64,000 bases of DNA from Bacteroidales bacterium (lineage in GTDB: Bacteria > Bacteroidota > Bacteroidia > Bacteroidales > GCA-2711565): positions 232,242-296,241 of the forward strand of contig OY760934.1 in the NCBI GenBank assembly GCA_963664245.1, read 5' to 3'. Each line of letters opens with the position of its first letter. Positions within the stretch are counted from its first letter, which is position 1. Under the pieces are notes generated by a model, which searched no databases, was not told the origin of the DNA, and saw only the letters and a list, made by a program, of their open reading frames with translations. Positions 1 to 64,000 of the stretch are shown here, one piece after another. The position numbers and the translations under genes are program-made.

Positions 1-1197
1 ATTGCCAAAGGTGATTTTAAGAAAGCCATCGAGGTGGTGAAAGAAGAAATTGCCCTTCCTTATGTTTTGGGGTACATTTGTCCGGCTCCTTGTGAAAAAG
101 TGTGCCGCCGGGCTACGATCGACAGCAGCGTTCAAATTTGCCAGTTGAAGAAATTCGTCGCAACGGATATCGAGAAAGAAGCTTTCTTTCCTGAAAAAGA
201 AAAAGCAAGCGGAAAAAAAGTGGCGATCATTGGCAGCGGCCCCGCCGGATTATCGGCTGCTTTTTATTTGTTAAAAAACGGTCATGAGTGTGTTTTGTTT
301 GAGAAAAATGAACAAGCCGGTGGAAGTTTGCGCTACGAAGAACTGGATAAAGACCTGCCGTTTGAAGTGCTTGATGCAGAGATTGATTATCTAAAAAAGT
401 ACGGAGCTTGTTTTGAGTTGAACACCAAGGTTGACCAAGATAAATTGAATCAAATTCAAAACGATTTTGATGCGATTGTTTTATCAATCGGAATTTCAAA
501 TTTTGAAATAAAAAGTTTAGATAGAAACGAAAAAGGGATTTTTACCAATGCCGAAACTTTTGAAACTTCCATCCCGGGGGTGTTTGTTTGCGGAAGTGCT
601 ATCAAATCCTTGAAAATGGCGGTTCGATCTGTTGCCCAGGGAAAAGCAGCGGCTTTGGCGGTTGATGCTTATTTAAAAGGTGAAGCAATCAAAACCCAAT
701 CCAAGGTCTTCAATTCAAAGTTTGGGAAGTTGATGGAAGCAGATTTTGATGCTTATTTAAAAGAGGCTCCGAATTCTAAAGTTGAAAAAACAACTTATAC
801 TGAATTAAATTCCTTCTCTGCCGAACTTGCCCAAAAAGAAGCCGGGCGTTGTATGCACTGCGATTGCCGTAAGATTGACACATGCGCTTTGCGGATTCAC
901 TCAACAACTTACAATGTTGACCGTCGGAAATATCTGATGGGCGAACGCAAGCCGGTGACCAAAGATTTTAAACAGGATGTCATCGTGTTTGAGCCGGAGA
1001 AATGTATTAAATGCGGAACCTGTGTGGAAATTACGGCCAAGCATAAAGAAGAATTCGGATTGACCCACATAGGTCGTGGCTTTGAGGTAAAAATTAAGGC
1101 TCCGTTTGCAAAAGGTATTTCGGATGCATTAACTTTAACAGCCATTGAATGTGCTAGAGCCTGCCCGACGGCAGCCATTTCACTAATTGAAAAATGA
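1..1197 (+). CDS. FAD/NAD(P)-binding oxidoreductase, glutamate synthase small-subunit-like, with C-terminal 4Fe-4S ferredoxin-type domain (5' end cut by window edge)
   Basis: Frame 1 is open from base 1. Dinucleotide-binding motif VAIIGSGPAGLSAAFYL, N-terminal Cys cluster CPAPCEKVCRR, C-terminal CIKCGTCVE ... CARACP. Confidence 0.75.
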   Translation: MAKGDFKKAIEVVKEEIALPYVLGYICPAPCEKVCRRATIDSSVQICQLKKFVATDIEKEAFFPEKEKASGKKVAIIGSGPAGLSAAFYLLKNGHECVLFEKNEQAGGSLRYEELDKDLPFEVLDAEIDYLKKYGACFELNTKVDQDKLNQIQNDFDAIVLSIGISNFEIKSLDRNEKGIFTNAETFETSIPGVFVCGSAIKSLKMAVRSVAQGKAAALAVDAYLKGEAIKTQSKVFNSKFGKLMEADFDAYLKEAPNSKVEKTTYTELNSFSAELAQKEAGRCMHCDCRKIDTCALRIHSTTYNVDRRKYLMGERKPVTKDFKQDVIVFEPEKCIKCGTCVEITAKHKEEFGLTHIGRGFEVKIKAPFAKGISDALTLTAIECARACPTAAISLIEK

Positions 1198-2303
1198 TGA
1201 GAAAAATAGTAATAATCGTTTTTTTATTCCCCCTGTTTTATCTGTCGGCGCAAACAGATGATTGCTGGACGATCTTCAGGGGTAACCAGGAATTGACTGG
1301 TTATACGGATGTAAAACTGGCTAAAAATTATTCGTTGGCCTGGGATTTTAAAACCGAAGATGCCATTAAATCTTCGGCGGTGGTTTGCGATGGGCGGATT
1401 TTTATTGGCTCCAACGATGGTTTTGTTTACGCCTTGGACCTGGAGGGAAAGCTCCACTGGAAATTCAATGCTGAAACTTCGGTGGAAGCCCCGCCATTAA
1501 TTTTGGATGGGGTGGTTTATTTTGGTTCGCTCGAAGGAATGCTTTTTGCCGTGAATGCTTCGGACGGAACCCTGAAATGGAAGTATGCCACCGAAGGGCA
1601 AATTTCGGGTTCTTCCTCCTGGATTTATTCGCCCGATAAAAAAAGCAAATGGATCATTACCGGAAGCTATGATTTTTGCCTTCATTGTGTGGATGCCAAA
1701 ACAGGGATTTTAATCTGGAAGTACGAGGCCGATAACTACATCAACGGGGCTCCGGCTACCGATGGGAAAATTTGTTTGTTTGGCGGCTGCGACGGCTTTT
1801 TGCACAAAGTGGATGTTGGAACCGGAAAAGCTTCGGATAAAATTGATGTTGGAACCTATATTGCCTCCTCGGCGGCTATTTACGCAGATAAAGCGTTTTA
1901 CGGCAATTATGACGGCAATTTTTATGTCACCGATTTGAAAACCGAAAAAACGCTTTGGGAGCATAAGGAACTGGGCTCTTTTTTAGGTTCGCCCGCAGTA
2001 GCCAAAGGAAAAGTGATTATCGGTTCGCAAAACCGGAATTTATATTGTTTTGATGAGAGCTCCGGCGAAATCCTTTGGATCTTTAAAAGTATACGGAAAA
2101 TTGAAGGTTCGCCAGTGATTGCAAACAATAAAGTGGTGCTTGGGGCAGGCGACGGACGCATCTATATTCTTGACCTGGAGACTGGCGAGAAATTGTGGCA
2201 GTACGAAATTGGAGCACCCATTTTCGGGACACCTGCGGTAATTGCCGATAAAATTATTATTGGAGCCCACGACGGTCGCATTTATTGTTTTAAGAAGAAC
2301 TAA
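1194..2303 (+). CDS. Secreted PQQ-like beta-propeller repeat protein
   Basis: Signal peptide MMRKIVIIVFLFPLFYLSAQ. Repeated blades of the type DGFVYALDLEGKLHWKF, DGTLKWKY, DGRIYILDLETGEKLWQY. Start overlaps the upstream stop (ATGA). Confidence 0.75.
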   Translation: MMRKIVIIVFLFPLFYLSAQTDDCWTIFRGNQELTGYTDVKLAKNYSLAWDFKTEDAIKSSAVVCDGRIFIGSNDGFVYALDLEGKLHWKFNAETSVEAPPLILDGVVYFGSLEGMLFAVNASDGTLKWKYATEGQISGSSSWIYSPDKKSKWIITGSYDFCLHCVDAKTGILIWKYEADNYINGAPATDGKICLFGGCDGFLHKVDVGTGKASDKIDVGTYIASSAAIYADKAFYGNYDGNFYVTDLKTEKTLWEHKELGSFLGSPAVAKGKVIIGSQNRNLYCFDESSGEILWIFKSIRKIEGSPVIANNKVVLGAGDGRIYILDLETGEKLWQYEIGAPIFGTPAVIADKIIIGAHDGRIYCFKKN

Positions 2304-2326
2304 ATCTTAATATAAAGGAATTATAA

Positions 2327-3073
2327 ATGAGTAAGAAATTCAATAATATATCTCAGCTTGATTGTCAAAATATATATAAGATAATTATTGAAAACTCAGA
2401 CAGACATTACAAAATTGCAAATGAATTAGCAATTAATGAAGATTATTATGGGATTGGAATTTCTCATTTAATTCTTTCAGCAGAAGAATTAGCCAAAGCT
2501 CTAATTATTTTTTTAGATGGCGAAGGTTTGCATGTTAGAAAAGTTGCTGGAATCAATAAGTTTTTCCATAATCATGAGCCAAGACATCACTTTTCAAATC
2601 TTTTTGTTATTATGCATTTTATGTTAAAACACCTTATGAGTTTTGCAAAAAGAATTAATAACTTAATTCATAATCCTGATTTACACAATACCGCAACCAG
2701 TATTGAAAAAGCTATAATTAATCAAAATGAGGATGGATTAGATAAATTAGTTGAAGAATTTATAAATACTAAATTGAAATATAAGGCAGAATTACTTGGA
2801 GTTTATTCAGACTTTTGGAATATAGCTGATAGAACAAAACAACGAGGATTTTATGTTGATTATGTAGATGGTTTATACTCACCTTCCAGCTTCTCAAAAT
2901 CAGACTATGATTTTGTAAAAGAGGTTGTGAATTCATTTAGACGAGAATGTAAGAAATTAATAAACAAAGTAAAAAATATAACAGAAACTGATAAAAAACA
3001 AATAATCAAGTTTGTTAATAAAGACAAAAGTATATACGACACAATTGAATTAATGATTAATGTTAAATTATAG
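2327..3073 (+). CDS. Hypothetical protein, AbiV/HEPN-like (putative abortive-infection family)
   Basis: 248 aa with no signal peptide. The blocks GISHLILSAEELAKALI and KQRGFYVDYVDG resemble, from memory, conserved blocks of AbiV-family HEPN proteins. AT-rich single-gene unit between GC-richer genes. Not verified by a profile search. Confidence 0.4.
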   Translation: MSKKFNNISQLDCQNIYKIIIENSDRHYKIANELAINEDYYGIGISHLILSAEELAKALIIFLDGEGLHVRKVAGINKFFHNHEPRHHFSNLFVIMHFMLKHLMSFAKRINNLIHNPDLHNTATSIEKAIINQNEDGLDKLVEEFINTKLKYKAELLGVYSDFWNIADRTKQRGFYVDYVDGLYSPSSFSKSDYDFVKEVVNSFRRECKKLINKVKNITETDKKQIIKFVNKDKSIYDTIELMINVKL

Positions 3074-3154
3074 TATTTGTTTTCTTAGGAAAAATTGATC
3101 AAACTTCTTAGCCAAATAAATTACTACAAGTTGAATGTTCAAAACTGAATTTAA

Positions 3155-4447
3155 ATGAAGATTGTAAATATTGTTCCCGGATTTGGCGGTTCGTTTTATT
3201 GTGGAAACTGTTTGCGTGACACTTCCTATGTGAAATCGCTGATTGACGAGGGGCATGATGCGATCACCATTCCTATATATCTGCCTTTAAGCCTTGATGC
3301 GGAAACCAAACCGGATATCCCGGTATTTTACGGAGCCGTTGCTATTTATATGAAGCAACAGTTTAAACTTTTCCGTAGGATGCCCAAGTGGCTGGAGAAT
3401 TTTTTTAATGCGCCTTTTATGTTACGTTATGCGGCTAAGAAAGCCGGTTCAACGCGTGCCGAAGGTTTGGAAGAAATGACCCTCTCCATGCTTCGCGGAC
3501 AGGAGGGCTATCAAAAAGAGGAGCTGCAACAGCTGATTGATTTTTTAAAAAAAGAGATTAAACCGGATGTGGTTCATTTGTCGAATGCCCTGTTGATGGG
3601 TTTGGCGGCCAAAATCAAATCGGATTTAGGAATCCCCGTGGTTTGTTCGTTGCAGGATGAGGATGTTTGGATTGATGCCATGAGCGCGGATTATCAGGAT
3701 CAGTTGTGGGGATTGTTTACCGAAAAAGCCGGGGATATTGATGCTTTCGTAGCGGTGAGCCGTTATTATGGCGAGGTGATGCAAAAAAGAATGAGTATTG
3801 AACCGGAAAAACTGCATGTAATTTACATTGGCCTGGATGTGAATAATTATGATTATGCCGTGCCGGATACGGATAACCCGGTAATTGGCTATATGTCGCG
3901 CATGAACGCTGAAAACGGCTTTGAAGTTTTTATGGATGCCTTTATAAAGCTGAAATCAAATCCTAAATATAAAAATGTAAAAGCCCGTGTTTCGGGCGGA
4001 CAAACTGGCGATGATAAAAAGTTTGTTCACAAACAGCTTCGTAAGTTGAAAAAAAATAATCTGTTGGATGAAGTTAAATTTGTGGAAGAATACGAGGAAA
4101 AATACCACAATCGCTACAATCAGCACATTGATTTGCTTTCGGTTCCGGTTTTAAAAGGAGAGGCTTTTGGTTTGTACCAGATCGAAGCTTTGGCTTGTGG
4201 GGTGCCAACGGTTCAGCCGGCGTTGGGGGCTTTCCCCGAAATTGCGGAAGTCTCACAAGGAGGTTTGATTTATGAACCAAATACGCCCGAAGCCCTTGCC
4301 CAGAAATGGGAAGAGCTACTTGCTGATCCGGAGAAAATGCTTAAATTGAGCAAACAGGGACGCAAGAGTGTGGAGGAAATTTTTAATACGCTAACCACTC
4401 GGAAAATGTTGGAGGTTTATCAGTCTGTTGTTAATTATATAAAATGA
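3155..4447 (+). CDS. Glycosyltransferase family 4 (GT-B fold)
   Basis: C-terminal GT1/GT4 signature EAFGLYQIEALACGVPTVQPALGAFPEI; 430 aa. Confidence 0.8.
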   Translation: MKIVNIVPGFGGSFYCGNCLRDTSYVKSLIDEGHDAITIPIYLPLSLDAETKPDIPVFYGAVAIYMKQQFKLFRRMPKWLENFFNAPFMLRYAAKKAGSTRAEGLEEMTLSMLRGQEGYQKEELQQLIDFLKKEIKPDVVHLSNALLMGLAAKIKSDLGIPVVCSLQDEDVWIDAMSADYQDQLWGLFTEKAGDIDAFVAVSRYYGEVMQKRMSIEPEKLHVIYIGLDVNNYDYAVPDTDNPVIGYMSRMNAENGFEVFMDAFIKLKSNPKYKNVKARVSGGQTGDDKKFVHKQLRKLKKNNLLDEVKFVEEYEEKYHNRYNQHIDLLSVPVLKGEAFGLYQIEALACGVPTVQPALGAFPEIAEVSQGGLIYEPNTPEALAQKWEELLADPEKMLKLSKQGRKSVEEIFNTLTTRKMLEVYQSVVNYIK

Positions 4448-5070
4448 TGTATCGAATTTTGTTTTTTTTCTGTAGTTGTTTTCTTTTTATAGCTACTATT
4501 AATGCTCAGAATAAATATGTATTAAGAGAATTAAAGGGGGATAAACTTGAGTTCCAAAATGATTACCCGGAGTTAGAGAATTTTTCTGTAACAAATGAGC
4601 AATTACAAAAATCAAGATATACAAAGTATCACCCTAATCGAAATCTAAATAATTATTATTTTGAATTAAAAGAATTTACTAATGATGAAGTAGGTTTAAT
4701 TCTGAAAGAAAATGTAAATAATTTTAGATTGTTTTATTTTGGGGCTTATTCATTTGGAGACTTAAAACTTGTAATAATATTGATTAATGATACTGTTTTT
4801 TCTGGAGTTAATGACTCATATGTAACTTTATCAATAGACTCCTGTGGGAAAGTAACAGATGTTATTGAGATAGGTAAATTGCTTTCTGAAGTCCCCGAGA
4901 AAAATTTTGAAATAACTTCTATACTAAAAGGGAATAAAATATATATAAAACAATTGTACGAAGAATATAATACCCCTATTGATGAGGAACCTACGAGGAG
5001 AATAGAAGAAAGTCGTATTTATGAAATAGGTAAAAATGGGACATTTTCTCAAGTAATCCAAAATCATTAA
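4444..5070 (+). CDS. Hypothetical secreted protein
   Basis: Signal peptide MMYRILFFFCSCFLFIATINAQ. Start overlaps the GT4 stop (ATGATG). AT-rich, no recognisable motif. Confidence 0.5.
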   Translation: MMYRILFFFCSCFLFIATINAQNKYVLRELKGDKLEFQNDYPELENFSVTNEQLQKSRYTKYHPNRNLNNYYFELKEFTNDEVGLILKENVNNFRLFYFGAYSFGDLKLVIILINDTVFSGVNDSYVTLSIDSCGKVTDVIEIGKLLSEVPEKNFEITSILKGNKIYIKQLYEEYNTPIDEEPTRRIEESRIYEIGKNGTFSQVIQNH

Positions 5071-5092
5071 TAAAAAATCAAAAATCGAAGCC

Positions 5093-5770
5093 ATGATTAA
5101 ATTAAAAAATATTCACAAACATTACTTTAACAATGCCGGAACCGTTAAGCAGGAGGTCCTGAAAGATATTAGCCTTGAAATTAAGCCGGGCGATGCCATT
5201 GCCATCTTGGGACCTTCGGGTTGCGGAAAAAGTACTTTGCTGAATATGATCGGTAGTTTGGATAAACCCACTTCCGGCAGCATTGTTTTTGATGGTGTTG
5301 ACCTGGCTTCGTTGAACGACAAGGAATTGTCGGAGTTCAGAAACAAACACATCGGCTTCATTTTTCAGATGCACCATTTAATGCCGCAGCTAACAGTGCT
5401 TGAAAATGTGTTGCTGCCCACGCTTGCTAATCCTGATAGAAATAAAGAAAAAGATCAGCAGCGCGCCAAAGACTTGCTTTCAGTTGTCGGGTTGGAAGAT
5501 AAAATCCACCAGTTCCCCGGACAATTATCCGGTGGCGAATGCCAGCGGGCAACGGTGGTCAGGGCTTTAATTAATGAATCGCAAATTATTCTGGCCGACG
5601 AACCTACTGGTTCGTTGGATCATAAATCGGCCGGGCAGGTGGGTGATCTTTTGGTAAAAATGCAGCAACAGCAAAAGGTGGCTCTGATCGTTGTAACCCA
5701 CTCCAGGGAACTTGCGAATAAAATGCAAACTGCTTATGAATTGATTGATGGAAGTTTAAAACAAATGTAA
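5093..5770 (+). CDS. ABC transporter ATP-binding protein (MacB/LolD-type)
   Basis: Walker A GPSGCGKST, signature LSGGECQR, Walker B IILADEPTGSLD. Confidence 0.9.
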   Translation: MIKLKNIHKHYFNNAGTVKQEVLKDISLEIKPGDAIAILGPSGCGKSTLLNMIGSLDKPTSGSIVFDGVDLASLNDKELSEFRNKHIGFIFQMHHLMPQLTVLENVLLPTLANPDRNKEKDQQRAKDLLSVVGLEDKIHQFPGQLSGGECQRATVVRALINESQIILADEPTGSLDHKSAGQVGDLLVKMQQQQKVALIVVTHSRELANKMQTAYELIDGSLKQM

Positions 5771-5806
5771 AACTCCTAACTTCGAATTCTCAACTCCAAA
5801 CTAAAA

Positions 5807-8800
5807 ATGAACACATTCAAATACATCCTCCGAAGCTTGGCGTTTTACAGCAAAAACCACCTTACGGTTTTTTTGGGAACCATGCTCAGCACGGCTATTT
5901 TAACCGGGGCTTTGATTATCGGCGATTCGGTGCGGGGGAGCCTGGGAGATTTGCTTGAGAAACGTCTGGGAAAAGTTGAGTTTGCACTGGATGCCGGAGA
6001 TCGTTTTGTGACGGACGGCTTAAATAAAACTATTTCGGGGAAAATAAATTCCCGTACGGCGGCTGTTTTAAAACTGAATGGAATTGCTGTCAATCCAGCC
6101 ACATCCAACCGGATTAACCAGGCGCAGGTGCTGGGCGTGGATGAAAACTTTTGGGGGCTTGCCGGATTAAAAAATATTGATTTAAAAAAAGACCAGGTTA
6201 TTATCAGTGATAATCTGGCTCATCGCCTGGAATTGGGTGTCGGTGACGAACTCCTCCTGCGTGTGGAGAAAAAGGGCTTTGTGCCTTCCAATGCTCCTTT
6301 TGTTCAGGATGAAGAAACTTCGGCGGCTCTTCGGTTGGAGATTGTCGGGATTGCGGATAAAAATAAATTCGGGCGGTTTAGTTTGCAAAGCAACCAGGTG
6401 GCTCCTTACAATGTGTTTGTGTCAAAAGATTTTTTGGCCGAAGAAATTGAAATGTCCGGCTTCTCAAATTTGGTATTGCTGGAAAACCCGGGAACGGAAA
6501 CTTCGGATCTCTTGCGCTCAAGCTGGACCGCTTCCGATGCCGGGATCATCCTCGAAAAACTAAAAAATACCAATCAAATCGAACTTCGCTCCAGACGGAT
6601 TTTTCTTGAGGAAAATATCAGCGAAGTTATTCTTAACGACTTCCCCGGAAATGAAATTCTGACTTATCTGGTCAACACTATTAAGTCGGAAAAGGGCGAA
6701 ACGCCTTACTCATTTGCTTCGGGAATGTCGACTTTTGATTATTTAAAGCCGGATGAAGTTGTGATTAATCAATGGCTGGCCGATGATTTAAAGGTTCGGA
6801 AAGGCGATAGTTTGCAGGTTGATTTTTATGTGATCGGTTCCATGCGTAAGTTGGTAGAAGAACGGACATCTTTTGTGGTTAAAGAAATTATCCCCACCGG
6901 GCAAGCCGGACTGGACAACTCATTGATGCCGCCTTTTCCGGGCATTGCCACTTCTCAAAGCTGCAACGACTGGGAAACCGGCGTGCCGGTCGATCTGGAG
7001 CGCATCCGCGATAAAGACGAAGCTTACTGGAATCGCTACAAAGGAACGCCCAAGCTTTACCTGTCATATAAAACCGCTGTAACTTTATGGGCGAACCGTT
7101 TTGGTAAGCATACGGCCATTCGTTTTGATGTGGATAAAGTGAGCATTGATGAGCTTAATGAAACGATCAGCGCCAAGCTTGACCCCAAAGATTTGGGCTT
7201 GCAATTCAGGAACGTACGCAAAGAAGGCGATCATGCTGTAGCCAATGCCATCGGATTTGATGAGTTGTTTTTGAGCCTGAGCTTTTTCGTGATCGTTGCC
7301 AGTATTTTACTAACGAGCCTGCTGTATGCCCTGAATATTGAGAGTCGCAGGGATCAGTCGGGGGTGATGGCGGCTCTGGGGTTCACCAAACGGAAAATCA
7401 AACGCCTTCATTTATACGAATCTTCGCTGATTGCCATTGTTGGCGGTGTGTTCGGAGCCTTGCTCGGGATTCTTTACAACGAACTCATCATGCGCGCCAT
7501 AAATTCCATCTGGAACGACATTGTACGAACCAACGAGCTGGATATTATCATTCTTCCGCGAACGCTTTTTATCGGAGCCATGAGCGGGATCATCATCGCC
7601 CTGATTATTATTTACTGGGTGAACACCAGCAAATTGCGGGCTCCCGTTATCCAGTTAATCAAAAAGGTAAATACGGTCAGCATTGAAAGGCCGCAATATT
7701 ATTGCTGGTCGTGGTTGGTGGCTTTGTTGGCTTTTTGTGCTGTGATCGTGATTTTTCTTAGCGGTTCTTTGGCCGATCCGAGCTCGCTCATGATTGCCAG
7801 TGCCTTGTTTCTGGTGAGCTGTTTTTCTATGGTGAAATTCTACATGAACAAGGTTAAACACCGGAAAGCGGTTCCTGATTTCAACGTGATTTCATTAATC
7901 AAACGAAATATAAGCCTGAACCAAACACGTAGCTTATCGGTGATTATTTTGCTGGCTTTGGGAACTTTTACCATTTTGATTACCGGCGGCAACCGTAAAA
8001 CATTTTACGGGCAAACCAACAATGCCCAATCCGGTACTGGGGGCTACTTGTTTTGGGCTGAAACCAGCCTGCCCGTATTAAACGATTTGAACGCTTCGGG
8101 CGATTTTGACGGCCTGGATTTTGTGCAATTTCATCAGCTGAGCGGCGATGATGCCAGTTGTTTGAACCTGAACCAGGTGACCAAGCCCCGGATTTTAGGT
8201 GTTGATCCCACGGCTTTTGATCAGAAGCAAGCCTTTGCTTTCCAGAAATTAGATGCTTCGGTTGATGCGGAGCACCCATGGAAATCCCTTGAACAGGAAC
8301 TGGGTGAAAATGTTATTCCGGCCTATGCTGATCAAACCGTAATTGTTTGGGGACTGATGATGAACGTAGGGGATACGCTCTACTACAATAGCGAAGATGG
8401 CGAGCGTATTGCCATGGTTTTGAAAGCCGGTTTGAAACCGAGTATTTTCCAGGGGAACCTGCTGATTGCAGATAAATTTTTTACCAAATATTTCCCGTCG
8501 GTGAGTGGTTCAAAAATGATGCTTGTGGATGGTTCTGTTGAAAAAGAAGCGGATGTGAGGGATGAACTGCTGGCTAATTTTATGGATCATGGCATTGAAA
8601 TCCAGCGCACGGATGAACGCCTGGCCGAGTTTAATTCGGTGACCAATACTTATTTAACGGTGTTTATGATTCTCGGCGGATTGGGCGTGTTGATCGGTAC
8701 GATTGGCTTGGGTGTGATTTTAATCCGGAACCTGCTGGACCGCAAACATGAAATCGCTTTGCTACAAGCCATTGGTTTTAGCAAATCCAAGATACTCGGC

Positions 8801-9028
8801 ATTATTTTTTATGAGAATTTTGCCTTGCTCTTGCTTGGAATCATCATCGGCTTTTTGGCCTCGGCCATTGGTTTGATCCCTTCCATTATCAGTAATGCTT
8901 TTGAAATGCAGATGGATATGATGCTGCTCATTATTTTGCTTGTGTTTATTAGCGGGGTGCTATGGATTTATTTCTCTGCCAAAAGAATGCAGAAATTGCA
9001 TTTGGTTGAGAATTTGAAGGTGGAGTGA
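5807..9028 (+). CDS. FtsX-family ABC transporter permease with two permease modules (1073 aa)
   Basis: Two clusters of FtsX-type TM helices (roughly aa 480-680 and 950-1070) separated by large extracytoplasmic regions. Lies 36 nt after the ATPase gene. Confidence 0.85.
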   Translation: MNTFKYILRSLAFYSKNHLTVFLGTMLSTAILTGALIIGDSVRGSLGDLLEKRLGKVEFALDAGDRFVTDGLNKTISGKINSRTAAVLKLNGIAVNPATSNRINQAQVLGVDENFWGLAGLKNIDLKKDQVIISDNLAHRLELGVGDELLLRVEKKGFVPSNAPFVQDEETSAALRLEIVGIADKNKFGRFSLQSNQVAPYNVFVSKDFLAEEIEMSGFSNLVLLENPGTETSDLLRSSWTASDAGIILEKLKNTNQIELRSRRIFLEENISEVILNDFPGNEILTYLVNTIKSEKGETPYSFASGMSTFDYLKPDEVVINQWLADDLKVRKGDSLQVDFYVIGSMRKLVEERTSFVVKEIIPTGQAGLDNSLMPPFPGIATSQSCNDWETGVPVDLERIRDKDEAYWNRYKGTPKLYLSYKTAVTLWANRFGKHTAIRFDVDKVSIDELNETISAKLDPKDLGLQFRNVRKEGDHAVANAIGFDELFLSLSFFVIVASILLTSLLYALNIESRRDQSGVMAALGFTKRKIKRLHLYESSLIAIVGGVFGALLGILYNELIMRAINSIWNDIVRTNELDIIILPRTLFIGAMSGIIIALIIIYWVNTSKLRAPVIQLIKKVNTVSIERPQYYCWSWLVALLAFCAVIVIFLSGSLADPSSLMIASALFLVSCFSMVKFYMNKVKHRKAVPDFNVISLIKRNISLNQTRSLSVIILLALGTFTILITGGNRKTFYGQTNNAQSGTGGYLFWAETSLPVLNDLNASGDFDGLDFVQFHQLSGDDASCLNLNQVTKPRILGVDPTAFDQKQAFAFQKLDASVDAEHPWKSLEQELGENVIPAYADQTVIVWGLMMNVGDTLYYNSEDGERIAMVLKAGLKPSIFQGNLLIADKFFTKYFPSVSGSKMMLVDGSVEKEADVRDELLANFMDHGIEIQRTDERLAEFNSVTNTYLTVFMILGGLGVLIGTIGLGVILIRNLLDRKHEIALLQAIGFSKSKILGIIFYENFALLLLGIIIGFLASAIGLIPSIISNAFEMQMDMMLLIILLVFISGVLWIYFSAKRMQKLHLVENLKVE

Positions 9029-9108
9029 TGATCTAAGTGTTTATTTTTGATAAAAGTCCGGACGGAGTTTTTAATTCATTAAGAAGCTGCAAATTTTTCC
9101 ATTTAATA

Positions 9109-9131
9109 GAGCGGAAAATTATTTTCCGCTC
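9109..9131 (+). terminator. Perfect 10-bp hairpin downstream of the permease gene
   Basis: GAGCGGAAAA-tta-TTTTCCGCTC. No clear U-tract, so terminator function is uncertain. Confidence 0.4.
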
Positions 9132-9134
9132 AGC

Positions 9135-9298
9135 GGGGTGCAAAAATATTTTGGTCAGCTTTAGCTGAATGTGATCCAACGTTTTATGGTATGGTGTCGT
9201 GGGGGATTATGGGGCGAAAACGTATCCGTTTACACTGACTTTTTTTTACGAGCCACAAACGCTTAAAAACCGCTGAAACCCGCATGCACTATACCATT
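9135..9298. repeat. Conserved 3' cassette-flank element, copy A (split by the IS; continues at 10999-11010)
   Basis: Shares ordered blocks with 21164-21324. These include GTCAGCTTTAGCTGAATGTGATCCAACG (9154-9181), which is 27/28 identical to 21175-21202. Confidence 0.6.
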
Positions 9299-10998
9299 TG
9301 TGTCTGTTGCACAAAGGCATTAAAATAAATAAATTGCAATTTGGTTAATACTTTTTTTCATCCCTAATAATTCAGGTTTTGATTACTTTATGCATTTAAT
9401 TTCAATAAAAAAGGCTTGAATAGCATTATATGAAGCGAAAAAACCAGCAATTTGCTCATATATATAGGCCATTTGAGCCTTTACCTTGGTCTCGTACTTA
9501 TTGACATTATATTTTAGTAATTTCTTCAAGTTATAAGCACAGGCAGCCATGTGAACCACTTTATTGGCTTGGGCAATACCCAAAGTATTGATTTTTCGTA
9601 ATCCCAGGTATTGAGTAAGGTTTCCCCAAGCTGGTTCTACTGTTGATTGCCGTTTACCCTTCATTTTTCTGCCCCATTTACTATTTACCCTCTCATTATT
9701 CCGTATGTATTCATCCAAATAGGCTGTTATTGCGATCTTTTTTTCATGAGACTTTCCGATACATACACTTCTGCTGGGGCAATCTTTACAATCGCTTCGC
9801 CGGGTATAGTAATGGTTTTGTAAAGAGTCATTGCTATGCTTTTGCTTTTTAAATATTACCCTTTTGCCTTGTGGGCATAACCAATAGTTTTGTTCCTTTA
9901 TAAAAGTAAAACCCTCTGGGCCACCTTTAAACGTTCCATGTTTTGGAATGTAACTAAGTATATGTTCTTGTTCCAGAAACTGATAATTATCTCCGCTACT
10001 ATAACCAGCATCAGCTAGAATATTAGTCCATAACAGCCCTAATCTCCATAAACGCTTATGGGTTCTCTTAACGATATCTTGTAAGTTCTTGCTGTCCACT
10101 CTATCGGCATGATAAGCCTGTACATCACTTATTACATTGAAGGCCGTATCTACGGTAATGTTCCCGTGATAGTTTAGCTTACGGGATTTTCCCGGCTTTA
10201 CACTAATGCGAGCATCAGGATCGGTAGGACTATAATGGGTTTTGTTACTGGTGTATTTAGAACGCTTAGAATTAGCCCCTTGCCGCGTGTTTTGGGTTGT
10301 TTTCCATTTTTTCTGCCGTGCTGCTATTTCATTAAGTTCATCTTTATTTGCAGAAACCTGTCTTTGTGCCAGGTTTGCTTTATTCTTTTTTGCTTTTCGT
10401 ATTGGTTGTTGGTCTCCATTGGAGATAGCCCTTATTCTGGTTAAATATTCTTCCAGCTCTTCTTCTGGTACTTTTAGCTCTAAGCTATCCATACTTGCAT
10501 TGGCTTTAATAGGAGCAGAATCGGTTGCTTGGGTATGCCCACTCACAAGCCCACTATCAACACATAAAGCAAATATCTTTGTAAAAACAGTTTCAAAGAC
10601 ACCCTCTGGAAATAACTGGCGAGTACGGCTAACAGTACTATGCCACGGTAAGGGTTCATCTATATTATATCCAAGAAAATACAAAATATCTAAACGCATG
10701 GAGCAATGTGCTATCAACTTACGATCACTTACAATATTTTCTAAATAGCCAACAATGCATAATTTAAAAAAGACACGCGGGTCTATACTTTTTTGTCCAC
10801 AACCACCATAATATGGCGCAGTTTGTTTGAGGAGAAAATCCAAATTCAGGATCGACTTTAACCTACGGTAAAAGTTCTGCTCTGGCACAACCTGGCTTAG
10901 TTGGAAACTGACAAATAGTTTTTCTTGGTATTCTTTATTCCCTTGCATGACGTAAGTTAATAATATTTTGCCTATTTCTTTGTTGTGCAACAGTTACA
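9299..10998 (-). mobile_element. IS1182-like insertion sequence (~1.7 kb)
   Basis: Terminal inverted repeats TGTGTCTGTTGCACAA (9299-9314) and TTGTGCAACAGTTACA (10983-10998), with an 11-nt perfect core CTGTTGCACAA. Single transposase ORF. TGTGT occurs at 9299-9303 and 10999-11003, which is either a 5-bp target duplication or part of the IR. Confidence 0.75.
9383..10948 (-). CDS. IS1182/IS5-type DDE transposase
   Basis: N-terminal MQGNKEYQEKLFVSFQLSQVVPEQNFYRRLK ... DPRVFFKLCIVGYLENI, typical of IS1182-group transposases. DDE region around ADAGYSSGDNY. The ATG at 10948 is preferred over the TTG at 10990 in the ORF track. Confidence 0.85.
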   Translation of the reverse strand: MQGNKEYQEKLFVSFQLSQVVPEQNFYRRLKSILNLDFLLKQTAPYYGGCGQKSIDPRVFFKLCIVGYLENIVSDRKLIAHCSMRLDILYFLGYNIDEPLPWHSTVSRTRQLFPEGVFETVFTKIFALCVDSGLVSGHTQATDSAPIKANASMDSLELKVPEEELEEYLTRIRAISNGDQQPIRKAKKNKANLAQRQVSANKDELNEIAARQKKWKTTQNTRQGANSKRSKYTSNKTHYSPTDPDARISVKPGKSRKLNYHGNITVDTAFNVISDVQAYHADRVDSKNLQDIVKRTHKRLWRLGLLWTNILADAGYSSGDNYQFLEQEHILSYIPKHGTFKGGPEGFTFIKEQNYWLCPQGKRVIFKKQKHSNDSLQNHYYTRRSDCKDCPSRSVCIGKSHEKKIAITAYLDEYIRNNERVNSKWGRKMKGKRQSTVEPAWGNLTQYLGLRKINTLGIAQANKVVHMAACAYNLKKLLKYNVNKYETKVKAQMAYIYEQIAGFFASYNAIQAFFIEIKCIK

Positions 10999-11001
10999 TG
11001 T

Positions 11002-11016
11002 GTTGGCTGCTGGGTT
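11002..11016. repeat. Cassette-1 inverted repeat, 3' arm
   Basis: GTTGGCTGCTGGGTT ends 1 nt before the stop codon (11017-11019). Its partner is the rc of 12373-12387, GTTGGCTGCAAGTTT (12/15 identical, first 9 perfect). Confidence 0.55.
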
Positions 11017-12345
11017 TTATAGTAATTGTTTTAATTCTTCCCTTATCACCGAAGGTTTTTCTGCTGTCGCATCGATAATAAATCCTTTATCATCAATCAA
11101 AATATATCTCGGAAAAGCTTTTGCATTATAATCATCATTAAATTTATGTGTTGCCCCTTCAGTACAAAGATTAATGGTATTTAATTCAAATTCTTTTATT
11201 TTACTTAACCATTTTTCTTTGTCATTATCAGCTGATATCGATACAAAAATGATATTTTCATTCTTCAATTCATCAGAAAGCTTTTTCATTTCGGGCATCT
11301 CTCTTATGCAAGGTCCACAAAATGAGCTCCAACAATCTATGTATACAAATTTACCCAGAAAGTCCGAAAGCTTAACAATATTTCCGTTGTTATCTATTAT
11401 CTCAAATTCAGGAGCCTTTTTTCCTGTTGCAAGCTTGCTCCAATTATTATATTTCCCTGTCAGGTAATCTTTTTGTCCTTTGTCTTTCATAATTGCCAGA
11501 AAGTCATCGCATATACTATCAATTCCATCAATACCATTAAGATTTATTTGACTATTAATCTCTCTGAGCATTATATCTTCGAATATTTCTCTTTCAGTAA
11601 ATATTTCCTTTGCAAGAGTGTATTTGTCATTTAATTCTTTTGCCCTGAAATCTAAATAAGATATTAAAGTTGACTTGTAATCATTGAATTTGAAGAGTTC
11701 TTTATTGTTAGTTTCTATCTGGTCAGTGAATTTGTAATAATTATCAGGAAGTTCAGGTTTAATTTTAGTGAGCATCTCATAAAAACCTGGATACCCAAAT
11801 TGTTGGTTAATCCAAAAGTAATTGATAAGCAGATTTTCTGTGTTGTAGAAAGAATTAGATATTTTGGGATTCAATTTTTGGTAATCATTCAAATGTTTTA
11901 TTCTAATCTGCTTAACACTATCTATTTTTTCTATAAATTTTTCAGGCTCAGAAGAAAACAGAGCAATATCAATTTTTCTTGGGTCGTCAAATCCTAAATC
12001 CATTATTAAGTTCATTTTCTTATATAAAAACTCACTTTCTTCAAAACCAAGCCCGGAAAATTGAATTTGTTTAGACCTTTCATAATCTATAAAAATGCTA
12101 TCACCAAATTCTACAAAAAGAGGAATCCACTCATCTAATTTCAAGTCAATGTAATTTTCTGCTCTAATATTAAAACTAAATCTACCATTAACAATAGTAT
12201 CCATGTAAGTTGAATCAGCTGTTTTTACTTCTGCAATTGCTACTTCAGAATTCCTCAAAAAACCAACAATCTTGATTGTGCGATTGTCTTTATTACTGCA
12301 TCCCAAAATCAAGATACATAAGCTTAAAATCAATAATTTTCTCAT
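11017..12345 (-). CDS. Thioredoxin-fold (TlpA/ResA-like) lipoprotein
   Basis: Lipoprotein signal MRKLLILSLCILILGCS. C-terminal thioredoxin fold with CxxC motif WSSFCGPC. AT-rich. Confidence 0.75.
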   Translation of the reverse strand: MRKLLILSLCILILGCSNKDNRTIKIVGFLRNSEVAIAEVKTADSTYMDTIVNGRFSFNIRAENYIDLKLDEWIPLFVEFGDSIFIDYERSKQIQFSGLGFEESEFLYKKMNLIMDLGFDDPRKIDIALFSSEPEKFIEKIDSVKQIRIKHLNDYQKLNPKISNSFYNTENLLINYFWINQQFGYPGFYEMLTKIKPELPDNYYKFTDQIETNNKELFKFNDYKSTLISYLDFRAKELNDKYTLAKEIFTEREIFEDIMLREINSQINLNGIDGIDSICDDFLAIMKDKGQKDYLTGKYNNWSKLATGKKAPEFEIIDNNGNIVKLSDFLGKFVYIDCWSSFCGPCIREMPEMKKLSDELKNENIIFVSISADNDKEKWLSKIKEFELNTINLCTEGATHKFNDDYNAKAFPRYILIDDKGFIIDATAEKPSVIREELKQLL

Positions 12346-12372
12346 AATTATATTTTTTGTAGGATGTTTCTT

Positions 12373-12387
12373 AAACTTGCAGCCAAC
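12373..12387. repeat. Cassette-1 inverted repeat, 5' arm
   Basis: aaacttgcagccaac is the rc of GTTGGCTGCAAGTTT. Lies 28 nt upstream of the ATG at 12345. Confidence 0.55.
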
Positions 12388-12520
12388 TTATATATAAACC
12401 AGTGTGTGTTATTTTACTTATATATTTCAATAATTCTCCTGGTGAATTAATCAAAAATTATCAACCCAAATGCTGGGGAGAAGCATTTTCCACAAAATCA
12501 AATATAAGAAATTTTATTAA
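12383..12520 (-). promoter_or_regulatory. Promoter + 5' leader module L1
   Basis: On the minus strand there is a -7 box TATATTTG (12499-12506). Next comes the hairpin AAATGCT-TCTCCCC-AGCATTT (12468-12488). The proximal 49 nt (12383-12431) are about 41/49 identical to 22171-22220. Confidence 0.55.
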
Positions 12521-12529
12521 ACCAAGTCC

Positions 12530-13114
12530 TTAGTAATGTGCCGAATAATGCTTGGGGTCAACGATTTCGCGGTATTTATCGATAATTTTTTTAAAATCTT
12601 CCCATACCGGGCGTTTCAGGTTTTGGTTTCGCAACAGGGCCGATGGGTGGTAAGTGGGCATTGCCAGGCGGTTTTGCCAGTTTATCCAGTTTCCCCGGAG
12701 CTGGGTGATTTTTGCATTTGGATCAACCAGCCCCTTAAGTGCGGTTGCTCCCAGTAAAATAATAATTTTAGGGTTGATGATTTCAATTTGTTGGTATAAG
12801 TAAGGAACACAGGCTTCCCGCTCTTGCGGCAGGGGATCGCGATTGTTGGGTGGCCTGCACTTTACAATGTTGGCAATAAAAAGGTGCTTGTCGCGCTGAA
12901 ACCCGCAGGCTCCCAAAATTTTGTCCAGCAGTTGCCCCGATTTCCCGACAAAAGTTTTGCCCTGCATGTCTTCGTGGTATCCCGGGCCTTCGCTAATTAG
13001 CATGATTTCTGCCTCCGGGTTTCCATCGCCAAAAACAATATTGTTTCGTTGTCGGTGCAGCTCGCATTTTTCGCAACCGGAGACCTGTTCGCGTAATATT
13101 TCCAGTTTATCCAT
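12530..13114 (-). CDS. Uracil-DNA glycosylase, family 4
   Basis: GDGNPEAEIMLISEGPGYHED, Cys ligands CEKCELH and KCRPP, C-terminal HPSALLR. Confidence 0.85.
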   Translation of the reverse strand: MDKLEILREQVSGCEKCELHRQRNNIVFGDGNPEAEIMLISEGPGYHEDMQGKTFVGKSGQLLDKILGACGFQRDKHLFIANIVKCRPPNNRDPLPQEREACVPYLYQQIEIINPKIIILLGATALKGLVDPNAKITQLRGNWINWQNRLAMPTYHPSALLRNQNLKRPVWEDFKKIIDKYREIVDPKHYSAHY

Positions 13115-13964
13115 GCGTTTGAGTGTTTATTTCTTTAAGTATGATAGACCCGTTTTTAACGCCGATGTGGCGGGCAATGACGGCACATTTTGCCTTCAGT
13201 AAAAAGAACACCTGCCGGTTGCAGCCCGACAACCCTTCAAAGTTTCCCTGCCCTTTACTGATGACCATGTCGGCACGGTTAAAGCGGTATAAAAAATCAG
13301 GGTTGGCGTGGTTCAGGATTATCCCGGGCGACTGGTTTCCCGATTCAATAATTTCAGCAACCTCGTCAATGCCCGAAGCAATGGCCTCGGCCGTGGTTAC
13401 ATCATTGATAATGGGTTTGGAGCGCACCACGTATTGAACCGGTTTGTGGAGCTCTTTAATTAATATTTTATCGAAAACCGACTCGCCGCAATTGTCTCCA
13501 AGGTAAAGAACTTGTTTTGCTTTTTTTAAGCTGTTTTTAAACGCATCATAATCAAAAATGGCAAACTCCTGTTGCAGTATTTTTTTTACATCGCTTACGA
13601 TGTCAAACTCATGGTTTACGCCCAGGTCGATGATGTTTCCTGCAATGGCAATTTTGATGGCCGTAAGCAGCCGGTCGTCCGATTGCTTAACCATGTCTTC
13701 TAGTTCCGGGTAAATTGATTTTGCCTCTTCAATATGTTGTTCTTTGATTTTTTTGTAAGGATCAGCTACCCCGGTAACTTCGCTGACAATTTTATACACC
13801 ATGGTTCCGGTTTCGGCAGGCGTGCTTTGCAACGATATGGTTTTTATCATTTCCCCGGTTCTGTCCAGAATTTCTTTCATCTTTTCTTCATCGTTTGTTG
13901 CTATTCGTCCTGCACGAAGTGCCTGGTGAACAAAGCAGGGGATACAGTCAAGGTAAGTATTCAT
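13107..13964 (-). CDS. DUF89/ARMT1-like damage-control phosphatase family protein
   Basis: N-terminus MNTYLDCIPCFVHQALRAGR and overall length are typical of DUF89 proteins. Overlaps the UDG start by 8 nt. Confidence 0.7.
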   Translation of the reverse strand: MNTYLDCIPCFVHQALRAGRIATNDEEKMKEILDRTGEMIKTISLQSTPAETGTMVYKIVSEVTGVADPYKKIKEQHIEEAKSIYPELEDMVKQSDDRLLTAIKIAIAGNIIDLGVNHEFDIVSDVKKILQQEFAIFDYDAFKNSLKKAKQVLYLGDNCGESVFDKILIKELHKPVQYVVRSKPIINDVTTAEAIASGIDEVAEIIESGNQSPGIILNHANPDFLYRFNRADMVISKGQGNFEGLSGCNRQVFFLLKAKCAVIARHIGVKNGSIILKEINTQTHG

Positions 13965-14090
13965 TTTTATTTATGCGTTTTGTTGGAAGAATATTAAATT
14001 CTCCTGAAATATTTTCAAAGATACTGAATCCGCTCCTTTTTTCAGGAGTTTCGTTTAACTTCTTTGCTTGGGAATTGTGTGAAGCTTGGT

Positions 14091-14801
14091 TTAAATCGGT
14101 TTGAAATCTTTCTTTGTTACGCCACAAATCGGGCACATCCAATCGTCGGGGATGTCTTCAAATTCGGTTCCGGGAGAAATGCCCGAGTCGGGATCCCCAA
14201 CATCTGGATCGTAAATCCACCCGCAAACAATACATTGATAAAGTTGTTTTTCGCCGGAGGACTTTTTTTTATCTTCAAATTTTTTTTCTTCCCGGTCGCC
14301 AAGGTAGGTTGGGGCGTTTTTAGGAGATACCCCCTTAATGACTTTTCGGTAGTGATCGTAGGTCAGTGGGGGGGCATCATCATCCAACAAATCATAATCA
14401 ATCAATTCGCCGATGAATAATAGGTGTGTGCCTACGTCTATGGTGTCGGTTACTTTACATTCGAACCAGGCAATGCATTTGTCGGTAATAATGGGCGAAC
14501 CAGTTTCCCCTGTTTTGTAGTTGATATTTTCAAATTTATTGATCTCTTTACCGCTCTTAAATCCCCAGGGGCCTAAGAATTCAAGGTCAACATCTTGTTG
14601 TAGCACTGAAATACTAAAGGCTTTGCTTTTCTCGATGACCCCAGTGGTTTGGTTGTTTTTGTTGGTGGCAATGGCAAATTTGGGCGGGGTGGCCGTAACC
14701 TGGAACACCGTGTTTGAAACGTGCCCGGTTTTTTCTTCGCCATGGGCTGATGATACAATGTAAAGTCCGTAAGTAAGTTTGAAAAAAGCGTCGATGTTCA
14801 T
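14091..14801 (-). CDS. Flavin reductase-like domain fused to a C-terminal rubredoxin
   Basis: The C-terminus [12 protein letters not shown] ... DDWMCPICG carries two CxxC pairs of the rubredoxin type. The N-terminal ~160 aa are flavin reductase-like. Confidence 0.8.
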
Positions 14802-14867
14802 GTTGCTGATGTTTGATTTTTACTAAGATAATCCTTTTTGATTAAAAGGAAGGGAAAGTTTCAGTAA

Positions 14868-14908
14868 GCAGCGGCAGTGAATATGTCCTGACTGTATGGT
14901 GCCGCTGC
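14868..14908 (-). terminator. Hairpin downstream of the glutathione peroxidase gene
   Basis: GCAGCGGCA ... TGCCGCTGC, a 9-bp GC-rich stem with a 23-nt loop and no U-tract. Confidence 0.4.
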
Positions 14909-14923
14909 CTCCTGTTTACTCGT

Positions 14924-15448
14924 TTAATCAGCGGTAATAAAGTCTATGATTTTTTGATCCATCGGGCTTTTCTTGGGATGTAAAAAATCTACAATCTTCC
15001 CTTCTTCATCAATTAAATATTTTTGGAAATTCCACAAAACTTCCGATTGCGTTGATTCGGTTAGCCATTTGTAAAGCGGATGTATGTCTTTTCCTCTTAC
15101 GGAAATCTTGGCCATCATCGGAAAGCTAACTCCATAGTTTAGCTGACAGAACTCTTTTATTTCCTCGTTACTGCCGGGTTCCTGGCTTAAAAAATTATTT
15201 GCCGGAAAACCGATGATTACAAGATTTTGATCCTTGTATTTTTTGTAAAGAGCTTCAAGTTCTTTGTACTGTGGGGTTAATCCGCACTTTGAAGCGGTGT
15301 TCACCACCAGTACTTTTTTGCCTTTTAGTTGTGCTAAATCGTAATCTTTCCCGTCGATGGATTTTACGGTGAAATCGTGTAAAGATTGTTGAGCTTGTGC
15401 GCCTGTAACCACACTTAATATTATTATCATCGTTATAAGTTTTTTCAT
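14924..15448 (-). CDS. Glutathione peroxidase (secreted/periplasmic)
   Basis: VVNTASKCGLTPQY catalytic block, IIGFPANNF. Signal peptide MKKLITMIIILSVVTGAQA starts at the ATG at 15448; the track start at 15469 is a TTG. Confidence 0.85.
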   Translation of the reverse strand: MKKLITMIIILSVVTGAQAQQSLHDFTVKSIDGKDYDLAQLKGKKVLVVNTASKCGLTPQYKELEALYKKYKDQNLVIIGFPANNFLSQEPGSNEEIKEFCQLNYGVSFPMMAKISVRGKDIHPLYKWLTESTQSEVLWNFQKYLIDEEGKIVDFLHPKKSPMDQKIIDFITAD

Positions 15449-15551
15449 TGTTGTTTTAAGTTTTATCAAAGATACTAATTATTTAGAATAGTTATAAATA
15501 AAATTATTAAACGGATGGCTAATCTATACTTTAAATAATTATTTTTGCAGC

Positions 15552-16850
15552 ATGATACGACTGCATAAACTCGATTTAAACCCGCTTGAAAAACAAAGCT
15601 TTAGACTGCATACTATTTATACTTTGTTGGAAGGGGTAATCCTTGGTGTGCTAGCTTTAAACGAATTTGTGTTTCTGAAAAGTTTGAAGGGCTCAAACCT
15701 GCAATTGGGAGTATTGTTTCAATTTTCGACCGTGGTTTTTGTTTTCCTTTTGTTTATTAACGAGTTTATACGCAGAACCAAGAACCGCAAGCGGCTGGTT
15801 TTTATGGTTGGCTTGCTCACCCGTTTACCCTTGTTTTTTCTGATCCTTTTTCCGAGATCGTCAACATCTCTGGATGGAAACTCGCTATATCATTACATAT
15901 TTTTGGCAATTTTCCTGGTTTATTATTTAGGGAACCCCGTGATTTACCCAACCATCAATTTTTTACTGAAATCGAATTACCGCCATGAAAATTTCAGCCG
16001 TTTATACAGCATCTCTACATCTTTGAATAAGTTTGTAATGTTGGTGATAACCTTTGTATATGGCCTTTGGCTGGATGCCGACAATTATATTTTTGTGTAT
16101 GTTTTTCCGCTGATCTCAATCCTTGGCGTGTTTTCGGTGTTTCTGTTGACCCGTATTCAGTTTCCTACTGAAGAACCCGAAACGATCCGAAGATCCATTC
16201 TTCAGTCTGTGCTGCAATCCGGGAAAAATATGTATAAGATATTGAAAGAAAATGTGCCGTATCGCCATTTTGAAGCGGGTTTTATGCTGTATGGATTTGC
16301 CTTTATGTTTACCTATCCCATTTTGTACATCTATTTTTACGATCACCTGAATTTGAACTACTCCAGCGTTGCTTTTTACCGGAACGCCTATAATATTGTG
16401 GCTATCGCGATATTGCCCTTCTTCGGGAAGTTGATGGGAAAAATTGATCCGCGCATGTTTGGCGTTATCACTTATACTTCCCTTGGCTTGTATATTTTCT
16501 TTTTGGCTCTTACTAGCTATGTTCCTTATTGTTTTGATTTTTGGAACATTACATTGTATTATTCGTTAATTGCGTATATTGTATTCCACGGGGTGTTTGC
16601 CGCAAGCATGGTTTTGTTGTGGAACATTGGTTCGTCCTATTTCTGCAAACCCCATGAAGCCGGGACTTACCAATCGTTGCATTTATCGTTGGTAGGGGCA
16701 CGAGCCATTATTGCGCCATTGTTTGGAGTGTTCTTTTATGAATTATTTGGCTACACGGCTACCTTTGGCTTGTCTATTTTATTTGTGATAGCTGCGGTGT
16801 TCATTATGTACTGGTCGTATCGACGGGAAGAATGTACCTGTAAAAAGTAA
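15552..16850 (+). CDS. Polytopic membrane transporter, probably MFS
   Basis: About 12 predicted hydrophobic helices in 432 aa. No diagnostic motif confirmed. Confidence 0.55.
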   Translation: MIRLHKLDLNPLEKQSFRLHTIYTLLEGVILGVLALNEFVFLKSLKGSNLQLGVLFQFSTVVFVFLLFINEFIRRTKNRKRLVFMVGLLTRLPLFFLILFPRSSTSLDGNSLYHYIFLAIFLVYYLGNPVIYPTINFLLKSNYRHENFSRLYSISTSLNKFVMLVITFVYGLWLDADNYIFVYVFPLISILGVFSVFLLTRIQFPTEEPETIRRSILQSVLQSGKNMYKILKENVPYRHFEAGFMLYGFAFMFTYPILYIYFYDHLNLNYSSVAFYRNAYNIVAIAILPFFGKLMGKIDPRMFGVITYTSLGLYIFFLALTSYVPYCFDFWNITLYYSLIAYIVFHGVFAASMVLLWNIGSSYFCKPHEAGTYQSLHLSLVGARAIIAPLFGVFFYELFGYTATFGLSILFVIAAVFIMYWSYRREECTCKK

Positions 16851-16922
16851 AATCCGGGATCATTTATAGTTAATCATTATATTTGGACATTGATTAATAA
16901 TGTGCGATTTTTGCCCTTTCCT

Positions 16923-18140
16923 ATGAAAAATAAATCACTGTTAAAGATTATTGGACCCGGCATTGTTGTGGCTGCAACCGGCGTAGGAGCTGGCGATCTT
17001 GTTGCTGCTGCGCTATCGGGAGCCGAATACGGTTATGTTTTGCTTTGGGCTGCCGTTTTGGGCGGGGTGCTAAAATATGTTTTAAATGAAGGGATTTCCC
17101 GCTATCAGTTGGTTAGTGGAGAGAGCCTTTTAAATGGTTGGAAAAATCACCTGCCTTCTTTTGTCTCGTGGTATTTTTTGGTGTATTTGTTTTTGTGGAG
17201 CTTTATTGTTTCCGGTGCCTTGATGGCTGCCTGCGGATTAGCTGCACATGCGCTGCTTCCTGCATTAAATGTAACCCAATGGGGAATTATCCATTCGCTT
17301 ATCGCCTTAGCTATTGTGTTTGTAGGCCATTATAAATTGGTCGAAAAACTGATGCGTTTGTTCATTGCCCTGATGTTTGTTGTTACCATTGTTTCGGCAG
17401 TGTTGATTGCTCCGGATCTGAATGAAATTTTTAAAGGGATTTTTATTCCCACTGTTCCGCCCAATTCTGTAAAATTTATTTTAGGTGTTATTGGAGGTGT
17501 AGGTGGAAGTGTTACCCTGCTGAGTTATGGTTATTGGATGCGTGAAAAAAAATGGGAGGGACAATCTTTTTTGAAAAGAAGCCGAATTGATTTGGGAGTG
17601 GCTTATACTTTGACAGCTGTTTTTGGAGTGGCTATTATGATTATTTCTGCCGGGGTAAAACCCGAAGTGATGAAAGGGAGCGAAATGGTGATTGCTTTGG
17701 CAGAGAAAATGGGAAGTGTAAGCGGGAATTTTGGGAAATGGATTTTTTTGTTCGGATTTTGGGGCGCGGTATTTTCTTCCATGATTGGTGTTTGGCAAGG
17801 CGTTCCATGTCTTTTTGCCGATTTTTACAGCCAATATAATCCCTCAACTAAAAATGAAGGGGATTATACCAGCAGGAAATCATATCAATATTTTTTACTT
17901 TTTCTGGCCATCCCGCCAATGATTTTATTATTTGCTAGCAAACCAGTTTGGCTGATTATTTTATATGCTGTTTCCGGTTCTTTCTTTATGCCTTTTTTGG
18001 CAATCACGCTTTTGATCCTTAATAACAAATTTAAGTTGCTAAAAAAAGAGGTGAACTCCTGGTTGGTTAATGCCCTCTTAGGACTTTCGCTGGCCGTATT
18101 TATTTACTTGTTGGTTGTTGAGATCCTTTCGAGGTTTTAG
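16923..18140 (+). CDS. Nramp-family divalent metal transporter
   Basis: IIGPGIVVAATGVGAGDL N-terminal Nramp motif; about 11 TM helices. The ATG at 16923 is preferred over the TTG at 16890. Confidence 0.8.
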   Translation: MKNKSLLKIIGPGIVVAATGVGAGDLVAAALSGAEYGYVLLWAAVLGGVLKYVLNEGISRYQLVSGESLLNGWKNHLPSFVSWYFLVYLFLWSFIVSGALMAACGLAAHALLPALNVTQWGIIHSLIALAIVFVGHYKLVEKLMRLFIALMFVVTIVSAVLIAPDLNEIFKGIFIPTVPPNSVKFILGVIGGVGGSVTLLSYGYWMREKKWEGQSFLKRSRIDLGVAYTLTAVFGVAIMIISAGVKPEVMKGSEMVIALAEKMGSVSGNFGKWIFLFGFWGAVFSSMIGVWQGVPCLFADFYSQYNPSTKNEGDYTSRKSYQYFLLFLAIPPMILLFASKPVWLIILYAVSGSFFMPFLAITLLILNNKFKLLKKEVNSWLVNALLGLSLAVFIYLLVVEILSRF

Positions 18141-18174
18141 GTTCGCACTAATAGCTAAAGATTAAAACTTATTG

Positions 18175-18588
18175 TTACTTCGTCAAATCTTTAAGTTTGT
18201 TATTTTCAATGATTAAATATCTTTCCTCCATTTCAAAGTGAGGATCGGCATTGATAATAATTAAACGGCTATCTTTTTTGTATTCACAACCATTTGAAGT
18301 GTTGAACGAACCGATGAATTTCCCGTCAATTTGATTGAATACTGCATACATCTGGCAAGGTGAACCGCATCCCCATTCAATGATAAAGTAATGATTGGCA
18401 AAGTGCGATTTTTGAAGTTTCCATTGAAGCCTTGCGCATGATAAAACATAGTTCGTTTGAGGTAACCTATCTAATATCAAACTATCAACCTGAATAAACT
18501 TTTTCTTATTGATAATTGGATATTCATCAAAACTAACTGTAGATGATAAAATAATGGATAATATAATTAAAGGGAAAAATATCTTCAT
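18175..18588 (-). CDS. Hypothetical secreted protein
   Basis: N-terminal hydrophobic signal MKIFFPLIILSIILSS. AT-rich, no motif recognised. Confidence 0.45.
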   Translation of the reverse strand: MKIFFPLIILSIILSSTVSFDEYPIINKKKFIQVDSLILDRLPQTNYVLSCARLQWKLQKSHFANHYFIIEWGCGSPCQMYAVFNQIDGKFIGSFNTSNGCEYKKDSRLIIINADPHFEMEERYLIIENNKLKDLTK

Positions 18589-18638
18589 TTTAATTAATTT
18601 GGAATTAAATGTTCAAAAATAGCAATATAATTGTTAGG

Positions 18639-19211
18639 TTACCCCTGAACCTCTCCATTAACCGAATGGATAATTACTTTCCCGAAACCTTGTCCGTAAT
18701 CATTTTTGAAATCGTAAAAGGCCCCAATGACCAGTAGCTCATTTTTTTTGATTTTTTCGCTGTACTTTTCCAGGGCAATTTTTACCTGGTAGTTGATGTT
18801 GTTGTTGATGCAGGTGTTAAGTTCATCGGTAGGGGTGAGGGCCGGAAGAAGTTGGTCGAGCCGGGCTTTGATAGAATCCGGTTCTTTGTTGTAGCCAGCC
18901 CTGAAAGTTTTTATTGCCCCGCAATCGCTATGCCCAAGGATGAGCAGTATCGGGGTTTTGAGGTACAGCACGCCGTAATCGACCGAGGCTTCGTTAGAGA
19001 ATATTTGGTTCCCAATATTGCGAACCGTAAATATTTTGTTAAACGAATTGCCCAGTAAAGCTTCACTTTGAACGCGCGAATCGGAACAGGAAACCAAGGT
19101 GATGAGCGGTTTTTGGCCATGCTGCATCTCTGCCTGGAAATCTTTGCCGGTACGGTTCATAAAGGCATGGTTATTATCTTGAATAAGTTCAAGGATATTT
19201 TGGTGTCTCAT
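18639..19211 (-). CDS. Beta-class carbonic anhydrase
   Basis: Zinc-ligand motifs CSDSRV and GHSDCGA. Confidence 0.8.
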   Translation of the reverse strand: MRHQNILELIQDNNHAFMNRTGKDFQAEMQHGQKPLITLVSCSDSRVQSEALLGNSFNKIFTVRNIGNQIFSNEASVDYGVLYLKTPILLILGHSDCGAIKTFRAGYNKEPDSIKARLDQLLPALTPTDELNTCINNNINYQVKIALEKYSEKIKKNELLVIGAFYDFKNDYGQGFGKVIIHSVNGEVQG

Positions 19212-19358
19212 GGTTAGTAAGAATTAATACGCTCAAATATAAGGAATTCTGGGAGAATGAAATGCGTAATTATTCTAAAAAATTGGTGTAAAAAATTCCT
19301 CTAACATTTGATGTTCTTTTCAGTAGAAGCTTTGCAGGATTTCTTAGTTGCGTCTATA

Positions 19359-21029
19359 CTACGAACGTTTAATCGTTGTGTTTGGTTCTGTGTGTTCTAT
19401 TATTTCGCATGCTTTTTTTGTTGCAATCTTAAAGTTATCGAAGATTAAATCAACGGGAATTAATTTGTTTAAATGATATTTTATTAATTCTTCTTTAATC
19501 TCAGAGTTCACGCCTGATAATAAAATCGTTATGTTTTTATTTCGTAATATTTTTACGGCATCCTTTAAATTATGCAATCCGGTTTGATCAATAAATGAAA
19601 CATGCCGCATCCGTATAATCAAGACTTTGCATGTTAATCCGATTTCCTCAATTGCTTCGGAATACCTTCTGGCGGAAGCGAAGAATAAGGGGCCGCTAAT
19701 CTCATAAATTTTGACCATATCTGGTAGGTCGGAATAATTTTCTATCAGGTCGTTATCTACAATACAATCAATTCTTTTCTCGCTAATATCAGACATTCTT
19801 TTCATGAAGAGTACTGCTGATAAGAGTACGCCGATTTCGATGGCTAAGGTTAAATCAAAGAACACTGTTATAAAAAATGTTGTGAGCAAAATAAGTACGT
19901 CAAAGTACGAACCTTTCAGAATAGACACGAAAGACCGCCACCCACTCATATTATAAGCGACAATGATTAAAATTCCGGCCAGGCAAGACATGGGGATCAG
20001 TTTTGCCCAGCGTCCGAGAAACAGCATTATCAGGAGCAATGTGATTGCGTGTACCATGCCCGATATTGGAGTCCTTCCCCCGTTTTTAACATTTGTTGCT
20101 GTACGTGCAATTGCGCCTGTAGCAGGAATTCCTCCAAAAAAAGGAGTGATAATATTTGCAATTCCCTGTGCAATCAGCTCTGTATTTGAACGATGTTTCC
20201 CGCTAATCATCCCGTCGGCTACAACTGCAGAAAGTAAAGATTCAATTCCTCCCAGCAAAGCAATGGTAATTGCCGGTGCAAAATAGTTTTGTAATTCATT
20301 AAGTTTTACGCTAGGGAAAACAAAACTAAAATTATTGGGGATCGAACCAAAGAATGTTTCGACCGTCGCAACATCAAGTTTGAAAATATAAACCACCAGT
20401 GTTATCGCCACAATAGCTAAAAAAGAGCCCGGGATTTTAGACGTGATCTTTTTTGAAAAAACGGTGATTAAAATGGTAACCATGGTTATGGCAAAAGCGA
20501 TCCAGTTTATGTGATTGATATTTGAAAAATAAATCATCCATTTCTCATAAAATCCGGAAGGGATTTTGCTTATGGGTAAGCCCAAAGCATCTTTTATTTG
20601 TGTTGAAAAAATTACGAGGGCAATACCACTTGTGAAACCAACGACCAATGAATGGGGAAAAAACTTTAATAATGTTCCCAGTTTGAATAATCCAAAAACA
20701 ATTAGTATAAGGCCGGCAAGTATGGTTGAAATTATTAGTCCGTCAATGCCATAGTGTTCAACAATACCATATACAATTACAATAAAGGCACCTGTTGGCC
20801 CTCCAATTTGTACACGGCTCCCTCCCAAAAACGAAATCAAAAAGCCTGCAACTATTGCGGTTATCAATCCTTTTTCGGGCGATACCCCTGATGCAACTGC
20901 AAACGCAATTGCCAATGGCAAAGCTACAATTCCGACAACAATACCTGATAAAACGTCATTTGTTACCTGCTTTTTATCCAAGCCTGTTTTGAGAAGGCTG
21001 AAAAATTTTGGCCTGAAAATACTATTCAT
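19359..21029 (-). CDS. SulP-family anion transporter with C-terminal STAS domain
   Basis: 556 aa with a typical SulP N-terminus (LSGIVVGIVALPLAIAFA) and a C-terminal STAS-like domain. Confidence 0.9.
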   Translation of the reverse strand: MNSIFRPKFFSLLKTGLDKKQVTNDVLSGIVVGIVALPLAIAFAVASGVSPEKGLITAIVAGFLISFLGGSRVQIGGPTGAFIVIVYGIVEHYGIDGLIISTILAGLILIVFGLFKLGTLLKFFPHSLVVGFTSGIALVIFSTQIKDALGLPISKIPSGFYEKWMIYFSNINHINWIAFAITMVTILITVFSKKITSKIPGSFLAIVAITLVVYIFKLDVATVETFFGSIPNNFSFVFPSVKLNELQNYFAPAITIALLGGIESLLSAVVADGMISGKHRSNTELIAQGIANIITPFFGGIPATGAIARTATNVKNGGRTPISGMVHAITLLLIMLFLGRWAKLIPMSCLAGILIIVAYNMSGWRSFVSILKGSYFDVLILLTTFFITVFFDLTLAIEIGVLLSAVLFMKRMSDISEKRIDCIVDNDLIENYSDLPDMVKIYEISGPLFFASARRYSEAIEEIGLTCKVLIIRMRHVSFIDQTGLHNLKDAVKILRNKNITILLSGVNSEIKEELIKYHLNKLIPVDLIFDNFKIATKKACEIIEHTEPNTTIKRS

Positions 21030-21050
21030 TGTTCAGTAATAAAAAAGTGC

Positions 21051-21058
21051 AAATGTAA
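21051..21058 (-). promoter_or_regulatory. Candidate -7 promoter box for the sulP operon
   Basis: The minus strand reads TACATTTG (TAnnTTTG), 22 nt upstream of the ATG at 21029. Confidence 0.45.
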
Positions 21059-21163
21059 ATCTAAAATCCGCTCGTTATTCGCTGGAGGGTTGTTTTTTTG
21101 TTCCTAAAATCGTGTTTATTTTGGCTTCGGTCGTTTTTGGAGCGACAGGATGTTATGCAGCAA

Positions 21164-21324
21164 GGGGGCAAAAAGTCAGCTTTAGCTGAATGTGATTCAA
21201 CGGATGGCGGTATGAAATCGTTGGGGATTGCGTGCGATTTACTATCAAGGTACATGGAAAGTTGAAGCGGGCTAAAAACCTTCGCATACCATGAAACCCT
21301 TATTGGCTATATTGTGTGTTGGCA
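21164..21324. repeat. Conserved 3' cassette-flank element, copy B (intact)
   Basis: Blocks GGGGGCAAAAA, GTCAGCTTTAGCTGAATGTGATTCAACG (21175-21202), GGTATG, TCGTTGGGGATT, GCTAAAAACC, CGCATACCAT and TGTGTTGGC occur in the same order as in copy A. Confidence 0.6.
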
Positions 21325-21332
21325 TTAGTACT
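21301..21332. repeat. Cassette-2 inverted repeat, 3' arm
   Basis: TATTGGCT-N9-GTTGGCATTAGTACT, ending 3 nt before the stop codon (21336-21338). Confidence 0.6.
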
Positions 21333-21335
21333 TTT

Positions 21336-22160
21336 TTAATCAAATCTATATAAAAACGTCCGATAAACTTCCCCTTTATGGTTTAAAGTCACTTCTTTAA
21401 TCAATCTACCCAGTGAGTCATAATCGTACATTATTGTATTGTTTTTAACACTAAAAGATAAGTTTTCAGTCAAAGGGTATTCGTTACTTTCAATTGATTC
21501 TTTGATTAATCGTCCATTCTCGTTATAAACAAATTTTTTCTCCTCTTTTAGTTTACCACGAATCCGAGTAATGTTTTTTAATTTTCCTGTATCATCATAG
21601 GAGTATTTTCCAATCCAGGTAGTGTCGCCGTTTTCAATATCAAATTCTTTGTTAATCAGTTCGTCATTATATAAATAAGCTCTCCAAATCTCATACTTGT
21701 CACCTTGCATATTTGAACCTCTATCAATTAATTCTTTGAATATCTTACCGCTCTCATTATAGAATTTAATCTGTTCAAATTTAACTGTATCCAAATCGAC
21801 TGCTGTTACTAAAGTCCTGTATATTCCAATCAGGTTTTTATTGTCATTATAAATCATTAAATCTCTCCACCCAATCTCACAATTATACATACGACAGTTA
21901 TACTTTTCAATTAAATTACCTACCGAATCATAGAAATATTTTATCCTGTATTCATGACCAATCTGTTCGATAAGTTGTCCCGATATATTAAAGAATTTAT
22001 AATTAATAGCATTTTCAGGAGTCATGTTGCTACCAGAATACTTTATTTCTCTTATATCGTAATCTATTTGTTCACTAAAATCTGGAACATACAGAACTTG
22101 TCTCGAACAACTAAATTGTATCAGAATCAAGATTGCTAATATTCTTTGCAGTGTGCTCAT
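21336..22160 (-). CDS. Lipoprotein with short YD/RHS-like repeats
   Basis: Signal MSTLQRILAILILIQFSCS from the ATG at 22160; the track start at 22190 is a TTG. Repeats YDSVGNLIEKY, YDDTGKLKNI, YNENGRLIKES, YDSLGRLIKEV. AT-rich. Confidence 0.55.
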   Translation of the reverse strand: MSTLQRILAILILIQFSCSRQVLYVPDFSEQIDYDIREIKYSGSNMTPENAINYKFFNISGQLIEQIGHEYRIKYFYDSVGNLIEKYNCRMYNCEIGWRDLMIYNDNKNLIGIYRTLVTAVDLDTVKFEQIKFYNESGKIFKELIDRGSNMQGDKYEIWRAYLYNDELINKEFDIENGDTTWIGKYSYDDTGKLKNITRIRGKLKEEKKFVYNENGRLIKESIESNEYPLTENLSFSVKNNTIMYDYDSLGRLIKEVTLNHKGEVYRTFLYRFD

Positions 22161-22192
22161 AGTATTAATACCAACGTATGTACAAACCAATA
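22161..22192. repeat. Cassette-2 inverted repeat, 5' arm
   Basis: The rc reads TATTGGTT-N9-GTTGGTATTAATACT and directly abuts the ATG. The inner 15-mer is 13/15 identical and the outer 8-mer 7/8 identical to the 3' arm. Confidence 0.6.
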
Positions 22193-22310
22193 TGTGTTAT
22201 TTTTCTTATGTCTTTTCAATATCATTATTTATTCCGCAGCTTTGTACGAGAACAAGTCTTAATGCCGGGGGAGAAGCATTATTTCAAATATAAAAAATAA
22301 ACCATTATGA
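22171..22310 (-). promoter_or_regulatory. Promoter + 5' leader module L2
   Basis: On the minus strand there is a -7 box TATATTTG (22285-22292). The hairpin is AATGC-TTCTCCCCCG-GCATT (22261-22280). The proximal 50 nt are homologous to L1. Confidence 0.55.
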
Positions 22311-22332
22311 ATTTAATATCCATAGTTGGTTT
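22299..22332 (-). terminator. Candidate intrinsic terminator of the upstream three-gene operon
   Basis: The minus strand reads AAACCAACTATG-gatattaaatt-CATAATGGTTT followed by ATTTTTT. The stem is 6+4 bp with a small internal loop. The first arm overlaps the stop codon. Confidence 0.45.
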
Positions 22333-23173
22333 ATTTTTCCTCCATATTTATTAATTTAAAAACTAATGTTTCGTTTTCATAATTACGGTATTCCATTTTA
22401 ACAAAACCGTATTCTTTATTGAAAAACATCGTTAGCTTTGAGTTTCCTAAAGAACATGTAGAAACACTTTTAATAATCCAACAGTCAATTTTTAAATTTC
22501 CTAGCAGGTAAGTTGTCTGACCGGATACTTTGTATTTGTATTTTATCGTTTCTCCATCCCATTCTCCCCAGCCGTCATTAATATTTAACGAACCGTCCCA
22601 TTTTTTACCTTTTTTTATGGGGAAAGAAACTTTCGGGAAAGGAGCGACCTCTGTAAATTTGTATTGGTTGTTCCGGATGGGGTGCATCCATACCTGTTCC
22701 ACATTCTCAATAACACCTTCCCCTGTTTTTTCTTCCCATAATTGAAGTTCTTTATTTATTTTGTGATTTCTTAATTTTATAGAATCGGCTTTATAATCTG
22801 GGAATTCATAATAGATTAAATCTTGTTTCTCCGGTTGCCATTCCCACCTTTTTCCGGTTGTTTTCATATATACAAAGCCATTGGACAGCGTATCTTTATT
22901 TGAAGCCAAATAAATTGCTTTGTAGCGATAAGTTTTCCCCTTTTTAAAGATTGTTCTTACTTTAGGAATTCTTCGTTCCGTAAATTCTAAACTGTCAAAA
23001 TTAGTGTTAGAATCAATGCCATTCTCCGGAATTTTGTACCTTCTTTCAATGTCATACAAGGTATCCGTTTTGGTATTTATAGTTTCAATGGTGGTGGAGT
23101 TTTGAGTGTAGGCATTACTTTGAATACCAATTAGTGCAATTATGGTGATAATAAAAATCTGTTTGTATTTCAT
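22331..23173 (-). CDS. Hypothetical secreted protein
   Basis: Signal peptide MKYKQIFIITIIALIGIQSNAYTQ from the ATG at 23173. An alternative ATG at 23206 directly abuts the upstream stop. No motif recognised. Confidence 0.5.
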   Translation of the reverse strand: MKYKQIFIITIIALIGIQSNAYTQNSTTIETINTKTDTLYDIERRYKIPENGIDSNTNFDSLEFTERRIPKVRTIFKKGKTYRYKAIYLASNKDTLSNGFVYMKTTGKRWEWQPEKQDLIYYEFPDYKADSIKLRNHKINKELQLWEEKTGEGVIENVEQVWMHPIRNNQYKFTEVAPFPKVSFPIKKGKKWDGSLNINDGWGEWDGETIKYKYKVSGQTTYLLGNLKIDCWIIKSVSTCSLGNSKLTMFFNKEYGFVKMEYRNYENETLVFKLINMEEK

Positions 23174-23206
23174 GTCTTTTAGTTTATATGTAGACCAATG
23201 TGGCAT

Positions 23207-25228
23207 TTATAATACTTTTATAAGTAAACGAAAATTCTTGACTTCCTGCACCAAGTTGTTCAGTTCTTTTAATTGTACATATTCCTCTTTATCAATGAAG
23301 TCTTTTGTAATTATATAACTTGATTGTATTACAAGTTCATCGTTTGATGAACCTAAGCTTATCTGAAAAAAATATTCTCCTACATCGTTTTTAATACTCC
23401 TGTTAAAATCTTCAAGATTTAACACCTTAATATCACGTGGGAATTTCAGGTTAAATGTACTTACATCGCTATAGCTATAATCCAAATAATAATTCAAGTC
23501 AATAGAATCTTTTTCGCTTTCAATTTTGCTGTTTCGTATTAATTTATCCAGGGTAATACTAATCATATTATCACTTATAAATGTGACTGAATTTTTGATT
23601 GTGCCTTTTGCATTGAAATTGTATAAAAAAGGAGCTGTGTTTTTAAAAGTAATATTCGTAATGGTGTCAATTTCTAAAGCAGTTTTATCATCTTCAAATT
23701 TGGCAAATGCACTATAATAATCATTCATTTCCTGGTTTTTATCAAGCATACTAAAGAACCTTCTTAAATCCGTTGATAATCCGCCGGAAATCCTTAAGCT
23801 TGAATTAAAAGTGGTGTTTTTGTTTTCAATATCTACATCACAATAGATATACTGATTCAGATAATTTAAATTGGCATTCATCCCCGGCAAGGTGATTAAA
23901 TTAATTTGAACAGAATCTGCTTCTGCCACTTCTAAGTCATAATTAATGTACTTGTCTTTTGCCTTAATTTTACCCTCTAAAAACGGTTGTGCGATAACGG
24001 CTTTTGTATTATAAAGTGATGTTGGGATTTCATTAATCTGATATTTGTAATTTACATCGTGTGGGTACAAAAAGCTAAGAAATCCCTTGCCATTTTCATA
24101 TGCAAAAAATATGTGATCAAATTCCCCTTTTCTGATATAGCCCGGGTCAATCTCTCCCGATCGTTTACTACGGGCAAATACGGCCCAATATTTAATGTTT
24201 AAGTCCTCTAACAATTGACGGTATAAGCGTCGGATACTTATAGGATCAAAACGCTGTTCTTTTAAAAAGTATCCAGTGGATTTTATAAATTCTTCTTCTT
24301 TCGGTTCTTCTATTGCGAAATTTTTAAGAATGTCGTTATGTAGAAGCTCGAATTTGTAATATTTGCTACTGTCTTTTTCGTCATCAATAATTCTTTTTTT
24401 CCAGCGACGGTAGTACGATTTTTTTTCATAGTCTAGTGATAAAGGTTGGGTCATGTAATTAAATTCCTGGTTGTAAACATCTTTCCAGTTTCTAATATCA
24501 TCGTCCTTATTGTTAACCGAATAAAAGATATAGGGTAATTCGCAGGGCAAACAGGTGTAGTTGTTTCCTTCCAAAGCTTTAACCTCTTTCATTTTAAATA
24601 CACAATAAATTAGGGTGTCATTTACCAATACCTGAGGTTTAGGAAATCCATTGTACTCTTTATACATAATGACCAGATTGGGAGGAGTTTGAATGGTGTA
24701 TTCGGTATTTAAACTGGGAATGGCATTGAATAGGTTTACAAAATCCCCTAGTTCATAAAGTTTTAACTTATGGGTATACGTATACTTAATTTCAATCGTA
24801 TCTCCTGCTTCAACCCCGGGAATCGGAAAATTTATCAGATCTGTTTGTTCTTCTTTTTTTTGGCGATTTAAAATAAGGCTTGAATCTAATTTTACGATGC
24901 TTCCGTCTGACTTTAATGTTTTAATAGTTATAGTACTTAAATCATCTATGGTTGATTTACTTAGACTTAGAAATGCAAACTTGTCAACCCCGGATTTATT
25001 ATTAATTACAATTTTATTTTGGAAAGAAACATGTCTTCTGTAATTCCTCCATGATTTACTGTAAGCAACATCTGTATATGAATATAACATGTAAGCATCA
25101 GCGTTTTTACACACTTCGCTAAATGGTTGTTTAGGAATACTGTCATTGGCAAAAACACCGATGCAAATAAAGCTTAGACAAAAGAGAAGGTGCTGTTTAA
25201 ATTTTGTTTTCGAGAATAATGGGCTCAT
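23207..25228 (-). CDS. Large secreted protein of unknown function (possibly a DUF3857/DUF3858-type partner of the adjacent transglutaminase-like protein)
   Basis: Signal peptide ...HLLFCLSFICIGVFA; 673 aa; AT-rich. The family guess comes only from the typical Bacteroidota gene pairing. Confidence 0.45.
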   Translation of the reverse strand: MSPLFSKTKFKQHLLFCLSFICIGVFANDSIPKQPFSEVCKNADAYMLYSYTDVAYSKSWRNYRRHVSFQNKIVINNKSGVDKFAFLSLSKSTIDDLSTITIKTLKSDGSIVKLDSSLILNRQKKEEQTDLINFPIPGVEAGDTIEIKYTYTHKLKLYELGDFVNLFNAIPSLNTEYTIQTPPNLVIMYKEYNGFPKPQVLVNDTLIYCVFKMKEVKALEGNNYTCLPCELPYIFYSVNNKDDDIRNWKDVYNQEFNYMTQPLSLDYEKKSYYRRWKKRIIDDEKDSSKYYKFELLHNDILKNFAIEEPKEEEFIKSTGYFLKEQRFDPISIRRLYRQLLEDLNIKYWAVFARSKRSGEIDPGYIRKGEFDHIFFAYENGKGFLSFLYPHDVNYKYQINEIPTSLYNTKAVIAQPFLEGKIKAKDKYINYDLEVAEADSVQINLITLPGMNANLNYLNQYIYCDVDIENKNTTFNSSLRISGGLSTDLRRFFSMLDKNQEMNDYYSAFAKFEDDKTALEIDTITNITFKNTAPFLYNFNAKGTIKNSVTFISDNMISITLDKLIRNSKIESEKDSIDLNYYLDYSYSDVSTFNLKFPRDIKVLNLEDFNRSIKNDVGEYFFQISLGSSNDELVIQSSYIITKDFIDKEEYVQLKELNNLVQEVKNFRLLIKVL

Positions 25229-27023
25229 TGATTATTTTTTTGTACGATTTCAGTATTTCGTTTATTGTATTAAGGTTTTCTTTTTTAATGAAGATGTAAT
25301 CAAGAATAAACTCGTAGTTACATTCTATTATAGAATCAGCCGGGTTGCTTATCTTCAGGTCAAGGGAAACACCTTTATCTGAGAATGAATGTTCAATCTG
25401 CTTAAATGCGTTAAAAGGTTCCTGCATTTTAATTGTCAGCTTAACTTTTTTATCGATTGTGCTACCCAGGTGTGTTCCTTCAAGCAGGGTTTCCCTGTTT
25501 TCTGTATCTATTAAACGGGGTAAAAAGTCGATGAATAAATATCGGCTATCATTATCTTTAAATATTTTCAGATCGACAGATAGCTTGCCTTCAATATTAA
25601 CCGTGTCAGAATGGCTGTTAACCGTGAGCGCTGTTACCGATTGGTTGTTAAATATCAATTCATAATACTTTTTTCCGATACATTCTCTTTCATCTTCTTT
25701 GCTGCCATAAAACATCCATTTTAAAAAGTTTCCGGAAATGCCAGTGTAAATAGCTTTAAATTTCCCTTGTAACGATTTGCCAGAATCTGTATTTAACTCA
25801 ACTTCGTAGTTGATTATATTGTCTTGAGGTGCAAATCTGTTTAATTTATAATATTCCCCGCCATCGGGATTGAGAATTAGGATTGTTTTTTCCTGAATGC
25901 TTTGAACAGGGGTTCCCGGTATATGAATCGGATCCGTTGGATCCAGCACAATAGGTTTGTTATTTAAATATGCCACGCATACAATATGATTAGCCGAACA
26001 TAAGGCCGGGAAATCGCAATCGCAAATATGGTGAAACGTAGCTGCTAGTGCAATATGGCTTTTAATTCCTTTGTAATTTAAGGCTTCGCAAAGGAAATTT
26101 GATAAGTCTTTACAATCACCATGTTTGTTTTTAAAAACTTCATTTACATGCGATGGAATAAATGCGCCTATGCCTATCTCAATGGCGACATATTTAAAAT
26201 TTGTTCTTACATAATTATAAAGGGTGTTTGCGATTTCGGTTGAGTCGGTTATGCCATTTGTTATTTCGTTAATTTTATTTATAGCTAATGAATCTAGGCC
26301 TCTTACAGTCTCTACTTTACGGAGAAACCAGTTGTTTAAATATTCGGTTTTATTTTCACCCGAAGCCGTTGGAATAACCGTTGTTCTTATTAGTGGAGCC
26401 CTTATGTCTCTATAAATGCCAAAGTACATCATAAAGTCAGGTTCTACTTTAACCGGAACTGCTTTAAAACGAAACTGCATTTGATTGTTAAATTTAGAAG
26501 AATCAATAAGCAGATATTTCAAAGAATCTATATATAATGTATTGTAAAAAAAATGGTGTGTTTCAGGTATTGTAATCTGGTAATCTAGGGTGTCAGCATT
26601 ATCATAGTTGAATAGGGGTAAATCACAGAAATATCTTAATTCTTTACATGAAACTCTATAGGTGATTTTTGCTTCAGTTTCAGCAGGAATGATAATGGAC
26701 TTTACTCTTTTACTGGAAATTAATTCAGAGTTGAAATCTTCATTGTGAATAATTGGGTCTTCCAGGATTTTAAACCGCTTTCCTTTTTTAATATATACCT
26801 TAATGCCAGATATTCTTTCTAACTCATAATCATAGAAAATAGGAAAAATACTTTCTTCAGAACTTTGTTTGATGAGTACACTAATATTTCTATTGAATAC
26901 AGTGTCGTTTACTATTTCAATATGTTCAGTTTTTGTACTGATGTTTAAATCCCGGGCTAATCCCGGAATGTGAATTGAAAATAATAAAACTGCCAAGATT
27001 GAATTAATCGTAGAACCTTTCAA
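25197..27023 (-). CDS. Secreted transglutaminase-like (cysteine-protease fold) domain protein
   Basis: The core KHGDCKDLSNFLCEAL carries a catalytic-type Cys. N-terminal signal. The track start is a TTG, so the exact start is uncertain. Confidence 0.6.
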   Translation of the reverse strand: MKGSTINSILAVLLFSIHIPGLARDLNISTKTEHIEIVNDTVFNRNISVLIKQSSEESIFPIFYDYELERISGIKVYIKKGKRFKILEDPIIHNEDFNSELISSKRVKSIIIPAETEAKITYRVSCKELRYFCDLPLFNYDNADTLDYQITIPETHHFFYNTLYIDSLKYLLIDSSKFNNQMQFRFKAVPVKVEPDFMMYFGIYRDIRAPLIRTTVIPTASGENKTEYLNNWFLRKVETVRGLDSLAINKINEITNGITDSTEIANTLYNYVRTNFKYVAIEIGIGAFIPSHVNEVFKNKHGDCKDLSNFLCEALNYKGIKSHIALAATFHHICDCDFPALCSANHIVCVAYLNNKPIVLDPTDPIHIPGTPVQSIQEKTILILNPDGGEYYKLNRFAPQDNIINYEVELNTDSGKSLQGKFKAIYTGISGNFLKWMFYGSKEDERECIGKKYYELIFNNQSVTALTVNSHSDTVNIEGKLSVDLKIFKDNDSRYLFIDFLPRLIDTENRETLLEGTHLGSTIDKKVKLTIKMQEPFNAFKQIEHSFSDKGVSLDLKISNPADSIIECNYEFILDYIFIKKENLNTINEILKSYKKIINEPIILENKI

Positions 27024-27068
27024 ACCTATTAAAAATTAAAACCATTGTTCATAATATAATTATCCCTA

Positions 27069-27110
27069 ATGCCGGGGAGAAGCATCAAGTCAAATATATA
27101 AAATAAATCA
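27069..27110 (-). promoter_or_regulatory. Promoter + leader hairpin module L3
   Basis: On the minus strand there is a -7 box TATATTTG (27091-27098) followed by ATGC-TTCTCCCCG-GCAT (27069-27085). This is the same core as in L1 and L2. Confidence 0.5.
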
Positions 27111-27157
27111 ATGTATAATAGGTTTTAAAAGAGGAATTAGATTCTTTCTGTAAACAA

Positions 27158-27187
27158 AAAAGCTGTCTTCTTTCGAAAACAGCTTTT
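27158..27187 (-). terminator. Intrinsic terminator behind the displaced rho fragment
   Basis: AAAAGCTGT ... ACAGCTTTT forms a 9-bp stem. On the minus strand it is followed by a T-run. Confidence 0.6.
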
Positions 27188-27210
27188 ATATCTAAAGAAT
27201 AATTTTGTGT

Positions 27211-27595
27211 CTATCCATTCATCGAAATCAAAAATTCCTCGTTAGTTTGAGTGAACATGATCTTGTCTTTCAGGAACTCCATGGCTTCCAGCGGGTTCAT
27301 GTCGGCCAGATGGTTTCGTAGTACCCAAATGCGTTGCAGCGATTCTTTATCAAGCAGCAAATCTTCGCGGCGTGTACTTGATGCCACCAAATCGATAGCC
27401 GGGTAAACGCGTTTGTTCGATAATTTGCGATCCAACTGAAGCTCCATGTTGCCGGTACCTTTAAATTCTTCGAAGATTACTTCATCCATTTTAGAGCCGG
27501 TGTCGATCAGGACCGTAGCGATGATGGTTAATGAACCACCGTTTTCAATTTTACGGGCTGCACCAAAGAAACGTTTTGGTTTTTGAAGGGCGTTG
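27211..27595 (-). pseudogene. rho: Truncated duplicate of the rho 3' end (last ~128 codons)
   Basis: Co-linear with 29230-29614 at a constant offset of 2,019 nt. The 92-aa ORF differs from Rho at one residue. It has no 5' part. Confidence 0.85.
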
Positions 27596-27842
27596 CTAAA
27601 AAGTATTGGGAATCAAGATTTAATGCTTGTAACATCTGATAAGAACGGAAGATACATACAATAATTATGACAAAAGAATAACTAATGTTGGCTAAATAGA
27701 CGAAACGAGAGTAAATTAAAGTAGAATATTCTGTTTCAAATTTCTACAATTTAATAACTTTGAAGCCAGCAACCGCCTACTTTACATATGTTTTGGGATG
27801 GCCGTTTTGCAGCGAAGTATTAATAAATTAAAATATGATGTT

Positions 27843-29141
27843 ATGAAAAAGAAACCGTTTTTTGTAATTCTTTTTATGCTTCCATTTGTGTTATTTGCCC
27901 AGAAACAAGGCGATGTTGGAATAGCTTTCAGTGAGGGGAATAATAACTGGGGAAAGGGGTATTTTTTTATCACCTGGGTTGATCCTAATATTAATGAGAA
28001 TTATATTGGGAATAATTATTTGAAATATGCAGATATAATTACCCATGTTGATGGGGTAGATGTGCATAATATTGCTAGGGAGAAGTTTATGGATTTTTGT
28101 AAAGGAGATGTTGGATCAAAGGTAGAGTTTACGGTGAACCGTATGGGATGTCCAGAACCCATTAAAATAGCGATAAAAAGAAAAGCTTCTTTAAATGCCC
28201 TTTGGGGCCCCTATTATTTTTCAACAAAAATAAATTATAATTTAGGGAGTAGTGTCAGGCACAGTTGGATTATGAGACAGACTAATGATGCTGAAAGTTC
28301 CCACCAAATACTAAGCGACAAGGAAATCGATTTTCTTGCATATAAAACTTTTGATTTTGAATACACTAACCAAAAACAACCATTAATTGAAAAAGAATTA
28401 TCTTCGGTTATTGAAAATATATTAGAATCTAAAGGATTGGCGAGAGATAAAGAGAACCCTGATTTCTTGGTTTTTATTGATTTCTTTTCTGATAAAAAAG
28501 AACAATATGTTCCGCCAACAGAGAAACTCTATACCCGATATAATACAACATATAATATTTGGACCAAAAGCTGGGAAACAAGAAAAAATATCCAGTCCAG
28601 AACAGAAGGAGATTATACAAGAACTGAATACCTGACTGTGCTAAAAATAGCTTTCATGGATGCAAATCGAACAAAGCTTGCTGACAATAAGGTTCCCCCC
28701 GTTATATGGGAAGCTACTTATGAAAGAACTGAAAATGAAAAAACAACAATCCTTAATAAAGCAAAAGAGGAATATCCTTTATTGCTGAAATCTTATCCTG
28801 TTATAGCATGGCAATTTGATTTAGCTTATAATGATTGGGGAATATATGTAGACCGTGTGAATCCTAATAAGATAGCAAAAATAATTCCCGGCAGCTATGC
28901 CGAAAAAATTGGCTTACAGGAAAATGATATTATTGTGATGGTAAGAAAAGTAGATCGAGCAGCTTCATATCGTGAATACAAAGAATCCCCGATGTTTTAT
29001 TTATTTGAATATGACAAACAGCTTTGGTCTGTTTATAAGATTAGGGTTAATAGAGATGGGAAAAATAAAACGTTGTCTATTTCGTATAAAGATCCCCAAC
29101 CTTCGGTAGAGAGGTTGAAGATAAGCCTTCCTCAAGAATAA
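27843..29141 (+). CDS. Secreted PDZ-domain protein
   Basis: Signal MKKKPFFVILFMLPFVLFAQ from the ATG at 27843. PDZ-like segments ADIITHVDGVDV...GSKVEFTVNR and IIPGSYAEKIGLQENDIIVMV. Confidence 0.6.
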   Translation: MKKKPFFVILFMLPFVLFAQKQGDVGIAFSEGNNNWGKGYFFITWVDPNINENYIGNNYLKYADIITHVDGVDVHNIAREKFMDFCKGDVGSKVEFTVNRMGCPEPIKIAIKRKASLNALWGPYYFSTKINYNLGSSVRHSWIMRQTNDAESSHQILSDKEIDFLAYKTFDFEYTNQKQPLIEKELSSVIENILESKGLARDKENPDFLVFIDFFSDKKEQYVPPTEKLYTRYNTTYNIWTKSWETRKNIQSRTEGDYTRTEYLTVLKIAFMDANRTKLADNKVPPVIWEATYERTENEKTTILNKAKEEYPLLLKSYPVIAWQFDLAYNDWGIYVDRVNPNKIAKIIPGSYAEKIGLQENDIIVMVRKVDRAASYREYKESPMFYLFEYDKQLWSVYKIRVNRDGKNKTLSISYKDPQPSVERLKISLPQE

Positions 29142-29174
29142 TGAATGATTTTTGATAGTTTTAAAATATATATT

Positions 29175-29208
29175 AAAAAGGCTGGAACCTACGGGTAACA
29201 GCCTTTTT
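29175..29208. terminator. Bidirectional terminator between the PDZ gene and rho
   Basis: AAAAAGGCTG ... CAGCCTTTTT forms a 10-bp stem flanked by an A-run and a T-run. Confidence 0.6.
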
Positions 29209-29229
29209 TAATATATTAATTTTTAATGG

Positions 29230-30801
29230 TTATCCATTCATCGAGATTAAAAATTCCTCGTTGGTTTGAGTGAACCTGATTTTGTCTTTCAGGAATTCCA
29301 TGGCTTCCAGCGGGTTCATGTCGGCCAAGTGGTTCCGCAGTACCCAAATACGTTGCAGCGATTCTTTATCAAGCAGCAAATCTTCGCGGCGTGTACTTGA
29401 TGCCACCAAATCGATAGCCGGGTAAACACGTTTGTTCGATAATTTGCGATCCAACTGAAGCTCCATATTGCCTGTACCTTTAAATTCTTCGAAGATTACT
29501 TCATCCATTTTAGAACCGGTGTCGATCAGGGCAGTAGCGATAATGGTCAATGAACCGCCGTTTTCGATTTTACGGGCTGCGCCAAAGAAACGTTTTGGTT
29601 TTTGAAGGGCATTGGCTTCCACCCCACCGGATAATACTTTGCCCGATGCCGGAGAAACAGTGTTGTAAGCCCTTGCCAAACGGGTGATAGAGTCGAGCAG
29701 GATAACTACGTCGTGGCCGCACTCGGTCATGCGTTTTGCTTTTTCCAGCACAATGTTTGCAATTTTTACGTGGCGTTCTGCCGGTTCATCAAAAGTAGAT
29801 GAAATGACTTCGGCTTTTACGCTACGTTCCATGTCTGTTACCTCTTCCGGGCGTTCATCAATTAACAAAATAATTAAATAGGCTTCGGGATGGTTGGCAG
29901 CAATGGCGTTGGCAACTTCTTTTAAAAGAACCGTTTTACCGGTTTTTGGTTGAGCCACAATCAACCCACGTTGTCCTTTTCCAATAGGCGTAAACAAGTC
30001 GATTACACGGGTTGAAATGGTTTCTTGTGGATGTCCGGTTAACGAAAGTTTTTCGTCCGGGAACAGGGGCGTTAAGAAATCGAAAGGAATACGGTCGCGT
30101 ACTTCTTCCGGCCTGCGCCCGTTGATTAACTCAACTTTAATTAACGGAAAATATTTTTCGGTTTCTTTTGGTGGACGAATGGTCCCTCTCACGGTATCAC
30201 CGGTTTTTAATCCGAATAATTTAATTTGTGATTGAGAAACGTAAATGTCGTCGGGAGAGTTCAGGTAATTGTAATCTGATGAACGAAGGAAACCATAGCC
30301 ATCCTGCATGATTTCAAGAACGCCCTCGCTAGACACAATGCCTTCTAGCTCTGAAAGAAAATCATCGCGTTTAACTTCGTATTCTGATTTCGGGTTGTCC
30401 TGTTTTGGAGTCTCTTTTTTCTCAGGAATTTCAATATTTTCGTTACGTTCTATCCTGCTTTTTTTAGGTTTGACTTCTTGCTCAGTATCAGGATTGGTTG
30501 AAAAAACAGGTTCGTCAATAGAAGGTTCTTCTGGTTCTTTCTTTTTGATCGGTTCCACTTTTTCGGGCTCACGCGGAATACGTGCACGCCTTCCCCGGCT
30601 TGGTTTTTTAATTTCTTTTTTCCCTTTTTCTTTTTCTTCTTTTTCTAGCTCTTCATTGGTAGGATTTAACGCCTGATGATCTAAAATTTTGTAGATAAGA
30701 TCTTGCTTTAATAATTTATCAACTTTAGGAATGTTAAGGCTTTTAGCTATCTCACGCAGTTCCGAAACCAATTTGCCATTAAGTTCAATAATGTCGTACA
30801 T
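29230..30801 (-). CDS. rho: Transcription termination factor Rho (with K/E/P-rich N-terminal insertion)
   Basis: N-terminus [25 protein letters not shown], Walker [13 protein letters not shown], conserved C-terminal ATPase region. 523 aa. Confidence 0.95.
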
Positions 30802-30918
30802 GAAAATTTTATTTAATTTTTAAATAAGGAGTTTTAATTATATGATAAATTTTTTTACGTGCTTTATGTTATAAAAAATTTAAGTAGAAAATAGTTTATG
30901 GAAATACTTATTCTTTTG

Positions 30919-30926
30919 CAAATATA
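30919..30926 (-). promoter_or_regulatory. Candidate -7 box upstream of rho
   Basis: The minus strand reads TATATTTG, about 118 nt upstream of the rho ATG. Confidence 0.3.
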
Positions 30927-31034
30927 ATAAAAGAATAATATAAATCTTAAAAAAATAGGAAAAAAAGTACTTCAACTTTCAAATTTGTAGTTCTTTATAA
31001 CGAAAATTTAAAGAAAATTTGTGTTCAGTTTTCT

Positions 31035-31042
31035 TATATTTG
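31035..31042 (+). promoter_or_regulatory. Candidate -7 box for the DUF4293-like gene
   Basis: TATATTTG lies 18 nt upstream of the ATG at 31060. Confidence 0.45.
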
Positions 31043-31059
31043 CATTAAAATTTTTAGTT

Positions 31060-31530
31060 ATGATTCAGCGTATACAAAGTGTTTACTTATTTGTTGCAAG
31101 CCTGGCTTTAGGCCTGATGTTTGTTTTCCCGATTAGCCGGTTTTATGGTGATTTACATACTTTAGAACTTTCTTTATTGGAATTAAAAAACCTGGTGCCA
31201 ACCAGCGCGGATATTGTTAATCCCTATTTTACCTATCCTTTGGCTATTTCAGTAATTATTATTTCGGCAGTTGCTTTTATAAGCATCTTCTTTTATAAAA
31301 AAAGGAGAAGACAAATACGTTTGATACAGATTGATATTTTCCTAAATATCCTCTTGATTTTTGGTGTTTTCTTTGTTTATACCAGGCTGATTCAAAACCA
31401 AGTGAGCGTTGATGAAGTTTACGATATTGCTTCTTATCTTCCGCTGATATCGCTGGTGGCGTTAATTCTGGCTTATCGTGGTGTAAAGAAAGACGAAATG
31501 CTGGTTCGTTCGGCTGACCGATTGCGTTAG
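31060..31530 (+). CDS. Small integral membrane protein, DUF4293-like
   Basis: Four hydrophobic helices. N-terminus MIQRIQSVYLFVASLAL. Divergent from rho, as is often seen in Bacteroidota (recollection). The ATG at 31060 is preferred over the GTG at 31021. Confidence 0.5.
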   Translation: MIQRIQSVYLFVASLALGLMFVFPISRFYGDLHTLELSLLELKNLVPTSADIVNPYFTYPLAISVIIISAVAFISIFFYKKRRRQIRLIQIDIFLNILLIFGVFFVYTRLIQNQVSVDEVYDIASYLPLISLVALILAYRGVKKDEMLVRSADRLR

Positions 31531-32021
31531 GCTCTTTTTACTTCAAATATTTCTAAATCCTTTATTTGATTTCCGTCTATTTGAAAACGCATCATGGTAA
31601 TGTGTTTGTGAAAGCCCGATTTTCCGGCTGAGCCCGGATTCATGTGCAATAATTTTAAATCCGTATCATTTATCACTTTTAAAATGTGAGAATGCCCCGA
31701 AATGAATAATTGGGGCTGGTGTTCTGTTAATAAATTTTTAATCCCCTTGGCATAGTGTTTTGGATAGCCCCCAATGTGGGTCATAAAAACCGTTACTTCT
31801 TCGCATCTAAATATTTGGAATTCTTTAGTTTCTAAGCGGATTTTCTGATTATCGATATTTCCGTAAACGGCAATAAGCGGCTTGAATTTTTTTAGTTTAT
31901 CAAGGGTTTCAATATCCCCAATATCTCCGGCATGCCATATCTGATCTACGTCTTTGAAAAAATCAAAAAGTCGGGGGTGAATATACCCGTGCGTATCGGA
32001 GATTAAACCAATTTTTTTCAT
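31527..32021 (-). CDS. Metallophosphoesterase (YfcE/MJ0936-like)
   Basis: Motifs ISDTHG, HAGDIGD, YGNIDN, SGHSH. Confidence 0.8.
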   Translation of the reverse strand: MKKIGLISDTHGYIHPRLFDFFKDVDQIWHAGDIGDIETLDKLKKFKPLIAVYGNIDNQKIRLETKEFQIFRCEEVTVFMTHIGGYPKHYAKGIKNLLTEHQPQLFISGHSHILKVINDTDLKLLHMNPGSAGKSGFHKHITMMRFQIDGNQIKDLEIFEVKRA

Positions 32022-32896
32022 TAAAATTTAATTGTGAACCCTAGACCGAACAGCTCTTTAAACTGGGTTCGCGGCCCAATTTTCCCTTCATCATCTTTAA
32101 TGTTAATATCATCATCATAAATAAGATGGGTGGATAAAGTAGAGGCCATAAAGCTGTTGATTTTCATGTTGAAAAACAGTTCCCAGTCGACATCAACATT
32201 TTCAGGGTGACTTTTATAATTCGAGAACACCTCCAGCTTTGTTTTCATTTCTACATTTTTAATGATTTCTTTTTTGAAATTCATGACAATAGAACCACCA
32301 TGAGCAAATTTAGAATGTTTTCCGGGATTAACTCCAAATGCCCCCTCGTCTGCTAACTTTTTATCAGCAACAATAATTAAACGACCGGTGAACGGTGAAA
32401 TATTGAGTGAGAAATTTTTGCTGGGTTTGTGTTCAATACCAAAAGATAAATAAATGTATGCCGGGGCAAAAAAACTGGAAATAGCAACCGAATCGTTCGG
32501 GTAATTGTACCCGTTGGTGAATTGGGTTTTAAGCGTAGTCATTATGGTATAGTACCAGTTTTTAATCGACCTTTTCCCGTAAGTGCTTGAGAAATAAATT
32601 TTGTCATCAATTTTACGAAAAGGCTCTCCATTTTGCTTTTGCAAGCCATAAGCCAGTTCAAATTTGTTGTCCCAAATACTATTGTTTTTTTTATAATTTG
32701 CCTGGAAATTAAAAAAAGTGTTGGTCGAGATGGAGCTTTCTCCACCCTTTGCCCAGTTTGAAAGCGTTACCTGCGATATTACAAATTTTGTTTCTGCTCC
32801 AACGTTCCAGGCCGAGTCTTTTTTTTGTTCTTGAGAAAATGTGGGTACAGTAAATAATAAAACTAAAGCTAAACTATAAATCTTCTTCTTCATCAA
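32021..32896 (-). CDS. Outer-membrane beta-barrel-like protein, DUF3078-like
   Basis: Signal peptide, the segment SNWAKGGESS, and alternating beta-strand pattern ending in F. Confidence 0.6.
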   Translation of the reverse strand: MMKKKIYSLALVLLFTVPTFSQEQKKDSAWNVGAETKFVISQVTLSNWAKGGESSISTNTFFNFQANYKKNNSIWDNKFELAYGLQKQNGEPFRKIDDKIYFSSTYGKRSIKNWYYTIMTTLKTQFTNGYNYPNDSVAISSFFAPAYIYLSFGIEHKPSKNFSLNISPFTGRLIIVADKKLADEGAFGVNPGKHSKFAHGGSIVMNFKKEIIKNVEMKTKLEVFSNYKSHPENVDVDWELFFNMKINSFMASTLSTHLIYDDDINIKDDEGKIGPRTQFKELFGLGFTIKF

Positions 32897-32902
32897 TAAA
32901 TC

Positions 32903-33721
32903 TTACTTTTCATTATACACGTGAACATCTCTTTGCGGAAATGGAATAGAAATCCCTTCCTTGTCAAAGGTTTTCTTTACTGTTTCTGTAATTTCGAAAT
33001 ATACTTTCCAATAATCGGGTGTTTTGACCCAGGCTCTTACTACAAAATTTACCGAGCTGTCTCCCAGTTCTGACAACGCAATAAATGTTTCGGGTTCATT
33101 TAATATTAATTCGTGTTTTTCGGTAATTTCCTTTAAAATGCGTTTTGCTTTATCAATATCATCGCCATAGCCAATCCCGAATTTGAAATCTACTCTTCGG
33201 AGCTCTTCGGCAGAATAATTTACCATGGAACCGGTTGATAAGCCACCATTAGGAATAATAATGGTTTTGTTGTCGGGGGTTTTAAGGATGGTGTTAAAAA
33301 TCTGGATTTCTTTAACTGTTCCGGCATAGCCCTGCGCTTCGATATAATCGCCTACCTTAAATGGTTTGAAAAGAAGGATTAATGCTCCTCCTGAAAAATT
33401 CTGCAACGTTCCGGAAAGTGATAATCCAATGGCTAGTCCGGCAGCACCTAAAATGGCTACAAAAGAAGTCATTTCAACGCCAACCATGGCCATCACGCTT
33501 ACAATAAGCAAAATTTTTAAAGTGATGCTGATAAAACTTACGATATAAGGTGTAAGTGTTACGTCAACTTTTCGTTTGTCTAATAATTTCGATAAGCCTT
33601 TTCTGATGGCTTTGATGACCCAGAATCCAATGATTAATGTAAATATTGCTAACAAAAGTTGTGGGCCATATTCAAATAGCATATCAATCGCTTTTCCCGA
33701 ATATCTGTTTAATTCTTCCAT
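32903..33721 (-). CDS. Mechanosensitive ion channel (MscS family)
   Basis: Three N-terminal TM helices followed by FKPFKVGDYIEAQGYAGTVKEIQIFNT, the MscS beta-domain. Confidence 0.85.
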   Translation of the reverse strand: MEELNRYSGKAIDMLFEYGPQLLLAIFTLIIGFWVIKAIRKGLSKLLDKRKVDVTLTPYIVSFISITLKILLIVSVMAMVGVEMTSFVAILGAAGLAIGLSLSGTLQNFSGGALILLFKPFKVGDYIEAQGYAGTVKEIQIFNTILKTPDNKTIIIPNGGLSTGSMVNYSAEELRRVDFKFGIGYGDDIDKAKRILKEITEKHELILNEPETFIALSELGDSSVNFVVRAWVKTPDYWKVYFEITETVKKTFDKEGISIPFPQRDVHVYNEK

Positions 33722-33838
33722 TTTTCAAGATTTTGATTATAGTTACATGAGTGTTGCAGAAATATGCAATGCAAAATTAATTATAAATAGGCATTTGATG
33801 CCAAATTATTAATAATTTTATGAGATAAAATATTAAAT

Positions 33839-35149
33839 ATGAATTTAGATTATATATCGTTTGGTATAGGAATATTAAAAGGCCTGATTATCGGGCTAAT
33901 TGTTTTAAGGGTATTGTTTAGGAAGAAGAACCGAAAAGCTGAAGTAGAGATTGCTTTTTTAAAAGAAAAATCTGCTTTGCTGGAAAAAAATCTGGAAGAG
34001 CTGAAAAGTGAAAATGTAGAAAAAGAAGCATTGATTATTGAATTGAACCGAAAGTTAAGTAAAAGCGAAAGCGATTTGGATCATCTGAACCAAAAGCTTT
34101 CCGAACAAAAACAAGACCTGCAAAAATTACAGGATCAGTTCAGGATTGAGTTTAAAAACCTTGCCAACGATATTTTAGAAAATAATTCGAAAAAGTTTAC
34201 TGAAGATAACCGCAATAAGTTGAATGATTTGCTGAAACCTCTTGGTGAAAAAATAAAAGATTTTGAGAAGAAGGTGGAAGAAACTTATGATAAAGAATCT
34301 AAGCTTCGATTTTCTTTAAAAGAAGAAATAAAACGCTTGGAAGAATTAAACCAACAGGTAAGTAAAGACACCGAGAACCTTACCAAAGCCTTGAAAGGAG
34401 ATTCGAAAACCCAAGGTAACTGGGGTGAGGTTGTATTGGAAAATATTTTGGAGAAATCAGGATTAATCAAAGACCAAGAATATTTTGTGCAAAATTCGTT
34501 TAAAGATGAGGGTGGTAAACGCCTACAACCCGATGTGGTGGTTACTTACCCGGGTAAACGAAATGTAGTGATTGATTCAAAAGTTTCGTTAACGGCTTAT
34601 GACAAATACGTTGGTCTCGAAAACGATGATCAAAAAGAGGTAGCCTTAAAGGCTCATCTGATCTCGATTAAAAAACACATTGATGAGCTCAGTGCAAAAA
34701 ATTACCAGGACCTATACCAGCTAAATAGCCTTGATTTTGTAATGATGTTTCTTCCGGTTGAACCGGCTTACCTATTGGCCATACAAAAAGATGCCGAATT
34801 ATGGCACTATGCTTACAATAAGCGTATATTAATTATAAGCCCGACAAACTTAATTGCCGCCCTAAAAATGATTGAAAGCTTATGGCGGCAAGAGTATCAA
34901 ACCAAGAATGTTCAGGAAATTGCCCGTCAGAGTGGCGATTTGTACGATAAGTTTAAAGGTTTCATAGATGATTTATTGTTAATCGGCAAGAAATTACAGG
35001 AAACCCAGCTTACTTATGAAGAGTCGATGAAAAAGCTTTCAACGGGTCGTGGAAACCTGGTAAAACGGGTTGAGAATATTAAAAAGCTTGGAATAAAAAC
35101 ATCAAAAGAATTACCACAAAACCTGTTGGACAGGGCAGAGGAGGAGTAA
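33839..35149 (+). CDS. rmuC: DNA recombination protein RmuC
   Basis: N-terminal TM segment and long coiled coil, followed by the RmuC nuclease-like core QPDVVVTYPGKRNVVIDSKVSL. Confidence 0.85.
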   Translation: MNLDYISFGIGILKGLIIGLIVLRVLFRKKNRKAEVEIAFLKEKSALLEKNLEELKSENVEKEALIIELNRKLSKSESDLDHLNQKLSEQKQDLQKLQDQFRIEFKNLANDILENNSKKFTEDNRNKLNDLLKPLGEKIKDFEKKVEETYDKESKLRFSLKEEIKRLEELNQQVSKDTENLTKALKGDSKTQGNWGEVVLENILEKSGLIKDQEYFVQNSFKDEGGKRLQPDVVVTYPGKRNVVIDSKVSLTAYDKYVGLENDDQKEVALKAHLISIKKHIDELSAKNYQDLYQLNSLDFVMMFLPVEPAYLLAIQKDAELWHYAYNKRILIISPTNLIAALKMIESLWRQEYQTKNVQEIARQSGDLYDKFKGFIDDLLLIGKKLQETQLTYEESMKKLSTGRGNLVKRVENIKKLGIKTSKELPQNLLDRAEEE

Positions 35150-35152
35150 AAA

Positions 35153-35899
35153 ATGGCCATGAAGAAAGATCAAATCATATATGGAACGCGTGCAATTATT
35201 GAGGCCATCAAGGCGGGGAAAGAAATTGATAAAATTTTGATCCGAAAAGGAATTCGCAATGCTCTTTATATTGAGCTCCAACAATTAATCAATCATTACG
35301 ATATTCCGGTTCAAAATGTTCCGGTTGAAAAGTTAAATCGTATCACCCAAAAGAACCACCAGGGAACCATTGCTTTTGTTTCGGCTATTTCATTTCAAAA
35401 TATTGAATCCATTGTTCCTATGCTTTATGAGGAAGGGAAACCCCCTTTGATTATCATTCTGGATAGCGTAACAGATGTCCGTAATTTGGGTGCTATTGCC
35501 CGTACGGCAGAATGTTCGGGCGCACATGCTATTTTGGTTCCTTCCAAGGGTTCGGCGCAAATTAACGAGGATGCCATTAAAACTTCGGCCGGGGCCTTGA
35601 ATGTTATACCGGTTTGCCGGGCAAATAATTTGAAAGATAGCATTGAGTTCTTGAAAAACAGTGGCGTTCAAATTGTGGCGGCCTCCGAAAAAGCCGATCA
35701 AAATTATACTGATGTCGATTATAGTGTGCCAACGGCTATTATTATGGGCTCGGAAGAAAGGGGCGTTTCGGGTGAATACATCAAGCGTTCGGATCACTTG
35801 GTGCAAATTCCGATTTTAGGCGAAATAGAATCGTTGAATGTTAGTGTTGCCACGGCTGTTATGCTTTATGAAGTGGTTCGCCAAAGAGCAAAGGCATAA
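35153..35899 (+). CDS. rlmB: 23S rRNA (guanosine-2'-O)-methyltransferase RlmB (SpoU/TrmH family)
   Basis: SpoU motifs NLGAIARTAECSG, IIMGSEERGVS, IPILGEIESLNVSVA. Confidence 0.85.
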   Translation: MAMKKDQIIYGTRAIIEAIKAGKEIDKILIRKGIRNALYIELQQLINHYDIPVQNVPVEKLNRITQKNHQGTIAFVSAISFQNIESIVPMLYEEGKPPLIIILDSVTDVRNLGAIARTAECSGAHAILVPSKGSAQINEDAIKTSAGALNVIPVCRANNLKDSIEFLKNSGVQIVAASEKADQNYTDVDYSVPTAIIMGSEERGVSGEYIKRSDHLVQIPILGEIESLNVSVATAVMLYEVVRQRAKA

Positions 35900-35902
35900 A
35901 AA

Positions 35903-35928
35903 ATCCCCTCACCGTAAGGTAAGGGGAT
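35903..35928. terminator. Hairpin between convergent rlmB and rplS
   Basis: ATCCCCT-caccgtaaggta-AGGGGAT. Confidence 0.55.
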
Positions 35929-35951
35929 CTCAAATTAATAATATCTTCAAA

Positions 35952-36305
35952 CTATCTTCTAGCTTCTTTAATTCTGGCTTTCTTACCTCTTAAGCCGCGT
36001 AAGTAGAAAATACGTGCACGACGAACAACACCTTTTTTGTTCACGGTAATACTTTCAATAAATGGAGAAGCGATCGGAAAAATCCGTTCTACTCCAATGT
36101 TGTTAGAGATTTTACGAACAGTAAATGTTTCGGTTGTACCGCCTCCTGAGCGTTGTAAAACAATGCCCTGAAAATTTTGGATACGTTCTTTATCTCCCTC
36201 TTTAATTTTATATTGAACAGTAATTGTATCACCTGCTTTAAAATCAGGATATTCCTTAACCTCTGTCAGGTTTTCAACGTGCTGTAGTAATTCGTTCTTG
36301 CTCAT
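35952..36305 (-). CDS. rplS: 50S ribosomal protein L19
   Basis: [33 protein letters not shown] ... RRARIFYLR. Confidence 0.95.
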
Positions 36306-36340
36306 TTCAGTATTCTTTAAGGGTTCTTCAAAAATGAGTG

Positions 36341-36348
36341 CAAATATA
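36341..36348 (-). promoter_or_regulatory. Candidate -7 box for rplS
   Basis: The minus strand reads TATATTTG, 36 nt upstream of the ATG. Confidence 0.45.
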
Positions 36349-36402
36349 CAGTTATTTTTTTAATAATTAAATGAATTCTTGGTATTTTTATTTAAAATAA
36401 GA

Positions 36403-38814
36403 TTATTCATACCGAAGTGTTTCTACCGGGTTAACTTTTGTGGCATAAACCGTTTTCGAAAGCATGCTTAACAGGGCAAATAGCATAGTGATTCCAAGAG
36501 CTGTAAGGCCTGGTATTAAAGAGTGTTCAACATGGTATGGGAAACTTTCGAGCCAGCGGTCTAGGCTCAGGTAGCTTAAGGGCCATGCAATGGCGTTGGC
36601 AATAATGATTAGTAAAAAGAACTCTTTGAAGAAAAGTATATTTATAGCCCCGGGTTTTGAACCCAATACTTTTCGAATGCCGATTTCCCGCCTCCGGGTT
36701 GCGGTAGAAAAACTTACTAAACCATAAATTCCCAAACAAGCTATAAAAATGGAAATAATGGAAAGACCTAAAACTACCGATGCTAATTTCTCTTCTTCGG
36801 TATAATATTGTGCTATTTCATCTTTTACAGAATAATAGTTAAATGATTGAGCGGGGAAAACTTTTAAAAATTCTTCGTTCAAAAACTGAATTGAGCGTTG
36901 CATGTTTTCTCCCTTTACTTTAACACTAATACACCAACCTGTTTCTTCCGGATTGTATAAGTGAATAATCATTGGGGTAATTTTATTACGTGCAGACGAA
37001 AAATGAAAATCTTTAACCACACCAACAATTTTCACCCTGTTTCCTTCCATATTATCGCGGTAATCGCCATAATATTTTACTTTAACGCCAATAGGGTTGT
37101 CGGTAATACGCATACGCTTTGCAGCGGCCTCGTTAATAATACACTGGTTTTCTTCTACGCCAACTTGGGTTCGAGCAGAAACAAATCCTTCACCGGCAAT
37201 AAGCTTCATATTATAACAGTCAATATAGTGATGATCGGCATAGTTGTTATTGATCCGAATATATTCTTTTTCTTTGGCACCTTCCCAACTGGCTCGTGTC
37301 CAATTACTCGAATTATGAATAGGATAGTCGTGTACACTGGCTTTTTCTATATCCGGATTTTGGAGGATTTGATTCCTGAAGTAGTTGATACGGTTCATGG
37401 TACTGTCATTAAAGATTATCCGTATCATGTTTTTGGTTTCAAAGCCTTGATCTTTATTTTTAAGGTAATTTACCTGTCGTAATATTCCCAAGGTTCCAAT
37501 AATAAAACAGGCCGAAATTATAAATTGTATCGCTACCAGTATTCTTCTGCTTCTTGACTTTGATACCTTGTTCCCTGATATTCCTTTTATGGCGTCAAAA
37601 GGCTTGGACTTTGAAATGACGTATGCCGGATATAAACCGGATAAAATTCCAAAAAACAGTGTTACAATAATTATAAATCCGAGTAGCTGGAAATTGTTTA
37701 GATAATTGAAATCCAGTTCTCTTTTTACAATTTGGTTGAACCAGGGGAGGAAGGTTTCAAAAATAACAAAGGCTAGAATTAAACTTATAAAAGCGATTAC
37801 TATTGATTCGGATAAAAATTGCGTAATGAGCATGTTTTTATTTGCCCCTGAAATTTTACGCAAACCGACTTCTTTTTTTCGCTTTGTTGAGTAGGCAACA
37901 GCCAGGTTTGTAAAATTTACACCAGCCATAAAAATTATAAATACAGCTAAAGCCATTAAAATATACAAATTTGAAATAGAGCCCCTTAATGCATAATCGC
38001 CGGCTATTGGGCTATATAAGTGAATGTCCTTTATGTTTCTGGCTTTTAATTCGTTATTCGTACTTTCCTTCCAGAATTTTTTCAGAATATGTTTAATTTT
38101 TTTGTTGAAGTCGATTATATCGTGGTTATCAATGAGCTTTACATATGTAGCCAGCCAGTTATTTCCCCACTGGTTAAATTCCTCTGTTCCCCAGATGTGT
38201 TCAATAGTAGCCATTGAAATAAGACTGTTAAATTCGAGGTGGGTGTTCTTAGGTGGGTCATACATGATGCCCGTAATTTTTAATGATGGAAAACCAAATC
38301 CTTGTTGATCAATGATTTTTCCCATAGGGTTTTCATCTCCAAATATTACGTTGGCCAATGATTCTGTTAGAACCACGCAATTAGGCTCTTGCAAAGCTGT
38401 ACTGGGGTCGCCATGTTTTAATTTGTAGCTAAAAAACTCGAAAAACTCCCGGTCAGTAATAATTCGGGTGGTTTCAAAATCTCTTCCTTCTGGTGTAGTA
38501 ATGGTTCCTGCATTATTATAAAATAAGCGAATTGATTCTTTTACTTCAGGAAACTCAGCTTTGATGGCTCTCCATAATGGAACCGGAGCAGTTTCCATAA
38601 GTTCTGACCGTCCGCCTTCAATCATATTTTGTTCTATACGGTAAATGTTCTCTTTCTGAGGGTTAAAGTCTTCAAAGCTAAGCTCGAATTGAATGTAAAG
38701 GGTTAAGGCAATAAATATCGACAATGCGATAGAAAGCCCTATAATATTAATTAAGGCGTACGATAAATTTCGCCTGAAATTCCGAAATGTTGATTTAATA
38801 TAATTTGACCACAT
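36403..38814 (-). CDS. FtsX/MacB-type ABC transporter permease (803 aa)
   Basis: Two FtsX permease modules with MacB-like periplasmic domains. C-terminus NPVETLRYE. Confidence 0.85.
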   Translation of the reverse strand: MWSNYIKSTFRNFRRNLSYALINIIGLSIALSIFIALTLYIQFELSFEDFNPQKENIYRIEQNMIEGGRSELMETAPVPLWRAIKAEFPEVKESIRLFYNNAGTITTPEGRDFETTRIITDREFFEFFSYKLKHGDPSTALQEPNCVVLTESLANVIFGDENPMGKIIDQQGFGFPSLKITGIMYDPPKNTHLEFNSLISMATIEHIWGTEEFNQWGNNWLATYVKLIDNHDIIDFNKKIKHILKKFWKESTNNELKARNIKDIHLYSPIAGDYALRGSISNLYILMALAVFIIFMAGVNFTNLAVAYSTKRKKEVGLRKISGANKNMLITQFLSESIVIAFISLILAFVIFETFLPWFNQIVKRELDFNYLNNFQLLGFIIIVTLFFGILSGLYPAYVISKSKPFDAIKGISGNKVSKSRSRRILVAIQFIISACFIIGTLGILRQVNYLKNKDQGFETKNMIRIIFNDSTMNRINYFRNQILQNPDIEKASVHDYPIHNSSNWTRASWEGAKEKEYIRINNNYADHHYIDCYNMKLIAGEGFVSARTQVGVEENQCIINEAAAKRMRITDNPIGVKVKYYGDYRDNMEGNRVKIVGVVKDFHFSSARNKITPMIIHLYNPEETGWCISVKVKGENMQRSIQFLNEEFLKVFPAQSFNYYSVKDEIAQYYTEEEKLASVVLGLSIISIFIACLGIYGLVSFSTATRRREIGIRKVLGSKPGAINILFFKEFFLLIIIANAIAWPLSYLSLDRWLESFPYHVEHSLIPGLTALGITMLFALLSMLSKTVYATKVNPVETLRYE

Positions 38815-38847
38815 AATGTTTAATTTTTTTTTGATTCATTTATTATA

Positions 38848-38863
38848 ATCAAGTTATGTGCCA
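38848..38863 (-). promoter_or_regulatory. Candidate sigma-54 (-24/-12) promoter for the permease gene
   Basis: The minus strand reads TGGCAC-ataac-TTGAT, against the consensus TGGCAC-N5-TTGCW. It lies 33 nt upstream of the ATG at 38814 and next to a divergent sigma-54 activator gene. Confidence 0.4.
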
Positions 38864-38986
38864 TCAATTATAATGTTCTGAAAAATAAAGTTTTATCGTT
38901 TATCTCGATATTTTTTATTACTCACTTTGTTAAATTTTTAAACACGAAGCGTTCAATTTTTTAACACTATGTTATATATTTACATC

Positions 38987-40342
38987 ATGATTGAAAAAGT
39001 ATTAATTGTAGATGATGATCCGTTAATCATTGAGTCAATAGAACTTCTTTTAAATAGTGAAGTTACTAAAATTGATAAATCAGAGAGGCCCAAAGGAGTA
39101 AAAGAACTGGTTAGTTTGAACGATTATGATCTTATTTTGCTTGATATGAATTTTTCTCCTGGAATAAATTCGGGGAAAGAAGGCCTGGATTTGCTGAAGA
39201 AGATTATAAAGGCTAAACCGGACTCAGTAGTTGTTATGATGACTGCTTTTGCTGATATAAACCTGGCTGTGGAAGCCATGAAATTTGGGGCAACCGATTT
39301 CATCCAAAAACCTTTAAATGCCGAGAAACTACTGGCAACAATAAAATCGGCCTATCAATTGCGCTTGTCGAAAAAGAAAATAAAAGAGCTCGAATACAGA
39401 AAAAAAAATCTGGAAACGGATTTGGAGCGCTTCCAGTCGCCGATTATCGGAAATTCGGAAGCTATGCAAAGGCTTCACGAAACAATTGCCAAGGTTGCCC
39501 AAACGGATACCAACGTGCTGATTACTGGCGAAAACGGAACCGGCAAAGAATTGGTGGCCCGGCAAATCCATAAACTGTCACTGCGTTCAGAAAATATATT
39601 TGTTAGTGTTGATATGGCTTCGTTAAGCGAAGGGTTGTTTGAAAGCGAGTTGTTTGGCCATGTTAAAGGATCGTTTACCGATGCTATTTCCGATAGGGTT
39701 GGCCGTTTTGAAATGGCTTCCGGCGGCTCAATCTTCCTTGACGAGATAGGAAATTTATCGTATTCGCTTCAGGCAAAATTATTGTCGGTAATTCAAAACC
39801 GGAAGATTAGCAGGATCGGTTCTAACCGAGAAATAGATATCGACATCCGCCTGATTTCGGCAACTAATAAAGACCTGTTTAAAGCGGTAGAAAACAATAT
39901 TTTCAGGGAAGATTTATTGTACAGGATCAATACGGTTCACATACAGATACCTCCGCTAAGGCAGAGGGGAAAAGATATTGAACTTTTAGCAGAGTTTTTT
40001 TTAAAGAAATATGCAACAAAGTATGAGAAGTACAAGATAAAGATGAGCAATAAAGCATACGATAAATTGAACCGCTATAAATGGCCCGGAAATGTAAGGG
40101 AACTGCAACATGTTATTGAAAATGCAGTCGTTTTAAGTACGTCTGACTTAATTGACTTAAACGATTTGATGCTTAGGGATGTTGAAATTAGTGATGATAA
40201 TGAGATTAACCTTGAATCGATCGAACGGAAAGCCATATTACGGGCACTGGATAAACACCGGGGAAATTATACGAATTCGGCCGAAGAGTTAGGAATCTCC
40301 AGAACAACATTGTATCACAAAATAAAGAAATATGACCTATAA
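38987..40342 (+). CDS. Sigma-54-dependent response regulator (NtrC family)
   Basis: REC domain (VLIVDDD), AAA+ sigma-54 interaction domain (GENGTGKE, ESELFGH, GSFTDA), C-terminal Fis-type HTH (AEELGISRTTLYHKIKK). Confidence 0.85.
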   Translation: MIEKVLIVDDDPLIIESIELLLNSEVTKIDKSERPKGVKELVSLNDYDLILLDMNFSPGINSGKEGLDLLKKIIKAKPDSVVVMMTAFADINLAVEAMKFGATDFIQKPLNAEKLLATIKSAYQLRLSKKKIKELEYRKKNLETDLERFQSPIIGNSEAMQRLHETIAKVAQTDTNVLITGENGTGKELVARQIHKLSLRSENIFVSVDMASLSEGLFESELFGHVKGSFTDAISDRVGRFEMASGGSIFLDEIGNLSYSLQAKLLSVIQNRKISRIGSNREIDIDIRLISATNKDLFKAVENNIFREDLLYRINTVHIQIPPLRQRGKDIELLAEFFLKKYATKYEKYKIKMSNKAYDKLNRYKWPGNVRELQHVIENAVVLSTSDLIDLNDLMLRDVEISDDNEINLESIERKAILRALDKHRGNYTNSAEELGISRTTLYHKIKKYDL

Positions 40343-41699
40343 CCGATTTTATTTTTTTACCGTAATCAAGTTGCTTTTGATGCTGATAAGCTGCTTCTTG
40401 GTTGCTTATGTTACCTTATATTATACGAACCGGTTTTTTACATTACTGGTTCTGCTCATTCTTATTTTAATACAACTAATACACCTTATATATTATGTGA
40501 ACAAAACGAACAGAGAGCTTGCGACTTTCCTGCTTTGTTTAAAGGACGGAAATACTTCATTTGTTTTTGATGAGAATAAGTTTGAACGGAATTTTGGAAA
40601 TTTATATAAAAGTTATCGTAATGTAAAAGAAGGTTTCAGCCGTTTAAGCAAAGAAAAAGAAAAAAATATTATTTTCTTGCAACAGGTTGTCGAACACCTG
40701 GCAACTCCTTTTTTAGGTATAAAGAACGCTTCAGAAATTATAATCAGTAACCGTTCTGCTTCCGATTTATTTGGGAATAAAAAATTTAAGAAGCTTTCTG
40801 ATTTGGCTGAAATTCACTTCACATTTCCTGAAATAATAAAGGGGATGTCTAATAAGCAGCAAAGAACCTTTGAAATTAAGACCCTTGAAAACAAGTCCCA
40901 AACCCTTCTGTTAAGTGCCAGTGAATTTAGGCTCGAAGGGGATTTAATAAAGCTTATAAGTATCCAGGACATTGAAAATGAGATGGAAAAAAAAGAAATA
41001 CAATCGTACCATAAACTTGTAAGGGTTTTGGCTCACGAAATTTCAAATTCCATAAACCCGATAACCATGCTGGTTGGGAACATTAAAATAAAGTCGGGAG
41101 TATTATTAAAAAACAAAAAATCTCCTGCTTCGGAGAATGAAAAAATATTGCACGACATTAATAGAAGTGCCGAAATAATTGAAACCCGCGGAAACGGATT
41201 GATTGATTTTATTAATGGGTACAAGAATTTCACCTCAATGCCCAAAATTGAAGTTCAGGAAGTTGATATTGAAGTGTTCTTACAGGATAGCTTGAAAATA
41301 CTTGATGCAGAACTTAAAGAAAAAAACATAACGACAAGCATAAGTGTTGAGGAAAACTTGGGGGAATTTATGTTCGATCCTCACCAAATAGAGCAGGTCA
41401 TAATCAACCTGATTAAAAATGCGATCCAGGCCTGTGTTCCTACAAAAGGGGAATCTTTTATAAACCTAAAGGCTTATTCCGAAAAGCTTTATAATTATAT
41501 TGAAGTTGTTGACAATGGAGTTGGAATTGAGAAGGAAATTCTCGATAAAATTTTCATCCCTTTTTTTACGACAAAAAAAGAGGGAAGTGGGATAGGTCTG
41601 AGTTTTTCAAAAAATATTATGCATTTACACCAAGGGCAAATTTTCGCAGATTCTCAACTCAACGAAACAAAATTTATAATGAAGTTCAAACGCAATTAA
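40332..41699 (+). CDS. Sensor histidine kinase
   Basis: Two N-terminal TM helices, H-box [12 protein letters not shown], HATPase N and G boxes ([21 protein letters not shown]). Confidence 0.8.
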
Positions 41700-42376
41700 T
41701 CTTCGTTATATAATTCCGGTCTTCTTTCTTTGGTTCTTTCAATTGATTTCTCCAATTTCCACTTTTGGATTTCTTTTTCATTTCCGGAAAGTAAAATTTC
41801 GGGAACTGGCCAGCCTTTAAATTCTCTGGGGCGGGTATAAACCGGTGGCGAGATTAAATCATTTTGAAAAGAATCGGAAAGGGCAGAGGTTTCGTCGCCC
41901 AAAACCCCCGGGATTAAACGTACAATACTGTCTGTAAGCACTGCTGCTGCAAGCTCTCCGCCAGATAAGACATAGTCGCCAATAGAAATCTCCATGGTGA
42001 TTAAATGTTCTCTTATTCGCTCATCAATGCCTTTATAATGCCCGCATAATAAAATTAGATTTTCTTTGCTAATAAAGGAATTGCTGAGTTTTTGATCCAA
42101 TTTTAAGCCGTCAGGGCTTAAATAAATTACTTCATCATAGCTCCGGGCTTGTTTTAACAAAGATATGCAAGCGTCAATGGGTTCAATCATCATTACCATT
42201 CCGGCTCCTCCACCAAAAGCATAATCATCGACCGACTTATGTTTATTTCTTGAATACTCCCTTAAATTATGAAAATGAATTTCAACAAACTTTTTTTCTT
42301 TTGCTCTTTTTATGATTGAATGATTAAATGGTCCTTCAAACATTTCCGGGAATATGGTAATAATATCAATTCTCAT
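41696..42376 (-). CDS. trmD: tRNA (guanine37-N1)-methyltransferase TrmD
   Basis: [17 protein letters not shown] ... [10 protein letters not shown]. The ATG at 42376 is preferred over the track start. Confidence 0.9.
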
Positions 42377-42438
42377 TCTGCAAATATTTAAAAACAAAAT
42401 TACAATTTTAAGTTATAGGGTAGGAGTAAATCCGATAT

Positions 42439-42704
42439 ATTTACAAATGTGACAAGTAATTACAGATAACATTTGTAACTCCATAAAAATTCACATATTT
42501 ATACGTAAAAAATACACCATTCACAATAACTACTTGTAAAATAAATATAAAAATTAATCATATCAATAATAACTTTAAGTTTTTTAGTGATGGTTATAGG
42601 TGTTTTTTAGTAAATTTATCAAGTGGGGTAGTCTGTATGTTAACAAATGTACACTAAATATAAATTATATTTGTAAACAAAATAATATTTACATTTGTAA
42701 CATG
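42439..42704. promoter_or_regulatory. Array of ACAAATGT/ACATTTGT (TTTGTAA) motifs in the trmD-HTH intergenic region
   Basis: Copies at 42439-42453, 42468-42479, 42640-42654, 42667-42679 and 42687-42704. Two of them also match TAnnTTTG (-7 boxes): TATATTTG at 42667-42674 and TACATTTG at 42689-42696. Confidence 0.35.
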
Positions 42705-43127
42705 ATTGATCGTATACGATTATTATTAAAAGAGAAAAATTTAAATGCTGCACAATTTGCTGATTTAATCGGCGTACAACGATCCAGCATATCGCATGTA
42801 TTATCAGGCCGGAATAAGCCAAGTTTGGAGTTTATTCAAAAAATATTGAAAGTATACCCTGATATAAGCTCCGATTGGTTAATATCGGGCAAAGGAGAAG
42901 TTGTAGCCCCCGCTAAAAGTCAAAGTGTGGATTTATTTACTTCATCCGATGATTCGTCACAGGGAGGATCGAGCCTTAATAAGATGCGTCCTCAAACTTC
43001 TGAAAAGGTAGAAAAAACAGCGGTTCCCGAAAAGAAAAAGGAAACAGCATTACTAAGTGATAGCTCTATTGAAAGGGTTATTATCTTTTATAAAAACGGG
43101 AAAATGAAAGAATATAAGCCTGAGTAA
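42702..43127 (+). CDS. XRE-type helix-turn-helix protein
   Basis: N-terminal HTH LNAAQFADLIGVQRSSISHVLSGRNKPS, followed by a low-complexity C-terminal part. The ATG at 42702 is preferred over the long AT-rich extension in the track. Confidence 0.7.
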   Translation: MIDRIRLLLKEKNLNAAQFADLIGVQRSSISHVLSGRNKPSLEFIQKILKVYPDISSDWLISGKGEVVAPAKSQSVDLFTSSDDSSQGGSSLNKMRPQTSEKVEKTAVPEKKKETALLSDSSIERVIIFYKNGKMKEYKPE

Positions 43128-43128
43128 C

Positions 43129-43548
43129 TTAGTACATTTCAATTCCTGAAAAGAAGAAATCTGATTCTATTCTGGCGTTTTCATCGCTATCAGAGCCATG
43201 TACTGCATTTTCTCTTAACGAAGTTGCAAAAAGCTTACGTATTGTACCTTCTTCGGCATTTTCCGGATTTGTAGCTCCAATAAGTTTACGGTAATCTTCA
43301 ACGGCATTATTCTTTTCGAGAATAGCAGCAACAATGGGGCCTGACGACATAAAAATACATAGATCCTTATAAAAGGGTTTGTCTTTATGGACAATGTAAA
43401 ATTGTTCGGCACGTTTAAACGACATACGTACCATTTTAAGAGCAATAACCCTAAAGTCGGCTTCATTAATTATTGCTAATATCGGACCAATGTGGCCGTT
43501 TTCTACAGCCTTAGGCTTAATCATTGTAAAAGTTCTGTTTCCTTTCAT
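43129..43548 (-). CDS. ndk: Nucleoside-diphosphate kinase
   Basis: RTFTMIKP ... NAVHGSDS, including the active-site His. Confidence 0.9.
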
Positions 43549-43660
43549 AAATCGTAGAAATATTGATTATTTATTGGTTTAATAAGAAGGTCTAAATTAA
43601 TAAAATTATACTAATTTAGCGATTCATTTAAAGGTTAAATATCTTCTAATTATATCTATT

Positions 43661-44665
43661 TTGGACATTACTGAGTTAAAAAAATTAAAACAGCTTCTGG
43701 AAGACAAGAATCAGAACATTATTATTACTTCGCATCGTAATCCTGATGGTGACGCTCTTGGTTCTGCCCTGGCTTTTTATGAATACCTTGCTCAGCAAGG
43801 GTTTAATGTAAATTGTGTGCTTCCGAATTATGCCCCTTCTTTTTTGACTTGGCTAAAAGGGTACGATCAGATTGTAATTTACGATGAAACCCCCGAAGTA
43901 GCTAAAAAACTGATAAATGAGGCTTCTGTTGTTTTTAGTTTAGATTATAATATCTATCACCGTACAGGAAATATGCAAACAGCTCTTAGCAACACTAAGG
44001 CTAAAAAAGTATTGATTGACCATCATTTAGAACCATGGCAAGGTTTTGATATCAGTATATCGAAGGTAGATATTAGCTCAACTTCCGAATTACTATTTGA
44101 TGTTATTGCGTTCCTGGGAGGAAAAGAACAGATAAATAAAACGATTGCAGAAGCTTTGTATGTTGGCATTGTGACGGATACCGGTTCGTTTAGTTACTCT
44201 TGTAACTACCCTGGGACATACAACAAAATTGCTTATTTGATGGAGAAAGAAGTTGATGCTGAAAAAATCCATCAATTGCTTTATGCAACTTTTACCGAAG
44301 ATCGTTTACGGTTATTGGGGCATTGTTTGAGTGAACGTCTTAGGGTTCTTCCTGAACATAAAACGGCATATATTTTTCTTAGCAGGGAAGATTTAGAACG
44401 TTTTAATTACCAAACGGGAGATAACGAAGGAATTGTAAATTATGCCCTAACAATAAAGGGAATTGAGTTTGCTGCGATGTTTACACAGCGCAATAATAAA
44501 GTCAGGATTTCTTTTCGTTCGAAAGGAAATTTTTCTGTTAATGAATTTGCCAGAACTCACTACAATGGGGGAGGGCATAAAAATGCTGCCGGGGCAGATT
44601 CATTTAAAAATATGGATGAAACCTTAAAAGAATTTGTTGAACTAGTAAAAAATATTAAAATCTAA
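43661..44665 (+). CDS. DHH-family phosphoesterase (NrnA-like oligoribonuclease/pAp phosphatase)
   Basis: Motifs HRNPDGDALGS, LIDHH, DTGSF, GGGHKNAAG. TTG start in the track. Confidence 0.8.
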   Translation: MDITELKKLKQLLEDKNQNIIITSHRNPDGDALGSALAFYEYLAQQGFNVNCVLPNYAPSFLTWLKGYDQIVIYDETPEVAKKLINEASVVFSLDYNIYHRTGNMQTALSNTKAKKVLIDHHLEPWQGFDISISKVDISSTSELLFDVIAFLGGKEQINKTIAEALYVGIVTDTGSFSYSCNYPGTYNKIAYLMEKEVDAEKIHQLLYATFTEDRLRLLGHCLSERLRVLPEHKTAYIFLSREDLERFNYQTGDNEGIVNYALTIKGIEFAAMFTQRNNKVRISFRSKGNFSVNEFARTHYNGGGHKNAAGADSFKNMDETLKEFVELVKNIKI

Positions 44666-45975
44666 TGATGAAAAAAATTACACCAATTTTTATTTTACTT
44701 GCTGTTGCAGGTTTATCTTTCTTTATGGCCTCTTGTAATAAATACAAAGGGTATGAAAAAACAGAGTCGGGAATTTATTATAAGTTTCATAAGAAAACAG
44801 ATAGTATAAAGGTTGAAGCAGGTGATGAAGCTGAATTTAGAGCCCGGTACTATTTAAAAGATTCTGTTTTACATGATGCTTTCTCTCATCCGGTGAAACA
44901 ACCGATGTTCGAATCTCAGTATATTGGGGATATATTCGAGTGTTTTTCATTAATGTCGGTTGGCGATAGTGCAACTTTTATCATTCAAGCTGATTCTTTC
45001 TTCCTTAAAACGGCTAGGGCACCAAAGCTTCCAAAGTTTGTGACTCCAAAAACAAAATTGTATTTGGATATTGAACTGCTCGGTTTAAAAACCAAGAAAG
45101 AAATTGAAATTGAAAAGCAAAAACAGTTAGCTGAGTATAAAGCAAAAGAGGAAAAAGACATTGAAGAATACAAGACCAAAAATCATTTCAGCAAGAAGTT
45201 TGCCGGAACAGATATCTTTTACAAACCTATATCAAGAGGTAAAGGTAATTATCCAGATTCATCGGATATGATAACGGTTGATTATGTGGTAAGAGTGCTG
45301 AATGGAAGGCGCTTAGGAGGAACGGACATTACTAAAAAGCCGATGGTATTTGAATGTTTTGGGAAGAACCATGAAACAAAAGCTTTCAATTTGGCGATCA
45401 GTAAAATGAGAAAAGGAGAAAAAGCTGAATTTATTGTTCCTTCATCGTATGCTTTTGGCGAAGAAGGTATGACAGGACGTATTTTGCCATACACTCCTTT
45501 ATTTTACGAGATTGAGATTGTTGGTATTCAATCGAAAGCTGCTTATATAGCAGCTAAAGAAGAAAAAGATCGTGAATTGGTTAATGCTGAAGAAGAAAAA
45601 ATTGCCAACTATTTGAAAGAAAATAATATCACTGAATCTCCTCGCGAAAGTGGTTTGTATTATATTGAGAAGAAAGAAGGGCTGGGGAAACGCCCGCAAG
45701 AAGGAGATGTCGTAAAAGTTCACTATACTTTGTACACCCTTGAAGGTAAGAAAATTGATTCATCTGTTGATCGTGGGCAACCGTTTACATTTACTGTGGG
45801 TAAAGGGCAGGTTATTGCAGGATGGGACGAAGCCTTGACTTTAATGAAAGAAGGTGCTCAGGCAACATTACTTATCCCTTCAAAAATTGCTTATGGTGAT
45901 CGTCAAAGGAGTAAAGATATTTTACCTTACACACCTTTACGGTTTGAAGTTGAATTGCTTGAAATTGAAAAATAG
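44665..45975 (+). CDS. FKBP-type peptidyl-prolyl isomerase lipoprotein (multi-domain)
   Basis: Lipoprotein signal ...FFMASC. The C-terminal FKBP domain reads VKVHYTLYTLEGKKIDSS ... VIAGWDEAL ... IPSKIAYG. Confidence 0.85.
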   Translation: MMKKITPIFILLAVAGLSFFMASCNKYKGYEKTESGIYYKFHKKTDSIKVEAGDEAEFRARYYLKDSVLHDAFSHPVKQPMFESQYIGDIFECFSLMSVGDSATFIIQADSFFLKTARAPKLPKFVTPKTKLYLDIELLGLKTKKEIEIEKQKQLAEYKAKEEKDIEEYKTKNHFSKKFAGTDIFYKPISRGKGNYPDSSDMITVDYVVRVLNGRRLGGTDITKKPMVFECFGKNHETKAFNLAISKMRKGEKAEFIVPSSYAFGEEGMTGRILPYTPLFYEIEIVGIQSKAAYIAAKEEKDRELVNAEEEKIANYLKENNITESPRESGLYYIEKKEGLGKRPQEGDVVKVHYTLYTLEGKKIDSSVDRGQPFTFTVGKGQVIAGWDEALTLMKEGAQATLLIPSKIAYGDRQRSKDILPYTPLRFEVELLEIEK

Positions 45976-46009
45976 AAAAAAAGCCCCTCTTTAAAGAGGG
46001 GCTTTTTTT
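45976..46009. terminator. Bidirectional intrinsic terminator
   Basis: An A-run, then GCCCCTCTTT/AAAGAGGGGC, then a T-run. It lies between the convergent FKBP gene and the end of the long minus-strand operon. Confidence 0.7.
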
Positions 46010-47249
46010 ATTGTTGTTTTATATTATCAATCAAACTAACCAGTTCCTGTGGTTTAAAGGGTTTGGCAAGATATTCGTTCATGCCTGCCGAAATACACAT
46101 TTTGCGGTCTCGTTCCATTACGTAAGCTGTAATAGCAATGATCTTGATAGGTTTTTTAACATTTTGTTTTTTCTCTACCTTTCTAATTTCGGAAGTCGCT
46201 TCAAGGCCATCCATTACCGGCATTTGAATATCCATTAAGATTAGATCGTAACTATTTTCTTCGAATTTTTTTACTGCAATTTTCCCGTTTTCAGCAATAT
46301 CAACGGTATGTCCTTCTTTCTTCAGGGTAGCTGTTGCAAATTTCTGGTTCAGAAAATTATCTTCTACCAATAAAATCGACATGGGTTTTTTGCTTTCAGT
46401 TTCAGCAACAGATTCAATAATTTTAGGTTTTTCGACATATTCGCCTATGCCTAATTCTGCCGTAAACCAAAAAGTTGATCCTTTGCCAACTTTGCTTTCA
46501 ACGCCAATTTCCCCTTCCATTAAATTAGTTAGGTTTTTAGCAATAGCTAAGCCTAAACCGGTTCCACCATATTTACGGGTTGTTGTAGAATCAATTTGTG
46601 AGAAAGCCTGAAAAAGTTTAAGCTTATCTTCTTCAGATATACCAATACCAGTGTCAATAACATTAAATCTAAACAAGCCTTTATCCTTACCTATATGCAT
46701 GGGTTCAACATTGATGGTAACATTACCTTCTTTGGTGTATTTGATGGCGTTATTGGTAAGGTTGGTAAGAATTTGTTTTAAACGTGCTTTATCCCCGATT
46801 AATTCGTGCGGGATGCGTTCATCAATCCTGACATTTAATTCAATGCCTTTACCTTTTGCTTTGTTCATTAAAAGTTGCTGAACAGCTGTAATTTCATTTT
46901 TCAGAATGAACGGATTTGTATCGAGTTTAAGCTGTCCGGCTTCAATTCTTGAGAGATCAAGGATATCATCAATGATGGTCAGTAAGTTATTTCCTGAAAC
47001 ATTAATGATATCAAGAAATTCCATTTGTTCTTCAGTGAGGTCCGTTTGTTTTAAAACGTTATACATCCCAATAATGCCATTCATAGGGGTTCTGATCTCA
47101 TGGCTGATATTGGCTAAAAACATTGATTTTAGCTGATTTGCAGCTTCATTAATCTCTTTAGCTTTTTTGAGTTCATGTTTTAATTCCTGAACCTGTACTT
47201 TTAGCTCATCAATTTCCTGAATTAAATCGTCACTTGATTTCTTATCCAT
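46008..47249 (-). CDS. Hybrid sensor histidine kinase/response regulator (cytoplasmic)
   Basis: Coiled-coil, H-box [10 protein letters not shown], HATPase (DTGIGI, GTGLGL), C-terminal REC (LLVEDN ... LILMDIQMP). Confidence 0.8.
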
Positions 47250-47266
47250 AACAATTATTAAAAAAA

Positions 47267-49855
47267 TTATTTTTTAATGTTCTTTTTTAGTTCAATTTGG
47301 CGATATATAATATTTGTTAATTCATTTTTATTCACCGGCTTGGGGATATAATCATCAAAACCGGCATCTAATAAACGCTCTTTATCGCCTGTCATTGCAT
47401 AAGCTGTTTGTGCAACAAACGGAACATTTTGGTATTCTCTCCATTTGCTTTTTACTTCATGCATTAATTTAACGCCATCCCAGGGAGCCGGCAAATTAAT
47501 ATCAAACAACATAATGTCAAAGATTTTACCTTCTCTATAAGCTTTTTCAATGATTTCAAGAGTCTCATCGCCATCAACGGCTAAGGAATTGTCCCCGATT
47601 TTATCAAGCATTTTCTTTAATACCAATCGATTCATTCTGTCATCCTCAACAATAAAGATATTAAATTTCTCATTACTCTCTTCAGGAGTTTCCGAAATTA
47701 TTTCTTTTTTAGGCTCTTGGATGCTTTCAGTAATAAGCTCTGTATCGGGTTTTAAGTATATTTTTACAATGGTTCCTTTGCCTTTTTCCGATTCAACAAT
47801 AATATCTCCATTCATCAGATCAAGCAGGCGTTTGGCTAATGGCAGCCCTAGGCCAGCTCCCTGATAGGTTCTTGAATAACCAAGACTTTCCTGGCGGAAT
47901 GCTTCAAAAATATGTTCCAGGTAGGCTTTATCTATTCCTATGCCGGTATCTTTAATCGAAATGCATACCTGTTTTCTTTTTTCATCAAAATCCGTAATTA
48001 CATTGATGAACCCTTTGTCGGTGTATTTAACGGAATTATCAATAACATCGGTAATAATTTTGGTTAAGCTGTTTTCATCAACAATGACATTCGGTATATC
48101 GTTGTATTTAACATTGAATTTTAAACCTTTATCATTAGACTTAAATTTAAAGAGCTCAGCGGTTTTTTCTACGATTTGGTTAACCGAGCAGGAGGTGGGT
48201 TGCATATCGAGATCATTGGCCTCTATTCGGCTAATATCGATGATATTATTGAGCAGACTCAATAAGCGATCGCCACTTTCCTGGATGCCATTGGCATATT
48301 CATACAATTCCTGGTTTTCCATTAAGGATAATTCGGTGAGCAACAGGCTTGAGAAACCAATGATCCCGTTCAACGGGGTTCGGATTTCATGCGACATATT
48401 GGCTAAAAAAGCATTTTTTAAATAATTGGCATCTTCGGCTTTTTTCAATGCTTTTTTTAATTCTGTGTCCAATTCAATCCTTTGGTTTAGCCTTTCTTTT
48501 AGCTCTTTGGTTTGAATTTCAATTTCTTTTTTTAGCTCCTCGTCGAAATTTTTTAATTTCTTATCTGATTCTTTTAAATGTTTTTTTATGGATTGGCTTT
48601 CGTTGAAGTATACCTTGGTTTTTTTCTTATTAATAAAATAAACAACTAAAAGGCCCGTAAACAAGATAACGATGAGTATAATGGTAAGGCCTAAATATAG
48701 ATTTAGCGATTTAATTTGATGTTTTTGATTTTGTTGATCCTGTGCCGAATGAAACAATAGGTCTGTTTTAAGAATATTTTCCCTTAAAGCATACTCTTCT
48801 GATACAATTTGTTTGAGTTTTTTGTTTATCTCATAAGAAAGTTCATAATGTTTATTTTGTGCTGCTGTGGCTTGCGAAAATTGAGAGTTGGCAGTATAAA
48901 TTTTTGATAATAACAAATATAAATCATTGATTAACAAAATTTCATTCTCAGATTTTAATTCTTCCAATGTATTTAAATTCAGATGAATTAATGCTGTTTT
49001 GTATTTTGCTTGCTTATAAAGGTTTTCAGAGAGTCCGTACAAGCATTTTAAATGATGGTGTTCAGATAAATATTGAGTGTATGTTAAGGCATTCTCAAGG
49101 GATTTTTGAGCAGTTTCCAGATCGTTTTTGAGTGTTAAAATATCGGCTTGTAGCAAATAGTCTTTAAATAGTTCTGCTTCTTTTTTTAAGGATTTATGAA
49201 TGATTAAGGCCGATTGTAGAAAAAACAAGGCATCGTCATATTGGCCTTTTAAATAATTGGCTTTGCTAAGCTGGTAAAGGTTATCCGCCGAAAACTCCTG
49301 GTTGTTTGCTTTTTGGGCAAGATCGCGTCCCAATTCAAAACAACTGATTGCCGTATCAATTTCTCCGGTTTTAATGAATAGCTTTCCAATTAGTAATTCT
49401 ATTTCTCCGTAGTTATTGATCTCATCGAGCGTATTTTTTGCAGTCGTATAATAATCTGAGGCTCTTTCGTAAAAAGCTGTTTTGTAGAAAATTTTCCCAA
49501 TAGATTTTGAAGACAGGTGAGCATTTTTTTGATCTTTAATCAAGTTTGCTTTTTTATTACATTCAAGAAAATGTTTAAGCGAATAATTATAATTTTTATT
49601 TACAAGATAATAGTTTCCAAGAGCTAGGTTTGATTTTATAATAAGCTCCTTATCTTTCTGATTTTGGGCATAATCGTTAATCAAAAGTAACTGACCTACT
49701 TGTTGTTTTGCAAGGTGCTCCAACGATAAAACAGAATCAATTTTATTGGTTTTTATAAGCGATTCGACAAACGAAAAATCATTTGCCTGAGATGATGCAA
49801 TTAAAGCAATTTGCAGTAATAGTAAATTTAGAAACAAAATAATTTTCTTAGTCAT
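47267..49855 (-). CDS. TPR-repeat membrane sensor hybrid histidine kinase/response regulator
   Basis: Signal sequence, TPR-like periplasmic repeats, one TM helix, coiled-coil, H-box [10 protein letters not shown], HATPase, C-terminal REC. Confidence 0.8.
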
Positions 49856-49860
49856 AGTAA

Positions 49861-50670
49861 TTAGTCTTTATAGGCCACAAATAAAATTTCTTTTTGATTA
49901 ATGGCATATTTTTCAGCTTCAAGTAAGTTCATATATTCTACTGGATCAAATTGTTTTACTCTAAATCCGGCCTTTTCAAGACGTTTGGGGTAATCTTGGC
50001 CATAAATCCTGACATGGTCAAATTGTCCGAAATGTTTTTCACGTTCTTTTGGATCGGTAATGGAAGAATCTTCATAGGTTTTGTTTAGAACCTTGGATAT
50101 GGGAACCTGGAGAATTGCCCAACCTCCGGGGCGTAAAATACGGTACAGTTCGCTCATGGCTTTGTGGTCATCAATAATGTGTTCCAACACATGATTACAA
50201 AAGATGACATCGAAGGATTTATCTTCAAATTTTAAATCGGTAATATCAATGATTGAAATGTCTTTTGAATAATAAAAACCTTCATGATATTTTACACCGG
50301 CCTGATAATTTATATTATCCAGTTTTGACAAAAAGGCTTTTAAGCTGCCGGAAGGAGCCACATGAATAACATCCAGTTTATCCGTAAATATATTTGAATA
50401 ATTTTGCAAATACAATAAAATCAAACGATCTCTGTCGGTTGAATAGCAACGTGGACAAACACAGTTTTTTCTTCGTCCGGCGCCAATTATTTCCTTTTCA
50501 TAAATTACAGGAAGATCAAACCCTCCGGCTAGCAATTTTCTAAAACTGTTTTTACAGAAAGGGCATTTGTATTTATACCCAAAATAATAGAAGGTTTGAG
50601 TGCGTTGCCATAAACCCCGCAATTTTTTTCCAATGAAAAAAGGAATGAATTTTTTGATCTTAGATCTCAT
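49861..50670 (-). CDS. Class I SAM-dependent methyltransferase with N-terminal Cys4 element
   Basis: CPFC ... CPRC pairs, followed by a methyltransferase fold ([21 protein letters not shown]). Confidence 0.75.
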
Positions 50671-50680
50671 AGTAATTTCT

Positions 50681-52333
50681 TTATATAAATACCACCTTCT
50701 TAGTAATTGTACCGTATTTACTTTCTAATTTAAGAAAATATATACCTGAAGGCAAACTATTCTTTTGAATATCAAATGTATGAGGCCCCTTACTTTGTTT
50801 CTGTTCAAAGAATATCCTTACAATTTTACCTTGCAAATCAATGAGCAATAATCTGATGTTCAATGTTTCATTAAGTTCATACGTGAGCGTTGTCCAGGTA
50901 TTAATCGGATTTGGTACAATCACATATTTATTAATCCATTTTTTGGTAAGAAGGTTACCCTCCCCAATACCTATTGTTGGATCTTGCGATTCGTAAGCAC
51001 CAATATCAAAAGCTTCTTTAAACGGACGGGGTCTATTTTCAATATCAAAAGTTAAATTCAAGCTGATCAAATCCAAACCAGTATTAACTGCCGGAGAGAG
51101 TCCATCCAGGTCATAATTATCGTTAGCAGCATCAATGAACTGAACGTTGGATGTTAAGTTTGTTAAATAGTTGTTGGATTGTTGATAATTGATTAAAATA
51201 TTAATATTCATGTAAGAGCTGGAACCTAAAATACTGTACGAAGAAGGTTCGCAAATAATATTATTGTATAATTTATAAGAGCTGATAGCAGTATTGGTAA
51301 GTTTGATTCCATGCGTTTTAGGCGAGACAATCGTGTTGTTATAGATAAACATTTCGCTGCCTGCATCGGTTGAAACATTTCCTACCCAGATGCCGTGTTT
51401 CTGATTGTTGGTAGGACCTCCACTTGGTAAGTAGCTCATGCCGGGGCGGACAATCAAATTGTTATAAATCTTATGGTTTCCTAAACCGAGAATATCTATG
51501 CCGTCTCCTTTACCGTCAAAAATTTTATTATTATAGCAATCACATTCTGTTCCGCCACCAATTAAAATCCCGCTCATTTGATTAGTGGTTTCACGATAAC
51601 TGTCGTTTCGGATGATGTTGTCGTGAATCGAGCAATCTTTGGTTGCCGAGCTTACCTGTATGCCGTCCCAGCCCGTGTTCTCGACAATATTGTTATATAC
51701 TTCAACACCTTCGATAACATGGGGGAGAAGCGTTCCGCAACCTGCTACTTCTTGTCCCGTATATTTCGAGCTGCCAATATACATCCCTTCGTCGGCAATG
51801 TCATGAAAATAACAATCGTGGATTTTTATGTCGTACATGGTAAATTGATCCCGGGTTGCCCCGTTATCGCAGGTTGGGTCGGTTTTAACATAAATCCCGG
51901 CAATAGGAATGTTGCCGATTTCTACCCGTTCCATTTCAAAATTGGTACTCAGGTTGTCTACCGAAACACCAGTACCATAAGTAACCCCGGCTATTTGAAT
52001 CCCGTATTGGTTTGTGCTGCTTCCCGAACCTGTAAGCTTTATAAAAGAACAGTTTTGAAATTTAATTCCGTAATAACCATAATCATCGGCTGTAATTGCA
52101 ACCTGGCCGCCTTCGTTAATTATTGTAACCGGGTTTCCTTCAGAACCATGAATATTTCTGAATAATAAATAATCGCGCTGGCCTGAAGTCAGCTTAATAA
52201 CATCACCGGGAGCGGCAGATAAATCATCTCCATCCACGAGGTTGGTGGTAAGGCCTACGGTATGTGTAGCTGCAAAAGAATGATGAGCAATTGTAATAGT
52301 AAAAAAGAGTAATATGAGTGTTCTTTTAATCAT
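50681..52333 (-). CDS. Secreted right-handed parallel beta-helix protein with T9SS C-terminal sorting domain
   Basis: Signal peptide, repeated N-rich beta-helix turns (YNNIV, HDNII, YNNKI, YNNLI, YNNTI, YNNII). The C-terminal ~80 aa end ...GIYFLKLESKYGTITKKVVFI. Confidence 0.7.
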   Translation of the reverse strand: MIKRTLILLFFTITIAHHSFAATHTVGLTTNLVDGDDLSAAPGDVIKLTSGQRDYLLFRNIHGSEGNPVTIINEGGQVAITADDYGYYGIKFQNCSFIKLTGSGSSTNQYGIQIAGVTYGTGVSVDNLSTNFEMERVEIGNIPIAGIYVKTDPTCDNGATRDQFTMYDIKIHDCYFHDIADEGMYIGSSKYTGQEVAGCGTLLPHVIEGVEVYNNIVENTGWDGIQVSSATKDCSIHDNIIRNDSYRETTNQMSGILIGGGTECDCYNNKIFDGKGDGIDILGLGNHKIYNNLIVRPGMSYLPSGGPTNNQKHGIWVGNVSTDAGSEMFIYNNTIVSPKTHGIKLTNTAISSYKLYNNIICEPSSYSILGSSSYMNINILINYQQSNNYLTNLTSNVQFIDAANDNYDLDGLSPAVNTGLDLISLNLTFDIENRPRPFKEAFDIGAYESQDPTIGIGEGNLLTKKWINKYVIVPNPINTWTTLTYELNETLNIRLLLIDLQGKIVRIFFEQKQSKGPHTFDIQKNSLPSGIYFLKLESKYGTITKKVVFI

Positions 52334-52342
52334 AAAAAGTTT

Positions 52343-53539
52343 TTATTTTCCGCGTTTTGCCCGTTCCCAGTTTACGGTTTGTTTTCCTTTTAAGAACCGT
52401 TTAAAGCCTAAGAAAACCGAAAGGTTCATAATAAAAAAGTAATAGGGGATGAACAATAGTTTAATTTTGATTTCTTTGTTTTCGAAATACCAGCCCAGCA
52501 GAGCAAGCACATAAAATGCAATTTGCCCGTAAAGCAAGTAAGTAAACAGGTCGTTGAAATTATCGAAACCCAAATTAAATGTAATTATTGCGTTCAGGAT
52601 CAATAATAATGGTAAGGCCAAAGGAGCCAGGGTCCATCGTAAAACCCGGTGCGAGATGTACTGAAATGAGAGCAGCCCGTATTTAAAAATATTTAATAAA
52701 GAAGCCAGGCGGATGATGGACTGGATTCCTCCGGCCGAAATACGGATTTTACGTTTTAGCTCTTCTTTTACGTTTGCCGAAGATGTTTCAATGGCATAAG
52801 CTTCGGGGTCGTACTGAATGGTATAACCTTTCATTGCAACCCTCAGCGAAATAATAAAATCGTCTAAGAGGGTATCTTTTTCAACGTGTTGGAACAATTC
52901 GGTTCGGATGGCAAAAAGCTCACCGGCAGCACCAACCACCGAATATAACTCGGCATCCCATTTTTTCAGGGTTGATTCGTATTTCCAGTAAATTCCTTCG
53001 GTTCCGGCAGCGGTATCTTTATCTTTTTGGTAAATGCGCTTTTCGCCGGAAACGCAGCCCACTTTCGGGTCGCTGAAAAGGTTTACAATGCGGCGGATCG
53101 ATTCTTTGCCAAGCATGGTGTTCCCATCGGAGAAAATAACGATGGGCGATTTTACGAACTGCATCCCGCGGTTCATGGCTCCGATTTTTCCTCCGCGGGC
53201 ATCTTCGTGGTAAGCTTCCACGCCTTTATCGGCATACTCGCGTAAAATATCGGGAGTGCCGTCGTCAGAACCGTCGGTAACCCACACCTGGTGTACTTTT
53301 TCTTTTGGATATTCCAGACTGAATGAGTTTTGGATTTTTTCCCTGACATAATCTTTTTCGTTATATGCTGCTACAAACAGCGTAACTTCAGGTTCGTAAT
53401 CAGGAGTGATTTGTTTTTTCCGGCCAAGTTTAAAAACCCGTTTTAATTTTACCAAGATGTACAACACAATTCCATAACCCAAATAGGCATAAAAAACAAT
53501 AAATAACAGAACCCAAAAAATAATTTTCAGAATATCCAT
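52343..53539 (-). CDS. Glycosyltransferase family 2 (membrane-anchored)
   Basis: GT-A core VTLFVAAYNE ... DGSDDGT ... FSDGN. C-terminal TM helices. Confidence 0.8.
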   Translation of the reverse strand: MDILKIIFWVLLFIVFYAYLGYGIVLYILVKLKRVFKLGRKKQITPDYEPEVTLFVAAYNEKDYVREKIQNSFSLEYPKEKVHQVWVTDGSDDGTPDILREYADKGVEAYHEDARGGKIGAMNRGMQFVKSPIVIFSDGNTMLGKESIRRIVNLFSDPKVGCVSGEKRIYQKDKDTAAGTEGIYWKYESTLKKWDAELYSVVGAAGELFAIRTELFQHVEKDTLLDDFIISLRVAMKGYTIQYDPEAYAIETSSANVKEELKRKIRISAGGIQSIIRLASLLNIFKYGLLSFQYISHRVLRWTLAPLALPLLLILNAIITFNLGFDNFNDLFTYLLYGQIAFYVLALLGWYFENKEIKIKLLFIPYYFFIMNLSVFLGFKRFLKGKQTVNWERAKRGK

Positions 53540-53551
53540 AATAAAGTATTT

Positions 53552-54373
53552 TTAATTAATTTTTTTCGCGTAAAGATTAAACGGATCAATCCTTTTGTAT
53601 TCAAAATTCCCTAATTGGTTAAGGATTGATTTAATTTCGTTGATCCCAACGTGCTTGCTTTCAACAATGATTACTAGCTCTTTAATTGATTTGATAAAAT
53701 TTTGCATTCCTTTAATAACGTTAACTTCCATTCCTTCTACATCAATAATAAATAAAACAGAAGATACTTTTTTTAGCTGGGGAAGATCAAGTTTATCAAA
53801 TTCTTTAATGACCGCTTTTTTGCTTGTTGTTTTTAAGTATGTTTTGTATTTGCTTGTTGCCCCGGTATTGTACGAATTGTAATTAAAATCAATTTCTTCT
53901 TCTTTATCGCCTAATGCATAAGGGTATACCGTTACTTTATCCTCAACATCGTTAATGTTTATATTTTTCCGCAAGGCTTTTATGTTTTCTTCAATGGGCT
54001 CAAAAGCAATGGTCGGGATATTGTTTTTAGCAGCTACAATACTGTACAGCCCAATGTTTGCGCCAATATCAATCACAACATCTGCCTTGTGGAGTTCTTT
54101 TAAAAAGAGCTTATAAACAGCTTTCTCGTAGGTTTTGCTGGCCATCTTAAAATCAACGGTGTTTTTTCGGATAAACAATTTCCCGAAATGGGTATTTACC
54201 ACCATATCTTTCGAGTTTGATCTTTTCATAAAGATGGACTTTATCATAACCCAAATAAGCACAAACTCTTTGTTTCTTATATAATCAATGATGTATGACC
54301 AGATGATAAAAAATTTACGTACATACCAGTATAAACTGGCCTGCCTTTTCAGGTATTTTAAACTTTCTCCCAC
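53552..54373 (-). CDS. FkbM-family methyltransferase
   Basis: VVIDIGANIGLYS and FEPIEEN motifs. Confidence 0.7.
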   Translation of the reverse strand: MGESLKYLKRQASLYWYVRKFFIIWSYIIDYIRNKEFVLIWVMIKSIFMKRSNSKDMVVNTHFGKLFIRKNTVDFKMASKTYEKAVYKLFLKELHKADVVIDIGANIGLYSIVAAKNNIPTIAFEPIEENIKALRKNININDVEDKVTVYPYALGDKEEEIDFNYNSYNTGATSKYKTYLKTTSKKAVIKEFDKLDLPQLKKVSSVLFIIDVEGMEVNVIKGMQNFIKSIKELVIIVESKHVGINEIKSILNQLGNFEYKRIDPFNLYAKKIN

Positions 54374-54978
54374 TTTTTAGTCTCCCAATTGTATTGTTTA
54401 AGAAGTTTTGCCGGATTTCCCGCAACGATTGAATATGGGGGCACATCTTTGGTAACCACACTTCCGGCAGCTACTACCGAATGCTTCCCGATGGTTACGC
54501 CTGCAACGATCACTGCGTTTGCACCAATCCAGGCTTCATCTTCAATTTTTATTTCTGCTGTTGTAACTTTCTGGTTGTGAATAGATATTGAAACATCCTC
54601 GTAGGTATGGTTCAAACCAGAGGCAACAATATTTTGTGCAAACATAACATCATTTCCAACGCTAACCGGCCCGATAAGCGTATTGCTCAACCCAATACGG
54701 GTTCGTTCACCGATTATAATATCTCCAACGCCATTATTAATGGTTGCAAAATCTTCGATGGTTGAATTTTTCCCGAGTTCAAATTTGTTCCAGGGCATCA
54801 CATCCATTCTGGTCATGGCGTTTATTCTCGAACCCTTTCCTTTTTTATGAACCAAGGGGTTTAAAAACCAGCGAACCCATAAGCGTGGACGAGCCTGGTT
54901 TTTAGGCGAAAGTAACCAGATTGTCAGTTTAGCTATTTTGGGGTTGGATTTAATTTTTTCTTTTAAACTCATAGGCAC
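54358..54978 (-). CDS. Hexapeptide-repeat (LbH) acyl/acetyltransferase
   Basis: Hexapeptide repeats IGANAVIVAGVTIGKHSVVAAGSVV. Confidence 0.75.
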   Translation of the reverse strand: MPMSLKEKIKSNPKIAKLTIWLLSPKNQARPRLWVRWFLNPLVHKKGKGSRINAMTRMDVMPWNKFELGKNSTIEDFATINNGVGDIIIGERTRIGLSNTLIGPVSVGNDVMFAQNIVASGLNHTYEDVSISIHNQKVTTAEIKIEDEAWIGANAVIVAGVTIGKHSVVAAGSVVTKDVPPYSIVAGNPAKLLKQYNWETKKWEKV

Positions 54979-54982
54979 AATC

Positions 54983-56176
54983 TTAATTTTCTATTTTCTG
55001 AATCACATCATAAATGGCTTTTACGTTATTTTCCCAGGTATGTTCCCGTGCAAATTGTATTCTTTTTTCTTCCAGTTCTGGGGTATTCTCGTTTAATGCT
55101 TTTTCGATGTTTAAAACATATTCTTCTTTGCTGGAAGCCAGGTAAACATGGTCCTTAAAAACCTGCATGGTTTCGGTTGAAGTTGCTACCGTGGACTTGC
55201 CCATGGCCAGGTATTCGTCAATTTTCCGCGGGTAGTTTCCAATGGTCAGCGGGTTTAAATCCTGCGGGTTCAGGGCTACATCAAAGGCTTTTAAGTAGGA
55301 GGGGAGTTGCTCCATTGGTTTTGAACCTAAAAAATACACGTTTTTAATTTGGTGGAGATTACTGTTTTGAAATTTTTCATCCTCGGGACCAACCAAAACA
55401 ACACTCCATTCGGGTTTGCTTGTCGCGATGTGTCCGATCACTTCGATATCCAGCCTTGAACTCTTTAAAGCCCCAATATAGCCAATAACAGGCTGCTTTA
55501 TTGGTTCTATATCGCTGGGGAGTTCTTTAATCAAATCGTTATTAAACAAAGAAACATCGCAGCCCTGGCCAACATAAAACGAATTAGGATTCATGTTACG
55601 GGCAATGTTTTGCAGGTAAACCGAATTGGCAACCACCAAATCTGATTTTTTCATGACTGCATCCTCGTAAAAAATACCATGGTGCTTGAAAAAATCAGTA
55701 GCCCGCATATTATCGCGGGTGTAATAAACCAGCGTTTTAGGTTTTAAAATCTCTTTAAACAGAAAAGCCCGGTAAAAATCGCTGTCGTTAAAAATGATAA
55801 AATCCTTGAAGCCAAGTTCATCAATGGCCTTCTGAACCTGTTTGGCATAGCGTTTTGAATTTATATTGTTGAAGGAATTAAAAAGCCTGCGGTGCCCGAT
55901 TTTGCTGATCGATTCAAGAATGGTTTTGGGGTTCAGGTTCCATAAATTATCATTGATTTGCTCAATAGCCGGAAGTTGGTTCTTTAATATTTTTTTCCGC
56001 TTGTTAACCAGGGGATCATTTTTTTTACGAAGCAAGGTAAGCCGATCCATGGGGTAATTTACATACAGCACCCGGTTGTGTTTGGCGAATTCATAAGCAA
56101 TATTCACACAATTGCTGCCAATTGTCGAATCGAGGCTTTGCAGGCCATGAACGATAATGTCCCTGTTTTTAATCAT
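54983..56176 (-). CDS. Glycosyltransferase (GT-B, GT4-like), paralog 1
   Basis: Clearly homologous along its whole length to 56169-57398 (MIKNRDIIVHGLQ vs MVENRDIIAFGLQ; IDEYLAMGK in both). The ATG at 56176 was chosen by alignment to the paralog. Confidence 0.75.
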   Translation of the reverse strand: MIKNRDIIVHGLQSLDSTIGSNCVNIAYEFAKHNRVLYVNYPMDRLTLLRKKNDPLVNKRKKILKNQLPAIEQINDNLWNLNPKTILESISKIGHRRLFNSFNNINSKRYAKQVQKAIDELGFKDFIIFNDSDFYRAFLFKEILKPKTLVYYTRDNMRATDFFKHHGIFYEDAVMKKSDLVVANSVYLQNIARNMNPNSFYVGQGCDVSLFNNDLIKELPSDIEPIKQPVIGYIGALKSSRLDIEVIGHIATSKPEWSVVLVGPEDEKFQNSNLHQIKNVYFLGSKPMEQLPSYLKAFDVALNPQDLNPLTIGNYPRKIDEYLAMGKSTVATSTETMQVFKDHVYLASSKEEYVLNIEKALNENTPELEEKRIQFAREHTWENNVKAIYDVIQKIEN

Positions 56177-57398
56177 TTTCAGATTGTTTTTGTTCTTCCT
56201 CAACTTCTAAAATATGATCGTAAATTTTTTGCACAAAATTCTCCCAAGTATGCTCCGAAGCATAAGTGATCCTCTCTTTTTCCAGTTCAGGACTGTTTTC
56301 TTTCAGGGCTTTGTCAATTTCGGTAATGTATTCTTCTTTGGTTGACGGGAGATAGGTGTGATCCTTGAAATAAGCCATGAAGGTTGTTTTGGTTGCTACC
56401 GTGGGCTTGCCCATGGCCAGGTATTCGTCAATTTTCAACGGATAATTAACATCGGTAATTTTATTGACCTTTTGCGGGTTCAAAGCCACATCAAAACCTT
56501 TAATATAGGAAGCCAATTCTTCGGGGTCTTTTCGGCCCAGGAAATAAACATTGCTAAGCTGGTGAAGCTTGCTATTTTTGAAATCTTCATCTTCGGGGCC
56601 AACCAAAACCAAATCGTATTCCGGGCGTTGTTCGGCAATGTGTACAAGCACTTCAATATCCAGACGAATAGTGGTCAGATAACCAACGTAGCCAATAATT
56701 GGCTTTTTATTTTTACGGATTTCCTGTAAATCGGTAGGAATTTCAAGTTTGCCGTCTTTATCGTTATATCTGGTCAAATCACAGCCCTGGCCAATCATGT
56801 ACGAACGTGGGTTGGTTTCGCGGCAATAATCGGCAAAATAATCCGAATTGGCAACAGCAAAGTCAGCCTGTGCAACAATTTGCGGTTGCAAACGGGTACC
56901 GTGCCGCTTGTGGTAATTAACCAGGATTACTGCATCGCGTAACAGGTAGATAAACATCTTAGGTTTTAATAATTTTTTCAGGTAATAGCCTGTAATCATT
57001 GAATTATCATTAAATAAAATAAAGTCCTTAAAGTTTAGCTTTTGAGCGGCTTTCTTGATCTGCTTTGCAAAACGTTTGTCGTTAATCTTGTTAAAATAGT
57101 CGAAAATGCCCGGCGACTTAATCCAGTTGATTGATTCGATAACGGTTCTAGGATAAAGCACCCAAAGGTTATCGTTGTACTGAACCAGGTCGGGTTCTTT
57201 GCCTTTAATAATATTTATTCTTTTTTGAACCTCGGGACGGTTCTTTCCTTTAATTAGTTCGCTGCGTTTTAAGGGCGGGTTTACAAATAAAACCCTGTTT
57301 TTACGTGCCATTTCAAGCACGGTATATTTGTTTGTGAAAGCTATTTTCAGATCCCAGGGTTGTAGTCCAAAGGCAATAATATCTCTGTTTTCTACCAT
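56169..57398 (-). CDS. Glycosyltransferase (GT-B, GT4-like), paralog 2
   Basis: Tandem paralog of 54983-56176. The ATG at 57398 avoids overlap with the upstream gene. Confidence 0.75.
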   Translation of the reverse strand: MVENRDIIAFGLQPWDLKIAFTNKYTVLEMARKNRVLFVNPPLKRSELIKGKNRPEVQKRINIIKGKEPDLVQYNDNLWVLYPRTVIESINWIKSPGIFDYFNKINDKRFAKQIKKAAQKLNFKDFILFNDNSMITGYYLKKLLKPKMFIYLLRDAVILVNYHKRHGTRLQPQIVAQADFAVANSDYFADYCRETNPRSYMIGQGCDLTRYNDKDGKLEIPTDLQEIRKNKKPIIGYVGYLTTIRLDIEVLVHIAEQRPEYDLVLVGPEDEDFKNSKLHQLSNVYFLGRKDPEELASYIKGFDVALNPQKVNKITDVNYPLKIDEYLAMGKPTVATKTTFMAYFKDHTYLPSTKEEYITEIDKALKENSPELEKERITYASEHTWENFVQKIYDHILEVEEEQKQSEND

Positions 57399-57409
57399 TT
57401 TAATAAGAA

Positions 57410-58561
57410 TTAATGGGTTTGAGAATAAATTTCTTCGTACAGTTTTAAAACTTCCTCGGCCATGGTTTTCCATGAAAATTTCTTTGCTTGTTCGAGTCCG
57501 TCTTTTTTCAACTGTTGGCGGTATTTTTCATCGCTGAGTATTTTAATCATCCCTTCCGTAATTTCTTCCGGTTTATACGGGTCAACAATATGAGCTTTTC
57601 CTCCCGAAATTTCAGGCATTGAAGAAGTGTCGGAAGTAATTACCGGGGCTCCGCTTCGCATGGCTTCCAGGATTGGAATACCAAAACTTTCGCGCAACGA
57701 CGGGTATAAAAACAAATTACATAAATTATAAATAGCCGGTAAATCGGTGTTTTTAATGTAGCCGGTTAATTTAATGTGGTTCATTAAATCTTTATTACCT
57801 ATATCCGATAAAATTCCCTCCAGGTAACTTGCTCCAAAATCAAGCATTACCAAAGGAAGTTTTTTATCCGATTGTTTTATATAATTAGAATATGCTTTTA
57901 AAACATTGGGGGTGTTCTTTTTCGGATCGGTATTCCCGAGGAAGAAAATAAATTCATCCGGAAGTCCGTAGAGTTCTTTTACCCGTTTTAGTTCGTTTTG
58001 GTCGTTGATGGGTTGAAAATATTCGCTAACGCCGTTATAAACGGCCACCAGGCGATTGTCTTCTTTCGGGTAACCGAAGAAGTGTTTAATCCGGTCGCGT
58101 TCAAATTTTGATACGGTGATGATTTTTTTGCTTTTCTTCACGTTTCTCGGAACCACGTAGCGGCGATACATGTTTCCCATTTTTTGGTACCAGGTTCCGC
58201 CTTTTTTGAAAATGGCTACACTTTCGAGATAAATAATATCATGGAGCGTAATTATTAACGGAATTTTGGTATTCACAGGAGCCGTATTACTGGTACAGTG
58301 CAGTATGTCGCAACCGGCTTTACGGGCAGCTTTGGGCAATGCAAATTGCTCCCAGGTAGGATAGGGGCCTCCGCCAAGTTCCATGATTTTAAAATTATCT
58401 GTTTCCTGCAAACAGCCTGAATCTTCATCGGGTTTAACAAAAATTACATATTCATTCTTCGTGTCAATTTTTTGCAGATTCTGGATGAGTTCCAGGGCAA
58501 CCATATCCATTCCATGCTTTTTTGTACGGAATAAACGTTGACCTTCAATACCAATTTTCAT
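57410..58561 (-). CDS. Glycosyltransferase family 4
   Basis: ESFGIPILEAMRSGAPVITS GT1/GT4 signature. Confidence 0.85.
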   Translation of the reverse strand: MKIGIEGQRLFRTKKHGMDMVALELIQNLQKIDTKNEYVIFVKPDEDSGCLQETDNFKIMELGGGPYPTWEQFALPKAARKAGCDILHCTSNTAPVNTKIPLIITLHDIIYLESVAIFKKGGTWYQKMGNMYRRYVVPRNVKKSKKIITVSKFERDRIKHFFGYPKEDNRLVAVYNGVSEYFQPINDQNELKRVKELYGLPDEFIFFLGNTDPKKNTPNVLKAYSNYIKQSDKKLPLVMLDFGASYLEGILSDIGNKDLMNHIKLTGYIKNTDLPAIYNLCNLFLYPSLRESFGIPILEAMRSGAPVITSDTSSMPEISGGKAHIVDPYKPEEITEGMIKILSDEKYRQQLKKDGLEQAKKFSWKTMAEEVLKLYEEIYSQTH

Positions 58562-58568
58562 AGTCGTA

Positions 58569-59753
58569 TTATTTAGATTCAGGTTTCGTACTTGTATGTT
58601 CTGTATGAATAAATTTCTTGTTGGCTCCTTTCAGTTTTAATAAAGATAAAAACATTAACAGGAACGCTTTGGGTAAAGAAATTATAGCTCTTAGTGTTCT
58701 TAAATTATAAAATTTCAGGGGGACGGAGAAAATAAATGTAAGAACCGTTGCCGCCAAAACACCCAACCAAATGTATTTCCAGGTAAGGGTGTTAAACAGT
58801 AATGAAATAATATTGATAAAAATTAAAAAGCCCAACAACATTATCCTTGGTGGCTGGATAAATTGTATGGCTTTATCGAAATAATCGAGATTCCCTTTTA
58901 ATAACAGGTGTTTGAGGGAAGTCATAAAGTCCATGCTAAAGTAATGCAACTGGGCCGAAAGCCATCTCCTCCGCTGGTTTTTAAATACCTCGGCTTTTTG
59001 AACCTTTTCGTCCAACACATAAGCATCGGATAAAAATTCAATGACTTTACGTTCTTTAAGCATTTGCAATTCGATTTCTTTATCAAATCCACCAACTGCT
59101 TTAATCGATTTCATCATCTTTTTAAAATAAGCGTATTCCATGGCCATGCCCGAACCGATTAAGGCAGCCGATAAGCCAACCACCCGGTGTCCTTTCCGGA
59201 AAATCATATTGTTTACTTCTTCGCTAACTGCATCTAAAATTGCAAAACGGGTATTTATGTTTTTTGCAACCCGGTGTCCCTGAACCGCCATATAGCCTTT
59301 GTTAAAGGCATTGTTTACTTTTGAGATAAAGCTGGTTTCCATCAAATTATCGGCATCCAGCACCAAAGCTACATCGTAATTGTCGCCCAGTTCTTCCATG
59401 GCTTTGTTCAATGCTTTTGATTTGGTGCTCAAATCAAAAGATACCTCAATGACTTTAATCGGAAATTTTCTTAGAGCTTCAATTGTTTCGGGTTTAAATG
59501 AATCGGCTATAATAATAACGTCATATTTTTCCTGGGGATAATCTTGTTTTAAAGCATCTTCTGCAACTTCGCAAATTACGCTGTCTTCCTTGTATCCGGG
59601 AATCATTACCGCGAATTTCCGCATTTCGGAGTTGATAATTTTTTTATTCCGGGCAGGAAATAGTGCTGCAAATGAAAAAATGAAAATGTAAGCACTTGCG
59701 AAGCCAAAATAAGCTAATAGTACGATTTGTAAAATTTCTGTTGCTAAAGTCAT
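58569..59753 (-). CDS. Membrane glycosyltransferase family 2, paralog 1
   Basis: GT-A core (VLDADN, QGHRVAKN, RRRW-type motif QRRRW) with flanking TM helices, as in a processive synthase. Confidence 0.8.
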   Translation of the reverse strand: MTLATEILQIVLLAYFGFASAYIFIFSFAALFPARNKKIINSEMRKFAVMIPGYKEDSVICEVAEDALKQDYPQEKYDVIIIADSFKPETIEALRKFPIKVIEVSFDLSTKSKALNKAMEELGDNYDVALVLDADNLMETSFISKVNNAFNKGYMAVQGHRVAKNINTRFAILDAVSEEVNNMIFRKGHRVVGLSAALIGSGMAMEYAYFKKMMKSIKAVGGFDKEIELQMLKERKVIEFLSDAYVLDEKVQKAEVFKNQRRRWLSAQLHYFSMDFMTSLKHLLLKGNLDYFDKAIQFIQPPRIMLLGFLIFINIISLLFNTLTWKYIWLGVLAATVLTFIFSVPLKFYNLRTLRAIISLPKAFLLMFLSLLKLKGANKKFIHTEHTSTKPESK

Positions 59754-59755
59754 GA

Positions 59756-60952
59756 TTATTTATTTGTTATTTCTTCCATTGATTCGCCAGTATGTGGCGT
59801 TGCGTTAAATCCTTTCTTTGCACTTTTAAATCGGAATAATGATACAAACATCAAAACAAATCCAACCGGCAGCTGGATTAATGCCCTCAGGGTTTTAATA
59901 TTGTAAAGCTTTCGCGGAATGGCTAAAAGAATCCCGACAATGCAGAAAAAGAAAACACCCAACCAGGCGTACCATAAAGTTCCGGTATTAAAAAAGAAAG
60001 ATAAAGCAGTAAAAATAGTTACGGTTCCTAATAAAAGGATACGGGGTGGCAGTAGTTGTTGAAAAACTTTATCGAAGTAATCAAAATTGGCTTTGGTAAA
60101 AAGTTCGAGTAATGCCGGGATGAAAAAACGTTTGGCATAAATCAACTGGAAGGCAATCCAGCGAGAGCGTTGGTTTACAAACACTTCTGCTTTGCTGACT
60201 TTTTCATCATAAACATAAGCATTGCTCAAAAAAGAAATACGGTGTTTGTTTTCGAAGAGTTTGAATTCCATTTCTTTGTCTTCGGCAAACGAATCAATTT
60301 CTGACATGATGGATTTATACAGTTGAAAATCGAAGGCCATTCCCGAGCCAATTAAAGCCGATGAAAGTCCCATTGAAACATGTCCTTTACGGAAAACACT
60401 GTTGTTTATTTCTTCACTGATCCCGTCTAAAATTGCAAGGTCAGAGTTTTTATTTTTTGCAACACGGTGAGCTTGGATGGCTACAATTTCATTGTTCATT
60501 TCATGGTTGACCTTTCTGATAAAATCGGGTTCCATCAGGTTATCGGCATCTAAAATAATGATGCCTTCATAATCGTTTTTAATTTCTTTTAACGCTTTAT
60601 TGATTGAACGCGCTTTGGTGCTTTGTTCAAAGCTTACTTCCAAAACATTAACCGGGATGTTTTTTAAGTCTTCAATGGTGTCTTTTTTCAAAGTGTCAGC
60701 AATGATGTAAACATCGTACAAATCGTTGGGATAGTTTTGCTTGGTCGCATCACGGGCAACATTACGGATAACAACATCTTCTTTATAAGCAGGAATCAGC
60801 ACAAGGAATTTCCGTAATTCCTCATTATCTTCATTGGGACTGCTTCTGTAAAATAATGCTGAAAAAGCAAACGTGAAAATATAAATGGAAGATATTCCAA
60901 GGTAAGCAATGAATACCCATTGTAAAATTTCTAATAACTGATTCGCAATCAT
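59756..60952 (-). CDS. Membrane glycosyltransferase family 2, paralog 2
   Basis: Tandem paralog of 58569-59753 (ILDADN, QAHRVAKN, QRSRW). Confidence 0.8.
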   Translation of the reverse strand: MIANQLLEILQWVFIAYLGISSIYIFTFAFSALFYRSSPNEDNEELRKFLVLIPAYKEDVVIRNVARDATKQNYPNDLYDVYIIADTLKKDTIEDLKNIPVNVLEVSFEQSTKARSINKALKEIKNDYEGIIILDADNLMEPDFIRKVNHEMNNEIVAIQAHRVAKNKNSDLAILDGISEEINNSVFRKGHVSMGLSSALIGSGMAFDFQLYKSIMSEIDSFAEDKEMEFKLFENKHRISFLSNAYVYDEKVSKAEVFVNQRSRWIAFQLIYAKRFFIPALLELFTKANFDYFDKVFQQLLPPRILLLGTVTIFTALSFFFNTGTLWYAWLGVFFFCIVGILLAIPRKLYNIKTLRALIQLPVGFVLMFVSLFRFKSAKKGFNATPHTGESMEEITNK

Positions 60953-60999
60953 AAAGCAACCTGATTTAAATATTAAATTTACAATATTTCATATGATTT

Positions 61000-61941
61000 T
61001 CAAAGCATTGGATTTTCGTGAACTTCTTTGGAAAAGAAATTTTTAATATGCCAACCAATTGCCCGGTAATACGCATGAAATAGTTTTAATTTTCCCTTTA
61101 TCAAAAATTTGAACGCGTTTTTAGGTATTGCCACCATTAATTGGTACAAAATCCCTAAATAGAAATCCTTACCATGAATATTACGGCGCATAAAAACAAT
61201 TCTGTTTCGGTTCAAATAATATATTTTTAGAGCACTTAAGCGTCCAGTAGAGATTGATTCGCGGTGATATACCAACGAGTCATGTACGTAAAAGATTTTA
61301 TACCCGGCCTGTTTTATCCGTGCACACCAATCGGCTTCTTCGTAATACAAGAAGAAAATGTACGACATCAGTCCTATTTTTTTAATTACTTCCATAGGAA
61401 CCATCATTGCTGCACCATGGGCGTAAGCTGTTTCACGATCCTTGTCGTATTGCCCTTTATCTTTTTGATTGAACCCGATGGAAAAGTTACGCATGGTTAT
61501 CGGGTTGATTTCGGTGTAACCGGCATACTGTATGGTATCGGGTGTATGGAAATACCTGATCTTCGGGCTAACGACACCTATTCCCGGGTTTTGTTCCAGC
61601 TTGTCGAGCAGTGGTTCAATAAAGTTTTCCGTGACAACGGTATCATTGTTTAACAGCATAACGTATTCGCCCCTGGCACGCATCAGGCCGTAGTTGTTTC
61701 CGGCAGCAAAACCGTAATTTATCGGGTTTTCTACAAGGATAACATTGGGGTATTTACGTTTGATAATTTTAGGGTCGTCATCGGGCGAGCAGTTGTCAAC
61801 CACAATCACCTCAATATTGGGATAGCTGATTTTATTGAGCGATTCAATCATTTCAAGCGTAACCTCTGAATGGTTATAATTAACCGTGATAATAGAGATT
61901 AAAGGATAATTCGTTCTTTTACGCTTAAATTCTTTCATCAA
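61000..61941 (-). CDS. Glycosyltransferase family 2, paralog 1
   Basis: ISIITVNYN ... VVDNCS ... LNNDT GT-A motifs. Confidence 0.8.
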   Translation of the reverse strand: MMKEFKRKRTNYPLISIITVNYNHSEVTLEMIESLNKISYPNIEVIVVDNCSPDDDPKIIKRKYPNVILVENPINYGFAAGNNYGLMRARGEYVMLLNNDTVVTENFIEPLLDKLEQNPGIGVVSPKIRYFHTPDTIQYAGYTEINPITMRNFSIGFNQKDKGQYDKDRETAYAHGAAMMVPMEVIKKIGLMSYIFFLYYEEADWCARIKQAGYKIFYVHDSLVYHRESISTGRLSALKIYYLNRNRIVFMRRNIHGKDFYLGILYQLMVAIPKNAFKFLIKGKLKLFHAYYRAIGWHIKNFFSKEVHENPML

Positions 61942-61949
61942 AATACATT

Positions 61950-62882
61950 TTATTTCGAGACCCGTTCTTTTCGCATCTCTTTATCAAAGAAATGCCGGAT
62001 GAACCAACCGTAAGCCCTTAACACGGCATAAGCCTGTTTAAATTCTTTTTTAGCCATTGCAAAAACTACGTTCTTAGCCAAAGCAACGGTAAATAAATAA
62101 CTTAAACTTAAAATGTTCAGGGGGAACTTAACATGCCTTCTCATGTATATCAAACGACCCCGGTTTACATAATAGGTTTTATACGGGCTATTTGTTCCTG
62201 TTGTTACAGAATCTTTATGATATACTTTCGAATTATGGACATAGCATATTTTATAGCCTGCATACCTTACACGCTTGCACCAATCCATATCTTCGTAATA
62301 CAAAAAGAAATATTCGCTCATGGGGCCTACATCTTCCAAGACTTTTCGAGGAAACATAGTTGCCCCGCCATGGGCAAAAGCCGAAAAAGTATCACGTTCG
62401 TACTGGCCTTTTTCGGGTTCGTTATATCCAATGGAATTGTTTCTTATGGTGAAAGGGTTGATTTCTGTATATCCTGCCGATTGTATGTTTCGGGGAGGGG
62501 CGTAAAAATATATTTTAGGACTGACAATGCCGATTTCCGGATTAGATAGCAATACTTTAAGCAAAGGTTCCAGAAAATCCTTTTCTACCGTCATGTCGTT
62601 GTTGATGGACAGAATATAGTCGCCCGTACTTTTTTGTATCCCGATGTTATTTGCCGGGGCAAAACCAATGTTCTTTTTAATGCAAAACAGTTCGATTTTT
62701 CCTTTAAATCGTTCGTTTATTAATATCGGGTCTCTGGGGTCCGATCCGTTATCAACAACAATAACCTCAATGTTGGGGTAAGTAATTTTGAAAAGAGAAT
62801 CCAGAAATTCGATGGTATCGTTAGCGTGGTTATAGTTTACAGTAACTACTGAAACTAGTGGAAGATACTCTTTCAACAACAT
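61950..62882 (-). CDS. Glycosyltransferase family 2, paralog 2
   Basis: Tandem paralog of 61000-61941 (VSVVTVNYN ... VVDNGS ... INNDM). Confidence 0.8.
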   Translation of the reverse strand: MLLKEYLPLVSVVTVNYNHANDTIEFLDSLFKITYPNIEVIVVDNGSDPRDPILINERFKGKIELFCIKKNIGFAPANNIGIQKSTGDYILSINNDMTVEKDFLEPLLKVLLSNPEIGIVSPKIYFYAPPRNIQSAGYTEINPFTIRNNSIGYNEPEKGQYERDTFSAFAHGGATMFPRKVLEDVGPMSEYFFLYYEDMDWCKRVRYAGYKICYVHNSKVYHKDSVTTGTNSPYKTYYVNRGRLIYMRRHVKFPLNILSLSYLFTVALAKNVVFAMAKKEFKQAYAVLRAYGWFIRHFFDKEMRKERVSK

Positions 62883-63023
62883 ATCTTTTAATTTAATTCT
62901 TCAATTTAAAATTACGCCTTTTTTGCAAGCCGGAAGTTTAATGATTTTTTAATTATCAACAGTTATAACTTAATAATGTATATAAATAATTTTAATTCTC
63001 TGGGTTCAGCATTTAAAAAACAT

Positions 63024-63031
63024 TAAATTTG
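63024..63031 (+). promoter_or_regulatory. Candidate -7 box for rfbF
   Basis: TAAATTTG lies 21 nt upstream of the ATG at 63052. Confidence 0.4.
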
Positions 63032-63051
63032 AGATGTAAACCGAAAATTTT

Positions 63052-63828
63052 ATGAAAGTAGTAATATTAGCAGGCGGGCTGGGCACACGTTTAAGCGAAG
63101 AAACTGACTTTAAACCCAAGCCCATGGTTGAAATTGGAGGCAAACCCATCCTTTGGCACATTATGAAAATTTATTCATATTATGGCTACAACGAGTTCAT
63201 TATATGTTGTGGTTATAAAGGGTATATGATTAAAGAATATTTTGCAAATTATTACCTGCACCAGGCTGATGTAACCGTTGATTTGTCAACAAACGAGTTG
63301 GAAGTACACATGTCGCATGCCGAACCTTGGAAGGTGACTTTGGTTGATACCGGCATCAAAACCATGACCGGAGGCCGGATAAAACGCATTGAAAAATACG
63401 TTGGCAATAAACCGTTTTTGCTGACTTACGGAGATGGGCTGGGAGATGTGAACATCAAAGCCCTGGTCGATTTTCATAAAAAACATGGTAAAAAAGCAAG
63501 CATCACGGCGGTTCAACCCATAGGCCGTTTTGGTTCTTTGCTTTTTGACGAATCCGGGAACATCCAAACATTCAAAGAAAAACCTAAAGATGCCGACTGG
63601 GTAAATGGCGGATTTTTTGTACTGGAACCGGAAGTATTCAACTACATCGAAGATTATGATTCTTGCATTTGGGAACGTACGCCGCTCGAAAATTTGTTGA
63701 ACGACAAAGAGTTAATGGCCTACAAACACGAAGGTTTTTGGCATCCGATGGATACCTTGAGAGATAAAAACGAGTTGGAAAAATCATGGAATTCCGATCA
63801 ATGTAAATGGCGATTATGGGACGAGTAA
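63052..63828 (+). CDS. rfbF: Glucose-1-phosphate cytidylyltransferase
   Basis: MKVVILAGGLGTRLSEET ... KPMVEIGGKPILWHIMKIYS; 258 aa. Confidence 0.9.
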   Translation: MKVVILAGGLGTRLSEETDFKPKPMVEIGGKPILWHIMKIYSYYGYNEFIICCGYKGYMIKEYFANYYLHQADVTVDLSTNELEVHMSHAEPWKVTLVDTGIKTMTGGRIKRIEKYVGNKPFLLTYGDGLGDVNIKALVDFHKKHGKKASITAVQPIGRFGSLLFDESGNIQTFKEKPKDADWVNGGFFVLEPEVFNYIEDYDSCIWERTPLENLLNDKELMAYKHEGFWHPMDTLRDKNELEKSWNSDQCKWRLWDE

Positions 63829-64000
63829 ATCCTGATCCGGGCTTTTGGAAAAACAAAAAAGTATTTATTACCGGCCACACCGGTTTTAAGGGCTCGTGGC
63901 TTTGTCTTTACCTGAACCGTTTGGGAGCCGATATTTATGGTTATGCTCTGGAAACCAATACCAATCCGAGTTTGTTTAAGCAATGTAAGATAGAAGAAAT
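63816..64000 (+). CDS. rfbG: CDP-glucose 4,6-dehydratase (3' end cut by window edge)
   Basis: The ATG at 63816 overlaps the rfbF end. The frame is open to the window edge. N-terminus FWKNKKVFITGHTGFKGSWLCLYL (Rossmann GxxGxxG). Confidence 0.75.
   Translation, partial: MGRVNPDPGFWKNKKVFITGHTGFKGSWLCLYLNRLGADIYGYALETNTNPSLFKQCKIEE

Follow-up and report, generated by a model that had tools for sequence, protein, structure and literature searches.

In Escherichia coli, the element e14, and likewise phage 21, supplies a replacement 3' end to icd, and the native end is displaced as icdC (Hill et al. 1989). The 15-kb e14 element encodes its own integrase and has defined att sites, and its SOS-induced excision has been demonstrated. 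C-terminal displacement scars at Rhs, CdiA, and T6SS loci need no integrase: an incoming 3' end arrives together with cargo, and the old end is kept as a downstream orphan (PMC5361080, citing Jackson et al. 2009). An established proposal for such scars is homology-facilitated illegitimate recombination (HFIR) (PMC5361080). The loci concerned encode polymorphic toxins and are marked by different toxin 3' ends, selected orphan immunity genes, and orphan arrays. Concerted evolution between a gene and its pseudogene covers events since the joining of two repeats, not the origin of the repeats themselves.

The rho locus in the 64,000-nt stretch of Bacteroidales DNA analysed here (the window) resembles each of these systems in part. 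As at icd, a duplicated gene 3' end flanks an insert and the upstream copy (copy A) completes the gene, so that a central, essential gene would have been kept working by an incoming 3' end. The displaced 3' end (copy B) measures 385 bp at rho and 163-165 bp at icd (e14). In both cases the paired ends differ mainly by silent or conservative changes, and recombination between them would give a functional chimera. Unlike e14, however, the rho locus holds a single 1.6-kb cargo gene and no element-encoded site-specific recombinase (Pfam on ORFs of at least 100 aa over ~3-33 kb, and genes to 39 kb); no such element was found at rho in 98 other loci, and reuse of an element or att site in other genomes was not found among 102 rho loci. 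The Rhs, CdiA, and T6SS scars share with rho a conserved upstream gene part that can serve as homology anchor, and the rho locus likewise combines a conserved 5' part, a new 3' end with cargo, a retained old 3' fragment, and no recombinase. In contrast to the toxin loci, both rho ends encode one and the same housekeeping sequence, the cargo gene specifies a secreted PDZ protein with no relation to it, and only a single fragment is present; toxic C-termini, immunity genes, and orphan arrays are absent from the rho locus. The rho scar works like the HFIR family but is no member of the toxin systems. As in gene/pseudogene concerted evolution, the two repeats lie 2 kb apart, share polymorphism in their interior, and are deeply diverged at one border only, and the strain differences are confined to the repeat and match paralogous alleles.

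Layout of the duplicated rho end

Intact rho contains the Pfam domains Rho_N, Rho_RNA_bind, and ATP-synt_ab, and its last 128 codons are repeated downstream in the open but headless frame of copy B (Table 1). This fragment has no start codon at its 5' edge, its first ATG lying at 27489; in other strains, gene calling reports it as an ORF of 78 aa. ORF and Pfam lists and hairpin folding bear out the original prediction that only a PDZ-protein gene and a bidirectional terminator lie between the copies. That hairpin (29175-29209) is common to rho and the convergent PDZ gene, with a dG of -21.3 on the minus strand and -23.0 on the plus strand, and fragment B retains, as predicted, a terminator of its own (27158-27187; dG -24.4 kcal/mol, z -6.7). 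The 432-aa PDZ protein has a signal-like sequence at its N-terminus. Upstream of its gene, a TAACTTTG box at 27755-27762 fits the Bacteroidota -7 consensus.

Table 1 Positions of the features of the rho locus in the window
Feature	Position	Strand	Evidence or remark
Intact rho, 523 aa	29230..30801	minus	ORF and Pfam; identical to database protein P0138
Copy A, the 128 final codons of live rho (residues 396-523) with its TAA stop	29230..29614	minus	repeat alignment
Copy B, displaced rho 3' fragment, open frame, TAG stop	27211..27595	minus	repeat alignment, ORF
Zone 2 of copy B, repeat positions 319-385	27211..27277	minus	holds six fixed A/B differences
3' untranslated region of copy B with terminator hairpin 27158-27187	27156..27210	minus	in-register alignment, folding
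3' untranslated region of live rho with bidirectional hairpin terminator 29175-29209	29175..29229	.	alignment, folding
Non-repeated insert between the copies	27596..29174	+	247 nt upstream region and PDZ/DUF4136/PDZ_6 gene
PDZ/DUF4136/PDZ_6 gene, 432 aa	27843-29141	+	Pfam; identical 432-aa protein is P0001
Abrupt junction, end of rho homology; putative illegitimate or crossover joint	27595..27596	.	55/60 matches up to 27595, then background
Transglutaminase-like (TGase) gene, co-oriented with and directly downstream of fragment B	25197..27023	minus	ORF, Pfam

The TGase gene is the first of a block (TGase-DUF3857-291 aa-RHS-like) with a GC content of 30-34%, and the GC content of the PDZ gene is equally low. 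The block carries a shared promoter/leader element of its own in two positions, suggesting that it behaves as one unit, and its left edge differs between strains. Tyrosine or serine recombinases near the repeat unit are missing from the gene lists for ~9 to 39 kb. Pfam searches of all ORFs of at least 100 aa over ~3 to 33 kb, together with precomputed Pfam assignments to 39 kb, returned a DDE transposase (9383-10990, 16 kb from the unit) as the sole mobile-element match, in agreement with the earlier statement that no integrase is present. There are no tRNA genes anywhere in the window, and neither terminal inverted repeats nor att-like or other long repeats were found around the insert. The one match to a known RNA family at the locus is sub-threshold and terminator-like.

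Positions 27211-27595 and 29230-29614 align without gaps over all 385 nt at a constant offset of 2019 nt and with no indels, exactly as first described. The copies differ at 24 of the 385 nt (93.8% identity). In a codon-aligned Nei-Gojobori comparison, 21 of these differences are synonymous, two are nonsynonymous, and one exchanges stop codons (TAG vs TAA), giving a dS of 0.306, a dN of 0.0068, and a dN/dS of 0.022; the predicted synonymous bias is strong (Fisher p 2.6e-13). The single residue difference reported earlier (M vs R) holds for residue 508, but the full 128 codons add a second change, A423V. Ala423 is invariant in 12/12 in-frame outgroup rho sequences.

The two borders of the homology are unlike. 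At the upstream border (27595/29614) it breaks off abruptly, as predicted, and from 27596 and 29615 onward matches fall to 13-26 per 60 nt. The other border had been placed exactly at the stop codon, but weak in-register similarity runs ~55 nt beyond it (31/55 identical, 56%), with a significance of 5e-5 in a mononucleotide shuffle and p=0.02 for the gapped local score. The terminator hairpins of the two copies lie at the same offset, and the similarity could stem partly from a common A-tract/stem/T-tract architecture rather than from common descent.

Fixed and exchanged differences among strains

The same layout occurs in four further strains of the species (L081, L082, L087, and L088; ~98.2% identical to the window), each from a separate metagenome assembly. 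Because these independent long-read assemblies share it, the repeat arrangement is not an artefact of assembly as far as sequence data show, which settles a doubt raised with the original prediction. The five assemblies come from different samples and agree in order, spacing (2019 nt), and junctions; one of them is a circular contig of 3.78 Mb, and the duplication is fixed in the species. A chimera assembled from the reads of two co-occurring strains, or a collapsed strain mixture, would suit metagenome data and a divergence between the copies similar to that between strain alleles, but its probability is negligible given the concordant assemblies, the copy-specific fixed sites, and the different terminator beside each copy. 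It is also at odds with the sorting of the A alleles into three groups while B and the insert remain linked.

Copy A is present as three alleles among the five strains, with 10-18 differing sites, all synonymous. In the four further strains, the 127 residues encoded by copy B are identical to those of copy A, although the two differ at 13-19 silent sites; A423V and R508M are both peculiar to the window strain. Differences fixed between all A and all B number six and are confined to the last 67 nt of the repeat (positions 319-385, zone 2). All six are silent transitions, with the derived state mostly on B as polarised by outgroups that are near saturation at silent sites, and such a set has P ~0.005 for transitions in a neutral pseudogene. 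The repeat falls into two zones: silent-site divergence between the copies is ~0.42 in the last 67 nt, close to the ~0.44 of the terminator regions, and 0.11-0.22 in the interior. Both terminators are invariant among strains.

These results uphold two earlier claims, that the pair did not arise by a recent local duplication followed by neutral decay (the B protein is identical in four strains, the fixed differences are silent, and the terminators are only 56% identical) and that both copies evolved as functional rho ends, which the silent-only divergence in four strains and the low probability under neutral decay support. With its fixed divergence at the edge and its converted interior, the strain comparison argues that copy B descends from a separately evolving functional rho end.

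The original prediction had treated all substitutions as divergence that preceded the joining. Most of the 24 are not a clean record of that period, since the interior 318 nt appear converted. The first 318 nt of the repeat form a reticulate mosaic in which polymorphism is shared with rho alleles. Between-strain differences in B amount to 14/385, all at repeat positions 49-339, while the flanks of B have 4-9 in 2580 nt (0.15-0.35%) and the insert between the copies has 3-8 over 1580 nt. The density in B is 10-24 times higher than in the flanks (Fisher p 6e-10 and 8e-8), indicating ectopic gene conversion from the live rho gene. Consistent with this, positions 188-287 of the window's B equal the rho allele of L081, and the B of the other strains differs from the same allele at two sites over positions 5-264. 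Ancestral states lost elsewhere survive in each version of B: 49T and 67A in that of the window, and 275T and 283T in that of the other strains. Three A and two B alleles together indicate that the repeat interior was overwritten by ectopic gene conversion; judged from these few alleles, conversion may have run from A to B, from B to A, or both ways.

Strains L081 and L087 differ at 43 sites between 29269 and 30946 and at none between 30947 and 33000. This pair directly shows rho alleles replaced by homologous recombination in near-identical backgrounds, so recombination anchored in rho and involving diverged donors does take place at this locus. The idea that rho is a uniquely hypervariable gene was rejected, because other strain pairs show comparable patches elsewhere, and the island in L081/L087 represents ordinary mosaic recombination. 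There is almost no variation over the first 33 nt of the repeat. Since the low variation at repeat positions 1-48 also occurs in other genera, it reflects conservation rather than an att core.

Relatives, possible donors, and the joining of the two ends

A second rho copy occurs only in this species among the 102 rho loci examined: none of the 98 others with a rho 3' end has a second end, and the remaining four are from the same species. A tblastn search of 108 loci with the rho C-terminus likewise found no second fragment outside the species. Exact-protein look-ups and a search of 5.8 billion proteins gave no empty site, donor, or intermediate, the nearest other rho being an 82% identical protein, and a codon-aware DNA pattern scan and a TGase-protein scan of metagenomes returned no closer lineage and no TGase relatives. 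A lineage in which the TGase block follows rho was not encountered, and the PDZ gene is next to rho in no relative examined. Comparison with relatives had been expected to identify the foreign copy and to reveal an empty site or larger elements at the rho 3' end. The relatives show neither of the latter, and both copies have 78-80% identity to the outgroups (L105, L107, L108, and others), so that a foreign copy is indistinguishable by this route.

Among the nearest genera, the rho 3' end is a synteny breakpoint with a conserved upstream side; downstream, a gene for a Mur ligase or an M14 peptidase follows, and the window contains neither. The breakpoint lends a little weight to the suggestion that the rho 3' end is a hotspot of accretion, while the single displaced fragment, with no array, speaks against it. 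We also considered whether the PDZ gene travels with a rho fragment, but five homologue contexts (49-64% identity) have no neighbours in common with the window and contain no piece of rho. A role of rho as an att site for phages or other elements was rejected as well. Among the 14 loci obtained when viral contigs were scanned for the rho C-terminal half, two contigs (L092 and L093) carry a tyrosine integrase and phage genes within 260 nt after rho, with a tRNA-Arg(TCT) gene between rho and the integrase that is the likely prophage target; the window, in contrast, has no tRNA. A third locus (L104) has a tRNA-like 3' fragment beside rho, recognised by eye and not called by ARAGORN. A 52-aa member of the rho protein cluster (P0139) proved to be an unrelated sequence.

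On balance, fragment B is probably a dead, displaced rho end, the scar of one old additive recombination event. DNA of a related but distinct lineage would have joined the chromosome with rho as the stretch of homology, leaving two rho 3' ends and terminators of different ancestry around the 1.6-kb PDZ/DUF4136 gene. End A would be fused to the rho body, keeping the essential gene intact, and end B would be a promoterless fragment. How the ends were joined, and which of them came from outside, we infer from this arrangement. The most likely route is HFIR of linear DNA, with a homologous crossover within rho at one end and illegitimate joining at 27595/27596 at the other; copy A would have come in with its terminator and the PDZ gene, and the resident end B would have been displaced downstream. 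Later, the 94-96% identical direct repeats would have exchanged sequence by ectopic gene conversion that overwrote different interior parts of B in each strain. The last 67 nt and the terminators, beside the homology border, would have stayed unconverted and kept the original deep divergence, and B may now be in slow decay, as the two amino-acid changes in the window strain suggest.

The original prediction instead envisaged a circular element with a rho 3' end, a terminator, and the PDZ gene that recombined into the rho 3' end by a site-specific or Campbell-type event. We consider this unlikely, as we do the variants in which the 2,019-nt unit is the whole circle or what remained once deletion had removed an integrase and further genes. 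The resulting arrangement matches icd/e14/icdC exactly, with the gene end replaced, the native end displaced as a pseudogene, and mostly silent differences; one homology border is abrupt, the nearly invariant first 33 nt could hold a core site, and a 2,019-nt circle would be set free if the repeats recombined. Additive import and a Campbell-type or site-specific event lead to identical final structures, and rho-anchored import with one homologous and one illegitimate end accounts for the locus no less well than the insertion of a 2-kb circle. Nothing speaks positively for a 2-kb circle or a decayed element with a foreign rho end: no integrase or recombinase lies in or near the unit, the DDE transposase being 16 kb off, and the 98 other rho-bearing loci have no second end. 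The prophages beside rho in viral contigs sit at tRNA-Arg(TCT), loci with PDZ homologues contain no rho fragment, the invariance of positions 1-48 is cross-genus conservation, and a deletion that left one cargo gene and spared both junctions is ad hoc.

Additive import of A also has a mirror image, in which the PDZ gene was resident beside rho and B is the frayed margin of a low-GC island (B, TGase, DUF3857, the 291-aa gene, and the RHS-like gene) acquired from a lineage in which that block follows rho. The homology anchor would then lie further left, with the illegitimate join again at 27595/27596. B is continuous and co-oriented with the low-GC TGase block, which is unit-like in its twofold promoter/leader element and strain-variable at its left edge, and B sits on the longer, derived branch at fixed sites. 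Still, the PDZ gene is equally low in GC and stands beside rho in no relative, no lineage with the required gene order was found, and the mirror image is symmetric with import of A on all available sequence evidence; we regard it as quite improbable. An in-situ origin has less to recommend it yet: a 440-nt piece (rho end and terminator) would have been copied when the PDZ gene inserted, A would later have been replaced by diverged alleles, and B would be a frozen old allele, occasionally converted. The strains directly show that rho alleles have been replaced, and such a history would explain silent-only differences with no foreign gene end on the insert, as well as the shared polymorphism at interior positions. 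Against it, a 440-nt target duplication is unusual, a donor with rho-terminator-PDZ is needed from which zone 2 and the terminator (44% diverged) were swapped while PDZ was spared, and more steps are required than if there had been one additive event. Zone 2 and the terminators do not vary among the present strains, so no replacement is visible at the border today. This course of events is very unlikely.

Bearing on other genomes

The rho scar is a known kind of genomic scar at an unusual gene, with no new mechanism or element class. It offers a clean natural example of how a conserved essential gene can serve as homology anchor for foreign DNA, undamaged and with a scar left behind. The five strains also give a view of the fate of such a scar, in which the interior is repeatedly converted from the live gene and the border edge keeps the original divergence. 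PDZ/DUF4136 homologues elsewhere are in unrelated contexts. There is a slim chance that the 2,019-nt unit exemplifies an integrase-free route of gene addition, in which cargo on a copy of an essential-gene end is inserted by host recombination anchored there and is lost or passed on by recombination between the repeats, with B as a silent donor or acceptor for live rho. If this were general, conserved essential-gene ends would be recurrent accretion points that need no mobile-element machinery.

For practical purposes, the 78-aa hypothetical gene in public assemblies is a rho pseudogene, and short-read assembly or read mapping will break or mis-call variants at rho in this species.

Two copies of the rho 3' end

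The 3' end of rho is present twice in the window (table). Copy A, the end of an intact minus-strand gene for a 523-aa protein with Rho_N, Rho_RNA_bind, and ATPase domains, and copy B, an open but headless fragment comprising residues 396-523, are collinear and gap-free, 2019 nt apart throughout, and mismatch at 24 of 385 nt; past 27595/29614 the identity drops at once to background, as the original prediction had described. Codon-aligned Nei-Gojobori counts give 21 synonymous and 2 nonsynonymous differences besides TAG vs TAA at the stop (dS 0.306, dN 0.0068, dN/dS 0.022; Fisher p 2.6e-13), which bears out the almost purely synonymous divergence proposed earlier; the M/R difference at residue 508 had been recognized correctly, but A423V is an additional one. 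The homology had been thought to be limited exactly by the stop codon. However, similarity goes on beyond it, with 31 of 55 nt identical in register and a strong terminator hairpin at equal distance from each stop.

The sole gene between the copies, on the plus strand, encodes a 432-aa PDZ/DUF4136/PDZ_6 protein and has a bidirectional terminator in common with rho. PDZ/DUF4136 homologs (49-64% identical) lie in neighbourhoods unrelated to that of the window, and no piece of rho was found at these loci.

Four more loci of the same species, from separate metagenome assemblies (L081, L082, L087, and L088), were reached through an identical PDZ protein and rho proteins of nearly the same sequence. 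Over 17 kb they share ~98.2% identity with the window and agree with it in order, spacing, and junctions; the L087 locus is on a circular 3.78-Mb contig, and the rho of the window is recorded as protein P0138 on a 3.73-Mb contig. Since these five concordant assemblies have different rho alleles, a chimeric assembly join, an artefact against which the original prediction had cautioned, is ruled out.

Coordinates of features (window positions unless a locus is named)
Feature	Position	Remark
Copy A	29230-29614	3' end of intact rho
Copy B	27211-27595	displaced fragment
Bidirectional terminator hairpin	29175-29209	between copy A and the PDZ gene
rho and leader	29230-30946	divergence patch, L081 vs L087
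N-terminal insertion region of rho	around 30391-30485	clustered amino-acid changes
Low-divergence block	23400-29174	compared among strains
~50-nt element	27054-27103; 22245-22295	minus-strand sense
Non-aligning stretch	21230-22331; L081 3559-4423; L087 18658-19402	strain-variable
55-nt direct repeat	9154-9208; 21175-21229	82% identical, 12 kb apart
IS-type DDE transposase gene	9383-10990	adjoins one 55-nt repeat copy
Direct-repeat pair	55182-55414; 56392-56624	70-71% identical, ~1.2 kb spacing
Direct-repeat pair	59188-59357; 60381-60550	70-71% identical, ~1.2 kb spacing
tRNA-Arg(TCT)	L092 2266-2341; L093 2110-2185	viral contigs

Ancestry and probable conversion of the displaced end

Three alleles of A and two of B are represented among the ten copies in five strains. 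Substitutions that separate every A from every B are restricted to repeat positions 319, 334, 352, 367, 370, and 385 (counted in the rho sense, 385 being the stop-codon end), all within the last 67 nt and all silent third-position transitions, stop codon included; upstream of this zone the whole repeat is reticulate. Pairs of A alleles are separated by 10-18 differences, every one of them synonymous. Copy B is identical in four strains, where its encoded residues are exactly those of A, and differs from the B of the window at 14 sites, all within positions 49-339. Both amino-acid changes (A423V and R508M) occur in the window's B only, A423V at an alanine that is invariant across every in-frame outgroup rho, and they therefore look like pseudogene decay in that strain.

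Between-strain differences are 10- to 24-fold enriched in B relative to its flanks (Fisher p 6e-10 and 8e-8), the 1.58-kb insert together with the left 1-kb flank having only 4-9 differing sites, and both terminators are invariant among the strains compared. Positions 188-287 of the window's B are identical to the L081 rho allele, from which the B of the other strains differs at only two sites over positions 5-264. Ancestral states lost in every other copy are retained at 49T and 67A in the window's B and at 275T and 283T in that of the others. The simplest reading of these sequence patterns is that the original B was diverged over its full length, and that its interior was later overwritten by ectopic conversion from the live gene, in parts that differ between lineages, with the stretch beside the homology border escaping. 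Conversion is not required for the near-identity of positions 1-48, since other genera also conserve this stretch unusually well. At silent sites, the raw divergence of B from A is 0.11-0.22 for positions 1-318 and ~0.42 for 319-382, the latter matched by the adjoining terminator regions, which differ by 44%. The conversion history of this scar is nicely resolved, and its behaviour after the joining is an ordinary case of concerted evolution between a gene and a linked pseudogene fragment.

The original prediction took the divergence as a record of two functional rho ends that evolved in different lineages before being joined. Of the 24 differences in the window, many are live-rho population polymorphism or conversion products and not a clean record of that time, but the synonymous bias still means two lineages, and functional ends of different ancestry are supported by the unconverted zone and the diverged terminator regions. 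The unconverted zone has six silent and zero replacement changes, with the derived state mostly held by B, and the probability of six such changes as neutral transitions in a pseudogene is about 0.005. The adjacent non-coding region exceeds by far the divergence of any between-strain comparison. Together, these observations show that B was part of a functional rho for most of its separate history, and on the same grounds a local duplication that simply decayed is rejected. Duplication in situ, with the live copy and its terminator later exchanged for another allele, is a more elaborate and less likely alternative; it requires additional steps as well as a donor in which the PDZ gene was already next to rho.

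Joining of the ends

Linear DNA of a diverged relative could have entered and been resolved at one end by homologous recombination inside rho and at the other by an illegitimate join at 27595/27596. Such an import would give exactly the observed structure without a circle or an integrase. This route corresponds to homology-facilitated illegitimate recombination, a model put forward to explain gene ends displaced at T6SS and Rhs loci (PMC5361080). In L081 vs L087, one rho allele has visibly been replaced by another through homologous recombination on an otherwise identical background, with 43 differences in 29269-30946 and zero in 30947-33000; this belongs to a wider mosaic of recombination in the population. 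Insertion of a 2-kb circle by the Campbell route, as originally predicted, is possible and would give the same final product, but the features searched provide no supporting evidence for an integrative element. Neither the unit nor the genes around it encode a tyrosine or serine recombinase (the closest mobile gene, for a DDE transposase, lies at a distance of 16 kb); the window contains no tRNA gene, and the junctions lack terminal inverted repeats and other long repeats. Among 102 fetched rho-3'-end loci, including 80 Bacteroidota reference genomes, a second rho 3' copy is present only at the same-species loci. The recombinase-free route is at least as likely as an integrative element. A mirror-image import, in which B and the adjoining low-GC transglutaminase-like (TGase) block were incoming and the PDZ gene resident, would also give the same final product. 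The outgroups, at 78-80% identity to either copy, do not discriminate between A and B as the foreign one, and neither the protein database nor the metagenome collection yielded a closer lineage.

In the nearest genera, the genes upstream of rho are syntenic with the window (L19-SpoU-RmuC-MscS-DUF3078-Metallophos-DUF4293-rho), whereas those downstream are different in each and none is present in the window; the rho 3' end is therefore a synteny breakpoint. The breakpoint is compatible with the suggested accretion hotspot, but there is one displaced fragment and no accretion series. In E. coli, icd/icdC has the same architecture around e14: incoming DNA provides the 3' end of the gene and the native 163-bp end is the far-side pseudogene. 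However, e14 has an integrase and excises, and the rho unit shows neither and thus falls outside this class on the tested feature. It works like Rhs/T6SS C-terminal displacement but is not a polymorphic toxin locus. This is another case of a known scar type, in an unusual place, an essential housekeeping gene.

When viral contigs were scanned for rho, two from IMG/VR (L092 and L093) proved to have a prophage next to it. In both, a Bacteroidota prophage with an Arm-DNA-bind_5/SAM_5/Phage_integrase integrase and a tail-fibre chaperone gene starts at tRNA-Arg(TCT), ~90 nt downstream of a 671-aa rho. Rho itself was rejected as a prophage target; these prophages start 260 nt after it, but the intervening tRNA gene is the likely target.

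Strain variation around rho

Between L081 and L087, rho and its leader form a sharp divergence patch, and the 3.7-kb TGase/DUF3857 block has one difference. Comparable patches are seen elsewhere in other strain pairs, and the pattern thus looks like the usual mosaic recombination and not rho-specific hypervariability. Across the low-divergence block, the window (compared with L081, L082, L087, and L088) differs from L081 and L087 by 0.2-0.5% over the PDZ insert, B flanks, and TGase/DUF3857 genes vs ~1.8% locus-wide. L081 and L087 differ there by only 0.03-0.3%, and L087 and L088 by 1.7% in the TGase/DUF3857 block. The pattern is a hint that the block recently spread or swept through some of the population.

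The sole neighbourhood stretch that does not align between strains encodes a 284-aa RHS-repeat-like protein in the window and two small ORFs (165 aa and 128 or 88 aa) with no Pfam match in the others. One copy of the 55-nt direct repeat lies exactly at the border of this region, and the repeat may delimit a segment that is mobile or was rearranged. The ~50-nt element (TTTATTTT-TATATTTGA...ATGCTTCT(C)CCCCGGCATTA) lies upstream of the transglutaminase-like operon and the RHS-like gene; its 19-20-nt core occurs at only these two places in the window (chance expectation 0). It contains a Bacteroidota-type -7 box (TATATTTG) with a conserved leader after it, and is possibly a shared promoter or regulatory leader.

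The 90%-identity rho cluster (P0017) includes a 52-aa member (P0139) with a sequence unrelated to rho, on a Logan contig of 2,022 bp, a length close to the 2,019-nt repeat period. This contig may be a short-read unitig bounded by the 77-nt block common to both copies. The two direct-repeat pairs between 55 and 61 kb, inside runs of like-sized minus-strand ORFs, are probably tandem paralogous genes.
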